Origin: Raillietiella orientalis
Lineage: Eukaryota
DNA: 64,000 nt
Assembly (NCBI GenBank): GCA_036172245.1
Contig: JAYWIR010000002.1
Coordinates: 5,704,001 to 5,768,000, forward strand
Direction: 5' to 3'
Part shown: piece by piece, positions 1 to 64,000 of the stretch
Layout: each line of letters begins with the position of its first letter
How positions within the stretch are numbered: position 1 is the stretch's first letter
Position numbers and translations under genes: made by a program
Notes under the pieces: model-generated
Databases searched by the model: none
Told to the model about the DNA's origin: nothing
Seen by the model: the letters and a program-made list of their open reading frames with translations, nothing else

Positions 1-926
1 GTTGGCACTTTCGCATTCGAGGGGGTTCGCGAAGAGGTTGCTCGCGGTCCTACTGTGAAGAGGCGCGAGGGAGCTCTCCAGGAAGAACAGCGTGGGAGCG
101 GAGCATCCGGATGCCGACTGGATCGGAAGGGGGCAGAAGGAGTTCTCGGCCCGAACTCTGGTAGCCCGGAAATGCCACTCGAGTGCAGGGTCGCACAGGG
201 GCGGAAAAGGGTGCTGCAGGGTGCAACTGCTCGGGAGAGATCTAACCAACGGACCAAACAAAGTCGTCCGGAAAGCTCGGAGCGACCCGATGCGTCCTTT
301 CGCATCGAGAAGAGCGCTGGTGATCACCCCGGAATTGAGCCTGAGGCGGAGATCGCGGCGCGCGCACGTCTCAGGACCAACAGTCCGTCTCGTCGGTCCA
401 GCCTCCTCCCGTTCTTGGACTTGGCACGTCGGTTGGCGGCAGCAATCGATGATTCCGCCAGGACCAGGCAGTTTGCTGATTCCAGCGACGGTCCTGACGG
501 TGGTGGCAGCACGAATGCAGTGCGAAGGAGGCGTTTCGAGGACTCACGTCGATCTGAAGTGGTAAGGACCAGGCAGTAGCGGGATGAAGAGAGTTGGTGC
601 GACGGGGCGTTCCTTGAAGAGCACTACCCTCAAGAAGAGGAGGAGAGAGAGGGGGACGACTCTCTGATAGCGGAAAGGCGCCTGGGGCTGCAAAAGGGAC
701 AGTGGACTCTGGTGCCAGTTAAGAAGATGCGGGTGTTTCGCACTCATCGCGTGTGTGCGCGCCTTCGGGGGTCATCATAGTCAGAAACAGACGCTTGCCC
801 CATCCCCTTCCTCTGCGCCCCAGGGGAACCTCGGCAGACAGTCGAGTCTACTGCTCGGCAGTGCACCGGAAGGGAGGATAGCCCTGGGCGGTGCGACTCG
901 TGCTGACGAGGTCTCTTGTTTTCCAG

Positions 927-3900
927 GCATCCTGACGTTCATAAACTGCTGGAGCACTCGGTGGGCGACCAGGATACAGGACTTCTTCCTGTGGGCAAAG
1001 CTGCTGGCTGTTTCCATCATTATCGTCACCGGGATCGTGCAGCTGTCGAAAGGTGGTATCCTTGATGACGACCCGCGGAGGGCGCCTGACCCCGGGAGAC
1101 CTTCCCACTCGTAGAACAGTTCCCTCGCGATTGCCGGACGTCTCGAAGGCGCCCTACATACGTGACCCTTCGGCCCGTTTCACCTCCGGGACTGGTCCTC
1201 CGGACCTTTGTTCCTCCTCCTCCCCTTTAGCAAGTTGTCAGGAGCTGCACTGCAGCGCGCCCCTTGTCAGGAGCGTTTGAGGGAGGAATCTAACCGTCTG
1301 AAGAGCTGGGACACGCGGGTGACCTCTTGCCGATGCTTCTCCGCACCTGAGGCCATTCCCAAGAGTTCCTCAAATTCTCGTGTTCGCATCTTCCCACATG
1401 GCCCTTCCATAGTTTTCCTCTTCTACCATGTTTGGTCCCCCAAATCCCACGCGGACCAAGTGCAGCATCCTTTTGCTGTGCCCGCCCTGCGCGAAGAGCA
1501 TGCATCCCCGGAGGCGACACTACCGCTTGTCAGACCTAAAGAAAATTACAGGTGCGTGTGTGTGTGGGTCTCTGAGGGATCACAGGGTCGCTTCTGACGG
1601 ACACCCGCTTGTCGCGACCGAGTGACCGCGCCTCCGTGGCCGGTTCGGCGACGACCCCGCGTTCGCAGTGCACCACGTGGCCGCTCCAGCATGACTTCAT
1701 CCGCACCCGACTCCTCTGCGATGTTCCTCCCCTCTCCCCCTTCCTCCTCCCTCATGGAGCCATCCCCACGGAACGCTCGCGTCCGCGTGCTGAGCGCACA
1801 CCGAGGGGAAAGGTCCGCCGGAGAACCGCCGCAGCGGAATCCCTCCGGTGGAACCCCCCACTGCCCGGATTTCCGCGGCGCTGCTTCTGCTGCTGCGCGG
1901 TCCTGCAAGTTTAATTTCTTTCGCAGTTGACGAACGCTGCCCTCCGTTTTGATATTTCGCAGTCGACGAACTCCGCATTCCTATCGGATTTCTTTCGCAG
2001 TGGACGAACACCGTCGGAGAATCCCGTCTCTGTTTTCCATTGCTTTTCCCAGGAGTGCCTTTCCTGATTTGATGCTTTTCCAGGTAGGGTCGAGCACTTC
2101 ACCTTCGAGAACACGGAAACCAGCATAACGAAGATCGCGCTGTCCTTCTATTCGGGGCTGTTCTCCTATTTCGGCTGGTAGGTGGTGTCCACGGCGCTTG
2201 CGCGGCATGCGCGGCCGCTTCGCGCTCTATGACGTCACGTCACCGCGCGCCTCTCGCAAGGGGCGAATGCGTCATTACTACCGATGCCGCCCCCTGGGTG
2301 GTCTCCCGTCCGCGTTCCCTGGGAGCTCGTTTCACGCGGCAGCGACGCATCGCCGCCGCTGCGCAAAACCCTCCTCTCCGCGGCCTCCGGGGGCTGCCGC
2401 GGGCAGCGGCGCTGCTTCCCGATTCTGCTCGGGTGCAGAGAGACGGGAACTCCCCCCGACGCCCGCTCCAGGAGAGAGGGGAGGGGGTCCAGTATCTCTG
2501 CGGTGGTCCTCTTCCCCCCGTGGGGCTGGACCGGGACATCTGATAGACGCTATCGCCCCTCTCCTGCTGCCGGGTCTCCTCCAGACCTCCCCCAGTCTCA
2601 CGGTTTCGCACCTCGGCGTTGTCATGCCCCTTCCGTGCTCGGCAACGCCGCATGCATCTCGGAATTCGCGCGGCTTCCCTCCTCCTGGTTTTTTTTTTGT
2701 CCTGGCGCCTTCCCGTGCCGCTCCTCCCCGTCCCTCCTCCGGCGTCCCCTACGGGCCCTCTGTCGTGCGCTCCGCGGATCGTCTCGGGGTTCCGTATCGG
2801 AGGAACAGAGGATGGTCAGCGACCCCCTCCCCGTGATCAGCTTGTCCTGGTCCACCTCTGACGCCTGGGAGCCGAAGTCCGGACCCCTCGGGTTTGTCTC
2901 CATTGCCCTGCCTACCACGCACTGTGACCAGGCTAGGTGTGGCTCATGAAGGAGGCTACCGGAAGGTCCCTCGCGACCTCCCCCCGCGGGGACGTCGCTT
3001 TCCATGCTATGCCGGCGTGCCAGCGAGGGCGGCAGCATCTCTGAGCGCGCATGCGAGCAGACCGAACGGAGGTCAAGGTCGCTTCGAAAGGTTCTGGCCG
3101 CTCGGTCTGACGGCCCCAGCTTGGGTGCCACGCAAAGGAGGGAGGAGAGGTGAGTTGGCCCAGAAGGAGTTGGCACCTGCGCATCTGCGGCCCCTCCTTT
3201 CGAGCCCCTCCTCCGCAGCGGTCAGAGCCCTATCAGAGCTCCGGGACCAGGGCAGCTTTGCCCAGTAGGGAGCCCTGGAGATCTTCCCCCTTCTCCAGGA
3301 TCTCGAGCAGGGGCGTCCAATGGAATTCTCGAGGCCACGGAAGGTTGGGAGCTAAAGAGACGGAGGGTTCGTGGAGAGAGGCAATGCCCTTCCTTTATGG
3401 CTGACCTGGCGCCCGCTGGCGAGGAAGGGCGAGCTCTGCGCCATCTCTGCCCCAGCGGGCAGTGAAAGACTCCCCCTTCCCCCTCCTCTTCACCCAGCCT
3501 TCGAGGGATGCTCGCGGACGGCTGGAGGCTCGCCTCCTCCTCCTCCTCCTCCCGAGCCGCTGACTTCAGTCGAGACGGACGCGGCCGAGGTCAGCGTGCC
3601 GTCGTCTTTCCTGAAATGTTAGGGGCATTCCGGCAACAGCGGGAGAGTCCGCATTGCGGTCTGGAAGGCGCGAAAGGCGGGGGCTGCGTACCCATCGACG
3701 CTTCCCGCCACCCCAGGAAGGGATGGCGGCAGTTCACACGGGGAGGGCTGTGGAGAGGGAGCTCCATCCCTCAGTCAGCGAGCGCTTCCCAAAGGGCCTC
3801 GATCTACAGAGGTCGACCAGGGTCACTGGGGGCGGATCCCCGCTCCCTGCCCTCACGGTTGCCTGAGGCGTCCTCTCTGCTCCTCGTGGTCTCGCCGCCG

Positions 3901-6900
3901 CAGCTTCCTGTTCATCTCCGCAGCGAAGATTCCTCCGGGTGGATGAGCCGCCTGGGGTGTCAGCCGCTGGCGGATCCCATTGCCCTCCGCATGCGCTGCC
4001 CTGTCTGCTGCGACCCCGAGTCATAAGGGATTTGGGCACTTTCCCCTTGCTGAGGGAGGGCCGGTTCTCGACCCGACGCTTCACTCCCCGAAGAGCTATG
4101 GGATATGCCCTCAGGGGCTTTGCGCAGGTCCGGTCCGACCCGCCGTGCGCGTGAACTCCGGCTCCCCTCCGGTTCCAATGCAGTCCAGTTGGGAAGAAAG
4201 AGGGAGCCTTCCTGGTGCTCCCCTCCCAGACTCTCCTCGGCATCCGCCAGATACTTTTGTCCTGGCGCGCCCGTCGGATGCCGCCGGAGGTCGCGTCCGC
4301 AGAGCCTGGGAGACTAGCCAGGAGTCGCCGCCGCGGTCTCGAGGCTGAAGGGCACGAGTCCCCGGAGAGCAAGGACTCCAGTAGGCGTTTCTGGTGGGCG
4401 TTCCGTCAGGGTCTCGTTCCACCGCGTATCGGCAGATCCACAGATCCATTTCCCGCCCGCCGAGATGCCATCTTCAGCCGGAGGGCGGGAGCCCAGCTCC
4501 CTCTCCCCGACGAAGATGCGTGGTCGTAGGGAGCATGCCCTTGAACTCGGCGGGTCAAGGGAAGGGGGTCGAAGGTGTGAGGATGCATGCGCGGTTCTGC
4601 CTTCCTCCTCCCGGGAAGCTGAGCGCCCCCGGCAGCCGCGCTGCCGTCGCTACGCGCACAGGTTTGTGGTCCCGGGGGCGCATGGGGCAGTTGGGAACAG
4701 CCCTTACCATCCTCTCCTCCTCCCAGGCACATGCTGAACTTCATCACGGGGGAGCTGAAGCATCCGGTGCGGTGAGTGGTGCGTCGACCCGCTCCCCGAA
4801 GGGGGGCTGCTGCTTTGTTTTCACAGGGACCTGCCCCGGGCCATAGGCATTTCGTGCGTCATAGTGACCATAGTCTACGTGATGACCAACGTTGCGTTCT
4901 TCACCATCCTCAGTCCAACGGAGATGCTGTCCTCCGCAGCCGTGGCAGAGGTTTGCAGCGCGCATGCCGCCAGCTCCTTCTCGAAGGCCTTTTCCTTGCC
5001 AGTCCTTCGGCAAGAAGGTGTACGGGGTGATGAGCTGGATCATCCCGGTATTCGTGGCCATGTCAACGTTCGGCACCATCAATGGGATCCTAATGACGTC
5101 CTCGAGGTAGTCGACCCGCGCTGTCGCCCCCTCATGGCAGCGGCGGATGCGCGCCTGCAGGGAGCGCACCGCCGCTGCCGTTCGAACCTCCGCGAGCGCC
5201 GTCCCGCGAGCCGCCCCAAGGCGAACCTCTTCGGCGGTAGGGGGGCCGCCCCCTCAGATGCCCACTGTTATACCGGAGGAAAGGGAGGAAAATCCCTTTT
5301 CTCGGGATTTTCGGACTCCCGGCTCCCGTAAGTCTCGCGACTCGACCCCGCGCCCTCGCCTCGGGGCGTGCTGTCCCTGTCCTGCCTCCCCCATGTTGTG
5401 CCGTGTTGCAGCGTGCAGCAGGAGCGCATCGAGAGGGAATCCCCGGGGATGCGCTGGTCGAGACAGCCACGGGTGGCTCCGGAGGAAGGCGCGGAATCAT
5501 CCCTCCCGTACCCTGTCCTGCTGAGATCCCTGGGGGGTCTCTTCGAGAGATCCCCGCGTTCGGGCCCGTCTTCCGGCTACAGTCTCCCCGCAGCGCTCCG
5601 GGCTCACTAGGAGAGCAACCCTGGGTGTTACTTGGGAGCTCGCGGAACGAGGGCCAAGTCCGGCGCGCCACTTTTCTTTTCCGGGAAGTCCACCCGGCAG
5701 TCCGTCACGAGGGGAGGCCCGCGAATGGTTGAAGGGCGTTAAGCCCAGTGGAGGTTCGTGGGGTAGGTTGCGGAGGCACTGTGCACAGTGGGCAACTGCG
5801 TGGCTGCGAGCTGCGCGCGTGACACGAAGCGCTGCTGGTTCGAATCCCGCCTGAGGAAGCCTCAAAGTCGGGAAATGAGTGCGTCGTGAGTTTTCGATCC
5901 CTTCTGCAGGATGACGCTGGTTGGCCTCGGCTGGCTTCGGGTGGGACACTGGGGGAATCCGGAAAGCCCTGGATGCCCCCCACACTGGCCTCCGGGACTA
6001 GAAGTCGACCCTTTGGAGTCCTTTCAGGAATCAAGGAGTCGCTTCCCTTCGCTTGCGAAAAGGGAGCCCCGCACCATAGGACTGGTCGATACCCCCCTAG
6101 GGGGAGTCGTCTCTCCAGAGTGTCAGAAGCGCGGTATTCCCTTCAGGGAAGCGTCCTTCAGAGAAATTGAGAAGCGACCCTTCGGGGTTCTCTTCAGAGG
6201 AGGAGAGCAGAGGAAACAGAGAGCAAATTCTTCTCGGGTTCCCTTCGGAGAAGAAAGGAGTAGAGACCCACACAAGCCAGAAGGTCTCTGCGGATAAAGT
6301 GTGGGAGAGGTGATTCCCTTCGAGGTTCAGAGTCCCTTCGAGACTCTCCCAAGCCTGAGCGGAACGGACTCCTTCCTCAAGAGCCCCTTCCTGAATTCGT
6401 AAGACATTCCCCCCGGACTGCCCCCTAATTTAAAGAGCAGCATTCCCCTGCCTCGCTGCCCCCCTGAGAAACGTAGGGGCGGGGCGGAGCGGGGCAAGAA
6501 AGTCCCCTCGAGAGACCACAACCTCGTGTACACTTCGCCTCGTTTCCTTGAGGTCATTCGTTTGCATTGCCAGAAGCAGCAGCGACCTCAAGGACTCACC
6601 GCCTCGTTTTCCGCGGAATCGCGGGAGGCGGAACTTGCCCTGAAGAAACGAACTTTCCTTGTTTGCTTCCGGCGGTCGGTCCTTCCCTGCTGGATGGCGG
6701 CCAGGAGCTACGGCCGGGTGCGTCGGTGAAGCACCGCAGGCGATCCGTCTAGCTGGAGAATAGCCGAAGACCCGAAGATGAGGTGACGACGTGGAAATCG
6801 GCAAACCCCACGATGTTCAAACAACGCCACTGTGATGCGGCGAAGACACGGAGATGATCCGATACCATGATGAGCAAGCGAAATGATCATGAGCCGACGT

Positions 6901-9715
6901 CCTGCTTTCCTGACCAATACAACGCTGCTGCTTCGTCCGAGTCGGCGCTTTGCCGTGCCTCAATTCGGCGGCCACGGATCGTGGCCGGCGCTGTCTTCTG
7001 ATGGTGTCCTGGAGGATGCCGAAGGCCATCCTGCCAGAAGATGAGCTGATCATGGTGCCATGGTGGAACGGCGCGGCTGTTGCGTTTTGGACTCAAGAAG
7101 GGGGGCGCTGTCGGCTGGTCAGAGCGCGACGTAAGGATCTTGTGGCACTCCCGGAAAAAGAGCGAGAGTCTCAGACGGAATCCAGCCGCCTTACCCTCAC
7201 GCAGTCGCAGAGAGCCAGCAGCCCCTGTCACCGACGGACGCGATACGCGAGGCTGCATGCGGTTTTCCTCCTCCCTGGGAGAGGAGGAAATTTCCAAAGG
7301 CTTGAATTGACTGCGGTAGCCTTCCTGCTTCCTTGCTGTCGGATGACCTCTGGGGAGCTCTCTGGGCTTCTGTTTTCCTGCTGGGACCGTGGGCAGCTGC
7401 AGTTGAATCCGTCCTTCCTTGGAGTCATTCCTCGAAAGAGCGCTCAGGAGACCCGCGCGTTAGGTGCTTGGCAGCTTCAGCCTTCTCTCCCCCTCTCCCT
7501 CCCCTTTTAGGCTTGCGTCTTCCGCTTAAGTCCAGCTTCTCTGCAAGAAAGCAAAACTTTTGCTCGCAGACTGCGCGTGTTCTTTAAGATGCCGTGGCTG
7601 CCCGGCGATGGACTTCTTTCAAGACTCTGCGCCCTTGCCCGCCTGGACTGCTACAGGGGCCGATTCTGTCTCCTTCCCGTCCAGGAGCACTCGTTCGTCG
7701 TTTCCAGATGGGCTCCGGCATGGCGTTCTGCGGTGCGCATGAAGCGGGGCATGCGAGGCCATTGAATTGACCTCCATGCGCGGCGGTACGAGCGTTCATG
7801 GGGCGGTGTTGGGGCTCACTGGGCCCAGTAGAGTGGAAGCCCCAGGTCCTTCTCTTCGCTAGGCGGCAGGAGGGAAGATCGGATTCCCGTGGAGGGTGCG
7901 CGCTGGCTGCGTTGCGAAGGAAACCGCCCAGCCCCCTCTCTGGAGCTGTCGCCTTCGAGTTGGAGCATTAGCGCGAGGATCCGTCAAGGTCTGCCTGCAC
8001 GTCTCGAAGGGAGTGAGGACACGATATCCGGACAGGGGGGGGCGCGGCGAAAGAATAAGGTGCATTGGGGGCAGCAGTTTGCTTGGATTTTTTTCTCTCC
8101 TGCCTCTGGGTATTCTGGGTCGCCATCCACGCGTTTTCGAATCCAGGTTTTCCAATCCGCGACCTTGGCAGGGATGAAGCAGCCGCAGCGTGTGAATGCA
8201 CTCCGGGAGGTCGGGCGGTTTCTCGAGTGCACGGAATTCCCGGAAGACGCGCTTGCGGAGGTCGCTTTGCTTGAATTCCGCCCATCTTCCCCTCCCGCTG
8301 GCCAGCGGGACGTAAACAAGGGCGCGTCGGCGGAAACAGAAATGTTCGTGAGCGCTCTTCTGGCAGCTCCAAAGAACCCGGAGTGCCGCTGACGGTGCGG
8401 AGCTGCCGGGACGTGACATGGAAGTCCTACTGCCCGATGACCCAACCCTGCTGCTTTCCCGGCATCGCGGTCCACGGAGCACTGGAACGCGTTCCTCCCA
8501 CATGCACTGGGACGGGCGACGCTCGGCACGCCGGGTTTCGGGCCGCCATTCCCACCCACTCTCCGAAGGGAAGCGAAACCCTCCCTCGCTTTCCTCTGAG
8601 CCGGAAAACAGTTCCTTTGCCGCGGATGGAAATCTTGGATGAAAATCCTGCGTTTCGTGGACTCCTCATCCCCACGCACCTTCATCCCTGCCTCCAGGAG
8701 ATTGTCCGTGAGCGCGGCGCCTCCCCTGTTGGAGCAGGGTTGAGTTCCTACGGAGCCTTCCACTTGGCTGTGGACGCAGATTTCCAAAGACGGGCAAATC
8801 GCAACGTTGGCATGCTGACCCCGATACCAGCAACGCCCCCATAAGAACTGGCACGCGTTGACAAATGGAATCTTGGGATGAGGGTTGCAGACCTTTCTCC
8901 GGGACTTTGGGCGCTTTCGAGCTCTCGCGCGACGCAACGCAGGTCGTCCCCTCGAAACTCCGAAAGTCGGCCTTCGGGAGAAACCTGGAAGTTCTGCTGC
9001 TCCTCGAGGAGGCTTGAAGGTGCATCTTCTTCCTGTGCCCCTGGAGAGCACGAGGGCGGCAGGGGAGGCGGCAATGGCCGCAGAGGAAAAGAAGGGGAGT
9101 GTCGCGAAATGCCGTCCGCGACCTCGGCAGGGAAGAGGCAGCCTCAGCGTGTGGAAGTCCTCGCATAGCCTTCCTCGCTGATGGACCCGCTGCTTTCAGA
9201 CTGTTTTTTGCCGGCGCCCTCGAGAACCACATGCCGGAGCTGTTCGCGATGGTACAGGCGAAGCAGTCGACCCCGGTGCCTGCAATCATACTGACGGTGA
9301 GTAGCTCCCGCTGAACGCGAGCACGGCTGCCGCTCAGACGCTCATCTCCTTCGTGTACCTCTCGACGCCGGACGTGTTCAAACTCATCAACTACCTCGGC
9401 TTCTCCATCTGGACCAGCCTGGGAGCTGGCGTGCTGTGCTTGCCTGTCCTCAGGAGAACCCACCCGGAGATGCCCAGACCCATCAAGATCAGCCTGTTCT
9501 TTCCCGCCGCCTACTTGGTAGCCACGGTCTTCCTCATCGTCTTTCCGGCGATCGACGATCCAGTTGAAGCCGGTGAGCTGCCCTGGAGACGGGATCCGAG
9601 CCTACCTTCAGCCTTTTTCCAGGGAAAGGGATAATCCCCATCGTGAGTGGGGTGCCGGTATATTTCATGTTCGTCTCGTGGAGCAAGAAGCCCAAGTTCT
9701 TCGCCAGCGCGGTGG
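927..9715 (+). CDS. L-type amino-acid transporter light chain (SLC7/LAT, APC superfamily), partial spliced CDS; 5' exons lie before the window or were not found, last exon not identified
   Basis: GT-AG-bounded exons join in phase: 927-1052 ([25 protein letters not shown]), 2084-2177 ([15 protein letters not shown]), 4727-4771 ([15 protein letters not shown]), 4827-4950 ([24 protein letters not shown]), 5003-5106 ([24 protein letters not shown]), 9200-9296 ([18 protein letters not shown]), 9338-9572 (LINYLGF..MPRPIK), 9623-9715 (SGVPVYF..KKPK). These motifs are characteristic of LAT1/y+LAT-type transporters. Confidence 0.93.
1919..2009 (+). repeat. Three spaced copies of a 17-bp motif TTTCGCAGTNGACGAAC
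   Basis: Copies at 1919-1935, 1955-1971 and 1993-2009 (period 36 and 38 bp) with dissimilar spacers. Confidence 0.8.
5790..6330 (+). mobile_element. tRNA-headed SINE-like repeat, copy 1 (in SLC7 intron)
   Basis: B-box GGTTCGAATCC at 5837-5847; body blocks GAAGTCGACC, GAATCAAGGAG, CCCTTCGGGGTTCTCTTCAGAG and GGTTCCCTTCGGAGAAGAAA are shared, exactly or near-exactly, with 44495-45155. Confidence 0.7.
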
Positions 9716-10159
9716 GTGAGTGACCGAGAGCGCAGCCTGCGAGGTCAGCGTGCAGCGGGATCTCCGGAGACCGTTCCCGCGAGGGGGTGATTTCCCGACC
9801 CGTTGTTTTCCGGTCACCTCGGTTGGGGGGGGGGGGGGGGAGGGGAGTCAGTTGAGTCTTGCGACGAGCCCCGTAAGAAACGGCAGGCGACGCGCGCTCC
9901 TCTTTCCTCCGCGGGGTTCAACGTGAAGATCCGAAGCGGCCGGTTTGGCGGATCAGATGACGCTGAAGAGGAAGAGGTGCACGGAGTGATCGGCCTCCCT
10001 TTTTCTTTGGTGGTGCCGAAGAGTTTCCTTCCTTTTTTCCCTCCTCCTTCTTTCCCTCCTCCAATTTTTTCACCTTTTTCCATGGTCTCACAGCCACTTC
10101 TTGGTACCTTCTCACCTCTGAGGAAATTCCCAAATGGATTTGCTATTTGCTATTTGCTG

Positions 10160-10412
10160 TTGTCATTAGTAATAGTGGAAGTAGTACTAGTATCATTAGT
10201 ATTAGTACTTCTAGTATTCATATTGTTGCCATCAGTCTTATTGTTAGTAATAGTGGTAGTATTGGAGGTAGTAGTAGTTGTAATAGTATTGGTGATATTA
10301 GCAGTAGTAGTAGCATTATTAATATCAGTGCTGTTAGTATTAGTGCTATTATTATTATTGTTAGCGGTGGTGATGCAGTATTTGTATCATAATCATGATT
10401 AGTATTAGTAGT
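10160..10412. repeat. Degenerate (TAG/TAT/TGG)n trinucleotide low-complexity tract
   Basis: Long run of tagtagtattagta..; gives the poly-Val/Leu/Ile and poly-Ser pseudo-ORFs. Confidence 0.9.
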
Positions 10413-13400
10413 AAGCAGAGGAAGTTACGACAAAGGTCTTAACTTTGGTTGCTTGGAGGCAGTGGTCTTTCCTCGTATGAGAGGCGGGTCTTTGCACGTT
10501 TTCGTTCCCTTCACGTCCAAAAGATGTGCGCGGTGCATTGCAGATTGGATGGCGCGCTCGCGACGGCGCGGTCCGAAGTTCCGAGGTCCCGTCCTCTTCC
10601 GTCGCGAGAACGAGATTTTTGCTCCTAGCCTCAGGCACCTCCCGCATAATCCGGAGGGAAGTTGATCCTTCTGGCCATCTTCTGCGAAAGGGAGGCCAAC
10701 AGCCCTCCTCTGAAGTGCCTGACGATTCCTCAGGAGGCGCGAAATGCCGGTCGCCGAGTGCACGCCAGGCGAGCAGCTCCAGACTGCAGACGCAGGTGCA
10801 CTAGAGGAAAGCTCTTCGGAGCTCGTGAGCCTCTTTTTCCCGGCACATCCCCTCGCAGTAGAGGAAGGAGTTTTTCCGGACCTTCGCCATCGTAGGAACC
10901 ACTCCTCAGTCCCTTGACGGCGCAGCTGTAAAACCGGGCAAGCGAGGCCTGTGGTTGGACAGGAGCTCACTGCCAACTGCCAGCGCCATGGTCGCTCAGT
11001 GGCGTCCCGGTGCGATTCCTTTTCGGCGACCCTCTACGAGGACTCGGATATTCAGCTCGCAGCCGACCTGTGCCTCCTCCTCCTCCGCCTCAGCTCTCTC
11101 TCTTCCATCCTCTTCCCTGAATCTGTGCCTCCTCACTAGCTGCAACGAACGGGCCCTTTGCACCGCGTGCGGGGAACGCTGCGTCTCGGAAATGCGACCC
11201 AAGTGACCTCTGGGCCTGCGGGAAGAGACGGTTTGCCGGAAAAGCAGCTGTGGGTTCGCCGAGTGGTCTGCCCGCCTTCCTCCTGCTGCAGGCTGGAGCA
11301 ACGTGCTGAAGAGTGTGAGAATTGCTGCTTTACTTTTTCTTTTTGATTCTTATTCTACTCTGACTTTTCTGGGAGATCATTTCGATGCTCAGGTCATTTG
11401 CTCTCCTCTTGCGCATGCTCTTCTCTTCCCTTAGAAGAACCGGTTTTTTACGAGCTCTCGTGTCCTTCTGCAGCGAGGAACGTGGAAACTCTTCATACCG
11501 CGAGGAGGCGTTCTTGAGGAAGGAGGTCTGGCCTCCTTCTAGCCTAGTTCCCGGAGGATTCACTGGAGCTCATGGGATGAGACCGAGATGCACTAGCGTG
11601 GTTGACGAGGGAGTTGGCGTGCCTTCTTTCTCTTTCAAGATGGCACTCTTTCGCAGGCACGTCGCAGCCGGCTGAAATGTCGGCGATGTTGAGAAAGCAG
11701 TGCTGCCATGCGGCGGCTGAATATTAGGAATCAAACGAACATTAGGGACACAGCAATGGAATATTAGGATTGACGGACGTGGTCTGGTGGAGTGGACAGT
11801 CAGTCACTTTGTATGGTATTTCATGGTTTCATGTAGGAAAACAAACCAAAATGGCGATCTTCCACTTCCCTTTCCTGCACCGGTGCCTCGCTGTCTCTCG
11901 TCGTCTCCTCTCCATGTTCTTCCTCAGGGGAGGCACTCTCAGTCTGGCTGCTCGAACACGATGGGGGAGTCCACGGGGGTGAGTGAAGGGAAGAAGAAGC
12001 GTCCGTTGCTCGCCCGGCGACGGGACCTCGTTGGTCAGTGCCGCTCGGACTACCGCCTGCGGTCACGCCTGTGTCTCCTCCTCCTCCGTCTCAACTCACT
12101 TTCTTCTTCCACCCTCTTCTTCCCCGTGTCTGTACCTTTTATTCCGGCCTGATAACCTTCCTCTCTCGCTGCCTAAACGTCCGAGAGATCACGCACCGAG
12201 GTCAATGGCTGCAGGAATGGCTGCCGCCTGTCTTCCTCTGCGCCCCCTTCGTCGCTAACGCAGCAATGGTCACCCCAGCGCCTAGGGGGCCCTCTGTCCG
12301 CCGCCTCGAGGGAAGGTCCTTCCTCAGAGACTTAGAGCTCTTCGTCTCTGCGGGAAGCTCCAGCGCCGCTCTTCACGTAGGGGATTCATCACGAATCCCG
12401 CAGCGTCTCCTTGACGGGAAGGAAGAGGAGTGGTAGGAGTGCCGATTGGAGCGCTGCCCTTGCCGCTAAAACGGAGAGAGCGTCCTCGGCTCTTCCCTCT
12501 CTCCCCGAAAGTTGGCTTGCCGGTTCCGGGAGGAGGTCGGCAGTCTTTCCAGAAGTCTGCAACCTTCCGAGAGGGGAAGAGCGAGGTCATTGGGAGGGAC
12601 CTGCACCGCCACTCCTGGGCCGCCTGCGCCGGTCCTTCGATCCCGCGGTGTTGACAACCAAATTCTCACAAGGTTCTGTTGTTTCCTTCCTCCGTAGCCA
12701 AGGCAACAGAGTTCGTCCAGAAGCTCTTCCTCGTCCTGCCGTCGGAGAAAGAGGCGTGAAGAGGAGAGCAGAAGGGTAAGGCGCATCGGACAATCTTCGC
12801 CTCCTTCGCGCTGTCCCGAAGAGGTTAGATGAATAAACGAGAGGTCATTTCCGTTGTTGGGACTACGAGGTTCTTCCGTGCCTTGAAGGGCGAAAGAAAC
12901 AGCTCGAACTGGAAGGAGGTGGGTGGGAAAAGGGTAAAACCGCCGCGTATGCTCGGGGTTTGCGGCCAGAGCTGTTCTCGGAAACGCTCCAAGTAGCATT
13001 CTGACCCTTCTTAACTCCCCTACTCTTCTTCCTCCCTTCCTCCTCTTCCTCTCTTTTACCACTCCCTCCCTCTCCTTTCCTCTTCTTTCTCTCCTCTTCC
13101 TCCTCCTTCATGGTTACGCGGTTCGATCGCGCCTCCACGGAAGCGAATCTGCACCCGGGATACTGCTTGGGTGACGTGAAGTCACAGGAGTCGACGAGTC
13201 CCTTCCTGTGCCGCTGTGATGCGGGCTCTCCAGCTGCTTCCTTGCCGAGGCGTGGCAAGGCGCTTTCGTTGCCGAAGATGGCTCGCTAGCTGCGGCTGAT
13301 GGCAGTCTCAGTCCGTTCGCCGAGGTCGGAATGGAAGGCTCTGGCCGATGCTTCTGCACCAGGGGACCGGACTCCAGGCAAGGTGGCGACTCCAGACTCC

Positions 13401-16400
13401 ATCCTGTGCCGTCAGAAGTCCTCGTCCTCTCAGAGAATTTTAGCAGCTGCCGCTGGTGGAGCCCTCCTCTTACGGTGCCCGTCACATCAGAGAGATCTTT
13501 TCCATTTTCCTTGAATTTTCTGGACGCCTCATGCTCTGGAGCAGGTGATGGCTCACTGGTTCTCACTCTGGGAGGAATCAGGGAAGATTCCACCTGGGGA
13601 ATATGAACGTGAGCTCCCTCCTTCCCCGAGGAGAGCAGGAGTGACCCTGCTTTCCTTCTTCCTTGCAAGACGGCACTTTCCCACGAGACGCGGTTCCCAC
13701 ATAGACTGGCTTGCTCTCTGGGATGGCGCAATGCTTCCGTCCAGAGCCAAGACTTGAGACCCAGCGCGTCACGGCGGCATCTCACCCGGTGATGCCGAGG
13801 GCGTTTCTTCAGGAAGGTGGACATGCGGCAAGTCGAGCTTGCTCATACTTGAGTCCTGGAGCTACGAGGAAGGGAAAAAGGGCCTTGAAAGCTCCCAGTT
13901 CGGCCGCTGCGTTTGAAGGTGGGAATGAAGAGGGAAAGGAAGAAATGAATAAATGAAAATAAATAACAGAGACAGGGTCAAGGCCATCAGCCATCCGCAT
14001 CGTCTTCCGCCTGCGCGCGAAGTAGGAAACGGCCTTTTCCTCCCAATTCCACCCTCCTTACAGGTGACGCCATTTTCCCTCCCCCCGACAGGTGAAAGAA
14101 ACGATGGAGCCCCTTCCTTGCTGGTGCGGCTTCGACCCGTGAGACGCCGCCATGCTTTATTCCAGAAGTGATGCAAAGTTGCTGTCCGGGAAGTGGGCAG
14201 GAGTGCCTTTTCGACTGAAGTGGCACCGTAGAGGTACCTTCGCTGGAATGCGGGGCCCTCAGCCTTTGGAAGGGGCCACATCCCCAAGAAGAAAAGGGAA
14301 GAAGTGCTGCAACGACCCAACTAGCCTTCCACCTGGCGTAGCTCGGGGAGACACGCCTTCCTGACATGCGGTAGCGACACTCTCGTTGCATATGACCAGT
14401 GCAACGACAACATCGTTGCAGCATCCTGCCACCTAAGGAAAAAGACGAAGCTGCCGAGATGCGTGGGGCCTATCACCCATACCCCCCGAGGGAGGATTTA
14501 TAAATTCCTCTTATCCTAGAGTCCTATCCCGTGGCCACTTTGGGTAGCTGCATCGGCGAGCTGGCCCGTCTGCCAACCGCTTGGGCATTTGGTTACCCGT
14601 ACAACGATACAGTGAAGCTCCCAACCCTCCAGGCGCCCAGGTATCGTACCTTTCCCACGGGGAGGATGGCTCTTTGGCTAGGGATCTGGTCAAGGCCCAC
14701 TTCCGGATGCAGGGCGGGAACATGCCAAGATGAGCGCGTGCTTCTCACCTGCTTCTTATCAGAAAGCCCCCACATTTTTCGAGTCGGCTGCTCCGAAACG
14801 TTACCCGGGAACCGGTTGTTTTGCAACTCGCTTGTCTTTGATGTGCAGTTGACAATCGCATTCTCATTTTGCGTCATATCTGTGCCCTCTGGGTTTAGCA
14901 ATGAAGTCCAGTGGATTCTGTTTGATTTCGCTCTGCTAGCACCTCCCCTCCCCCTCCAAAAAGCATGCTTCGTGGAGAAGGGCAATCGCAATTTAGGCTA
15001 AATGCTGATATTATACTGTTGGCAATCTGTTTCGCTTTCTGGAGTCAGGCTGCTGCTCCTTCCGCGTGCATGTGAGGTTCCAAGACCTTAGAATCTTCTA
15101 ACTGATGTCTACATGTTCTTTAAAGTCAGGACAAGTGCTCATGTTCAAGCCGGAAGACTTTTTCCAATTTTATATCTATCTATCAATAGTTGAATGGCTG
15201 TAGATACATGCTCCTCTCTCAGGAACGAGCATTCGGAGGAGTTTCAACATCTTCAAATGCAGCAGAAATGCAAGCAGTGCATCCAGGCACTAAGAAATTT
15301 CTGCTTGTCACTTTGCGGTGCAGTTTGAGTCCGTCTCCTGAGCCTGCTAAATCAAGATGACCTGCTCGCACCTTATGAGCCACTGATAGGAATGCGCTCA
15401 CCTCGATTCTGGATTTTGGAATTGGTAGCTTGGACACTCTGTGAGGATGAGATTAGGTGACGCTCATGCAAGACTGAAGCCGTGCGAACCCTGAGCACTT
15501 AGATGAGGAAATTCGAGCATCTTTAATTTTCACTTACTCTACCAAGCTTTGTAATGCAAAAAAGATTGCTCAAGAAAGATGACGCAAGAAGAATCCTTAC
15601 TTTCACGTGAGAGATGAAGCAACTAGATGCGATTTCACAAAACAGATGCATCTCATTTGTTGTAATAACAGTTACTGTTATTGGTCGTTGATTGCTGTCA
15701 CCAATGATTTATAATCATGGTAGTCATTTGATTCTCATTATTCAAAATCACACGGTGATTCTGAATAATGAGTCTGCCAAATCAATTGGTCACATCAAAT
15801 CTTTATGCAATATGTTAGATTGCATGCACGAGCTCACTTTTGCTTGTTAGTGTTGTTCTGTTTGGTCCACTAGCCAATTCAATTTGCTCAGAACATGTTT
15901 TTATTTACACGAATTTACTCGAATCTTCTCATGTAATGCGTTATTTGGTTTTGTGTTTCCCTTAGGCTCGAGTTCCAGGGTATATCGTGACACAGCTTTT
16001 AATGGAGATCACCAGATGTTTATGTTTCTATTATTCGTTCCCCATTAAATCCGTGCACGAGAGATACTAGCCGGATTGTCCTTTTTCGATCCATTTCTCA
16101 TTTTTGAAATCATCCTTTTAAAGATATCACAGCTCCATTTCTTCCATATTGACAGTTCTACTAATTTGCTGAGGAACAAAAGCAACTTGGACGTAGTCCC
16201 ATGCAGTCCATTCTTCATCAGGAACCTAATAAGAGTACTATCCTCCTTTTTCTTGCATCCACTTTGGTCCCAGGAGATTCATACCACAAGAAAAACCTCC
16301 TTCTCTCAGGTTCCCTCGTTTTACGATCTTCGAATGACTCGGCTTCTTTTCAATCATAACAAACTTTGCATCCTTCTTTTTGACTTTAGAATTTCTTTCT

Positions 16401-19400
16401 AATCATTTGTAGCACCCTTTATCTTCTCATAAATGACCACCATTTCAGTGCTTCAGCAACCTTGTGCTTCTCGTTCCAATCTGTGAGAGATTTCCTGCAG
16501 ATCAGAATCTTTTACGACTTCTGCTTGAGCAGTGAAACGAAGTGCCTGATGTTCTTAAATGCCTCGTGCCCTCATTGAGTTTGTGTTCAGTGATGCGAAA
16601 TTCATTGCTATGTCCTCCCATCACCATGCTTTCCATTTTGACTCTGATCTCATGTCCAAAATGAAAAATCCACGAGCTCTGTTTTCTCATTTTCCCCGGT
16701 TGAATCAAGGGCAGTGTGATGTGAGCTGCCTGTTCCACAAGCTTAGGGAATGCTACTACTGGTTCAAGTGTTCTGGCATGCTTTAAGGGCATTTCTGATG
16801 TTCTATGCTACTCTACTCTTCAATGAATTCATTCTCTTTGATTAAGTACATGTCAGGATGCACAGAACGTTTGTGTCACCGGCAATCGTGGAAATATCCC
16901 TTGTTGTTGATTGTTCCACATGCATTTTTCAGATTCCGAAGCGTCCAGGCATGTTTTCGAAATAGCAAATGCAGCAAAAGTTCCAAAATCCCTCTGCTTT
17001 TTGTAAATCACTGCCTTGCGAATTGGTTTTAAGAGTTTTCATGTGAAGAGTCTGCATTGTGTTCCGAAGAATTCAGTGTTACACTGTGATTACAAAAGAT
17101 TGTTTTGGCATTGCATATGAATGAAGACAAATTTTATTATTTTAACAGACTGAAATGATTGATGTGATTTACAAGAGGACTTCTAGTCATAACTGCATTT
17201 TGTTCTCGGCACAATGTCACGAGACTACATGTTTTGTTCTACGTGATATTTAGAGATCTGAAAGCTGGCGTTTCCTCGAAAAAAAAAAGAAAAAAAAGAA
17301 TGGAATAGAATGATTCTATGTGTATTTTTTTTGAAGATCCTTCTTATTTATTCGTCAGTGATGCGATGGTTATTAGCTACAAGTTCCAACTTTTTTGCCC
17401 ATATGACATGCCTTTTATTCCTCCAAACTATTAGAGCTGTTCACTTAGTTATATCCATGATTTCATTTCATACTCCTCGAATATGGTCTGTTTCTCTCAC
17501 TTATTAGTTCTTATTCCTCTTGCACACATTGTTTTTTGCATTCTGAAGGATTCAGTTCCCAGCATCGTTGTCCACTTTTGCTTCATCCATAAGTCTCCAT
17601 AAATAGCCACCTTTAAAAAACAGAGGCTAATGAAATTATTCTCTCCGTCAACGAAATCAAATTAAATAAAGCGTGTATGTATATGCTCTGTTTTTACTTT
17701 CTGATAGAGATTCTGTCCGGAACACGCATGCACATGTGTTCAACGTGTAATGTGGGTGCATCATGTCCTCAGATTTGTGTGTGTGTGTGTGCAGCCAAAA
17801 CTGCATTAGAATTTAATTTCTGTATGCCTTATGAATAATTGTTAGGCCTCTCCTCTCCAATTCAGCTGCCCATTTGAAAGTACGAATGGAAACAGTCTCT
17901 TTCAGCTTGCAAGTTAGAATTTCTCACCCTATTACAAAGAAGAGCATTTTTTTAAAATACCTGTCCTATTCTAGTATGGATGTTTAGCTGCTGTTTGAAA
18001 ATGTCTCAAACCAGTTAAGAGCTACACTCTGGGAAGCCCACTCTAAAAGTCCGATTCCATTGACTACTGTTGAATGGGCGACCTTATATAGAAAACACGA
18101 AGCAAGCAGTTCATAAGATTGATCCGTAAGACTGATAAGAGTCTTAAGCTCCTTATCGGTCTTGTGCGTTGCTTGCTGCTAGAGACTAGCATTCATTGAA
18201 CTCGGGCTTATGGAATCAGAACCCAAGAACTCAGATTAGGATGGCAGTTTGCTCATATGGCTGCATAACCCTAATGGATCAGAGATTGCAGCATCGATGT
18301 CCCATCAAACAGGAGCCTGTACGACTTACACGTTTCACTCCCTGAATAACTAAAGAATGTTAAAGTTTCCGGGGAAACCGTTTCCCTTTGTTGAGTACAT
18401 ACTGGAGCAACAAATGATCACAAAATGACAATGAATGCATAGTTTGCCACTGCTATGCCATTGCTTACAAAAATGATAATAGCTATGAAAACGCTCTATG
18501 CTTGCAGTGTGGACATTACAGTTCAAAGGTAGCTACCGGCTTAAAAACCTTTTTCAGCAGCTTAAGAGGTTTTCATATGGCTTTCTCAAGGATCAAAAGC
18601 AACAAAAAACAACCGTTCTTGAAGAGAACTGAAAGTATTTCGACTTTTACCTCATCGCGGAACCTTCGAAATGTTGTTTCTACATAAAGTCCTGCGACAC
18701 CGCAGTCTTCAGGTAACTGGCATCAATGATTGCATATGGGTAATGAGCTTATATGTCAAAAAGGTATACATTTGGAATGCGAGGGATACATTTGAGCGAG
18801 AGGTTTTACGTGTCGAACATCCACTCCACTGAGTTTCGATGGGGTTCCCTCCTTGGATCCAATGTGAATGCATAATTGTTCTATTGGTGTTGAAGCGCAA
18901 ACGTGAAAAAGCACCGGCAACGGAAATTTCAGTTTTTCGGTGAGACATGGATGTGCAATCCAATTTCAGGGCCACAGGAGAAAATGCGGCCTCACACAAA
19001 GAAAATTATGACCCATGGTTTGGGCTTCCCTCACACCACAGTGAATACAATTTGTCCAACGCAAGGCAAAACACCTGTGGCAGCAATCATTTACGGTTAT
19101 TACCTGGATCGCTTTACCAACCAGTTTTTACCTTAACCACAAATAGATATCAAGTTTCTGCATTTCGATGCTATCTCAACTTAAAATACAAACGCCAAAA
19201 TGCTTTTTCAATAATCATATTTATTACATTTGCTAACTTGAGTTACATAAAATTTAATCACATAAAGCTTTATTGAAAATGGTGTTTCTTTTTTTTTTTT
19301 TTATGCCGTTTCATGAACTTTCATTTTTACTTTTTTTTTTTTAAGCGTTGACAACGAATTTGAAACAAAATTTTCTGATGGGCAGAGCTGCTTTTCAGAG

Positions 19401-19646
19401 CAGGTGATCTGCAAAGCCAACTCTGCTTTGGGTTATCACTCACGAGAGCGTAATCAACGTGAAATGCACTGTTGCAAAATATGTTTATCCACTAAAAATA
19501 ACAAATGTGGAACACTTGTGTGAGTTACAGATTATCAGTGTTTCCAGAATAAAAGACGGTTTTTGAATACCCGATTTGCATTCACAATCAGACATCAAGA
19601 ACTTTTTAATCTGATATCCACATTGCTTCTCCTTAACAGACATATA

Positions 19647-19652
19647 TTTATT
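19647..19652 (-). terminator. Polyadenylation signal of MUT
   Basis: AATAAA on the minus strand 26 nt after the MUT TGA; a second AATAAA lies at 19269-19274. Confidence 0.55.
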
Positions 19653-19678
19653 ATTGACTTTCTAATTGAACTCTTGAA

Positions 19679-22600
19679 TCAATGTGTTCTGTCACTCTTC
19701 TCATTTAGTTTCAAATTACTGAATAGAATGTCCAATACTTGATTGGCAGCAAGTGGGATTTTGGTACCTAAAGCATAATGCAAAAATAATGCAATAATTT
19801 ATTATTATTTTTTTTGCAATTGCTAACCAGGTCCAAATATGCAAGCTGCACCATAATCATATAGGAGCTGATAATCCTGAGGTGGTATAACACCACCACA
19901 CACAACCAAAATATCAGGGCGATTCCTTTCTTTCAATTCTTTGACCAAAGCTGGTACAAGGGTTTTGTGCCCTGCAGCTAATGTGGATACCCCAACTACA
20001 TGAACATCAGCATCTATAGCCTGCTGGGCAACTTCTTGTGGAGTCTATACCAAAACATAGCAAACAGATCTGCTCAACTGACACATACTTGAAACAGTGG
20101 ACCAACATCTACATCAAATCCAAGATCAGCAAAACCTGTTGCAATAACCTTTGCTCCTCTGTCATGACCATCTTGACCCATTTTGCACACGAGAATTCTA
20201 GGTCGGCGACCTTCTAAATTTAGAAATTCTTCTGTCCTTTTAATAACAACATCCAGTTCTTTCTGGTTATCATACTGTGCTTTATAGGCTCCAGATACCA
20301 ATCTGTCTGATGCTATGTGGCGACCAAACACCTTTACAGATGATCACATTTTATTTTTTTTTTTAACGTTTTTTTAAGAATCTACCTTTTCCATTGCTTG
20401 TGTTATTTCACCCAATGTGCAACGAGCTCTTGCACATTCTACTGCACATGCCAGAAGATTACCTACACCTGTACGGGCACATTCTGTCAGGGCTTCCAAA
20501 GTCTCAGTACATCTTTTTGCATCCCTAGAACTTTTCATCTGATACACATTAAAATTCATATACTTTCATTCGGTATACCTTTTGGATTTTTGAAATTTGC
20601 CCATCCCTGACTCGTGTGTTATCGATAGTTAGAACTTCTATTGGGTCTTCTTTTTCGAGACGGTACTTATTGACACCGACAATCACTTCTGTAAACCAAA
20701 ATTTTGGTAAATGTTAATTAAAAACGAGAGCTCTGCGTGGAGAGAGAGAAAAAAAAGGGGCATGAAAGACAGAAAGAGAAGTTCTTGCTCTATGACTCCA
20801 ATGTTTACATCAGTTAGCTCTTACAGAAATCAATATTTTAAAACCATGGGATATATTATTTAGTAATATTTTAGTAATTAGTAATATTTTGTCATCTCTT
20901 AAAAGATGTATTCAGCCTTTAAGAGATAGAGGCATAACTGTGGAGACATAGGTATGCACCCACAGTTATGTTTTTTGACAATAGTACTGACAAATTTATC
21001 CGGAAAGAAATGTCATCACTGGACTGCTCTGTATTAGATCAATGGCTACCACAATAATTCCTTTATTCTAAGTAAGGTAGCACGCACATTTTGTTTCTGC
21101 AAATGGGAAAGGGCGTTGAATGAGATCAACAAAATCGTGAAGTACATTTATCTTTATTCAGCCTTTAAATATTTTGTTATCCAAAAGGCAGAATACAGCC
21201 TTAAGGGATAAGAAAATATTACTAAAAAGATGGACTAAATGCAATACTAACGGCAGCAGACCATATAACTTTGTTCTTAAGAAAATTTTCATATTTGTTG
21301 ATATTATTAATTTCTACACAGAAACAAGAAAGCACTCGTATGGAAACCATTAAAAGAAAATGAAAAAAAGGCATTTAAAACGAAACATAATTTTGTGCAC
21401 GAGATCTCATTTCATATTCACTTATTTGAATATACTCTGAATTCCTGAATTCCTCTTGATGTTCCATGCTACTACAGAGTGATACAATTAGACTGAAGAC
21501 AAAAAACCTGGAAATAGCTACATCATCATGAATCTCTTTTTGCTTTATAACGCTACACCTGGATTGGATCTTTTTTCTTTTCCGCTTTCAAAATACGGAA
21601 AATTTAGTAATGGTTTATTTAAATGTTCATGATGTATCAATCAACATTTTATTCAAAGCCACTAATAAATCATGTTTATGTTACAGCATTCAATTATTAT
21701 GGCATAAGACATGAAACAACGAAATGACTTGTACTTAAAGTACATTTACCTTTATTGCTATCAATGAGGGCTTGTCGTTGGGCAGCACATTCTTCTATTT
21801 TAAGCTTTGGCCAGCCTGATGCAACTGCTTTGGCCATCCCACCCATTTCTTCAACCTGTTTCATAACTTTTTTAGCCTCATTGGAAATTTCATTTGTTAA
21901 GGATTCCATTGCATAAGATCCAGACCAAGGATCGATAATCTAAAAACATAAGACACTCACTTCTCCATATTCAGGCATATTTTGGAATAAATGAATTTAA
22001 TCACATTCATTGTCTAAGGAAATAGGAAACTGGGTATGATTGTCTGTAATGATTTGAGTTATGGATCAACTTGCGATGGTAAGTTTAATTTTAAAAGCAC
22101 ATACAGTCATCTTCTATGTACAAAACCTAGTTCACATTCACCTCTCTCAAACATGCATACATCAGAAAACCCTAGGTTCTTAAAAACAAAATAAACCAAG
22201 ACAATTATGATGATCTCACATTTGTTTAAAATATACGTGCATTCACATCTATCTATCTTTCATACGACCAACTCATACTTTGCATATTCTGAAACCTCTA
22301 GTTTGCAAGGTTAGAAGAGAACCAAAGAGCTTTTTCATTCTTGACTGCCAAGGAGCAGGAGTGGTATTTAAAACATCAAACTGTACTCAACTGCATTTAA
22401 AACTTCGTGACTCTATAATCATCTTTACACTATCCACCTGTAAAGTGTATAACTAGTATGAAGATGTATTAAGAAAGGCCAGGTCCTGCACTTCAGTACT
22501 TGACTATAAATAAACCACAAACTGTCGGAAGACAGAACCCGAAAATTTTAAATATTGGAAAGAAAATGTCAGAATTAGGGTCATTAAAAATTTCCTTATG

Positions 22601-24241
22601 TGCTACAGTAGTATTAGTACTACATGGTTAATGATTCAATGAATAATCAAAATCAAATGCCACAATGCATACAAAGCTAAACATACATGAGGAATTTGAG
22701 TTTCTTCTTGAAGAATAATCTGTGTATTTCTAGCAATTCTGGCAGAAAATTTTGATGGTAATGCTAATGCTTCATCAAATGAATTGGTATGTAAAGACTG
22801 TGTTCCTCCAAATATAGCTGCCATAGCTTCTACTGTAGTGCGAATAATGTTGTTATAAGGATCCTGAGGGCAAAAGCATAAATATTACCATAAAGATAGA
22901 AATATACCTGCTCAGTAAGAGACCATCCTGAGGTCTGACAGTGAGTGCGCAGCATTAACGATCTTGGATCCTTTGGGTTAAACTTTTCCTGAATCAGTTG
23001 AGCCCACATACGGCGAGCTGCACGCATTTTTGCAATCTCCTAATCAAAAATACATGTACTGAATTCATAGCCTACTTACCATATAAAATTTCATTCCAAT
23101 GCCCCAAAAAAATGATAACCTCGGAGCAAACTCATCAATGGTGAGTCCTGCATTCAAACCAGTACGACAGTATTCCAGTCCATCAGAAAGTGTAAATGCC
23201 ATTTCCAAAACAGCATTCGCACCTGCTTCTTGCATGTGGTATCCAGATATGCTAATAGAATTGAATTTAGGCATGTTCTGCCACCTAATAAATAAATAAA
23301 CATGCAGAAAGTATCCACCTACTTTGGAAACAAAAGAAAAGATGTCCCCAATTATACGCATAGATGGTTCTGGAGGATAAATGTATGTATTTCTAACCAT
23401 GAATTCTTTAAGAATATCGTTCTGAATGGTGCCTGACAGTTGATCCATATTTACTCCCTTCAGCAATCATATCATCGGCGAGATGTGATGCAATACGTAC
23501 CTGCTCTTCACCAGCCACGATAAAGAAACTCAGAACAGGGATGACAGCTCCATTCATAGTCATGGAAACGGAAATCTTTTCCAGAGGGATGCCATCAAAA
23601 AGCATCTTCATGTCTTCAACAGTATCAATAGCAACTCCAGCCATACCTGATTGAAATCAGATTTGGCTGAAAAACACTTACTGCTTACCAACATCCCCAA
23701 ACACTCGCGGGTTGTCAGAGTCATAACTAGACAAGAAACAGGTTCCAAACTGTAAATTCGACTGACTTACCCACAGTGTGTGGCTAAATCAAAAGCCACA
23801 CTCAATCCTTGCTGACCTGACTTCAAATTTTCTTTGTAAAAGCGATTACTTTCTTCTACAGTACTGAATCCTGCATACTGACGAATAGTCCAAGGCCGAT
23901 AAGAGTACATGGTTGCATATGGGCCTCGTGTGTATGGGAATTTTCCAGGGAGTTCATCTTCTAAACTTGAAGACAACTGTAGACTAAAGTTGTAAAGAAA
24001 GAATGTACTTTTCCGTGTCTTTGCGTGTGTAAAGTGGCTTGTATACAATTCCTTCTGCAGTTCTGTACAACAAAGTTTCATAAGGGTCTTTTCCTTTAAG
24101 TTGCTTGCGTGCCAGCTTTACCCACTCCTCATCCAACTGGACTGTAGCAGCTTCTTCAGAAAGCTGCCTAACAGCAAAATATTTCCATCTCAAATCAAGT
24201 AGCCAATGTTTGGAGAATGCCCTTCCAAGAAAGAATAACAT
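19679..24241 (-). CDS. MMUT: Methylmalonyl-CoA mutase, mitochondrial (adenosylcobalamin-dependent), 14 exons
   Basis: Exons (-): 24241-24009, 23965-23771, 23726-23689, 23646-23501, 23457-23323, 23277-23080, 23039-22908, 22863-22687, 21939-21750, 20688-20579, 20538-20386, 20331-20089, 20044-19828, 19767-19679 (TGA). Motifs [70 protein letters not shown] and the B12-binding [10 protein letters not shown] (DxHxxG); the basic/hydrophobic N-terminus resembles a transit peptide. Confidence 0.98.
20878..21225. mobile_element. MITE-like foldback element in MUT intron 9
   Basis: Imperfect ~43-bp terminal inverted repeats: TTAGTAATATTTTGTCATCTCTTAAAAGATGTATTCAGCCTTT (20878-20920) versus the reverse complement of 21183-21225, TTAGTAATATTTTCTTATCCCTTAAGGCTGTATTCTGCCTTTT; no coding capacity. 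Confidence 0.6.
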
Positions 24242-24261
24242 TATCCACTCGTGTTAATAAC

Positions 24262-24278
24262 CTAAGATGAAAGAATAA
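24262..24278 (-). promoter_or_regulatory. 3' splice acceptor 20 nt upstream of the MUT ATG with no local donor
   Basis: Minus strand TTATTCTTTCATCTTAG|GTTATTAACACGAGTGGATAATG; pyrimidine tract plus TAG matches the acceptors inside these genes. Confidence 0.65.
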
Positions 24279-24295
24279 CTGATGGTAAATCGTTA

Positions 24296-24306
24296 TTTAT
24301 TTTATT
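24296..24306 (-). terminator. Polyadenylation signal(s) of CAPN7 (overlapping AATAAAATAAA)
   Basis: Minus strand reads TAA(stop)-28 nt-AATAAAATAAA followed by a T-rich tract. Confidence 0.7.
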
Positions 24307-24334
24307 GAGATTCCCCCCCTTGAGAACCAGATGC

Positions 24335-27300
24335 TTAAAGGTTTTGTTGGATTTTGAAAGGGGAGGAGCATGATACGGTTAGTAAGAAGGGGCCTTCCAT
24401 CCCTGGATGAAATGTGGATGGAATGAGTTGGTAACATCCTGCAGGAAGTTGGTTTACTTCTAAAACAACAAATCCTGGTCTGCAAAACACAAAATAAAGA
24501 ATAGCTTTTTGTATGCATGGAATGTACCTATAGGGGCCAGAAGTTGCGATTGGATACGACCTATCTGCATTCTGGGAATACAGATGCAAACCTACACTGA
24601 ACTCCTTTGGTCCTCGCAATTCAAAAAGTAGCTGGCAACATTGAGGAGGTGAATCAACAATGAGAGTATAAGATGGGTTATTCCAAAATGTATTTGGATG
24701 ACTTGGACATCCTCCTGCAGAAATACCTTTCCAGCATCCATCATGAATCTGCTATCAGGTAACAAAATGTCTATAATACAACTTGGCACCTGCTGATGAT
24801 AACTGAAGTGGCTTGCAACTGGACTCAATTCAAAAGGCACTGAGCTATAGACGCGGATAGAAAAGTATATGGTGCGTGACTTCTCATGCTGAGAAACAAC
24901 AAGTGTGTAACAATCATTGGCAGAGACCAATTTGCACAAATAATGAGGACTGTTGATCCGGTAGGCCTCCAACAAAGGGGGAGGTTCATCTGAATGCTTT
25001 GATACAAAGTGAGTACAAATGACTGTTACCAACATGGATAATAAACACGTTTGCCTTGGTTCTTGTATACCAACAGAGTGATATATTCTCGATTTTCCCT
25101 GAAATCCTCAATATCAGTAATGTGTCTTGTAAGCAGGATCCAAACAGCTGAAGATGTCTTAGCTTTAACATTCAAAATGTACTGAGGATTCTGACTGATA
25201 TTGTACACATCTCTGGCAGGACCTACTCCAGCTTTCCAACATCTGAGGGAGGCAATAATACACAAGAAAGAAGCACGAGCAAGATTTACCGATGGCTTAC
25301 AAATGTGTGTTGAAATAACTTAGGATCCCAATTGATGTAAAAAACATCAAAAAAGTGGCACAAACTATGATAGTCAATCCAGAATACCCCATTGTCAAAT
25401 ATATGTGCACTTTTGGGACTGTAGTTCAACTGCTGCTGTAATTCTGCAGTCCAGCTTTTCTCATCCAACTCAGAGTAGCGGCCTTTCCATCGAAGATGAG
25501 ACCAAGGGTTCTTCAATTGTAGCAATCTGATATTCTTAATAGGGAAACTTCACAATCATAAGTTTTCTAAGAATGCACCTTAATTTCCTGGATATCCAAT
25601 ACAGCATAAGCATGAGACTCAACAAGACCAGCTCTCTGAGTCACCTCCTCACTAAGTGGGCCTGTAGCAACAGTCAGCAAGAGATGGCCTTGATGAAATC
25701 GCTCGTGAAGTAGGCGAAATGTTTTCTCGGCATCAAAATCAGCATCCTTAATTGAAATGCGTTCCGGAATCCATCCAGTAAGCGCATGTAAATCGATATT
25801 CTAATGAAATATTCGTGAATGCTTTAATCAATAGTATGTAACACATACACTATTAGATCCAGGAAAATCATAGCCCCCCATAACCTTCATATATGCTTTC
25901 TCCAATAAGGAAGGCCAAAGTTCTCCTCTTAATGATGAAAATGAGCACAGTGCTTCTCCGAATTTATTAACAGGGAAGAAATCATCAATGATGACTTTAC
26001 GCTTAACACCATTTATGTGTAGCTGTATCATATATTTGCCACAAGGATTATAAATTGGTTGCCCATGTTTATTCTGTGGGAAAATTTTGCTGGATAATAA
26101 TTTCGAGGAGAAACGCTTTTCATGTAAAGCACTAACTGCCATTGAAGCCACAAATGAGCAATCAGAAACTAAGGTTTGTCTTATAGCAAATGGATCCATG
26201 AAAACAATGACTTTGGGGTCTCTAGCCAATTCTTCTGCACGCATCCAGTGGTGAAAATGTTGGAGTTGTTTAGGTGACAATTTCAGCTTCCCATGAGGAT
26301 CATCATACGGTAATGGGTATGCAAATCGCTCCAAAAGATCCACTTTTAAGAAGGGTACATATGAAACACCATTAATTAAAGATGTATTCTTAAGAACTTC
26401 GAGTTCATCACAAGTGTATCCTGAACGACCACTTAAATGCAACTTGTTTTTAGCATCTCCATCTAAAACATAAACATGAGAAGGCTGAAAGTGAACACTT
26501 TTACCGAGTACCTATGGTACGTTTGGGTGAACTGACAATGGCTTTGAGTTTTTCGGCTTGTTGAACTGCCTGCTCTGCTAGTCTACGTAATTTGTTGCTC
26601 AATTCTTCATCTTTTATGCTTTTTCTCTTCACAATGATAATTCGTCAGTATAATTCCTCCCAAATTTACATACAAAGGCTTTGGATGATATGAGATCACA
26701 AGTGTATATAATACAATTCTGATTCTCATTAAAATAAACATTCCAAAAATTTCTAAAGATTGAATGGCATAAAAAACACTATTGATAACTAAGAATTATA
26801 AAATCTGGTACAGCCCTAGTTTCTCAAGGTCCTGCTACTGATTCACCGATGCATTAAAAATCATTGGGTACGTACATTTTTTTTTAAGATTTATACAACA
26901 CTACAAACTTTTGCTGAATTGATATTCCTGTTTGTGAACTCTCACATGCATGAACTAAACAAAAACGTTGGAACAGAAGAACAATAAATGAACACTTTAG
27001 TTCTTAATCACGTTTTGTATTATTTTTCTAATCAAAAACTTACTCTACAATGCATATTGTAGCTTGTGATAATACATTTTACCCATCACGATTATTAGAC
27101 CTATTCAGATAACAAACGCACAAACTTTTTTTCCGTAAATAATAAAAATGTCTCCATATAATAAAAAAAAGCATCATTCAAAACATATTGACAATTAATT
27201 TATATTAAATGTGCAATTGAGTAACTATGCAAAGTTAGAGAATTGCATGTTTAATAGCATGGCATGTTATATCACATTTCAACTATAGAATAACAGTAGA

Positions 27301-28863
27301 TATTGACTAAACTGGCTGATTTCTCCATCACTCAAGCCAGTTTCTCTTTTAGATCATTCATGTTTGTAATCTGATATTCCTTTTTTAGAATGCTAATTTT
27401 CTTCAGTAACAAAGTGTCCCATGTTCTAAAAAAAAGTTCCTGCATCTCTTCAAAACTTCTTAAATGTGTCAAAATTTCAATACATGTGTTTATACCTTTA
27501 CAACTTAACACAAGATAAGAGAATCAAATGAAAAATGAAATTAAAGATGGAAAACATAATGGCAACTTTAATGCTTTTTCGTTTTTTTAATCACAACGAA
27601 ATTATGATTGGATACATTGCAAAATCTCGGCAATTTTTCAACTTGAAGTGATTTTAAATAGGAGATTGTTTTAATGACTTACCAACTGCAAACATAATTC
27701 TGCTGCTCCTGAGTATAGCTTTACAGCTTCCTCCATGTGACCTTTCTCATCTTCATCCATTGCTTGGCTAAACAGGAAATATGCTCGTTTAGTTTCTTGA
27801 CTGCAGACATTTGTATGAATATTCCCATCAAAAAATTTTTTTTGTTCTAAAAAACATTTAAATGTAAAATCATGCTGGTGATTAATGATAAACACAATGC
27901 CTGAAAAATAAAAATTGAGGCAATCTTTACATTTTATCAACATTAGATTTGTATACTACAAGACATCTAGTGACATCTCTGTTTCCGCTTAAGTGAAAAG
28001 AAAGTTACTGATTACTGTATTTCTACACAGCAAGGGATTTGATGATCTTATTTAGAAATATGATCAATGTCAAACATAAAATCATTCTTCAAATTACAAG
28101 TGGTCTGATTGAGGATACATGCTTAAGAAACAAACATTTTGTTAATACAATGTGCTAAAGACAGCAAATACAATCAAAATAAATCAGAAACTGGTACTGA
28201 ACAAATCCTTATGTAGGATGTTCAGGGTATTCCATGATGATCACTTGCTTTGAAGGAAACATTAAATAAATAAATTAATAGTCAGAAATACATCTTCAAC
28301 ATACATATACTTCCCCCCTGGTTTGCAAGTGTAGATTAATGTACACATCTAAATTAAGATTTGTGAAAATATCCTTAGATTTCTGCTACAGGAATTCTTG
28401 AATTGTGAAAGTCACACATAGTAGTTATAGGAAATTTCTAAAGACTCATTTATAGAGAATATGTGATATCTGCAATTCAACATTAGAATTCGGATTTTGG
28501 GGAGAAAAATTTGCAATTTTCATAAAAAATCAAAGTTTTTACATAAAAAGTAAGGATAAAAGAAGAGCTAATATGAATCAAGCTTAAAAAACAAAATTGA
28601 TGAATACAGGATAAATGAGCTATGTAATGCAATAAATTCTTACTTGAATGTTTAAGGTCTGCAGCTCGATTTGCATATTCTTTCTGCTTCTCTAATAAAG
28701 AGTCATTTTCATATCCCATTGTCATGAGATCCCCAATACATTCTGCAGCAAGTTCATAATAATAAATAGCTGCATCCAAGTTATCTTTCTCAAAGTTAAT
28801 GGCTCGGTTAGCTGCTTCAGCAACCAACTGCAACAATTCTTCCACTGTTTTCTTTTCATCCAT
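24335..28863 (-). CDS. CAPN7: Calpain-7 (PalB-type: tandem MIT domains, CysPc protease core, C2-like domains), 11 exons
   Basis: Exons (-): 28863-28644, microexon 27987-27957 (or -27960), 27800-27683, 26626-26512, 26462-25849, 25800-25579, 25534-25290, 25242-25034, 24989-24790, 24748-24528, 24479-24335 (TAA). MIT-like AANRAINFEK..AAIYYY..EYANRA and AMDEDEKG..AVKLY; catalytic triad in QTLVSDCSF (Cys), SHAYAV (His), LKNPW (Asn); also ELWPSLLEKAYMKVMGGYDFPGSNS. Confidence 0.96.
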
Positions 28864-28892
28864 TCAATAAGGCATAAATAAATAGCAAGTGC

Positions 28893-28915
28893 CTAAACTA
28901 AAAACAGAAAAGAAA
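28893..28915 (-). promoter_or_regulatory. 3' splice acceptor 29 nt upstream of the CAPN7 ATG
   Basis: Minus strand TTTCTTTTCTGTTTTTAGTTTAG|GCACTTGC...TGAATG. Confidence 0.65.
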
Positions 28916-31900
28916 TCAAATGCCATTCCACCAATTGAATAAAGGATTTCTTATTTTACCAATAACAGGTTACGATCTTGTTTTATATTTGATAGCATCC
29001 CATTTTAGGTTGCAACAAAATATACACTGATTAGCTTTGCAAGCAGCCAGTAAAGCCACAATACATTGTGCCCCCAAATGAGAGAACATCAATTATTCTG
29101 CATAGTAGTGTCATTTGCTAAAGCCACAATGCCTTAACCCACCCATTTTCATAATCAATCATTCTAGCATCAATAATCCTTCTCTACTAAACCCCACAAT
29201 CCCACATTCAGAATCACTAATTAGTCCAACTAATATGAATACACAAAACAAGGCGAAAGACGATATATGATACCAAAAACTATGATTCTTATCAAACCAC
29301 CTTGGCAGATTAACTTATTAATGTTATCATACACATTACCACCACCACTTCATGCAAAACAATAACAACTAAATACTCAATTCTTATCCTATATCAGCCC
29401 TCTACAATGATCGATCCATGAAAAGTGATGATTCTTTACTACTTTTTACGTGATATTTTAAGTGAAAAGTTTCTAGGAAGCTCTACAACCATACGGATCA
29501 ATGGAAATGTTTTGATAAAAACACAATTAAATTATTTTAGCAGAAATGAGGAATAATAATGAATATTTACAATACGCGAATCCAGCAATGCTTTCTGTCA
29601 TGTTCATGTTCGATTTTTAGAAATGCAGTACACCTATGTAAAGAAAACATTTCCTATGCATACACCTATGCATGGAAAACTATTCTTCGCCTTTGTGCTC
29701 AACGTATGAACAAAATATGGTAAACGAGTTTATCTCTTTGCAATGTATGATGCCCGTGCTCATGAGGGGCACTCACAAAACGCCGTTTAGCACTATCAGT
29801 ACTTACATTCACGCACATTTCAATTTAATGATAGATAATGATAAGAATACAATGAATACTACTACGGAGCAAAGAGATTTCACTTTTTCTGGGCTGAGTT
29901 TTTCACGAGAACCGAGGCACTTACGGTTTCAGACCGTTACAAAAATGGATATGGATGGAAGCATTGGGTATCTTAACCCGAAAGATGAGAATTCAAAAAG
30001 AAAAGAATGCTTACGTTGCTGAGTTTGGGACATTTTATCGCAACTACGTCGATCACGTTTGATATACAAGCTTCGCAAAACAAAATCAAGAACATCAAGG
30101 GCATTTGGGTCTTCTGCGAGCTTTTGGTACCTTGCCTAAGGCACAGGAGAACCAGTACTCACTTGCCATGAAAATTCTGTACCCAAACCCATACTTCTTT
30201 CGTACCGAGAAAACGTGCACATTTATAAAAGAAAATACGATCAAAGAAAAGGTGGAAAACGAATCTCATACTCGATTTTAATTCAAAAACTCAAATAAGA
30301 GTAATTATGCGGGAGCACTTCATAGCTTTTTGGCTAATCTTGATAATCAGAAACCATCCCGAGGGACGAATATATTCTTTTTATTCAAAAATTGTGCAAT
30401 ACCAAAACTAAGACCTGTATCTTGGAATGTGTCAGAAAAAACAAAACAAAACATATGTGGTTTGTAAGGCCAGATAAACGTGATTCACATGTTAGAATAG
30501 CTTTAATAAATCCTATTCTTGTTACTAACTCGAAAATGGCAAGTAAGCAAAACGAAGAATGGAACACTAATATTTTGGCAAAATCCTTCTGGTAAGTTTT
30601 CAGATCATCCAATAGTTTCACCAAATAGGGATCTGCTAAAGTACTGCCTTTACCAGACAGTCCTACGACCTCAAAAGTGCGACCAATCGCTGAATTTTGC
30701 CTCTTCACTCCATAAAAGTTCCTGATCTCTTTTAGGCCTCTTCAAAGTCTTGAACCGAATTGCCATTCAGCGATTCGATTTTGGACAAGCAGCTAATGAT
30801 GATGCACACAGGTGATCAACTCATAGCTCTTTTTAAAATGGGGAGAGGAGTTTTACCTGCATTGTAGAGGGTGTGGTTTGGCTTTTTGTACTTAAGGATT
30901 TTGTTTACCAGCAACAGAAGCAACGAGAAATTGAAATAACGCAAAAAGCGTATCTGTTACAGTAAGATGACTGATTTAATAGACGGCATATTGTCTGCAA
31001 TTGGTGCATAAATATTTATTAATAAAAGTCTAATGGTCTAAGGACTTAGTAATAACAAACTATACCGAAACGAAAGTCGGACTGGAATCTCAGTAATCAT
31101 GCAGGATTGTAGATGAATGACTTTTACTCAATATGGAGAGGAAACACGCAAACCAAGAATGAGCAGTTAAGAGGGTAAAGGATAAAATAAAAAAAGCCTT
31201 TTGTTAGTGCCATAAGGGATTTGAATGACTTCAGGTAGCACTGAATACTCCAAGTGCCATTGGAATTTCTGACGTATTCAGTGTCGTTATAAGGTATAAG
31301 AAAAATATGATAATTTCCTGATGAAAGAGAAGGTTGGTTAGGGCATGGAAGTGAATGAAAATTCTTAGATAAAGCAAGAGAAAAAAAAGAGAACACATAA
31401 AGTAAAAATAGACGAATAAAATACGGAAAACAAAAAAGTAAGCACTTTTGAGCTTTAAATATATTATGAAACATTTTTTAAAAGGTTGCTTTCAGTTCTC
31501 ACGAAGCAACGCGATCCTTTCAAAAGTGATTAAACATGTCAACCTCGGAGAAAACGAAGGTAGCAAGAAATTCAAGGCGTTCTCGACGGAACTCTCGGAT
31601 ACATGCTCTCAAAATGAGTGGGTCCCCCTGCTTGATTGAGTTTTTTTCAAGATCATCAAGTACTGCATCTTACTAGATGACCAGGTTCCAAACGAAGGGG
31701 AAGCACAACCTATCAATGCCTTTGAGACACCTTTGACATCGATTACTCAAGAAAACAGCAGCTTGTGGTTGCTGTTTTCTTGAGTTGGAAACAGATTTGT
31801 TCCTCCAAACTGTTTTACTGGACTCACCGGAAAAGATAATAATCTTCTCCTGGTCTACCATGCTATATGGAAATTCAGTTGTCCATCTGAGCAAATCACT

Positions 31901-34259
31901 TATATAGTTCTGTTTAAGTTGCATTCCGTGGAACGGAAGTCGATCTGACTCGAAGTTTCCTTAAAGGATGGATGAGTGACTGAACATTTTGGCAATTTCA
32001 GGTTTGCTTTCCACAGGTAATTGTTTGCACGGAACACTTCGACATGCGCAGTACCCTCGAAAATCAAGAAAGCCTTAGCTATAGACTTCAAGGGATGGAA
32101 CCAAGCGATCGTCCTTGAAAGTCCAGTTAGGTAGAATCAGTTAAGAAGTGATTTCTCAAGACGACGTTCTGCAGTCGCACTTGATGGTCTTGCAAGAGGT
32201 CTAAGAAGCCAAATGCAGGTGTTTTTCCATTAAGATTTTTTTTTCTCTTCTGAGGCTTAGTTGTGAGATCAGGGTCTCTTGAAAAATCGGTAGCAGTATG
32301 TTCCAAACATGTTGTGACTTGAGGACATTGTTCGATGAAAGTTTTTTTGATCTGAAAACTGCAAGAACTGTGGAGGATGAGAACTTGAAACAGCTGCCTA
32401 GCAAATAGGAAGATGCATCCAAAGAGGGCAGGCACTCTGTTGCTGCGTACAAAAATTCTTTCGGATATTAAAGGTTGTTTCAAAGTTTCTCAGTAGGCTC
32501 TACGACGACGATAGTTCTTGGATGGAGGATGAAAACACCCTGAGTACCCTCCCACTGCCGACACCCATGAAAGTCGGAAACCCCTCTATAAAGTCAGATT
32601 TGCACGGAAAGCGACTCGCAAAAGACATACAGATACCATAATCAAGAATGCCAAGCCTCCTAAAGAAAACAGAGACGGTCAGTATGAACTTTGGGTCTTT
32701 AGATTCCATCTCCTGAAGGAAGAAAATTAGTGGACGCCTCGTTTATCTGCGTTTGCGTGGAGTTTTCGTTTACTGATCGACTGGAAAAGGTACGTCAAGA
32801 GAGATAGAAAATGGAGTCTTGACGTCTATGGCGAGGGGACATCGGTTACTTTAAGAGAAGAGTGGTCCCTACAAAGTAGTAAAGCCCTCATTGCATCCAA
32901 AGAAGGTAATCCTTTTCACTGAATGTAATTATAGAGGAGCGATTCTCCATCAGCCGTTTAATTTCGATGTAACCACAATGAAAGAGAGGAGCGTTGCTGC
33001 CGGCTGAAGAAATGCAACCAGACAATAGTCTCAAAACAGCTTAGCAGCATGAAAAACGTGAAGACCCCACCAATGCTTTCGTCTTTTCTGCATTCTCAGC
33101 ATTGCCTGCTTTTCGATACAGGGTATTTTCTGAGGCAATCCCTTTCATCCCTCCACAACGGTTTGTGAACCCTGTCAGAATTCCCCTATCGATTGGCAAA
33201 AGTTCTCGCTGTGTGAGAACACGCTGTCGTAATCAGCTGGAACATTCAGAAGCCTTTGGTTAGTCCGATATATCGACTGTCGTTGGGAAGCAAAAGCAGT
33301 GGCTGTAGGTTTTTTTGATTTTTCGTTATGATGGAGATGTGAGGGTGGAGTTACGGAAATGACGTAGAACTGCGTCATGGACACGGATCCCTCGTCAGGA
33401 GGAATGTTTCCGTATTAAGAAGAAATCAGTTGGACATATCAAGGGAACACGTGACAGAAGCAGCATGAACGACAGAGCAAGTTCAAGCTCTAGATATCTG
33501 CAGGAGGTAGCTCGTCTGTAATCATCTGGATTGTGTTGGCACAATTGCTGAGAGGATTCTGAAAATAACTATCCGAGGGGATCAAGCAGCATCACATTTG
33601 GTACTTCTGATTTCTTTCATGCCCATCTTGAGACGTGTGGTCTGAATTCTATGAGTGTCCTGCTCCCATTCTCTCGAGTTTCCCTCTTCAGAGGTTGCTC
33701 CGTGTCATCCAAGCTTTGGTTCTTCACTGGACTCCAGAAATCCAGGAAGAGGGAATTGAGGATTTTAGTCATTTGGTCCTCATCGTGTTTTCTGTACGTC
33801 TGCTGCAGATGGAAACTAATTTTCATAGATGATTTGCAGTCTAGAGATCTTCTATGACGCTTGGGCGGTGGGAGACATCGGAACGCTTTTCCGTTAGCCT
33901 CTCAGAGATGTGGAAAATGAACTTTCAGCTTGTAGATACAGGACTCTCATCAGGATGCCCCAACGAGAAATATCCTCTCTCGTTCGTTCTTGCAGTAGCG
34001 TTTCCGAATTTCATTGTTCCAATATCTCTCGAGTGGCCCTCTTTCTAGGAGAGCCACTCGGGAGTCAGCTGCTGAATCAAAATCCGCGGTATAATAGGCT
34101 ACTTCCATGCAGATACAAATTCAAGAAGGGAATCAAGAGGATCAATGGTACTCATCGTGGCTTCGGGTGAATTGGACGGGTGATTTCCTTTTTTCTAGCA
34201 ATAGCAAAGGTCACAGCTGAAGTGGTTAAAGAATGGAGTTTTAGCAATCTGAGACGTAA

Positions 34260-35590
34260 ATAAAACTTTATTTAGCATTTGGATTAATACAAAAATTGTT
34301 GCTGGAATGGCTCTGGAGAATCCTTTGCGAAGGTTGTTTCCTACGTGTTCTTCACGGTTCCTCGGTGCTCTCTTCCGGGGTGAGAGCATTGTCCAGATCA
34401 TCTGGTGGGGCTGCATTTTTCCTTCTTACACGTGATGCATAGATGGTTCTTGAAAAGCAGATGCAGATGGCAACCATCCGCTGCCGTATCCTTATCAGCT
34501 TCTTTTTCGGAATTCCTGTGTATTGTAGAACGTTGTCGTTTTCAGGATCTCATGCTCCAAGTGGGCCGACAAGGATCGCCTGCACTTTGGTTATTTTCCC
34601 AGTGTTTCCGAGTTGCATGGCGACATCATGGTATTTGGCTTCCTTTATTTTCCTAAATGTGGTGAACGCCTCCTTTCCGTTTTCAAATGGGCAGGAGATG
34701 TCCAGCACACCTATTCGATCGCTTTTTTTCCAAAACCAGGTCTGGTTTTAGGGTGGAGGTGGTTCCTGGCACTCTGCGATTACTTGATACCAGAGTCCAC
34801 TTGGCTTCATCCATTGCGGCCCTCTTGATAATTTCCAGGATAGCATCATGGCGCAGCATCGTCAGAGGCGCGTGCTTCTTACATCTGTTGAGCACATGTG
34901 ATAAAGTCTCGTCCTCGGTTCCGCAACGCCGACATATCCTTCCATAAACCTTCTTCGTTGGTCCAGCATTTAGGGGCAAAAGGTTCAGCCCTGCCTCATG
35001 GATGAACTTGTAGTCTTGGTATCTTAGGAGGATTCCGTTTGTATGGAAGAAGCTTGAAGAGTGATGCATGCCCACACATTGCATGGCCTTCCCTTGACTA
35101 ACGTGGTTTTCAATGAGGGATTGCCATGCGTGTTCTCGCTGCAATGCTCTTACGCCGGAGGCGAGCCGTCTTCTAGCACTGCTGGTGAAGAGTATTTCGT
35201 CCACTGTGATTCTGGGTTCTCCTTGCCGAAACTCCCAGCGGGCTTTCATTCTTCTAGAGGCCTTCCTTCCTTTCAACCAGAGGCTCTCAATTTCCCATCC
35301 GGGCTTTGCGATCTTGTTCATCATGAATTCCACGAGATTATCATCTGTCGGGGCTTCTTGGATCCGTGTTTGGACGATTTCATCTAGGGTTATCTTTGAA
35401 AGTTTACTTACTGCTTTGTCTGCCGACGTAAGCAGCTTGAAGCAGCTGTCCACGATGAAGGTATCGGACTCTTGAGCTAGCTTCATTAGTCCTAGGCAGC
35501 CTTTCGTTCTCTTTCCGTACAGATACTCGTTTGCTGCCCAGGATGGTAGGTGAAGGGCCTTCTTCAACTTCTTCCTTCCTTCCTTACTTT
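34260..35590 (-). mobile_element. 5'-truncated, degenerate non-LTR retrotransposon with restriction-like endonuclease (NeSL/Utopia-like, R2 group)
   Basis: ORF 34683-35567: KKALHLP..YLYG...LGL, LNLLPLN, CCHC knuckle CRRCGTEDETLSHVLNRC, RHD, LKPDLVL. After a frameshift in an A-run (~34724-34730) it continues GVLDISCPFEN..KEAKY..ILVGPLGA*DPEND, with a premature TGA at the conserved W. The 3' UTR ends in AATAAA near 34268-34273. Confidence 0.85.
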
Positions 35591-35724
35591 CCTGCCTTAA
35601 AATTTTTCTGGTACGTGGAAGCAGCTTTTTTCAACCCTCTGCATGAAATTCCGCCTCCTGCGAGTTCAGCATCACTGCAGTTTTCCACTCCTGACTTTCC
35701 CCCTCGAATCGTTGAACCACCTTT

Positions 35725-36030
35725 TTAGAGTGCAGGAAGGAAGACGTGGTAGTCACTGGTCGCGAGTTTAGGACTGGAAGGTGAGTGATTGAAGAGTTCC
35801 CATTAGAGTTTCTGAATTACCTGGACAGCAGTGTGTGGGCACGCGTTGTCATGGAGGACAATTCCAGATCTCAGCATTCCACGCCGTCGGTTCTGCCGAA
35901 TGACACGCCGCAGTTTTGAAAGTGAAACGAAAGTGTGAAACATTTCAAAGTAGACTTGCGAAGTGATGGTTGTTCCAAGCTCCATAAAGTCCTTTTGGTT
36001 CCACACACTGCTGTGTCTGCACATTCCAGA
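35725..36030 (-). mobile_element. Mariner (Tc1/mariner) transposase catalytic-domain remnant
   Basis: Translates GTTITSQVY..LRRVIRQNRRRGMLRSGIVLHDNACPHTA..KL*WELFNHSPSSPKLATSDYHVF, matching mariner HDNARPH and YSPDLAPSDY motifs; contains internal stops. Confidence 0.88.
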
Positions 36031-39000
36031 CTATTCAGAAATAGAAACTCGTTGATAAACTCTGACTATATATATGTGTATATACGCGAACTCTTCCAAA
36101 AAATGTTTAGAAAGAAATGGCGACCACGTAGAAAAATGACATGGGGATGGATGGGTTTCGAACCACCAATGCATTTTTATTCCTCTGATTTGTTCTTTCT
36201 TTATATCCGATGCACCCTTACTTTTGAAATACTTTTGAAAGGTGACTCGCATTCACGACTGACAGTAAATTTGCGCTGAGACCACCTTTCGAATGCTCCA
36301 TTGAATCACGAGGGATCTCAAAGGAATTCTTCTCGAACGTCACAGGAAATATCTTTTGAGAAGCTGCGACTGTACCTACGGAATGGAAGTACGTTCTCGT
36401 CGCCCCTGGATCGTAACTCGCAACAGCCCGCCTCACTGTGGCTGCTCATTTCGTCGGGATGGTGGCTGTGGAGTAATCAGCAGTTTCTTCGCACTATGGC
36501 ATGGAGATCAATCAGGACATAGCAGTGAAACACAGTGGATCCCCGTATAACGCGGATTCCTATAAGTCTACGAAAGAATCGCTGCAGATGCTCATAAAAC
36601 GCGGTAAATCAGTGCCATACAACGCTGCGGGTGCATTGCAATTTTGTCATACGGATGTCAGTTCTGCTGTTTTTAAAAACAACACCAGCACATCATTCGA
36701 GCAGCCCTGATTCTACTGTGATTGGATTTTTAAGAAAAAAGCAGCAGAAGATGCATTTTCTTAGCAGCGAGGACGGCAGAGCTGAAACTGCGGAACGGTT
36801 TCAATTGACTAAATGTCAACAAAACAGTCAAAGTTGTTTTTTTTTGCTCTCAGTTGCATGGTAGACTTCAGTAGGTTTTTTTCAGTTCTTTTACGCGTTT
36901 GTAGTCAACGGATATTTCACTTTTGTAGAGTTTAAAGAAGCACAGTTTCAAAGCATTTTATCTCGAGCACCGTGGTATTTTCCATAGGGCTCGTATAACG
37001 CGGAACGTGTCTCACGTCATGCCAGGACCCAATGTAGCTGCCGAATCTTCTCCGGGCTGCTTGGAAATTCTCACAAGGAAACGCCTCGAAGGATCTCGGA
37101 TTTTCGGGTGCTGCTTCGAGTTTCCAGGCTTGGTGATTATTCCCAGCGGGACACGGCCACCTGCGGGAAAAAGAGTGTAAGAGTGTAAGAGGCTGCAAAT
37201 CGGAAATCCGGAGGCTGCAAGGCCGCTCCATCTCACGCGACGGGACCTGTAGCTCATTAGTCACTGTAATGAGACTGATTTCGGGGTGGCTCAAGGCCGG
37301 CAAATACGTGGCTCCAAGCGTCCAAGGGATCATCCCAAACCAGACTTTTGGAAAGCAATAAAGACACTTGTCACCTGGGCGGAGAACGAGAGCAGATGCG
37401 TTTCGGTTCTGCCATGGCAACGGCGGTTGATACCACCGGCAATCGCAGTGGCAAGCCACGAAGCAGCCCTTCGTCCTCCTTGAGTGGACACTACTTTTGG
37501 AACGTGGACGTTTCGGGACAAATTCGATGCTCTGGAAAGGCACAGGCGAAATTCGCTTGCCGTGCGGGCCGCATGGATTGAGAGCCATTCGGTTCCGAAA
37601 AAAAGAAGGGGGAGAAGTGGGGAGGAAAGCATCCATCTCTTCCTCTCTGGACCGGAATCTCTCTCCAGGAAAAAGTTCGGGACCGAAAAAACGAGACCTT
37701 CCTCGGGAATCCGTCGATCCCTCAGGAAGCTGCCGCCGGGGCAGCTTCCTGCGGCGGCTTTCCTAAGATCCCTCCCCATGCGGATGCGCGGAAAAAAAAA
37801 AAACAGCTCTCCAGCAACCTCGCCGCCTTCATCCGAAGAGCCGCGCGGGATCCCATGAAGCCGGGACGCAGGGCGAAGCTTTGATTTGCGTAGCCGAAGA
37901 CGGACAGCGGGTGGAGGCGGGAGAGCGACCACGGGCTTTCGTGCGCGCGGCCGCGCTGCTTGCACGAAGGAGGAGTACCTGCTCACTAAGAGCGTGAATC
38001 TCGCCTAGCGGGTGCGCTGAAGCGCCAACGCGCCAACCGCCCGCCGCTTCCCGTGCGGGTGAAACGCCGGCCGCGCGGAGTCGGGAGTCGGAAGGGAGGC
38101 CGATGGACGTCCGTGCCAGCTGTCTCTGCTGTCGGAGTGAGCGTCCGGCAGTTGGAGACTGTACTGCGGGATAGTGGGACAGCCGACTCCGTCTCTGCAC
38201 CAAGCGGCCAGGAGGGAAACTGGGTAAGCGACTCCTTCTTTCGTTGTCCTCTCGTCTTCCGAAGCCCAGGAGTGGGTCTCTCTCCGGCGCGCTTCATTGT
38301 CTCCAAAGCCTGGATGCCACGGGGGCTCCCGGGCACCTGAGAGGGGGTCTCGGCATTTTTCCGTGACACAGCGCTCCTCGGAGTGAGTCGCGCGTTTGGC
38401 ACGGGTGGATGCGAAGGAAACCGGGAGTGTGCGGGCTGCTTTTTTCTCCCTTCCTCTTCTTCCCTGCCGTCTGGTCGACCTTCAGCGTTCGTGAAGCCGT
38501 GGGACGAGCCGCAGCGATTCGGGAGCCGCAGCGCTGGAAGCGTTTTGAGGAGTGCTCCGGGACCGGCGTCGCCGGGGGGGATCCTGGAGCTACGGCTGCT
38601 CGGATCGACGCTCTCGGAACCTGCAGGTCGAAGGTTTCGCTCCGCCGAGAGTGTCCTTCGAGGGGGGGAAGAGGGAAGGGGCACAGAGCCGCCCACGGGG
38701 GCGTGCATTTCGTCAAACCATCTCCAAACGCTCCTCGCAAAACACGGGAGAAGCGGACCACGGGGAACGGGCGAGGAAGCCGAGCTCGCTCCAGGTTGCG
38801 GGTGTTTTCTTCCGTCTCGTGGCAACTACAAGAGGGCTGGGAAAGATGCAGTTCGCTCAGATGAGGATCCGGCACGCGAGGAAAAGCCTTCCGAGGGCGC
38901 GCGGCCTCGCCCTTATTGTTCGCTCGCTCCTGCGGGTCGTACGGTCGCGTGGGACAAGAGCTCAGGATTTGTCTGCTGGGAAAGAACACACGGGCGACCA

Positions 39001-39207
39001 ACTGAGGATCTCAGGGAGTCCATCACGCCTCTGGGTTCGAATCTTTCCTCAGGAAGAGAGGCTGACGGACGGCTTGCGCACGTATCCAGTGACAATCAGG
39101 AAGCCACGGCGACGAGCAAAGAAGGAAGGGAGAGAGTACATTCGCTTCAGGGATCGTGGACCACGTGAACGCGCTCCGGAAAGACAGGATGACGCTACCC
39201 GCGTTGG

Positions 39208-39325
39208 TGGCCGCGTGGCACCAAGCGTCGCGGGTTCGAATCTCACCCGAGGAAGGCTCGACGCTAAGAAGTGTGCTCTGCGGGATTTCGAGCTTCCCCT
39301 CCAGATGACGTTGGCTGGCCTGTAG
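39208..39325 (+). mobile_element. tRNA-headed SINE-like repeat, short copy
   Basis: GGCCGCGTGGCACCAAGCGTCGCGGGTTCGAATCTCACCCGAGGAAG, homologous to the heads at 5790, 42808 and 44495. Confidence 0.65.
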
Positions 39326-40499
39326 GCTGGTTGGCTTTCGAGTATGGCGCTAGTGGAAGCACCTGTTGTTGACTGGCTTCCGGGATTGAAAGTTGACCCA
39401 TCGGGGCTTCCAGCACATTGAGGAACCTGTCCGCTTCGAGGGGCTCCTTTCTGATTGCGAAGAGAGAGCAGTACCATGGGGCTGGCGGTACCCTCCTCGA
39501 GAAATTGTCTCCCCAGAGTTCCAGAAGCGCGCTGCTCCCTTCGGGTAGCGCCCTCCAGAAGGAAGGAAAAAAGGGACGCCGGTCACTTCCTCATTGCTTA
39601 TTCAGTGGAGATCCGTATGTGAAAGAGGAGATGCAGGATGAGTAGAGATTTGGCTCCACGACGCCAACCGTGCTTTTTTTTTTTTTTTGGTTTCGGAACT
39701 GTGTGTCAGCGCTCGGGAACGTGGAGGAGGAGGAGGCTGGGCGTCAGCAGGCGTTCGAGTGAGGGATTCGTGAGAGGAAGGAAGGGGGAAGACGATCAAA
39801 GGATGCGCGCCCGTAGGGTGATTCGAAATTTCCAATTTCATCCGAGGAAAATTCTCTGCTTCCGGAAAAAGCGGCTTCATCTGATGGAAACATTCCTCTG
39901 AACCTCTTCCCTGCCACCTCTTGTCCCCCTCCTCCCCTCCTCCCCAACCCCTGATCACGCATCGCGAACCTCTACATCCGATGATTCGATTACATTATGT
40001 ATGGAGATGGCAAAATTACAAGGGGGGGACCAATGGGAACACGCAAGCCCGGCAAGGGATTCAGCACCGCTGAGATGCCCTCTGGCCGCTCGCTTCGCTG
40101 CGTCTATCGGTGTAGGTCCTAGACCCCGCGCCTTTAGCTGGCCGCGTGCCCTTTGCCGCTTCCTGGTTGCGTTTCCGCATCGGCAGGGCGCCGGAGGAGT
40201 GGAGCGACACCGCCACTCAGCTTTGGTGAACATCGGTAGAAGCGCAGAGATCCGGTGCGAGAGCTGACGCCACTTTTCCGACAGGTTCCACAGAGTCAAA
40301 AAGTCGTCGATGGCGCATCCATCATCTCGAGCTAAATTGGTGCGAGATTTCTCATCCGGCCTAGTACCACCTAGGAACGAGGGTCAGGTGGAATTTGACG
40401 GCCGCCCGGTTGCGCTGGGGGCGTCTCGCAAGGAAAGCGGAGGTGCGGCAGCCGGTGCTACCACTTCCAAAAACATTGGAGTGAATACCGCGGCATGCC

Positions 40500-40950
40500 C
40501 AGCGGTGTAGAGTCCGCTTCGGTAGCAGGAAGGGAAGGGCAGACAAACAGAAAAGAAAAAAAATAAATAAATAAATTAAAGACATGAAAAAGAAAGGCGG
40601 GGCAAGGGGTCACTGTCTGTTGAGGGGCGTTCCTCTTCATCCTCTGAAGGAAACCGGCAAGTTCCAGCCGAATGCTCCCACGAACAAGTCACCCTGTTGC
40701 GATCCCAAAGAAGCGAGCAGTGAAGCCCTTCCAATGGCCCCCATGTTGTCTCCGTGACCTTCTCCGGCTGCGCGCCAGGCCGCCGCCACGGTCCCACAGA
40801 AGCAGCCAGCAGCTGCTAACGGGACGCGGCCGGCGGCGGCGGTGTGTCGCACAAGAAGCAGAGGAGGCGTTTCACACCACGTCTCCGGGATTGTCCCCCG
40901 GGGGATCAGGAGAGCCGGAGGGCAGCACGGCCCGCGGAATGGGAGGGATC
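40500..40950. repeat. Dispersed repeat, copy A (homologous to 43090-43550)
   Basis: Shared ordered blocks AGACAAACA-A-rich tract, TCACTGT, GTTCCTCT.CATCC, CCGGCAAG, GCTGCTAA..GCGGCCGG, GAGGCG.TTTCA, CCGGAGG. Confidence 0.6.
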
Positions 40951-42807
40951 CTCTATTTCTGAGTACCTCGCGCACTGTCCGGGCCCGCACTGCCCCGAGC
41001 GCACGTCGAGCGGGCTCGACACGATGCGGACGATTCCTTCCGCAGTCTCCTTGGGCACCTCGCCCGAGAGTTCCACGTTCGAAGATCGAGAGACGGAGGA
41101 GGACCCGGCTGTCCTGGCCTTGGTGGGTTCCGTGGTCGTGTTGATCCCGAAACTCTTCCCTGGTCACCTCGACGGTTGGGGCAGTCGAATTCCGCGCAGA
41201 TGCAACGCGGTCACCCCGTGATGTCCGCCCGCCGAGTTCGGCCTCATCCACAGAGGGAGCCTTGCCGAGCGAGATGCTCCATTTGTCCTAAGGACAGCCT
41301 CAGAGGGTGAGAATCCCCGCCAAGGAGAGGGGCAAAGGGACCTGACATGACTCGGCGCATGATGTCCCCCGCGGACAGCAAGGTATTTCGACGCTGCGGA
41401 GAAGCCAAAGACGCCGGCGTCGGCACCAGAGTTAACGGCAAGACCTACGCGAGTATGAACGAGGGGGAAGGAGGGGGCACTTGAAGGGAACGCGTCTCCC
41501 TATCCTTTCCCAGCCCCCTTTACTTCGCGGTGCTTTCCTTCGCCTTCCGCGTCTCGAAGGAAACTTCGAGCCGTTTCACCTTTGCCCCCCAGGTCAGCTG
41601 CCAATAAAAGCCCCGTACCAGCGAAATCTCGAATGACCATGGATAAAATGAACACATTCATGTAAGCAACAATGTGGAAATTAATGTTTATCATGAATAT
41701 ACATGTTTATCACATACATCAATATTTATGGATGATATATGTGTACATGTAAAGGTATATATTTATTTATTATAATCTTTAATGCCTATCGACAAGTTAT
41801 TAATCTTATTGACAAAATGTGTCACTGAATTCTAATAAATACATACGTTCCAATAATATGTCTGCTAATAATACCACATTAATGAATATGGATAGCTATG
41901 TTTCAGATATATTTCGCATAGTGACGTATGTAGAATGAGCATATGGGTGTTTGTTTTTTCCGTGACCTTTCGGGATTTGGAGGCTGACCCGGCAAGGTGG
42001 CGGTTCCGCTGGCGCTTGCGACGTTCAGCTGCGGCTTGGAAGGGCCATTCGAAGGGGGTGCCTGCTCCTCCCCGGCTGGGTCGAAGAGGGCGAACCGAAG
42101 TTTTTCTGGGGACACTTCGAGTAGGGTTCCGCGCGTGCGTTCCAGGTGGCAGCCCTCGAACATGGCCGGTGGACAAACTGACGGGATAGCTGAAGAAAAG
42201 CAATGCAATCGGAGAGAAGATCCATGCTTGGCAAAGACGGCGTGCAGCAGCTTTCCGTCCAGTGGCTTCGAAGGATTTGATGATGCAAATGGGGGTGGAA
42301 TATAGGGGAGGGGGTTGTTTCTCCCGCCACCCTTCAAAGACCTGGTTGCGTATTCCTCTCTGGTCAAAGCAAACGTCTCTCGATGCATGCCAAAGTGACG
42401 GGGGATAAGGTCCAAAAAAGAAAAATCGACTCTTTCGTTCCATTCATCTTCCTTATTGAGTTTGGTGACGCTCAGGAGTTGCACGACTCGGCGCGAGCAG
42501 GGAATTCGCTGCTACGGAGCCACAGGGGAAGATGCAGCGTCCAGCTCTCCAGGAAGGCAGTGTGTGGTGTTTTCACGTGTCCGTGTTTCTTGCGTCTGCA
42601 ATGCGGGAGAGTGCCCTGAAGTGCTTGCTGTAAAATGGCAAAGAAGAACGAAGCGTTCACCTCACTCACAGATGCTGGTTCCCGGATCCAGGTTGAGATA
42701 ATCGGGAATTTTCGCATGAATGGACCCACAGAGGGTTCACGGACTTTCCGCTCTTTTAGTAGGGTTGCGAAATCATCCAGCCGAGCTTCAGTGGGTCCTC
42801 GTCATTA

Positions 42808-42975
42808 GCGGCCGCGTGGCTGTGGTCTCCGCGTGTGGGATACTAAGCATTGCGGGTTCGAATCCCACCCGGGGAAGAATCGACTCTGAGAAGGGGGGGG
42901 TTCATCGTTGGTTTCGGGTTCCCCCCGCGCGACGACGCTGATTGGCCTTCATTCGGGTGCGGCACTGGTTGACTT
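42808..42975 (+). mobile_element. tRNA-headed SINE-like repeat
   Basis: GGCCGCGTGGC (A-box-like) and GCGGGTTCGAATCCC (B box 42855-42865), then TTCGGGTTCC..TTGGC..TGCGGCACTGGT shared with other copies. Confidence 0.7.
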
Positions 42976-43089
42976 CCAATCAAGCCGGGACGTTTCTTTA
43001 TAAAATAAGCATACACGTAGGTGGCAAGACGTTTGATCCTGCCAGTAAATTATAACTACGAGAAGGAACCTAACCTGTCGGGAACTGGC

Positions 43090-43550
43090 ACGCAGGGCAG
43101 CGGGGTTTGCCTCGGCAGCACAGGAAAAAGGGAGACAAACAAAAAGAAAAAAATAAAACAAAAAATATACAGTCAAAAAATGGAGGCGGGGGGGGGGAAG
43201 GTTCCGGGGAGCGATCACTGTATGCTGGAGGGTTCCTCTGCATCCTTGTAAGGATGCCGGCAAGCTCCTGTTTTATGGCACCCATCTTGACGCTGTCCTC
43301 ATGGAGAGGACAACAAGATAGGAGGCGTCCCTGTTCTTGCCTCCTCTGGAGTTGCTCAATGCAGCCACAGTCCCGTCGAGTGGGCAGCAAAGTGCTGCTA
43401 AGGATGCGGCCGGAGTGAGGACGTCTCACAGGAAGAGGCGCTTTCAAACATTTGTAGCGTTGCCGCCGGGGGTTCCAGGGGTCTCGGCAAAGCGTCACCA
43501 AAGGGACCGGAGGACAACACAGCCCACTAGGAGATACGGGGGGGATTCTC
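43090..43550. repeat. Dispersed repeat, copy B (homologous to 40500-40950)
   Basis: Same block order as copy A. Confidence 0.6.
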
Positions 43551-44494
43551 GCTCCCCGCATCTTGCACAGTTTGGATCCAACACACCCGTGTCCAATGAT
43601 GCCGGCGGGCGTTGCACGGGAAGGTCCAGTGCATCAGCATCAACGCCGACTCCTGCCCCTTTAAGGGGAGGGTGCGGGTACGACACCGATGGGGGCCGGA
43701 AACCGGTTTCCCCCTTTGACCTTCAGGGATCCCTCCAAGAATCAAGGAGGCCTTCGGGGTTCTCCCCGGTTACGAAAATGGAGCCTCCCTTCGAAGGGGA
43801 TCCTTTATCGCGCCAAAAGCTCCAGAAGAGCGCAACGGGTCCTTGTCTTCCCACAGATCTTACTCCGGCTGGTCATGTGTTTGCGATCTCCTCTGTAGCA
43901 CTGGTCTCGGATTCCAAGAGCACAGCAGAGTTCCTCGTGGTGAATCCGAAGAGCAAAAGGACGGAAAAAATTAGAGGAAACGAGATTCCTTGAGAAGGAC
44001 TTCAAGGAAGATTCTATGTAGCAAACGTAGTCTCAGCAGAGGCACATTGGAAAGCCGTGATTGTCCGCTCTCGGTCAGAGGCAGTAGCAGCTTCTTGTCA
44101 GAGTCAGATGAAGTGTCCTGCTAGTGTCTATCCTGCTTTCTGTTCGATGCTGGGCTTCCGTGTTGCGTTTCCCGAGGGCCTGACAGGGGAATCAGCCGCC
44201 GCCTCGATCCACCACGGGTTCTCGGAGTAGTTTTCTTGAACAAAGAGTCTCTCGAATTCCGAAACTCCACCACTGACTTCTACGTGACAAGAGAACAGAG
44301 AGTTGTTTTTTATATCACTTTTCCGTGGAGAGCAAGAATCTCGATATATCTTTATGAGAGGAGAAACCACAATTCCCGCATCTTAGCGAGGCGAGGTGAA
44401 ACTCCGGTCAGATTCCAAGTGGAGAACCTTCATCTTCACAGCATATGAAACTTGGCACAAGGGGCGGTGCCCGCATCGGAGACTTTTTGGTTAC

Positions 44495-45155
44495 GGTGGT
44501 CTCCGCGCGTGGCATCACCAAGCATCGCGGGTTCGCATACTCGGAAAGAATCCATGTCGAGAGCTGAGGGGTGCGTCGCACGTTCGGGTTCCTCCTGCAA
44601 GATGGAGCTGGTTGGCTCACATTCATTCAGTTGCGGCACTGGTAGCGATTCAAACCGGATATCCCCGATGAGGGCCGGGACAATGGGAAGTCGACCTCCG
44701 GGTACTTCCAAGAATCAAGGAGTGAGGAGTTCCCCCTCCAGCTGTGCAAAGGAGAGCTGACTCCCCAGGGTGGGCGACCCCTTCGGTTCATTCAGATGGA
44801 GTAGATGTGTCGCCACCTCTCCAGATGTTGAAGGAGCGGATCCTCCATTCCGCGGGGGCCCTCCAAGTTCTACTGATGGAGTTGGTGTGTAGCAACCTCT
44901 CCAGAGAGTGCAGAGAAGCGAGCCGATCCCTTTGGGGAGTTCCAAGCCTCTGAGAGGATTCGGAAGCGTCCCTTCGGGGTTTTCTTCAGAGTGAACAGGA
45001 GCAGTTCCCTTGCGGGTTCCTTCCGGAGGAGAAATTCCTATTAACGGATGCTTTCCGGTTCCCTTCGGAGAAGAAAAATAGAGTGAACCTTCTCCAAGGG
45101 GTCCCTCCGGAGAGAATAAGGAAGGAGATTCCCTTCGGGGTTCCTCTTCAGAGAC
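44495..45155 (+). mobile_element. tRNA-headed SINE-like repeat, long copy
   Basis: GTGGTCTCCGCG..AAGCATCGCGGGTTCG head plus the same body blocks as 5790-6330. Confidence 0.7.
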
Positions 45156-45565
45156 AATCAGTGTGGAGGTGATCTCCATTCCGGGGATCCTTCCACAGGC
45201 ATCGCAAGAGGAACGGACTCCATTCCTTTCCTGGAATCATAGGGCCGAACCCTCCAAAATACCTCCCATCTTGAAGCATAACACGCACCCTCGGGTGGCG
45301 TGGAGCAGTGTGAAGGAGCTGCGTGAGCCTCCTCCAGGGGCGCGACGGCTCTTGAGCTACTCAGAGAACCAAAAACAAAACCCGAAAAAAAAAAAAAAGC
45401 TGGAAAAGAAGCAGCGAAGACAGAAAAAGAACTCAAGGAATTGCCATCCTCCTTCCGATCCACAAGCGGTGGCACAAGGTAGCTACCACATGTTGGGAAT
45501 ATCAGGGATGGTTGCCTCGGGCGTCTTCATGATGGCCACCGAGGAGCTGTCCTCAAGACAGCTCC

Positions 45566-45747
45566 AGCCTCGCACCGAAGGAGTCAAGTCGGAACTGACC
45601 TCGGCTTACGAAAACACTGCCTTCTTCAAGCAGCAGCAGGAGCTTTTGTGTGTCCGCGTGTCCGCAACTCGGCGACAAGGGGACACCTGAAGCGAGCGAA
45701 GGGTCCGTTTGCGGGGACCACGAAACTTTCTCAAGAAGGGATGCTGC
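45566..45747 (+). repeat. ~180-bp dispersed repeat, copy A (pairs with 49979-50162)
   Basis: CACCGAAGGAG.CAAGTCGGAACTG.CCTCGGCT ... GAAGGGTCCGTTTGCGGG.ACCACGAAACTTTCTCAAGA is present in both copies. Confidence 0.85.
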
Positions 45748-46969
45748 GAAAAGTTGCGCCTCGAAACAAGGCGTGGAATTTCGAGCAGGGGAATGGATCA
45801 TTCTTTCTCGAATCTGCTCTTCGCAGAGGAAGGCGGTGGGTGCGTGGGAGGGGGACGTTCTGGGAATGACGATCAATTCCTGCTGCATGTACCTCCCTCC
45901 GCCCCCCACTCCAAGGACGACGCGCATTCGGAAGATATGCGCGCACATCGGGACACGCGTTTTCCGTGGAACGGGAGTTGAAATCTTCAAGGGAAGAAGA
46001 GGAGCTGGCTCCGAAGACTGGAACATGAGATGCAAATTCAGCTCGTAATCTCCGAGGTGTCTCCGCGAGTCACCGTAAGGCGAAACGTCTCAATGAACTG
46101 CAAACGCATTCCGATAAGCTGCGACTCCTCGCTGTTCCTCATCTACAAGCCGCGCATGTCCCATCAGCCGCGTTGAGATGCGCGCATGCAACCCTCAGGG
46201 GAGAAGGGGGGTCCAGAAACTCGCTCCATCCTGCTGCTCGAGACTCAGGACATCCGCGACACCAAATCATCGGATGTGACTCTCCATTTGAGTTTGAATT
46301 GCTAATTATCCTGCAGGAAGACGAACGGGACGCGCTCCTTGTTTGTTGACTTCACGGGAGCGTCGAGTGGCAGCAGCGGCAAAATCGTTCTCTGCAAGAG
46401 CGGTCTGCTCTCTTCTCGAGCAGGGATCGAGCGATGGTGATACTGATGTGGGAGCGCCGTGCTCAAAGTCCGGTTCTCGCCCCCAGGCGAAATTGGAGGT
46501 GGAAACGTTGTAGAAAACCGGAGTGTGCTCACGTGGCACTTGAGGGTAGGAAAGGGGAGAGTTCCAACGGGTGCTGAAATTACCAGTTAGCGTGCAGCTC
46601 CTCTTGCGCAGCGGAGTGCACTTCTTGCGACCTGATAGGAGAGGTGGCTGCATTCTTTTCTGCTTTCGCTGCTTTCCTTCCAGCTTTTTCGAGTTTTCTT
46701 TTGTCCTTTTTTTTGGTTCGCAAGAAGTGCTGAAAAACCGCTCGTCTCTTATTGGGGTGGATGTGGCTCACGAAGTCCTTTGACACCGTCCACGCCACCC
46801 GAAAGAGCGTGTGCCTAACTCTTCAAGTTAGGGGGCACCCACCCTTTGAATCCAGGAAGACTCCGGAGGGAGGAGTCCGTTCCTCTCACGTTCGGGAGGG
46901 GGGAGCCCAGAAGGGAACTTCTTTCTCACTCTTTCCGAAGGCGGAAAGGTTTACCGGTTTGTAAGGGCC

Positions 46970-47356
46970 ATTCCAGTGTTTCTTCTCCGAAGGAAACCCA
47001 AAAAGGATGCTCTCCTTGTTTCTTCCTCTTCTGAAGAGAACCCCGAAGAGACGCTTCCAGATTTTCCCTGGAGGGTTGCTCCCCGAAAGGCGCGCTTCTT
47101 CGACACTGGAGAAATGGCAATTTATCAAGTCCATGGTGAGAGATGGAGGGCGTCTCCAGGGAAGGGAGGGTACCACCGCCATGTTTTCGTAACCGGTAGA
47201 AACCCCCAAAGAGAATCGGCTCCTCGATTCTGATTCCTGGAAAGACTACCAGTCCCGGCCACTCATCTGGGACATCCGGCTCTTCAGTTTCCACCAGTGC
47301 CGCACCTAAATATCGGGCCAACCAGCTCCACCCCTGCAGGGGGAACTCGGAACCCA
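46970..47356 (-). mobile_element. Headless inverted copy of the SINE-like body
   Basis: Reverse complement gives GTTCCCCCTGCAGGGGTGGAGCTGGTTGGC..GTGCGGCACTGGT, GGAAGCGTCTCTTCGGGGTTCTCTTCAGA and CCTTCGGAGAAGAA, matching 44586-45075. Confidence 0.7.
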
Positions 47357-47449
47357 CGGCACCTATTACTCTACTAACGAGATGCAGCTTAAGCAGCATC
47401 GCTAAGACCCCCTTCACGCTGAGTTCCTCTGCAGTTGCGTCTGGAAGAG

Positions 47450-47900
47450 GCCATAGGTCTTCATAGGTCATTTGTAACGAAGTACACGGGATAAGCACCG
47501 CTGATGCAATGGCAGCGGTTGTGCCTCGAGAGAAAAAGATCGCTATCGAACATGCTTGTTTACGAATGGTGCTCCAGGGGTGTAATCTACGCTGTCTGAT
47601 TGTCCTCTCCATCGATCGCATTTGCCCTCGACTCGTGGAGGCAATCTCGCGACAGATTATTCCTGAATTCGTGCAGGAACTCCATTCGCGAAGTGGGTTG
47701 ACTATCCCGAATTTTGGAACCATATATTCTGCCTACTGACTGGATCCTGGTATTGCATTTCGATTTGTCTGCGCCCTTGTACATACGGAGTCGCTCGTAC
47801 ATGGAAGCATGCCCGAAGTGCGCAAACATGTCTGACTGCGACTCCAAGGACGAGAGCCTGGTAGAGCAATGAAAACTCTGACTTTCTGCCAAGAGTGCCC
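47450..47900 (-). mobile_element. Possible highly decayed Gypsy-like integrase remnant
   Basis: AHFGHASMYERLRMY..C and PTSRMEFLHEF loosely match the integrase zinc-binding and PxRPxExLHxDF blocks; heavily frameshifted. Confidence 0.25.
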
Positions 47901-49978
47901 TCCTTCATCTTCATTTTTGAGATAAACGATCTTAAGATAAGTCGATCACGGACTCGTGCAGGATTTCATTTATTCGTGTACGAATGAAAGAGTGAGGTGA
48001 CACTTGCTGGACCTCAGAATGATTTATACTAATCCATCCTCCATGCACATCCATCTTGGCTTTTTTCCGTGCTTCAGTTTTAGCTGTTTCTCTCGTTCTC
48101 ATAGCAGACTGAGGCTGGACAGTGCAAGCAGGCAGGCGGTCTAGGGAACCGAAATCTTTCAGTGTCGTTGGCTGTTCTAGTGGCTAGCAGCGATCCTGCT
48201 ATACTGAAGCAGGCTATCGGTAGGGATCTCTGAGATGCTCACCAAGAAGAGAAATGAAACGTGCTCACCAGGAAAGAGTCGCTGCAAACTGGAGAGCGCC
48301 TTTCCAAAAATTTACAAACTTGTACTCCGTGAGGGCGAACACGAAATCATATGGTTTATCACGAGATCAAGCTAGCCATCAAGTTAATGGAGATTAGAAA
48401 TGGAGGAGGAGACTTGGGAAAGGTGTGAGAGACGGACCGCTTGAAAGAAACAGTGCAATTCATGAGCATCCATGCCAAGGCATGGACGCGAGACACTTGG
48501 AAAGAAGCATCTGGGTACGAAGGCATCTTGACTTTCGCTTCAGTTTGGATTGAATTTGACTGGCATCTCAGAAGCTTTGATCTGGGTTGGGGATTCCTCA
48601 TGCACCGCAGTACTCGCATTGCGTTTCGGAGGAAAGAAGTATTCACGGAACTCCGGAGTTGGATAGGCATTTTAGAGGCAAAAATGGCCACAGGACGCTC
48701 ACAACTGCTAAACTGACTTGCTGTGATTTTGGGGCTTTGTGAGTTTCATCTGCGATTCGTTCTGAATTAGAGCACTCCCAATGAGAGATAAGAGGGAAAT
48801 AACAGTTCTGTTGAGATCCTGAGGGTGTTCAGGACAATAAGACATTCACCGGCAGTCGTTCACCAGCTTCGGGAGAATCAAGAAAATCATTCAGCTAATG
48901 ATTCCAGAAAAGGTGGTGATTTTCAACCATGAGAGTAGGACTGGTAACGTACTCAACTGTGTTGGGAACATGGAATTAGAATGAAAGAGAAGCAGCCAGC
49001 CTCTTCTTGAGGAAACACTCCATATAGGAGTGTTTCCTCAAGAGGCTGCTTCAAGGCTATCTAGGCAATGCTCATGATGACCAAGCGAACGCTGAACTGA
49101 ATGCTCATAAAAACTCCGATCTTTTTACTTCGGAGGGAATCTTTAAAGCGAAGACAAGGATTTTCCTATTGCTTGTCTGATTTGGATAGATGACTGCAGA
49201 AGCGTTTGTTTCTAACATCTGGTAAGGCACGCGGAACCGCCCTTTAAAGTTTCTGCACCCCTTCTTGGAAGCCACCCATTCATTTACGATGAAAACGCAC
49301 AGTAACATGACTGCAGAAGGGGACTAGAAGCACCAGTGCCAAAATCCGAAACTGCTGTTAGTCGAAGCCAAAACGGGAACGACAGTATCCGGCCGTTCTG
49401 TCAAGAGAAAAATGACGAAAAAAAAAAAAAAACACATTTTCAGCCGGGGAACCGATAGCAGCTGGGATTTCCCAGAACCGTTTTCCAAAGAGGCCCAGTT
49501 TTATTTAATGAGCATACGCCCTCACAGTCTGTCAGAGTCGGGATCTGAAAGGAGTTTCTTGCCTTTGAGCTCACATGTGGCTGACTTTTTTTGTCCTTCA
49601 GATTTCACAATGATAGAAAATCAAAGCGAGAAGGCTGCACGTGAATCCCACTGTACGGATCGGAAATCGCTTGCATCCAGGCTGCCTCCGATGCTCCGAC
49701 CGATGCTGTCAGTTCAGAAGTCTTGCTCGCCGATGGAGGCAGACAACTGCGACAGAGGGAAATGCATTTGCCTTTCTGCGAGAATGGTCAGCAATCTTCG
49801 GAGATGCACCGCGTTTGCCGTGCAACAGGTGCCTGACGGCTGCACACCGACTTTTATATCATGTCCTGCCCGCAACCCCCCAACTAGGTGCAAACTCCGC
49901 ATCAGAAAATTCATCCAGAGTTTGCACATAAAGAATAATAATAAACAGATGACTTGGAGATATTGTGAAGACAGTCCC

Positions 49979-50162
49979 GGCCTCACACCGAAGGAGCCAA
50001 GTCGGAACTGGCCTCGGCTCACAAAAGCACCGCCTTCTCCACGCAGGAGGAGGAGCTTTCTTGTGTCTGCCTGTTCGGAACTTGGAGACAAGGGGGCATC
50101 TGGAGCGATCGAGAAGGGTCCGTTTGCGGGCACCACGAAACTTTCTCAAGACAGGATGATGC
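49979..50162 (+). repeat. ~180-bp dispersed repeat, copy B
   Basis: Direct diverged copy of 45566-45747. Confidence 0.85.
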
Positions 50163-51742
50163 AGCAAAATAGAGAGGATTAGACTTCTGCGAAAGGAAGA
50201 GATTGAGTCCCAAGCAAAGGATCAGGTGGACACGTGAAAATGGAGAGTTTCCACCGTGTCCTTCTCACTAGCCCTTCTCTTCAGCTCTCACTTTAGAATG
50301 TATGGACCGGGACCCACCCGGCGTGGCCGATAAACTATCTGGGAAAACACTACATTGGAGCACAGCATCCCGTTTTCGAGGTCATCCGGTTGCTTCCTGA
50401 GAATTGCTGGTTCACGGAGCACTTCATCATGATCCGATCCCGAGACTTCAGACATTCTGTGACGTCAAGGTCAAGGTCACTCAGCTGGAATCAATCTATA
50501 CTCTTCTTCCGCCTTTCTCCCTTCCAGTACTGCGAACAAACACTTGCAACAGCAAGCAACGTGCAGTGTGACCTTCCTATTGAACCGCCCCGCAGGGCTT
50601 TAGCTTTGAATCTGCTCGGTTTGATCCAGGATTTGATCCCTGGGTCTACAAGCTCTCGTGGTTTCAGAGTGTGCGCCACCGAAAGCCACGCGCTTCAAGA
50701 GTGAACCCGCCGAAGGTCTTAAAGCCCTTCCTCCCGCGGTCCGCCATAACGAAAAGCGGAGTGAATGCAGAGCTCGGTTTTGTGGGTTTCAAAACGGGAG
50801 TCTGACCGTGGCGAAAGCACCATTTGTCGGTGGTGGTCTCCTGGGACAGCTGGTAGAAAGTGCGATCACGGTCTCTCCTCATCTCCACCAGGATTACGTG
50901 GAGATCCTCAAACACCGTTGAACAAAACATTTTCCGCTTCTTGCAAAAAACTTGCATTTCGTGCCCACAGCGGCAGAGGTGGTGCGGGGCCACCGCGCTT
51001 GATGCTTCTGGGAGGCGGCAGAGAAACCTAGAAGAAACGGCAGCGTTCCGCTATTGGTTCCCAAGTTCCTCATCGCACCCACCGGCCCTCTGAATTAAAT
51101 GGTTCCGTGGAGACCTCAGCTCCTGGAGAATAAAGAAGTCACCTTTGTCCTCCTCCTGGAGTTTCTATTTTCCCCTTTCCCGAAACCGTCCCACTAAGAC
51201 ATTTCGCACTGCGAGCACTCAAAACCGATTCTGCCGGTGCTGGTGAGTCGGCAAGGAAAGAAAACCCCTAAAGAGAACAACGCGAGTGGGCAATGATCTC
51301 GGTTTCGTGCTTCACAGCCCCGCCCTTTGCAAACGACCCTCCGTCCCGTTTTCCGAAATTTCAGAGCGAAATCAGGTGCTCAGTGCTCTGCTTCTTGCAG
51401 TGGCTGATGGGGGCAAACGAAAGAAAGAACAAGAGCGATTCAAGCACCCTCAGCTGCCGCCGTGACGATGCCGTAACGGCAGCTTTGCGGGACGCAGTGA
51501 AACTCCTTGACCGTTATCACCCTTTGTTTGCTCTTAACGGGGCACTTGTTGAGGTCTCATTGAGAAAGACATCGTGTCTGATCACTAGTCAGTTCTGCCG
51601 CTTCAGCATCCTTTCGCGACTCATGACGATGGACGGTGCTAGCCTACTTTTCACTCACTCGTCGGCTCAGCTGACTTCTTGGTGTTGCGCACTCCACTCT
51701 TGCGTTGTCCTCCCGTTTCAGGGTCCTAGACTAGAGGAAGAA

Positions 51743-54700
51743 ATGAAGAACAGCTCTTACGGCCACGGTGTGGACGAGCAGGATGACCTTTTCCTGATGA
51801 TCCTTCTTACGCTCTTATACTCAAGCATACTGGTGATTGGTCTCGTCGGAAACGTGCTCACTTGCTACATTATCCGTGCCCACAAGCACATGCGCACCGC
51901 CACCAACTACTACCTGTTCAGCCTCGCCATCTCCGACCTCCTCTTGCTGACGTCCGGTCTGCCTCCCGAGCTTTACCTCACGTGGCACAAGTATTCTTAC
52001 GTGTTTGGCGGCGTCTTCTGTGTAGCAAGAGGACTGGCAGCCGAGACGTCGGTGAACGCAAGCATTCTGATCATCACGGCTTTTACAGTCGAGAGATACC
52101 TGGCCATCTGCCATCCTCTGCAGTTCTGGAATATGTCCAGGCTCTCCAGAGCGTCCGCGCTGACGTGCATCATCTGGGTTTTTAGTGTCCTCTGTGCTCT
52201 TCCTCAGGTACGAGACGTTTCCATCTGTCTTCCGTGGTGGCTGCTGGTCGCCGGGGGCGAGAAACAGAGCGTTTCACCCCTCCGGTTCCTCAAGCGAAAG
52301 TACATCGGGTCATGATCGAATTCAGGGGGAGGGGGGAGGGAAAGGACATTTGAGAGCGACAGGTCCAAATCGAGGTCTTGTGAGGCATCTTGCTTACGTT
52401 TGCCTCAATCGGGGTCTCCAGGCAGTCGCCTAACGGTTCTTTTCCCTCCGCGGGGAGGCGCTTTCAGCAGGACTCCAGCCGCGTAGGAGCCTTGGGTCGC
52501 ACCGCAAAGAGGTCTCGCTCCTTCCTCCGGGCACGAGTTGCGTCCAACGATTGGGACAAGTGGAGTTCGGCGACAAAAGCGTTTGGCTCAGTGAAGCACT
52601 TTTCTCGCTCTCGAGGTCTCGCCGCTGCCGTCGGAAACCATTTCCTGGAACATCCTACTATCTCTCACTAGCGCTTCCCAGTGAGTTCTCGTTCCTTTAA
52701 AAACCCATCCATGGCTCAACCAAAAGGGAAGAAGAGAGGGAGATGTCTCCAGTATGGAAACCCGTCCTTGATCATTCCGAAGGGCATTTCTCAGACTCAA
52801 AAGAGGATCAAGGTGTACTCCTGTTGCTTTTCCTTATGCGATGTGGGTATTCTAGTTCTTTCTGTCCACATCTCCGTGATGTCCATTTCGTATCCTGGTC
52901 CGTTCTTCCCACATTTTTGTAATGTCCTTCTCTCATCCTTGCCTCTCCTTTCCACATCCCTGTGACATCGTTTTTGCATCTTGGTCTGTTCTTTACACAT
53001 TGCTATAACGTCCTTTTCGCATCCTGGACCTTTCTTTTCACATCCTTGTGACGTCCCTTTTACATCCTTGTGATACCCCCTTTACATCCTTGTGATACCC
53101 CCTTTACATCCTTGTGATACCCCCTTTACATCCTGGTCTTTTCACATCCTGGTCCTTTCTTTTCACCCTCTTCATGCGTGCTTTCATCTATTCCATGCTT
53201 TTTTTTTTCGTTTATTGGAGGCTACACCTCCCTGTTCTGTTGTTTCCTTCCGGCCCATGAGTCTGGAAGTACCTGCGAGTAACTCCTTCTGCTCAACTGG
53301 GTGACCTCGAGGAGCTCCTGACTGCAGACTGATGCCGGCACGATGGCCAAACGCTCGCTCGAGCTGCGCGCCGCCATCGCCTGCCCATAGGGACACCTAT
53401 CGACGCAGCATGTCGCCTTCTTGCGCCGCCGTCCGCGCCGCCACCTGGTCGGCATGCAGTGTGGACTGGTAGGCGGCGGGAGACGACGACCGTGACCTCC
53501 AGAGGTGCAGATGTCTCGGGCCGGCAACGGATGACCTTGCAGATCTATGGCACCAGGATCTTCCAGCGGCGAAACGCGCAGCTGTCTGTCAACACCGCAT
53601 AAGAACTCGCGGAAAACTGAGAGCCCGCCCTAAGGGGAAGTCCTGGAGGAGCCGCTGTACATCCCAAGCGCCGTGATGCATGCGGAAGAGGCTGACCGGA
53701 AGTCCTCGGAGTCTTGTCCAGGGAAGCGTTTGCCAGCTAGGAAGAGGAGGACCAGCAAGGGCGAGAAAGGGGTCATAGGGAGTCATGTCTAGAGGACCGA
53801 TTCCCGCCGATTTTGCTGCTCGCGGTACTCTTAAGGGCAGGTTCTCTTCTTGCCTTCCCTAACCTTTTCCTTCCGTCAGTCTTCAGTATCCCAACCCGAG
53901 GTCTCTGAGCTCAACACTAACTCCCCTGCTCCACCTTGTGTTCCTTCCGACGCCGTTCCCGTTTCAGGCGACCCAGTTCCGGCTGATCTACCTCAGCTCT
54001 CCTGGTGGCGTCATCAGCAACACAGTCACCAACTATTCGATCTGCGCTTCGGAGTCCCCGCTGCTGGTGCGCTTCTTCGAGGTGTCCACCATGGCGTTCT
54101 TCGTGGTCCCGATGCTGCTGATCTCCGTCCTGCACTCCCTGATCGGGATGAAGCTGCGCAGGGCATCGAGACCTCAGTACTCGGAAGGAGGGAGCGAGCG
54201 GCAGTGGGAGCGTCCGAGGCGTGGCGGCAGGAGCAGCGGAGGGAGTTGCAGCAGCGTCGGCAGCAGCTGCGAGAGACTGAATAAGTCCCGAAGGTCCGTG
54301 GTGAGGATGCTAGGTGGGTAGACCCAAGAAGCTTCCTCTCCCCCACCAGAAGGGAGGTAGAGAAAAACAGTATGCAGGAGGGAGGGAAGAGCCCTCCGGG
54401 ACCACCCCCGAGCAGGAGTGTCCCCCTCTGCCTTTTGCCCCATCGGTCGTCGGATGCTTCCGCAGCGCTCCGCTCGGCGGCACTGATTTTCGGCTCTTTT
54501 TGTGGGGGAACGGCAGGGAGACCCGCAGACGCGCGGATCCGTGATGATCTCCTCCCGCTCTTCGTTTTCGCACCTTCCGCTTCCCCTGCCCCTCCACTCA
54601 GCGAAACCGAGGGAAGGCCGTCACGTGCGCTCTAGCAGCCAGTCCCAAACGGGGAAGAGAGAGGGAACGAGCCCCTTAGAATCAAGGCGCGTGGGTCAAG

Positions 54701-57700
54701 GAGCTCTTCAGAAAGTATGGTGCGTCTCCAGGCAGCCTTTCCGAGGGGGAGCGAAGAGGGCGACTCTGAGAGAAGGCCTCTGGGACGGGAAGAGGAGGCG
54801 ATGTGGGCGGGGAAGAGACTCCCACGCTGATCACATGGAGATAAAGTGACCCCGATACCGTTTTCAACAAGAGAAGAAAGGACGGAAATCAGCGAAGGAG
54901 CCCCTAAACCGTTCTGCATCGGTGTCAACGGCTGCCGTGGGTAAGGAGGAAATCAGGTCCACGTCCAGAGGAAGAAGAAAGGAGAAAAGATGAAGAGGAT
55001 GAGGAGAATGGAGAAAGAGAAAGAGGCAAAGAGGAGGAGAACGATGATGATGAGTAGTAGTTGAAAGAGGAGGAATGGAGGAAGGCACGAGGAGGAAGGG
55101 AGGAAGAGGAAGGGAAGAGGAGAAGGAGGAGAAAGGAAAGAGAAAAGGAGGAGGAAGTGGAAGGAGGAAAAAAGGAGGAAGCGAAGAGGTGGCGAGGACG
55201 GAAGGAAGAAAGGGAAGAAGACGAGGAAAGAAAGGGAGAGAAGATCAGAGAGATAAGCCAACACAAAACCTGGAAATCTGCAAAGAGAAATTCTCACACT
55301 GGAGCGCTCCTATCGGTCAAACGCCGGGCTCTTTCGTCCACATCTCCTACGCGTGATGAAAACGAGCGTTCGTTGAGATTGTCAGGAATGGATCAAAGCG
55401 ATGCAAAGCACGCACTGCTAAATAAACGAAGAAAGCCAGCAAGCCACAGTGTGAAAGAAGCGAGCACCAACTCAGCTTTGATCCCTTTCGGAACTTCGAA
55501 AGGTCCATGGGGGGGAAGAGAATGGATGCATTCCAATTTGGGTTTCGCCATGGTCAGCTGCATTCTGGGAAGTGCTAAGGCGCTTCTGACAGCATCAATG
55601 AGCAATCATCCGACTTATTCTGAGGACACTCTGCTTACGAGACAAACGGACTAGACAAGTGCGGGCATGCGTCTTTCGTTGTGCTTCCTGCTTCCTCTTT
55701 GTGCAGCGCGCTTCGCAGGCGTTCCAGCCATGCTCCACATCCCGTACTATTTCCTCATTCTCCATTCGCATTCTACACTGGCATTCTGGAGGGACAACCA
55801 GAATTGAGTTGGCAAGGATACGCTGCGCTGGTCGCACGCAAGATGTTACAATCCGGGAACGGGATTTGAAGCTGCAGTAGCGAATGCTTTCGGACCCAGG
55901 AGGAAGGACGAAGGAAAAGTGCAAAGGATAAAGGACGCATGCCACTTTGAAACCCACGAAATGGTGGCTGATCCACTGAGGGTCACGGAGGAAGCTTGCC
56001 ATTGGAGGCTGCCAGATCAAGTCCGGATTCCTCGAGCTACTGAAGCGAAAGGAAGGTGTGGAGGCTGAAGAATCAAATCGGTGCTTTCCTACGGAAAAAG
56101 TATTCGAACCAACTACCTCACTGCTGTCATAAGGGAGAAGACTCCCTTTCATCTTCCCTTTCTTCTTGCTCGGATGAAATTCTCGATAGTTTTCATGTCT
56201 CAGGGATGCCACATTCCCTCCGACGTCAAGGGTCTGGGTCACAGGGAAACTTAGCAGGACTCTCTATTCTCGCAGCATGAGACTACTGAACCTTTCTTGA
56301 GACCCGACCCATTGTGATTCTGAAAAAAAAAAAAAAACTAATCCGGATCTCAGGCACGATGGGTCCCAAGAAAGGCTCAACAGTCTCGTGCCGCGAAAGT
56401 AAAGCGACCTGCTTAGTTTCCCTGTGACACAGACCCTTGACTTCGGGGAGAATCCCTAACACACCGATCTACCCGCAGATGATAAGAATTTCAGTCGGTA
56501 CATCTCGAGCATCCGCCGAGAGAAAATCCCGGGATTACCTCAGAAAGCGATCCAAACAGAGAGCTAGCAGCGAACCAGTTCTAACGGGCTCGAAGGTGTT
56601 TCCTGATGTGCTCGAGATAGGAAACGAGCAGCCGTCCGATGAGGACTCTTTGCTGCAGCACTTGGAAACGGAACCGATGGAAGTCAAGTTGGAAGTAGAC
56701 AGGTCCGCGTTTTCTACGTCGGGTCAGTCATCAAGACGGGTCATAAACGCCTAATGGTGAGAGAACTATCAGAAAGCCTCAAACAAAGAAGCAACTCGCG
56801 CATATCCTATAGTGAGATGCGTCCTCGGATCAGTGGTGCATCAGTGATGCATTCGGTGGGAGGCCAAACTCGGTTGCTTACGAGAGACAAGGTCGCGCCT
56901 CCATGCCTGTTGCAAGGAGACCACTTACTCTCAAGTGCAGATCGAGCGAGGATCGGAGGCCATAGAGAACCGTCGCGAAGAAAACTGAGGAGTCATCAGT
57001 GGAACTTCCCGAAGTTGTAAATTTCTGCTGGAGATTCTGCACATTTCAGACCGAATCTCGAAATGGGCATCGACTTGTCGCAAGCGCCCTGGGAGCGAAT
57101 GGCGGCATTAATCTCTGATTGGTCAGCGTTCTCTTTTTCGAGATGTCTTTCTGTTCGGGTTCAAGCTCTGTCGTTCAGCTGTGGGATCGGTGACCTCCGA
57201 AAGAAGGAAAAGAAATCTACAAGTCTGCAGACAAAATCTCGGAGGAGTGCCGCGTGGATGCATTTTCGAGCGGCCTGATATGCCCAGAGGGTGCACCTGC
57301 TTGCTGCAGCAGACCTGACAAGGCGAGGGACGAACGGATCATCCGTCACGCTTGGCCCCTGGTTTCTGGAACACGAAAAGGCCTTCATTATGAGCCTTCC
57401 AGCCTGGGAACCGAGTCTGGAAGTGTTCCATCGGAGTCCGAACGAGAAAGTTGAAGTTGCGGTGACAGGACAAAATTTCCCCAGGTGCGTGCAGCACAGA
57501 TGGTGGTCACAGCCTCCTCACCTTGCCTGTTGCCACGGTTGCAGTTTGCCGAAGCGTCCGCTCTCCTGAAGGATAGTGGTGACAAGGAATCAACTCCGTA
57601 ATTTTCTTATAGCATCGTCGCAGACAGATCTTCAGGTCATTTGCCTCTATGTCGTCTATCGAAGAGTAGGAAACATGTGATTGTGGCCGAGGAGGGAACC

Positions 57701-60199
57701 GTTTTCCTATCGATTTGGAGCGTGGTGTGTACACGAGATGCCAAGTCTGTACGGCGCAAGAAGGCCGAAGAGGGCCAAGTGCGCTACGAAATTCTCTAAA
57801 GGAGGGAAAATTCTCTAATAGGGAGGATGCTGTCCCACAGGTCATCCACAAATGAGAGGGGGCTGCGGGCAGGAAGGAGAGCGGACATTTTGCTTGCCTC
57901 AAAAAACTCATTCACGTGAAAGCAGCAGCTTTCCCCGTTCGGAAGCTCTACAGGCGGTGACGGCTGTTCTTGAGAGGAAGTGTCAGCTGTGGATTCGGTG
58001 ATGCCAAGAGTGGTTAAGAGGAGTTGGAACTTCTCCTTCACCAAAGCTGGGACGGCGTCCCAAAGGAACCAAATTGGCGACTCGAGTGAACGGCTCGAGC
58101 ACTCTTCTACGTCTCTGCCAGAAGAGGAAGCAACTTGTTTTCTTAGGGACAAGAATCTGAATACCGAATCACCTCTGTCCGGTGATTCCGAATAGTCCGC
58201 TCATCTGCAGAGGTGAATCGTCTGCTACGATCGGGGAGTCCGTGGCCTCGAAGGTTGGTTTTGATCTACAGCACTTCCCGAGAAGCTCCTCCAGAGCAGA
58301 TCTCTGGATACTGACTCGTGAAGCTTCTGGTCTTCCCAGTTCCGGAGGAATCGGACGTGTTGTTTTTTTGGCGCCATCTGCAGTCTGCGGCTCAGTTCGC
58401 AACTTGGTTCGTAGATGGCGCATGCGTTCTATTCCGAGCGAATGTGCCCTGCCAACGGAAGAGCGCACCTAGGGTGTGACAAAAGCCATTTCGGAGAAGG
58501 TGCGAGCACAATCTGATCCAGATTTCGTGTCTGACTGCTCTTTGTCTCGCGGGAGGAGACCGTGCTGACTCTGGTGGCGTACGCAGGGAACTCTTCAGGC
58601 TTCCTTGAACCCCTGCTCCGAGGGTGGCGCCTAGGTCGCTCCGGGGTGATCCCCACTGAAGTTTCTGCTGTCTCTTCGGCTTCCCGAGCTCCTAAGGCCA
58701 CGAAAACCCTCTTTCCACGCGTCTTTTCCCAGGAAAACGTCCTGTTTTCTTGTTTTCTTCCTGGCCTTCCACCGATCGATTCGAGACCCAGAAAGCGAGG
58801 TGCCAAAAGTAGTTGCCCCGCAGCTGGAGGGTCATCTCCTGCTCAGAGACCAGCTCTGCAGTTTCCTGATCTCCAAGGTTTTCGAAAACTCCGCATCTTA
58901 ACCTGGGTTTGTGCAATCAAATCTATTGACCCACGTCCTATGCTGCTTCTGCCCTTCCAGCAACCCACCTGTCCTAAACCTCCCGACCTGGCCTCTTCCC
59001 AGACGATGCCTTGCACAAAAGTGGCGCTACCAAAGATCATTCGTCTCTAAGAAACTAAAGATTTTGCTAGGAGGGCCTTTGATCAACTCTCAGTCTAAGT
59101 TCCCCTGACGCTCACGGCGAAGGATTCCGTTCCTGGAACTCCTCAGAAAACGATCTGAACCCCGAGAACCGCCTACTGCTGCATCAAGAGCGTTGCTTTC
59201 TTTAGGGGTGGACCAACCACTGAGGGCCTTCCGGGAAGCTACGGGCTTCCGCAGTCTGAAAACCCGGCGGATCGCGAGGAAACCCCGCCCATCCTTCCGT
59301 CTGTCCGCCGGGGTCCGCAGGGAAATGCACTCCTGGTGACGGAGGCAGATGACGAAAGAAGCAAAAGAAGGAGGAAAACATAGCCCTTCTTTCGGACTTG
59401 ACCCCTCCTTTGTCCATGGAAACGGAGATCTCTGCATCTTACATCTCAGGCACTCGGTCCGCTTGCGCGTTCCATCCCAGAAATCGAAGGTGGAACCCAC
59501 CTGTGGTCGGGAAAAGGAAAGTGCAGATGGGCTGGGTTCGTCCCTCCTTCGGGGGATAGGAGGGGCGCAGGTGGAGACCCGGACCTCCCATGACCAGCAT
59601 GCAGAGCGGACGGGATCGGGAGTGGACGCGTGCCGTCTCTTCCGGGTGCGCCGCAACCTCCGGGAAGCTACGGGCAGCTTAGCTCATCGACCGGCGCCTC
59701 CCCGGATCCCTCCGAGAGACTCCAGGTGTGGGTTGGCGCTCTTCCCGTTCCTTTTCTCTTCCCTCTATCAACCTCCTTTGGCTTGCGGAAGGAGGCGAAT
59801 GCGCCTCGGGCGCAGAGTCCCCGCGCCGCACGGGGGTGTGACGGGGTCAGCCGCCCTTAGCCGAGGTGGCACGTGGGGCAGAGTCCCTACCCTCCGGGAG
59901 CTCCGGCCGAGTGGGAGCACTCTCCCGGGAGCCTCCCTGTCGGGGGCGCAGGACGCTTTCCTCCTGCCTTCAGCCCTGGCCTCTCTCTTCCAGCCGCCGT
60001 GGTCATCGCCTTCTTCATCTGCTGGGCTCCTTTCCACGCCCAGAGGCTCCTGGCGGCGTACGGAGACCCCAATAGCGCCTTCCAAGCCCGGGTCTACCGC
60101 ATCCTCACGGATGTGTCCGGGGTTTCCTTCTACGTCTCTACCTGCATCAATCCGATGCTGTACCACATCATGTCGCGCAAGTTCCGGATGGCCTTCATG
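51743..60199 (+). CDS. Class A GPCR, pyrokinin/PBAN/CAPA (PRXamide) receptor family, neuromedin-U-receptor-like; final C-terminal exon not identified
   Basis: Exons 51722(ATG 51743)-52207 (GLVGN, MRTATNYYLFSLAISDLLLL, FCVARGLAAETS, TAFTVERYLAICHP), 53968-54313 (FFVVPMLLISVL..IGMKLRR..SVVRML), 59994-60199 (AVVIAFFICWAPFHAQRL, STCINPMLYHIMSRKFRMAF); GT-AG boundaries with matching phases (0, 1); donor GTGAGG at 60200. Confidence 0.93.
52850..53160 (+). repeat. 22-bp minisatellite in GPCR intron 1
   Basis: Three perfect copies of TACATCCTTGTGATACCCCCTT at 53061-53126, flanked by degenerate CATCCT-containing units. Confidence 0.9.
54965..55255 (+). repeat. Polypurine (GAG/GAA) low-complexity tract in GPCR intron 2
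   Basis: Nearly pure A/G run. Confidence 0.9.
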
Positions 60200-60529
60200 G
60201 TGAGGAGGGGAGGAGTGGTCCCGCCGCGTTGGAGAGTTCTGAGACCTGGACCCGGAGGGTCGCGCGTTGTGGGCAACGGATCGAGAGACCGGAAAACCTG
60301 ATGAGCTCTCTGCAGGGAGTTCACTCAGAGGAGAGCTCGCTGCTGGGGTCATGGGTCTCTCGCATTCTGCATAGCACGGCCATGAAGGGGCGCGCAGACA
60401 AAGGTAGAGACGGCAGCAGAGGTTGCCTCTGGGAGGAGGTAGCCGCAACACTTTGAACCAAGAACGCTCTTGAGAGATCGCCGGGGTCGTTCCTGGTCGC
60501 GCATGCTATGTGACATCGCTACTGGGAAC

Positions 60530-60885
60530 TTAGGAGGAAGGGACCGAAGGGGAAGAGAGAGAGAGACTGGTGGAAAGAGGAGAAAGGGCGATCAGAAAAG
60601 GAAGGAGGAACCGACGACGACGACGATGACGACGATGATAGAGGAAATGGAGGAGGAAGAGGAAGAAGAGAAAGGAAAAATAGGAAGAGGAGAAGGAACT
60701 GATGATGATGACGATGACGACGGAATGATGACGATAATGACAACGATGATCATGATGAGGAGGATGAGGAGGAAAAGGAGGAGGAAGAGGAAAAGGAAAA
60801 GAAAGAAGACCAGGAGGAGAAAAGGTTACTAATTGTGGTGGTGGTGATGAGGTAGAGAAGGAGGAGGAGGAAGAGGAGGAGGCAA
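60530..60885 (+). repeat. Compound (GAC/GAT/GAG/GAA)n microsatellite
   Basis: gacgacgacgatgacgacgatgat and gaggaggaagag runs. Confidence 0.9.
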
Positions 60886-63329
60886 AGTTATTGCCCATTC
60901 CCGCTTTGGTGGACCAATTTTACTTCCACTTTCCAACCTCCTCCGTCTACTCTCCCACAACCACGTCGCGTTGTCGCAAACAACGCGACGTGGTTGTGGC
61001 AGCAACTCTGTAATGCGAATGTGACAATGCAACGGCGTTTCCCGAGATCCGGACGCGGCGGCACAAGCCGGGACGCGAGCAGGCAGGCTCAAACAAGGCA
61101 GCGGAAACTCCTGTTGCCAAAGGATAAGGAGAGAATGGTAGGACTGGACGCAAGCAACCGTGGAAATGAGAAGTTCTGCAGACTCAGAAGACCCCAACAC
61201 GGACTGTGTGGACATTTCAGTGCCCTCCAGGGAACAGTCCTTCTACAGCGGCAGAACCGGACATGTAGAGAGAGAGGTGGAGGCCGAGAAAGGGAACAGG
61301 CGCTCGTCATCACGGTTACACTGACGTCATCAGCAGTGCAAGGACGGAGCATCTTCTACGATGAAGGTAGCTAACATTCCACCGCCTCAAGGCACGCATG
61401 ATCGAGCAGCATAAGTATGCTCGCGGGACGCACTTTCGACGTGGGTAGGGCGTCCGACTCGAAGAGAGGACGAGGCGGCGCCAAACGATCTCGACGCGGC
61501 ATCCCGATGCTGGTGGTACGTGCCTGAGGAAGACGGCGCGCTACATGCATGGTTGGCGCGGTGCCCTAGAGGCGTCTTCACAGAAAGGGGACGCTTGGCC
61601 CCACAAGCACCCGGAGAGGGACGAACTGCTTGAATTTTCTCGCAGACGAGCCCGATTTGGAGCCCAGCACGGGTTCCCGGCTTCCTACGCTCCTTGGACA
61701 GCCTCGAGCTGCCCAAGGCACTGTTGCTGTTGCCGTTTGGCTGCTAAGAACTTTCGAGTCGCACGACGGCTCGGCACAGTGCAAAGCGGCTTACGTGGTA
61801 GTGGGTCATTCCCGGGATTTTATCTTTTTTTTTCCATTCCTTACTTTTATTTTTTTATCTATAGTTTCTCTCCAAGACACCTCTGGGATCCAGCGATCCG
61901 TCTAGTCGATGGCTCTTTGACTTCTTCCTCAGGAGAGCTAAGAGAACGGCTTTGCCGTTGTTCCCTTCTCCTCCTCCTCCTTCTCCTCAAAGAGAGGGTG
62001 GCAATTCAAAACCAAACGCATCAGAAACCCCTGGCTTTTGCTCATCGGAGAGGAAAAATCATCACCGTGAGGAATGGCCCTCGTAGTTTCAGATGAAGAG
62101 ATCGGTTTGGAGAACCAGAGATCAAATGGACTGTTCTGTTCCAGAAAAGCCTGGCCTGCTGCGCAGCGCTGAACGGGCGTACGGAGGTTGTCCCTTTGGG
62201 CTGTTCTGCCAAACTCCACACCCACACTGGGGACCAGAAGAGCATTCACTTCTCTCTTCACAAGAGAGGAACAAGGAGCACTTTGGAGAGCCATTTTTCC
62301 GACGAGGCTGAAGGCAGTAGAGAGATCACAAATCGGAGGAATCTTGCGTGATGGCAAGGAAATAAAAGTTGAAAGAAATCGCAGTGGTTTCATTCTTCTT
62401 GTCTTCGTCCAATCCTGTGGATACGTCCTGTGGAAACATCGCATGCGGAGCATCCAAGAACCTCCTTTTTTCATTGAGTTGCTGAGGGATGTTGGATTTC
62501 GCTGTCTCGAGATTCAGCATTCCTCAGCGACTCAGTGGCTCTTAAGAGAGGTCCCATTAATGCATCAACGGAGAATCGGTGCTTTGTCTCTTAGAGCCAC
62601 TCATCCGATATAAAAAAAAAAGGAAGAAGGAGAAAAGGAAAAAAGTAGGGAAGGTCAGAACGCAAGAAGACATCTCTTCCATGTGTGGGACATTCCCTGA
62701 GTCGATCTTCGCGTTCCTTTTGTACTCCTTTATCTGGCGTCTAATGACACGAGCAGCAGCTTTGCAGATTGATCTCTGTGAATCCCGCGCCTTTTGCGTT
62801 GGCGTACTCGCTGCTGAGGTCGCTCATCTCCTCACCCTTTCTTCGTCCACCAACTGCCTTCAGCACTTTTGTCGCAAGCGCTCGAGAAGTTCCTATGACC
62901 TTGAAGCCTTCCTTAGCTTCGAGGGGTGCAGCAGCATGTCTCCCGAATCTCCTCCATCCCGTGTGTGCGGAAGCACTCAAACGAGGGAACTGGGTTCCCC
63001 TTCCAGTCGGCGAAAGGAGGCTTTCGTGACCTGTGCTCCTCCAAGGTCACCCCTGTCGCGGCATCCCAGCTGCCATGGGATGAGCGCTTGAGGTTCGCTG
63101 ACCATTGGGTGAAGAGACTGTCGTCTCTTGAGTGGGGACAGGAAGGAAGGCTTCCGCACGGAAAGTAAAGGGAGACAACAGTTGCATCGCAGGAGCAGCT
63201 GCTAGATGGGTGGATCTCTCAGCGAAGCTCCAGGAAGGTCAGGGAATCTTCATAAAGCACCCTGATGCTCTGTTGCGGGTCCCTTCCGACAGAGTGCATT
63301 ACCTTCATTCCGGTGCCAGGAAGCCTTGC

Positions 63330-64000
63330 AGGCTTGAGGTCGCTGGATCTCCCCTGGGTGGTGCGATGGCAAATCCGAGGGAAGGATGCATGGTTGCTTG
63401 GAGGTCACCGACAGGACAGCCTGTCGAGGCACGGAAGGCGATTCAGGTCAACGTGGAGCAGCGAAGTGGGTGTCACTCCTTTCTGGAGAGTGGGTGCAGC
63501 CCCTTCAGGACTTTGATGGGATGTCTGAACAAGGACGCAGACTTTGGCAGACCAGTTCTTACTTCGTTCCCCAGGAAAAGAAAGACTAGAAAACAACGAA
63601 GGCAACAACAACCATGGAAAAATCCAGTTCTTATTGCTAGGGATCCTTTCAGCCAAGCTACGAGAAGAAACCAGCCAGTACGTAAGCGCCTCCTCCTCGC
63701 CGAAGGACAAGGCCAATCACTGGAACAGGGTGATGGCGCTCAAGTTCCTCTTTGCCGCGTCATTCCTCCCGATTTTTCCAAGGACGACAAAAGAGCTAAC
63801 CGGCATCCAGAAAAACCTGGTCTGGAGCGCAGAAAACCGAAGGCGAATCTGAAGTATGTCGCCCACGGACGAAGGAGGTACCAACATGCGCAACGTCGCC
63901 ACTGCCGTGAAGTACCAAGACCTCGAACATCCTGTCCGCATCGTCAGGATGCGTGGGGACCATTGGCTGTTCATGCTCCATCGCACCTTCGCTGGAACCG
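63330..64000 (+). mobile_element. Decayed L1/Tx1-like LINE reverse-transcriptase region
   Basis: LLGI..SPKDKANHWNRVMALKFLFAASFLPI..KELTGIQKNLVW..RI*SMSPTDEGGTNMRNV resembles the post-RT LS.GR..INS....P......FLW.....P..EGGLG block; a degenerate RGVRQGCP-like IQVNVEQRSGC lies upstream; stops and frameshifts are present. Confidence 0.45.

Follow-up and report, generated by a model that had tools for sequence, protein, structure and literature searches.

A tightly spaced calpain-7 and methylmalonyl-CoA mutase gene pair in the arthropod Raillietiella orientalis: a possible operon resolved by spliced-leader trans-splicing

Nematodes, tunicates, flatworms and chaetognaths are known to have operons whose messages are separated by leader splicing, and where the intercistronic DNA is very short or missing, 3′-end formation and splicing have been proposed to compete. 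Trans-splicing of a spliced leader (SL) has been documented in copepods (PMC4664967) and amphipods (PMC5111886), which belong to the same phylum as the host of the locus described here. According to the accessible part of Wenzel et al. 2021 (PMC7986045), operons are unreported in copepods or amphipods, although both trans-splice. Our search of titles and abstract openings, in which subscription journals were thinly covered, found no report of an arthropod operon of this kind.

The locus lies in a 64,000-nucleotide stretch of the Raillietiella orientalis genome (the window; contig JAYWIR010000002.1, positions 5,704,001 to 5,768,000), where the genes for calpain-7 (CAPN7) and methylmalonyl-CoA mutase (MUT) follow one another on the minus strand. 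As in the SL1-type operons of C. elegans, as far as the available portion of PMC1488885 describes them, a canonical upstream AATAAA stands just before the downstream acceptor, the same-strand genes are unrelated, and we propose that 3′-end formation and splicing compete; here, however, the host is an arthropod, the AATAAA is 40-45 nt before the junction, where a short spacer may remain, and trans-splicing is predicted. SL2-type operons of C. elegans share a stop-to-start gap near 100 nt and a U-rich tract before the acceptor. They differ in having about 100 nt from the upstream 3′ end to the acceptor (same portion of PMC1488885), against a predicted distance of about 10-30 nt at CAPN7-MUT, and no second leader type is indicated here. 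The operons of Ciona and Oikopleura, in the excerpts available of PMC1488885 and PMC7986045, likewise comprise same-strand pairs under about 100 nt apart and use a short single leader, which a 16-nt candidate in this genome would fit, although the candidate SL gene is single-copy. Most Ciona operon gaps lack AATAAA (16 of 18 in that part of PMC1488885), compared with four of seven tight pairs here, while CAPN7-MUT itself has one; full-length cDNAs proved the junctions of Ciona, whereas the CAPN7-MUT junction is a predicted one. The main rivals to an operon come from Drosophila, where the sections of PMC4528330 available describe shared-5′-exon and dicistronic loci in which adjacent same-strand genes use one promoter without trans-splicing.

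MUT (19679..24241, minus strand) comprises 14 exons encoding 751 aa, with its ATG at 24241. The model shares 74-76% identity with its best-matching animal homologues, contains a B12-binding match (Pfam) and has an N-terminal leader of normal length, its start being offset by a median of -4 residues relative to 65 full-length homologues. CAPN7 (24335..28863, minus strand; 10 exons, 785 aa) can be aligned over its full length with a tick calpain-7 at 49% identity (BLASTP) and has a Calpain_III match (Pfam) in its final exons; its TAA at 24337-24335 falls no more than 2 residues from the homologue ends in all eight homologues compared. In a tree built by a quick method the protein sits on a long branch within no supported group. 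The spacing of 93 nt (24242..24334) between the CAPN7 stop and the MUT start, reported in the preliminary description, therefore holds, both ends agreeing with homologues. The junction is single copy in the genome assembly, and a 24-nt MUT stretch gave no match in a metagenome scan.

The layout of the gap was also confirmed. After the CAPN7 TAA, 28 nt lead to two overlapping AATAAA hexamers (24296..24306, minus strand; starts at 24306 and 24301), which by their sequence are likely the CAPN7 poly(A) signal, 45 and 40 nt 5′ of the acceptor junction. A U-rich tract (24262..24278, minus strand) ending in AG at 24263-24262 is a candidate unpaired splice acceptor, with a score of 3.7, and is followed by a 20-nt MUT leader (24242..24261, minus strand). 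An in-frame TAA in this leader, at 24256-24254, excludes a CAPN7-MUT fusion protein after splicing at 24262, as had been argued before. The gap contains no convincing donor, again in line with the preliminary description, since the single GT placed where splicing could use it scores 1.5 compared with 2.7-6.8 for the 22 introns of CAPN7 and MUT. More distal donors available to the 24262 acceptor lie at 24457, 29806 and 30162, the first being a moderate donor-like site (24451..24457, minus strand, score 3.3) in the last CAPN7 exon that could be used by a MUT first exon inside CAPN7. A search of the window against Rfam gave no match at gathering score.

By themselves, the junction signals of CAPN7-MUT are weak and near chance level. 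An acceptor score of 3.7 was reached by 7 of 69 control windows (30 nt, behind predicted stop codons) and by 40% of 495 upstream windows (80 nt); the 22 acceptors of the window score 2.7-7.8, these same acceptors being part of the scoring model's training set. The U-rich tract may also be the downstream element that a CAPN7 poly(A) site requires, a role that the preliminary description passed over, together with a TCAGTT motif (24277..24282, minus strand) that resembles an initiator. These features bear on the idea that MUT has a compact promoter of its own in the CAPN7 3′ end, with a start at TCAGTT (about 24280, giving a 39-nt unspliced leader) or within the last CAPN7 exons, in which case a short first exon would be spliced out of the donor at 24457. 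The acceptor-like tract would then act mainly as the downstream element. The near-chance acceptor, the presence of TCAGTT and the donor at 24457 are consistent with such a promoter, as are the short 3′ flanks of this genome: in at least 11 cases a convergent neighbour comes to within about 500 nt of the end of the anchor gene. However, 6 of 23 control stops are followed by a motif of the TCAGTT type, as against just one of the seven tight-pair junctions, and at this chance-level frequency the motif was rejected as positive promoter evidence. Moreover, CpG is flat around the junction (2-4 per 250 nt over 24000-25000), whereas several clear promoters in this genome are CpG-rich, with 31 per 250 nt upstream of EB1. 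The CpG test discriminates poorly: over the 1.5 kb upstream, MUT peaks at no more than 6 CpG per 250 nt, but so do 6 of 33 'first' genes. We consider it unlikely that MUT uses a promoter of its own.

A local CpG peak sits instead 5′ of CAPN7 (29750..30250, minus strand; 10 and 11 CpG per 250 nt) and is likely the promoter region of the unit. It contains donor-like sites at 30162 (score 5.3) and 29806 (score 6.0), and a strong acceptor (28898..28917, minus strand, score 6.9) may mark the end of a 5′ UTR intron or outron 34 nt 5′ of the CAPN7 ATG. These sites would allow the two genes to share a non-coding first exon, placed near 30162 (or 29806). Cis-splicing would join it to the CAPN7 acceptor at 28898 in some transcripts and, over 5.5-5.9 kb spanning the whole of CAPN7, to the AG at 24262 in others. 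Such an exon would account for the unpaired acceptors and the missing junction promoter equally well as trans-splicing, and 130 Drosophila genes have a promoter and 5′ non-coding exons in common, according to the part of PMC4528330 available. In addition, an acceptor scoring at least 4.5 was found within 80 nt of the ATG in 18 of 33 other genes, compared with 26% of background windows, indicating that spliced 5′ leaders are common in this genome. Yet to reach MUT the splice would have to skip a stronger acceptor (6.9 versus 3.7), a poly(A) signal and ten exons, although most introns of this genome measure 38-60 nt (18 of the 22 in these two genes), and a separate origin would be needed at many unrelated pairs. 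At one of these, EB1-PSMB2, no ATG/GT exon with a good donor was present in 4.5 kb of locus L077 (best score 2.9) or, by eye, in 7 kb further upstream. The shared exon thus appears to us a rather improbable source of the MUT message.

The case for an operon rests on recurrence and not on the signals of the CAPN7-MUT junction. Seven tight same-strand pairs were examined, CAPN7-MUT and six more, with gaps of 93, 69, 143, 42, 84, 52 and 77 nt; four of the six had been selected for a visible acceptor and two were unselected. Gene-finder calls, which over- or under-predicted, served only to place neighbours and were then checked with Pfam. In all seven pairs (including the four selected for it), an acceptor with a score of 3.7-6.8 lies no more than 30 nt from the first codon, compared with 7 of 69 control windows, and MUT has the lowest score among them; a separate promoter for MUT leaves these start-adjacent acceptors unexplained. 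The best in-gap donor at least 36 nt upstream is absent in three pairs and scores 0.3-3.2 in the other four. Since gaps of 42-69 nt must also contain a 3′ end, there is hardly space in them for a promoter. EB1-PSMB2 does not test the layout cleanly, because its acceptor falls at the first conserved codon, before which 46 of 47 homologues have one residue, and an AUG-less leader cannot provide a start. One clean unselected pair remains, with an acceptor score of 4.5 that is matched by 4 of 69 controls. CAPN7-MUT is one of a class of closely spaced, unrelated housekeeping gene pairs found across the genome, and a functional link between protease and mutase is therefore not indicated; the pairing, regarded as unusual when first described, is not a lone oddity.

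The seven gaps also bear on a stable dicistronic mRNA, in which transcription would read through the CAPN7 poly(A) signal, the site at 24262 would stay unspliced, and ribosomes would reach MUT through re-initiation or internal entry. In Drosophila, 159 dicistronic pairs are annotated (PMC4528330). Also compatible with such a message, the gap has no ATG ahead of the MUT start, and a poly(A) hexamer (in the forms searched) is missing from four of the seven gaps. However, the double AATAAA suggests efficient CAPN7 3′-end formation, and the recurrent acceptors would be left unexplained. Re-initiation after a 785-codon frame is poor, which counts against translation of MUT from such a message, and we regard it as very unlikely.

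If trans-splicing is responsible, the genome should encode a leader, and one locus (L183, G000:C1:1070180-1070323, minus strand) is a single-copy candidate SL RNA gene with the leader CCAAGTGTCTGTAAAG. Its promoter core is of the type present at U5 and U1 genes and lies 55 nt before the 16-nt leader, which ends at an AG/GT donor; a canonical Sm site follows 41 nt after the donor, and the 3′ box resembles that of U1/U2 copies. Among 18 other loci with the promoter core, CCAAG and a donor, none had an Sm-like site and a 3′ box together. CCAAG occurs in five of six copepod leader primers (PMC4664967, Table 1, where five leaders end in AAG) and in one of four amphipod leaders (PMC5111886), as well as in the candidate leader here. 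The locus therefore has the outline of an SL RNA gene and is a candidate for one. Its predicted fold is not significant relative to shuffled sequences (z -0.02 to -0.38), it sits in an apparent long intron whose ordinary donor may be the one observed, and by our estimate about one match to four of the five elements of its pattern is expected by chance. Rfam returned nothing below E 1.8 at the locus, and no second gene or retrocopy of the leader was found among 20 near matches.

Searches with leader-gene patterns revealed no multicopy SL-like family among the matches listed. Matches compared with reversed-pattern controls numbered 37 versus 64, 26 versus 46, 86 versus 165, 28 versus 21, 210 versus 144 (100 listed), 19 versus 4, 33 versus 16 and 106 versus 190 (100 listed), and an amphipod-type leader pattern gave one match versus eight in the reversed control. 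Nine loci with U1 and 5S hold only these genes, without a unit of donor and Sm site beside them. A metagenome scan with the 16-nt candidate leader produced 115 matches, which we read as chance; none of the 80 listed lay within 30 nt of the contig's matching 5′ end. Three further loci were rejected as SL genes: C96:57590 is U4, C6:5447180, which recurs on C89, looks like a normal intron of 63 nt, and C19:890098 combines a promoter core, CCAAG and a donor with an Sm-like site but lacks the box and looks like a coding exon.

Our preferred explanation, to which we give about even chances, is that CAPN7-MUT is a co-transcribed pair resolved by SL trans-splicing. A single precursor from a promoter near 30000 would cover both genes, and a short spliced leader would be joined to the AG at 24262, providing a capped MUT 5′ end with a 20-nt leader before the ATG. 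The CAPN7 mRNA would be cleaved and polyadenylated about 10-30 nt past the AATAAA pair, and hence about 10-30 nt from the acceptor. Cleavage and trans-splicing would then compete for one U-rich tract, so that each precursor probably gives either CAPN7 or MUT mRNA. The gene models, the gap and its motifs, the recurrence at other pairs and the CpG profile are observed; from them we infer that transcription reads through, that the AG is used, that splicing occurs in trans and not in cis, that the two events compete and which leader is involved. That MUT is made from the CAPN7 promoter, as proposed in the preliminary description, is partly supported: co-transcription is favoured by recurrence at six more pairs, by a junction that shows no CpG peak and by the candidate SL RNA gene, whereas the strength formerly attributed to the signals of this junction was not borne out.

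A broader proposal, which we advance tentatively and think unlikely to hold in full, is that many housekeeping genes of this genome lie in SL-resolved operons, the first in arthropods as far as searched, and that L183 is the SL RNA gene donating a CCAAG leader of 14-16 nt. The many tight pairs and a named leader candidate make the operon question directly testable. If a shared exon or a separate MUT promoter is the true explanation, the CAPN7-MUT pair is ordinary. If the operon proposal is true, the gene annotation of this lineage would change, and animal operons would have one more separate origin, apparently in a genome with CpG-poor housekeeping gene bodies.

The CAPN7-MUT junction is a real feature of the window. 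On the minus strand, the CAPN7 stop codon (TAA, 24337-24335) is followed after 28 nt by two overlapping AATAAA hexamers (24306 and 24301), a U-rich tract with a terminal AG (24263-24262) and a 20-nt leader that runs up to the MUT start codon (ATG, 24241), bearing out the layout given in the preliminary description. A CAPN7-MUT fusion protein, also dismissed there, is ruled out because the leader contains an in-frame TAA (24256-24254). The CAPN7 model (785 aa, 10 exons) matched tick calpain-7 over its full length (49% identity), and its stop lay at most 2 residues from the homologue ends in 8/8 printed homologues. The MUT model (751 aa, 14 exons) was 74-76% identical to the 12 best of 120 fetched homologues, and its start showed a median offset of 4 residues relative to those of 65 full-length homologues. 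The junction is present in one copy in the genome assembly (G000; 210 Mb, 491 contigs).

Most introns of the two genes are short (18 of 22 measure 38-60 nt), and the pair sits in an AT-rich stretch flanked by GC-rich ones, a setting shared by most housekeeping loci retrieved from the assembly. This compact organization contrasts with the plus-strand genes at 850-9700 and 51270-60300, whose exons are scattered through the GC-rich parts of the window with long introns between them and which we take to be an amino-acid transporter and a peptide-receptor GPCR. The window also contains a 315-aa open frame (34683-35630, minus strand), presumably C-terminal sequence of a non-LTR retrotransposon protein. 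Elsewhere in the genome, one CCT subunit gene (L138:4253-5950) is a single 566-codon frame; its paralogues carry many tiny introns.

Splice-site scores came from matrices trained on the window's 22 introns together with 164 introns predicted at other loci. The MUT acceptor scored 3.7, where the 22 window acceptors range from 2.7 to 7.8; an acceptor located 34 nt ahead of the CAPN7 start codon scored 6.9. The value of 3.7 was attained by 7/69 control windows (30 nt, 3′ of 23 predicted stop codons) and in 40% of 495 upstream windows of 80 nt, and a U-rich tract 20-40 nt past AATAAA is also required for 3′-end formation. Taken alone, the MUT acceptor is hardly more than chance. The gap also contains TCAGTT, which we assume to match the arthropod initiator consensus; motifs of this type were present in 6/23 control flanks. 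The sole GT at a usable distance within the gap scored 1.5, lower than all 22 true donors (2.7-6.8). Donor-like sites were found in the last CAPN7 exon (24457, score 3.3) and, stronger, upstream of CAPN7 at 29806 (6.0) and 30162 (5.3). A cis-spliced leader exon near 30162 that serves both CAPN7 and MUT, for which PMC4528330 offers a parallel in 130 Drosophila genes with shared 5′ non-coding exons, is in our judgement unlikely.

For comparison with other tight pairs, 10 kb was fetched around each of 42 housekeeping loci found via three Pfam families. Two more tight same-strand pairs, unselected for acceptors, were identified: NUBPL-QTRT1 (head to tail, 69 nt apart, L079:9040-9110) and EB1-PSMB2 (a gap of 143 nt, measured up to the first conserved PSMB2 codon), a lower bound because neighbour detection was incomplete. 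Pfam confirmed NUBPL, QTRT1 and PSMB2, and from its translation we take the upstream neighbour of PSMB2 to be EB1. Four further pairs, UTP23-NAXD (42 nt), WASHC5 and its neighbour (52 nt), REXO4-CNBP (77 nt) and VHL-RUVBL1 (84 nt), constitute a selected sample, picked after the acceptor had been seen; in each, one partner was confirmed by Pfam and the other name is provisional. An acceptor scoring 3.7-6.8 lay at most 30 nt from the first codon in 7/7 junctions (CAPN7-MUT included, four selected). An in-gap donor at least 36 nt upstream was absent from 3/7 and scored at best 0.3-3.2 in 4/7, a poly(A) hexamer of the searched forms was missing from 4/7 gaps, and CAPN7-MUT was the only junction with an initiator-like motif.

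At NUBPL-QTRT1 the acceptor lies 26 nt before the ATG in a gap without a poly(A) hexamer, and its score of 4.5 was attained by 4/69 controls. The acceptor of EB1-PSMB2 falls at the first conserved codon, which makes this pair unsuitable as a clean test; with the other four pairs selected, the clean unselected evidence therefore amounts to one pair, NUBPL-QTRT1. PSMB2 is a single gene that begins at the acceptor without an ATG (L077:4410-4560, contig C50), and 46/47 homologues have exactly one residue ahead of the first conserved codon. The 4.5 kb upstream contained no ATG/GT exon with a good donor (best 2.9), and none was seen by eye in the next 7 kb. Its start could be explained by an 8-residue extension via a weak donor (1.7), by an assembly base missing beside the donor at L077 4469, or by splicing in frame from the final EB1 donor (4300), which would create an EB1-PSMB2 fusion.

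Acceptors were also scored ahead of 33 genes with no known close neighbour in front of them: 29 from the 44 anchor loci and 4 neighbouring genes, with starts placed by eye and perhaps wrong in some cases. The other 15 anchors were excluded since their start could not be located, no start lay close to the match or, in the case of PSMB2, the gene is a downstream one. An acceptor of at least 4.5 was present within 80 nt before the ATG in 18/33 genes, compared with 26% of background windows taken upstream (binomial p 0.0004) and 4/33 antisense windows, indicating that spliced 5′ leaders are common in this genome. This fits 5′ UTR introns and trans-spliced outrons equally well. At least 11 convergent neighbours lay within about 500 nt of an anchor gene's end, so 3′ flanks are generally short.

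CpG counts per 250 nt were 10 and 11 at 29750-30250 and 2-4 across the junction region (24000 to 25000), a profile suggesting that a promoter likely lies upstream of CAPN7 and that the junction lacks one. This test is weak: 6/33 comparison genes, like MUT, had a CpG maximum of at most 6 in the 1.5 kb upstream, and 2/7 junctions had 13 CpG within 250 nt of the start. A compact promoter belonging to MUT itself appears improbable.

A trans-splicing mechanism would call for a spliced-leader (SL) RNA gene. Near snRNA and 5S genes, Rfam gave U1 and 5S only across nine loci, with no donor plus Sm unit. U1, U2, U4 and U5 each had 22-46 scored copies (L014-L032, L149-L180); several U1 and U5 copies have retrotransposon-like frames 3′ of them, most top U2 copies lack a 5′ end, and 5S copies are often in inverted pairs 1.3-1.7 kb apart. 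Two SmE paralogues and an Lsm8-like gene (L103, L104, L098) have first-intron donors that read GTATCCTTT, presumably marking U12-type introns. A core, CA(C/A)TAC, was found 55-59 nt ahead of the RNA start in three U5 and several U1 loci, and a CAAAG-type box was read downstream of snRNA copies. Searching for core, donor and Sm site returned 26 matches versus 46 with a reversed control.

One of these matches, L183 (L183:781-923, minus strand; G000:C1:1070180-1070323(-)), has an snRNA-type core 55 nt ahead of CCAAGTGTCTGTAAAG, which is followed by GT in an AG/GT donor. Its 16-nt leader begins CCAAG, a canonical Sm site lies 41 nt past the donor and the box follows 18 nt beyond. L183 alone was common to the core, Sm and box list (19 matches) and the donor, Sm and box list (33 matches), and an Sm-like site plus box occurred together in 0/18 other core, CCAAG and donor loci drawn from 100 listed of 210 matches. 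Pattern counts gave a chance expectation of 0.004 for the five-element match, perhaps rather 0.05-0.1 because the patterns were tuned on L183. L183 is single copy, its fold had no significance, and no second gene or retrocopy of its leader was present among 20 near matches. It sits within an apparent intron of 4 kb in a gene located upstream of UBE4B, and its elements may have come together by chance, or its donor may simply be an ordinary one of a long intron. On the strand of UBE4B, a small gene seems to stop about 300 nt short of the UBE4B start (L212-L213, minus; ~G000:C1:1068700-1069000), and its long intron holds an antisense fragment that we take to be histone H2B-like. CCAAG occurs in 5/6 copepod leader primers (Table 1 of PMC4664967) and in 1/4 amphipod leaders (PMC5111886); copepod SL genes as described in PMC4664967 are tandem or 5S-linked, unlike L183. 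We regard L183 as a possible, though somewhat doubtful, SL RNA gene.

Homology places the animal only broadly, as an arthropod and probably a crustacean. A single partial flatworm record headed the CAPN7 matches by E-value, with ticks at 65-66% the best otherwise; the best named MUT matches were springtails, a tick and a spider, and PSMB2 best matched a barnacle (64%). A quick CAPN7 tree (36 rows) attached the window protein by a long branch outside any supported group, and the protein set searched held no close relatives. No arthropod operon report was found in titles and abstract openings, most subscription journals being outside coverage. Operons in copepods or amphipods were unreported as of PMC7986045, and chaetognath operons were described later (PMC12460157).

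Taken together, the reading we favour, with about even confidence, is that one CAPN7-MUT precursor would start at a promoter near 30000 and span both genes, with MUT capped by a trans-spliced leader joined at 24262. A stable dicistronic mRNA, with 159 dicistronic pairs in Drosophila as precedent (PMC4528330), seems highly improbable here. The candidate operon resembles Ciona operons with little intercistronic DNA and the C. elegans SL1-type class, and is unlike C. elegans SL2 operons with their 100-nt spacer, as these are outlined in PMC1488885. Under the favoured single-precursor reading, cleavage past the two AATAAA hexamers would come 10-30 nt ahead of the AG, removing or shortening the tract needed for splicing, so the CAPN7 and MUT products probably compete for one precursor, as Satou et al. 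argued (PMC1488885) for operons without intercistronic DNA.
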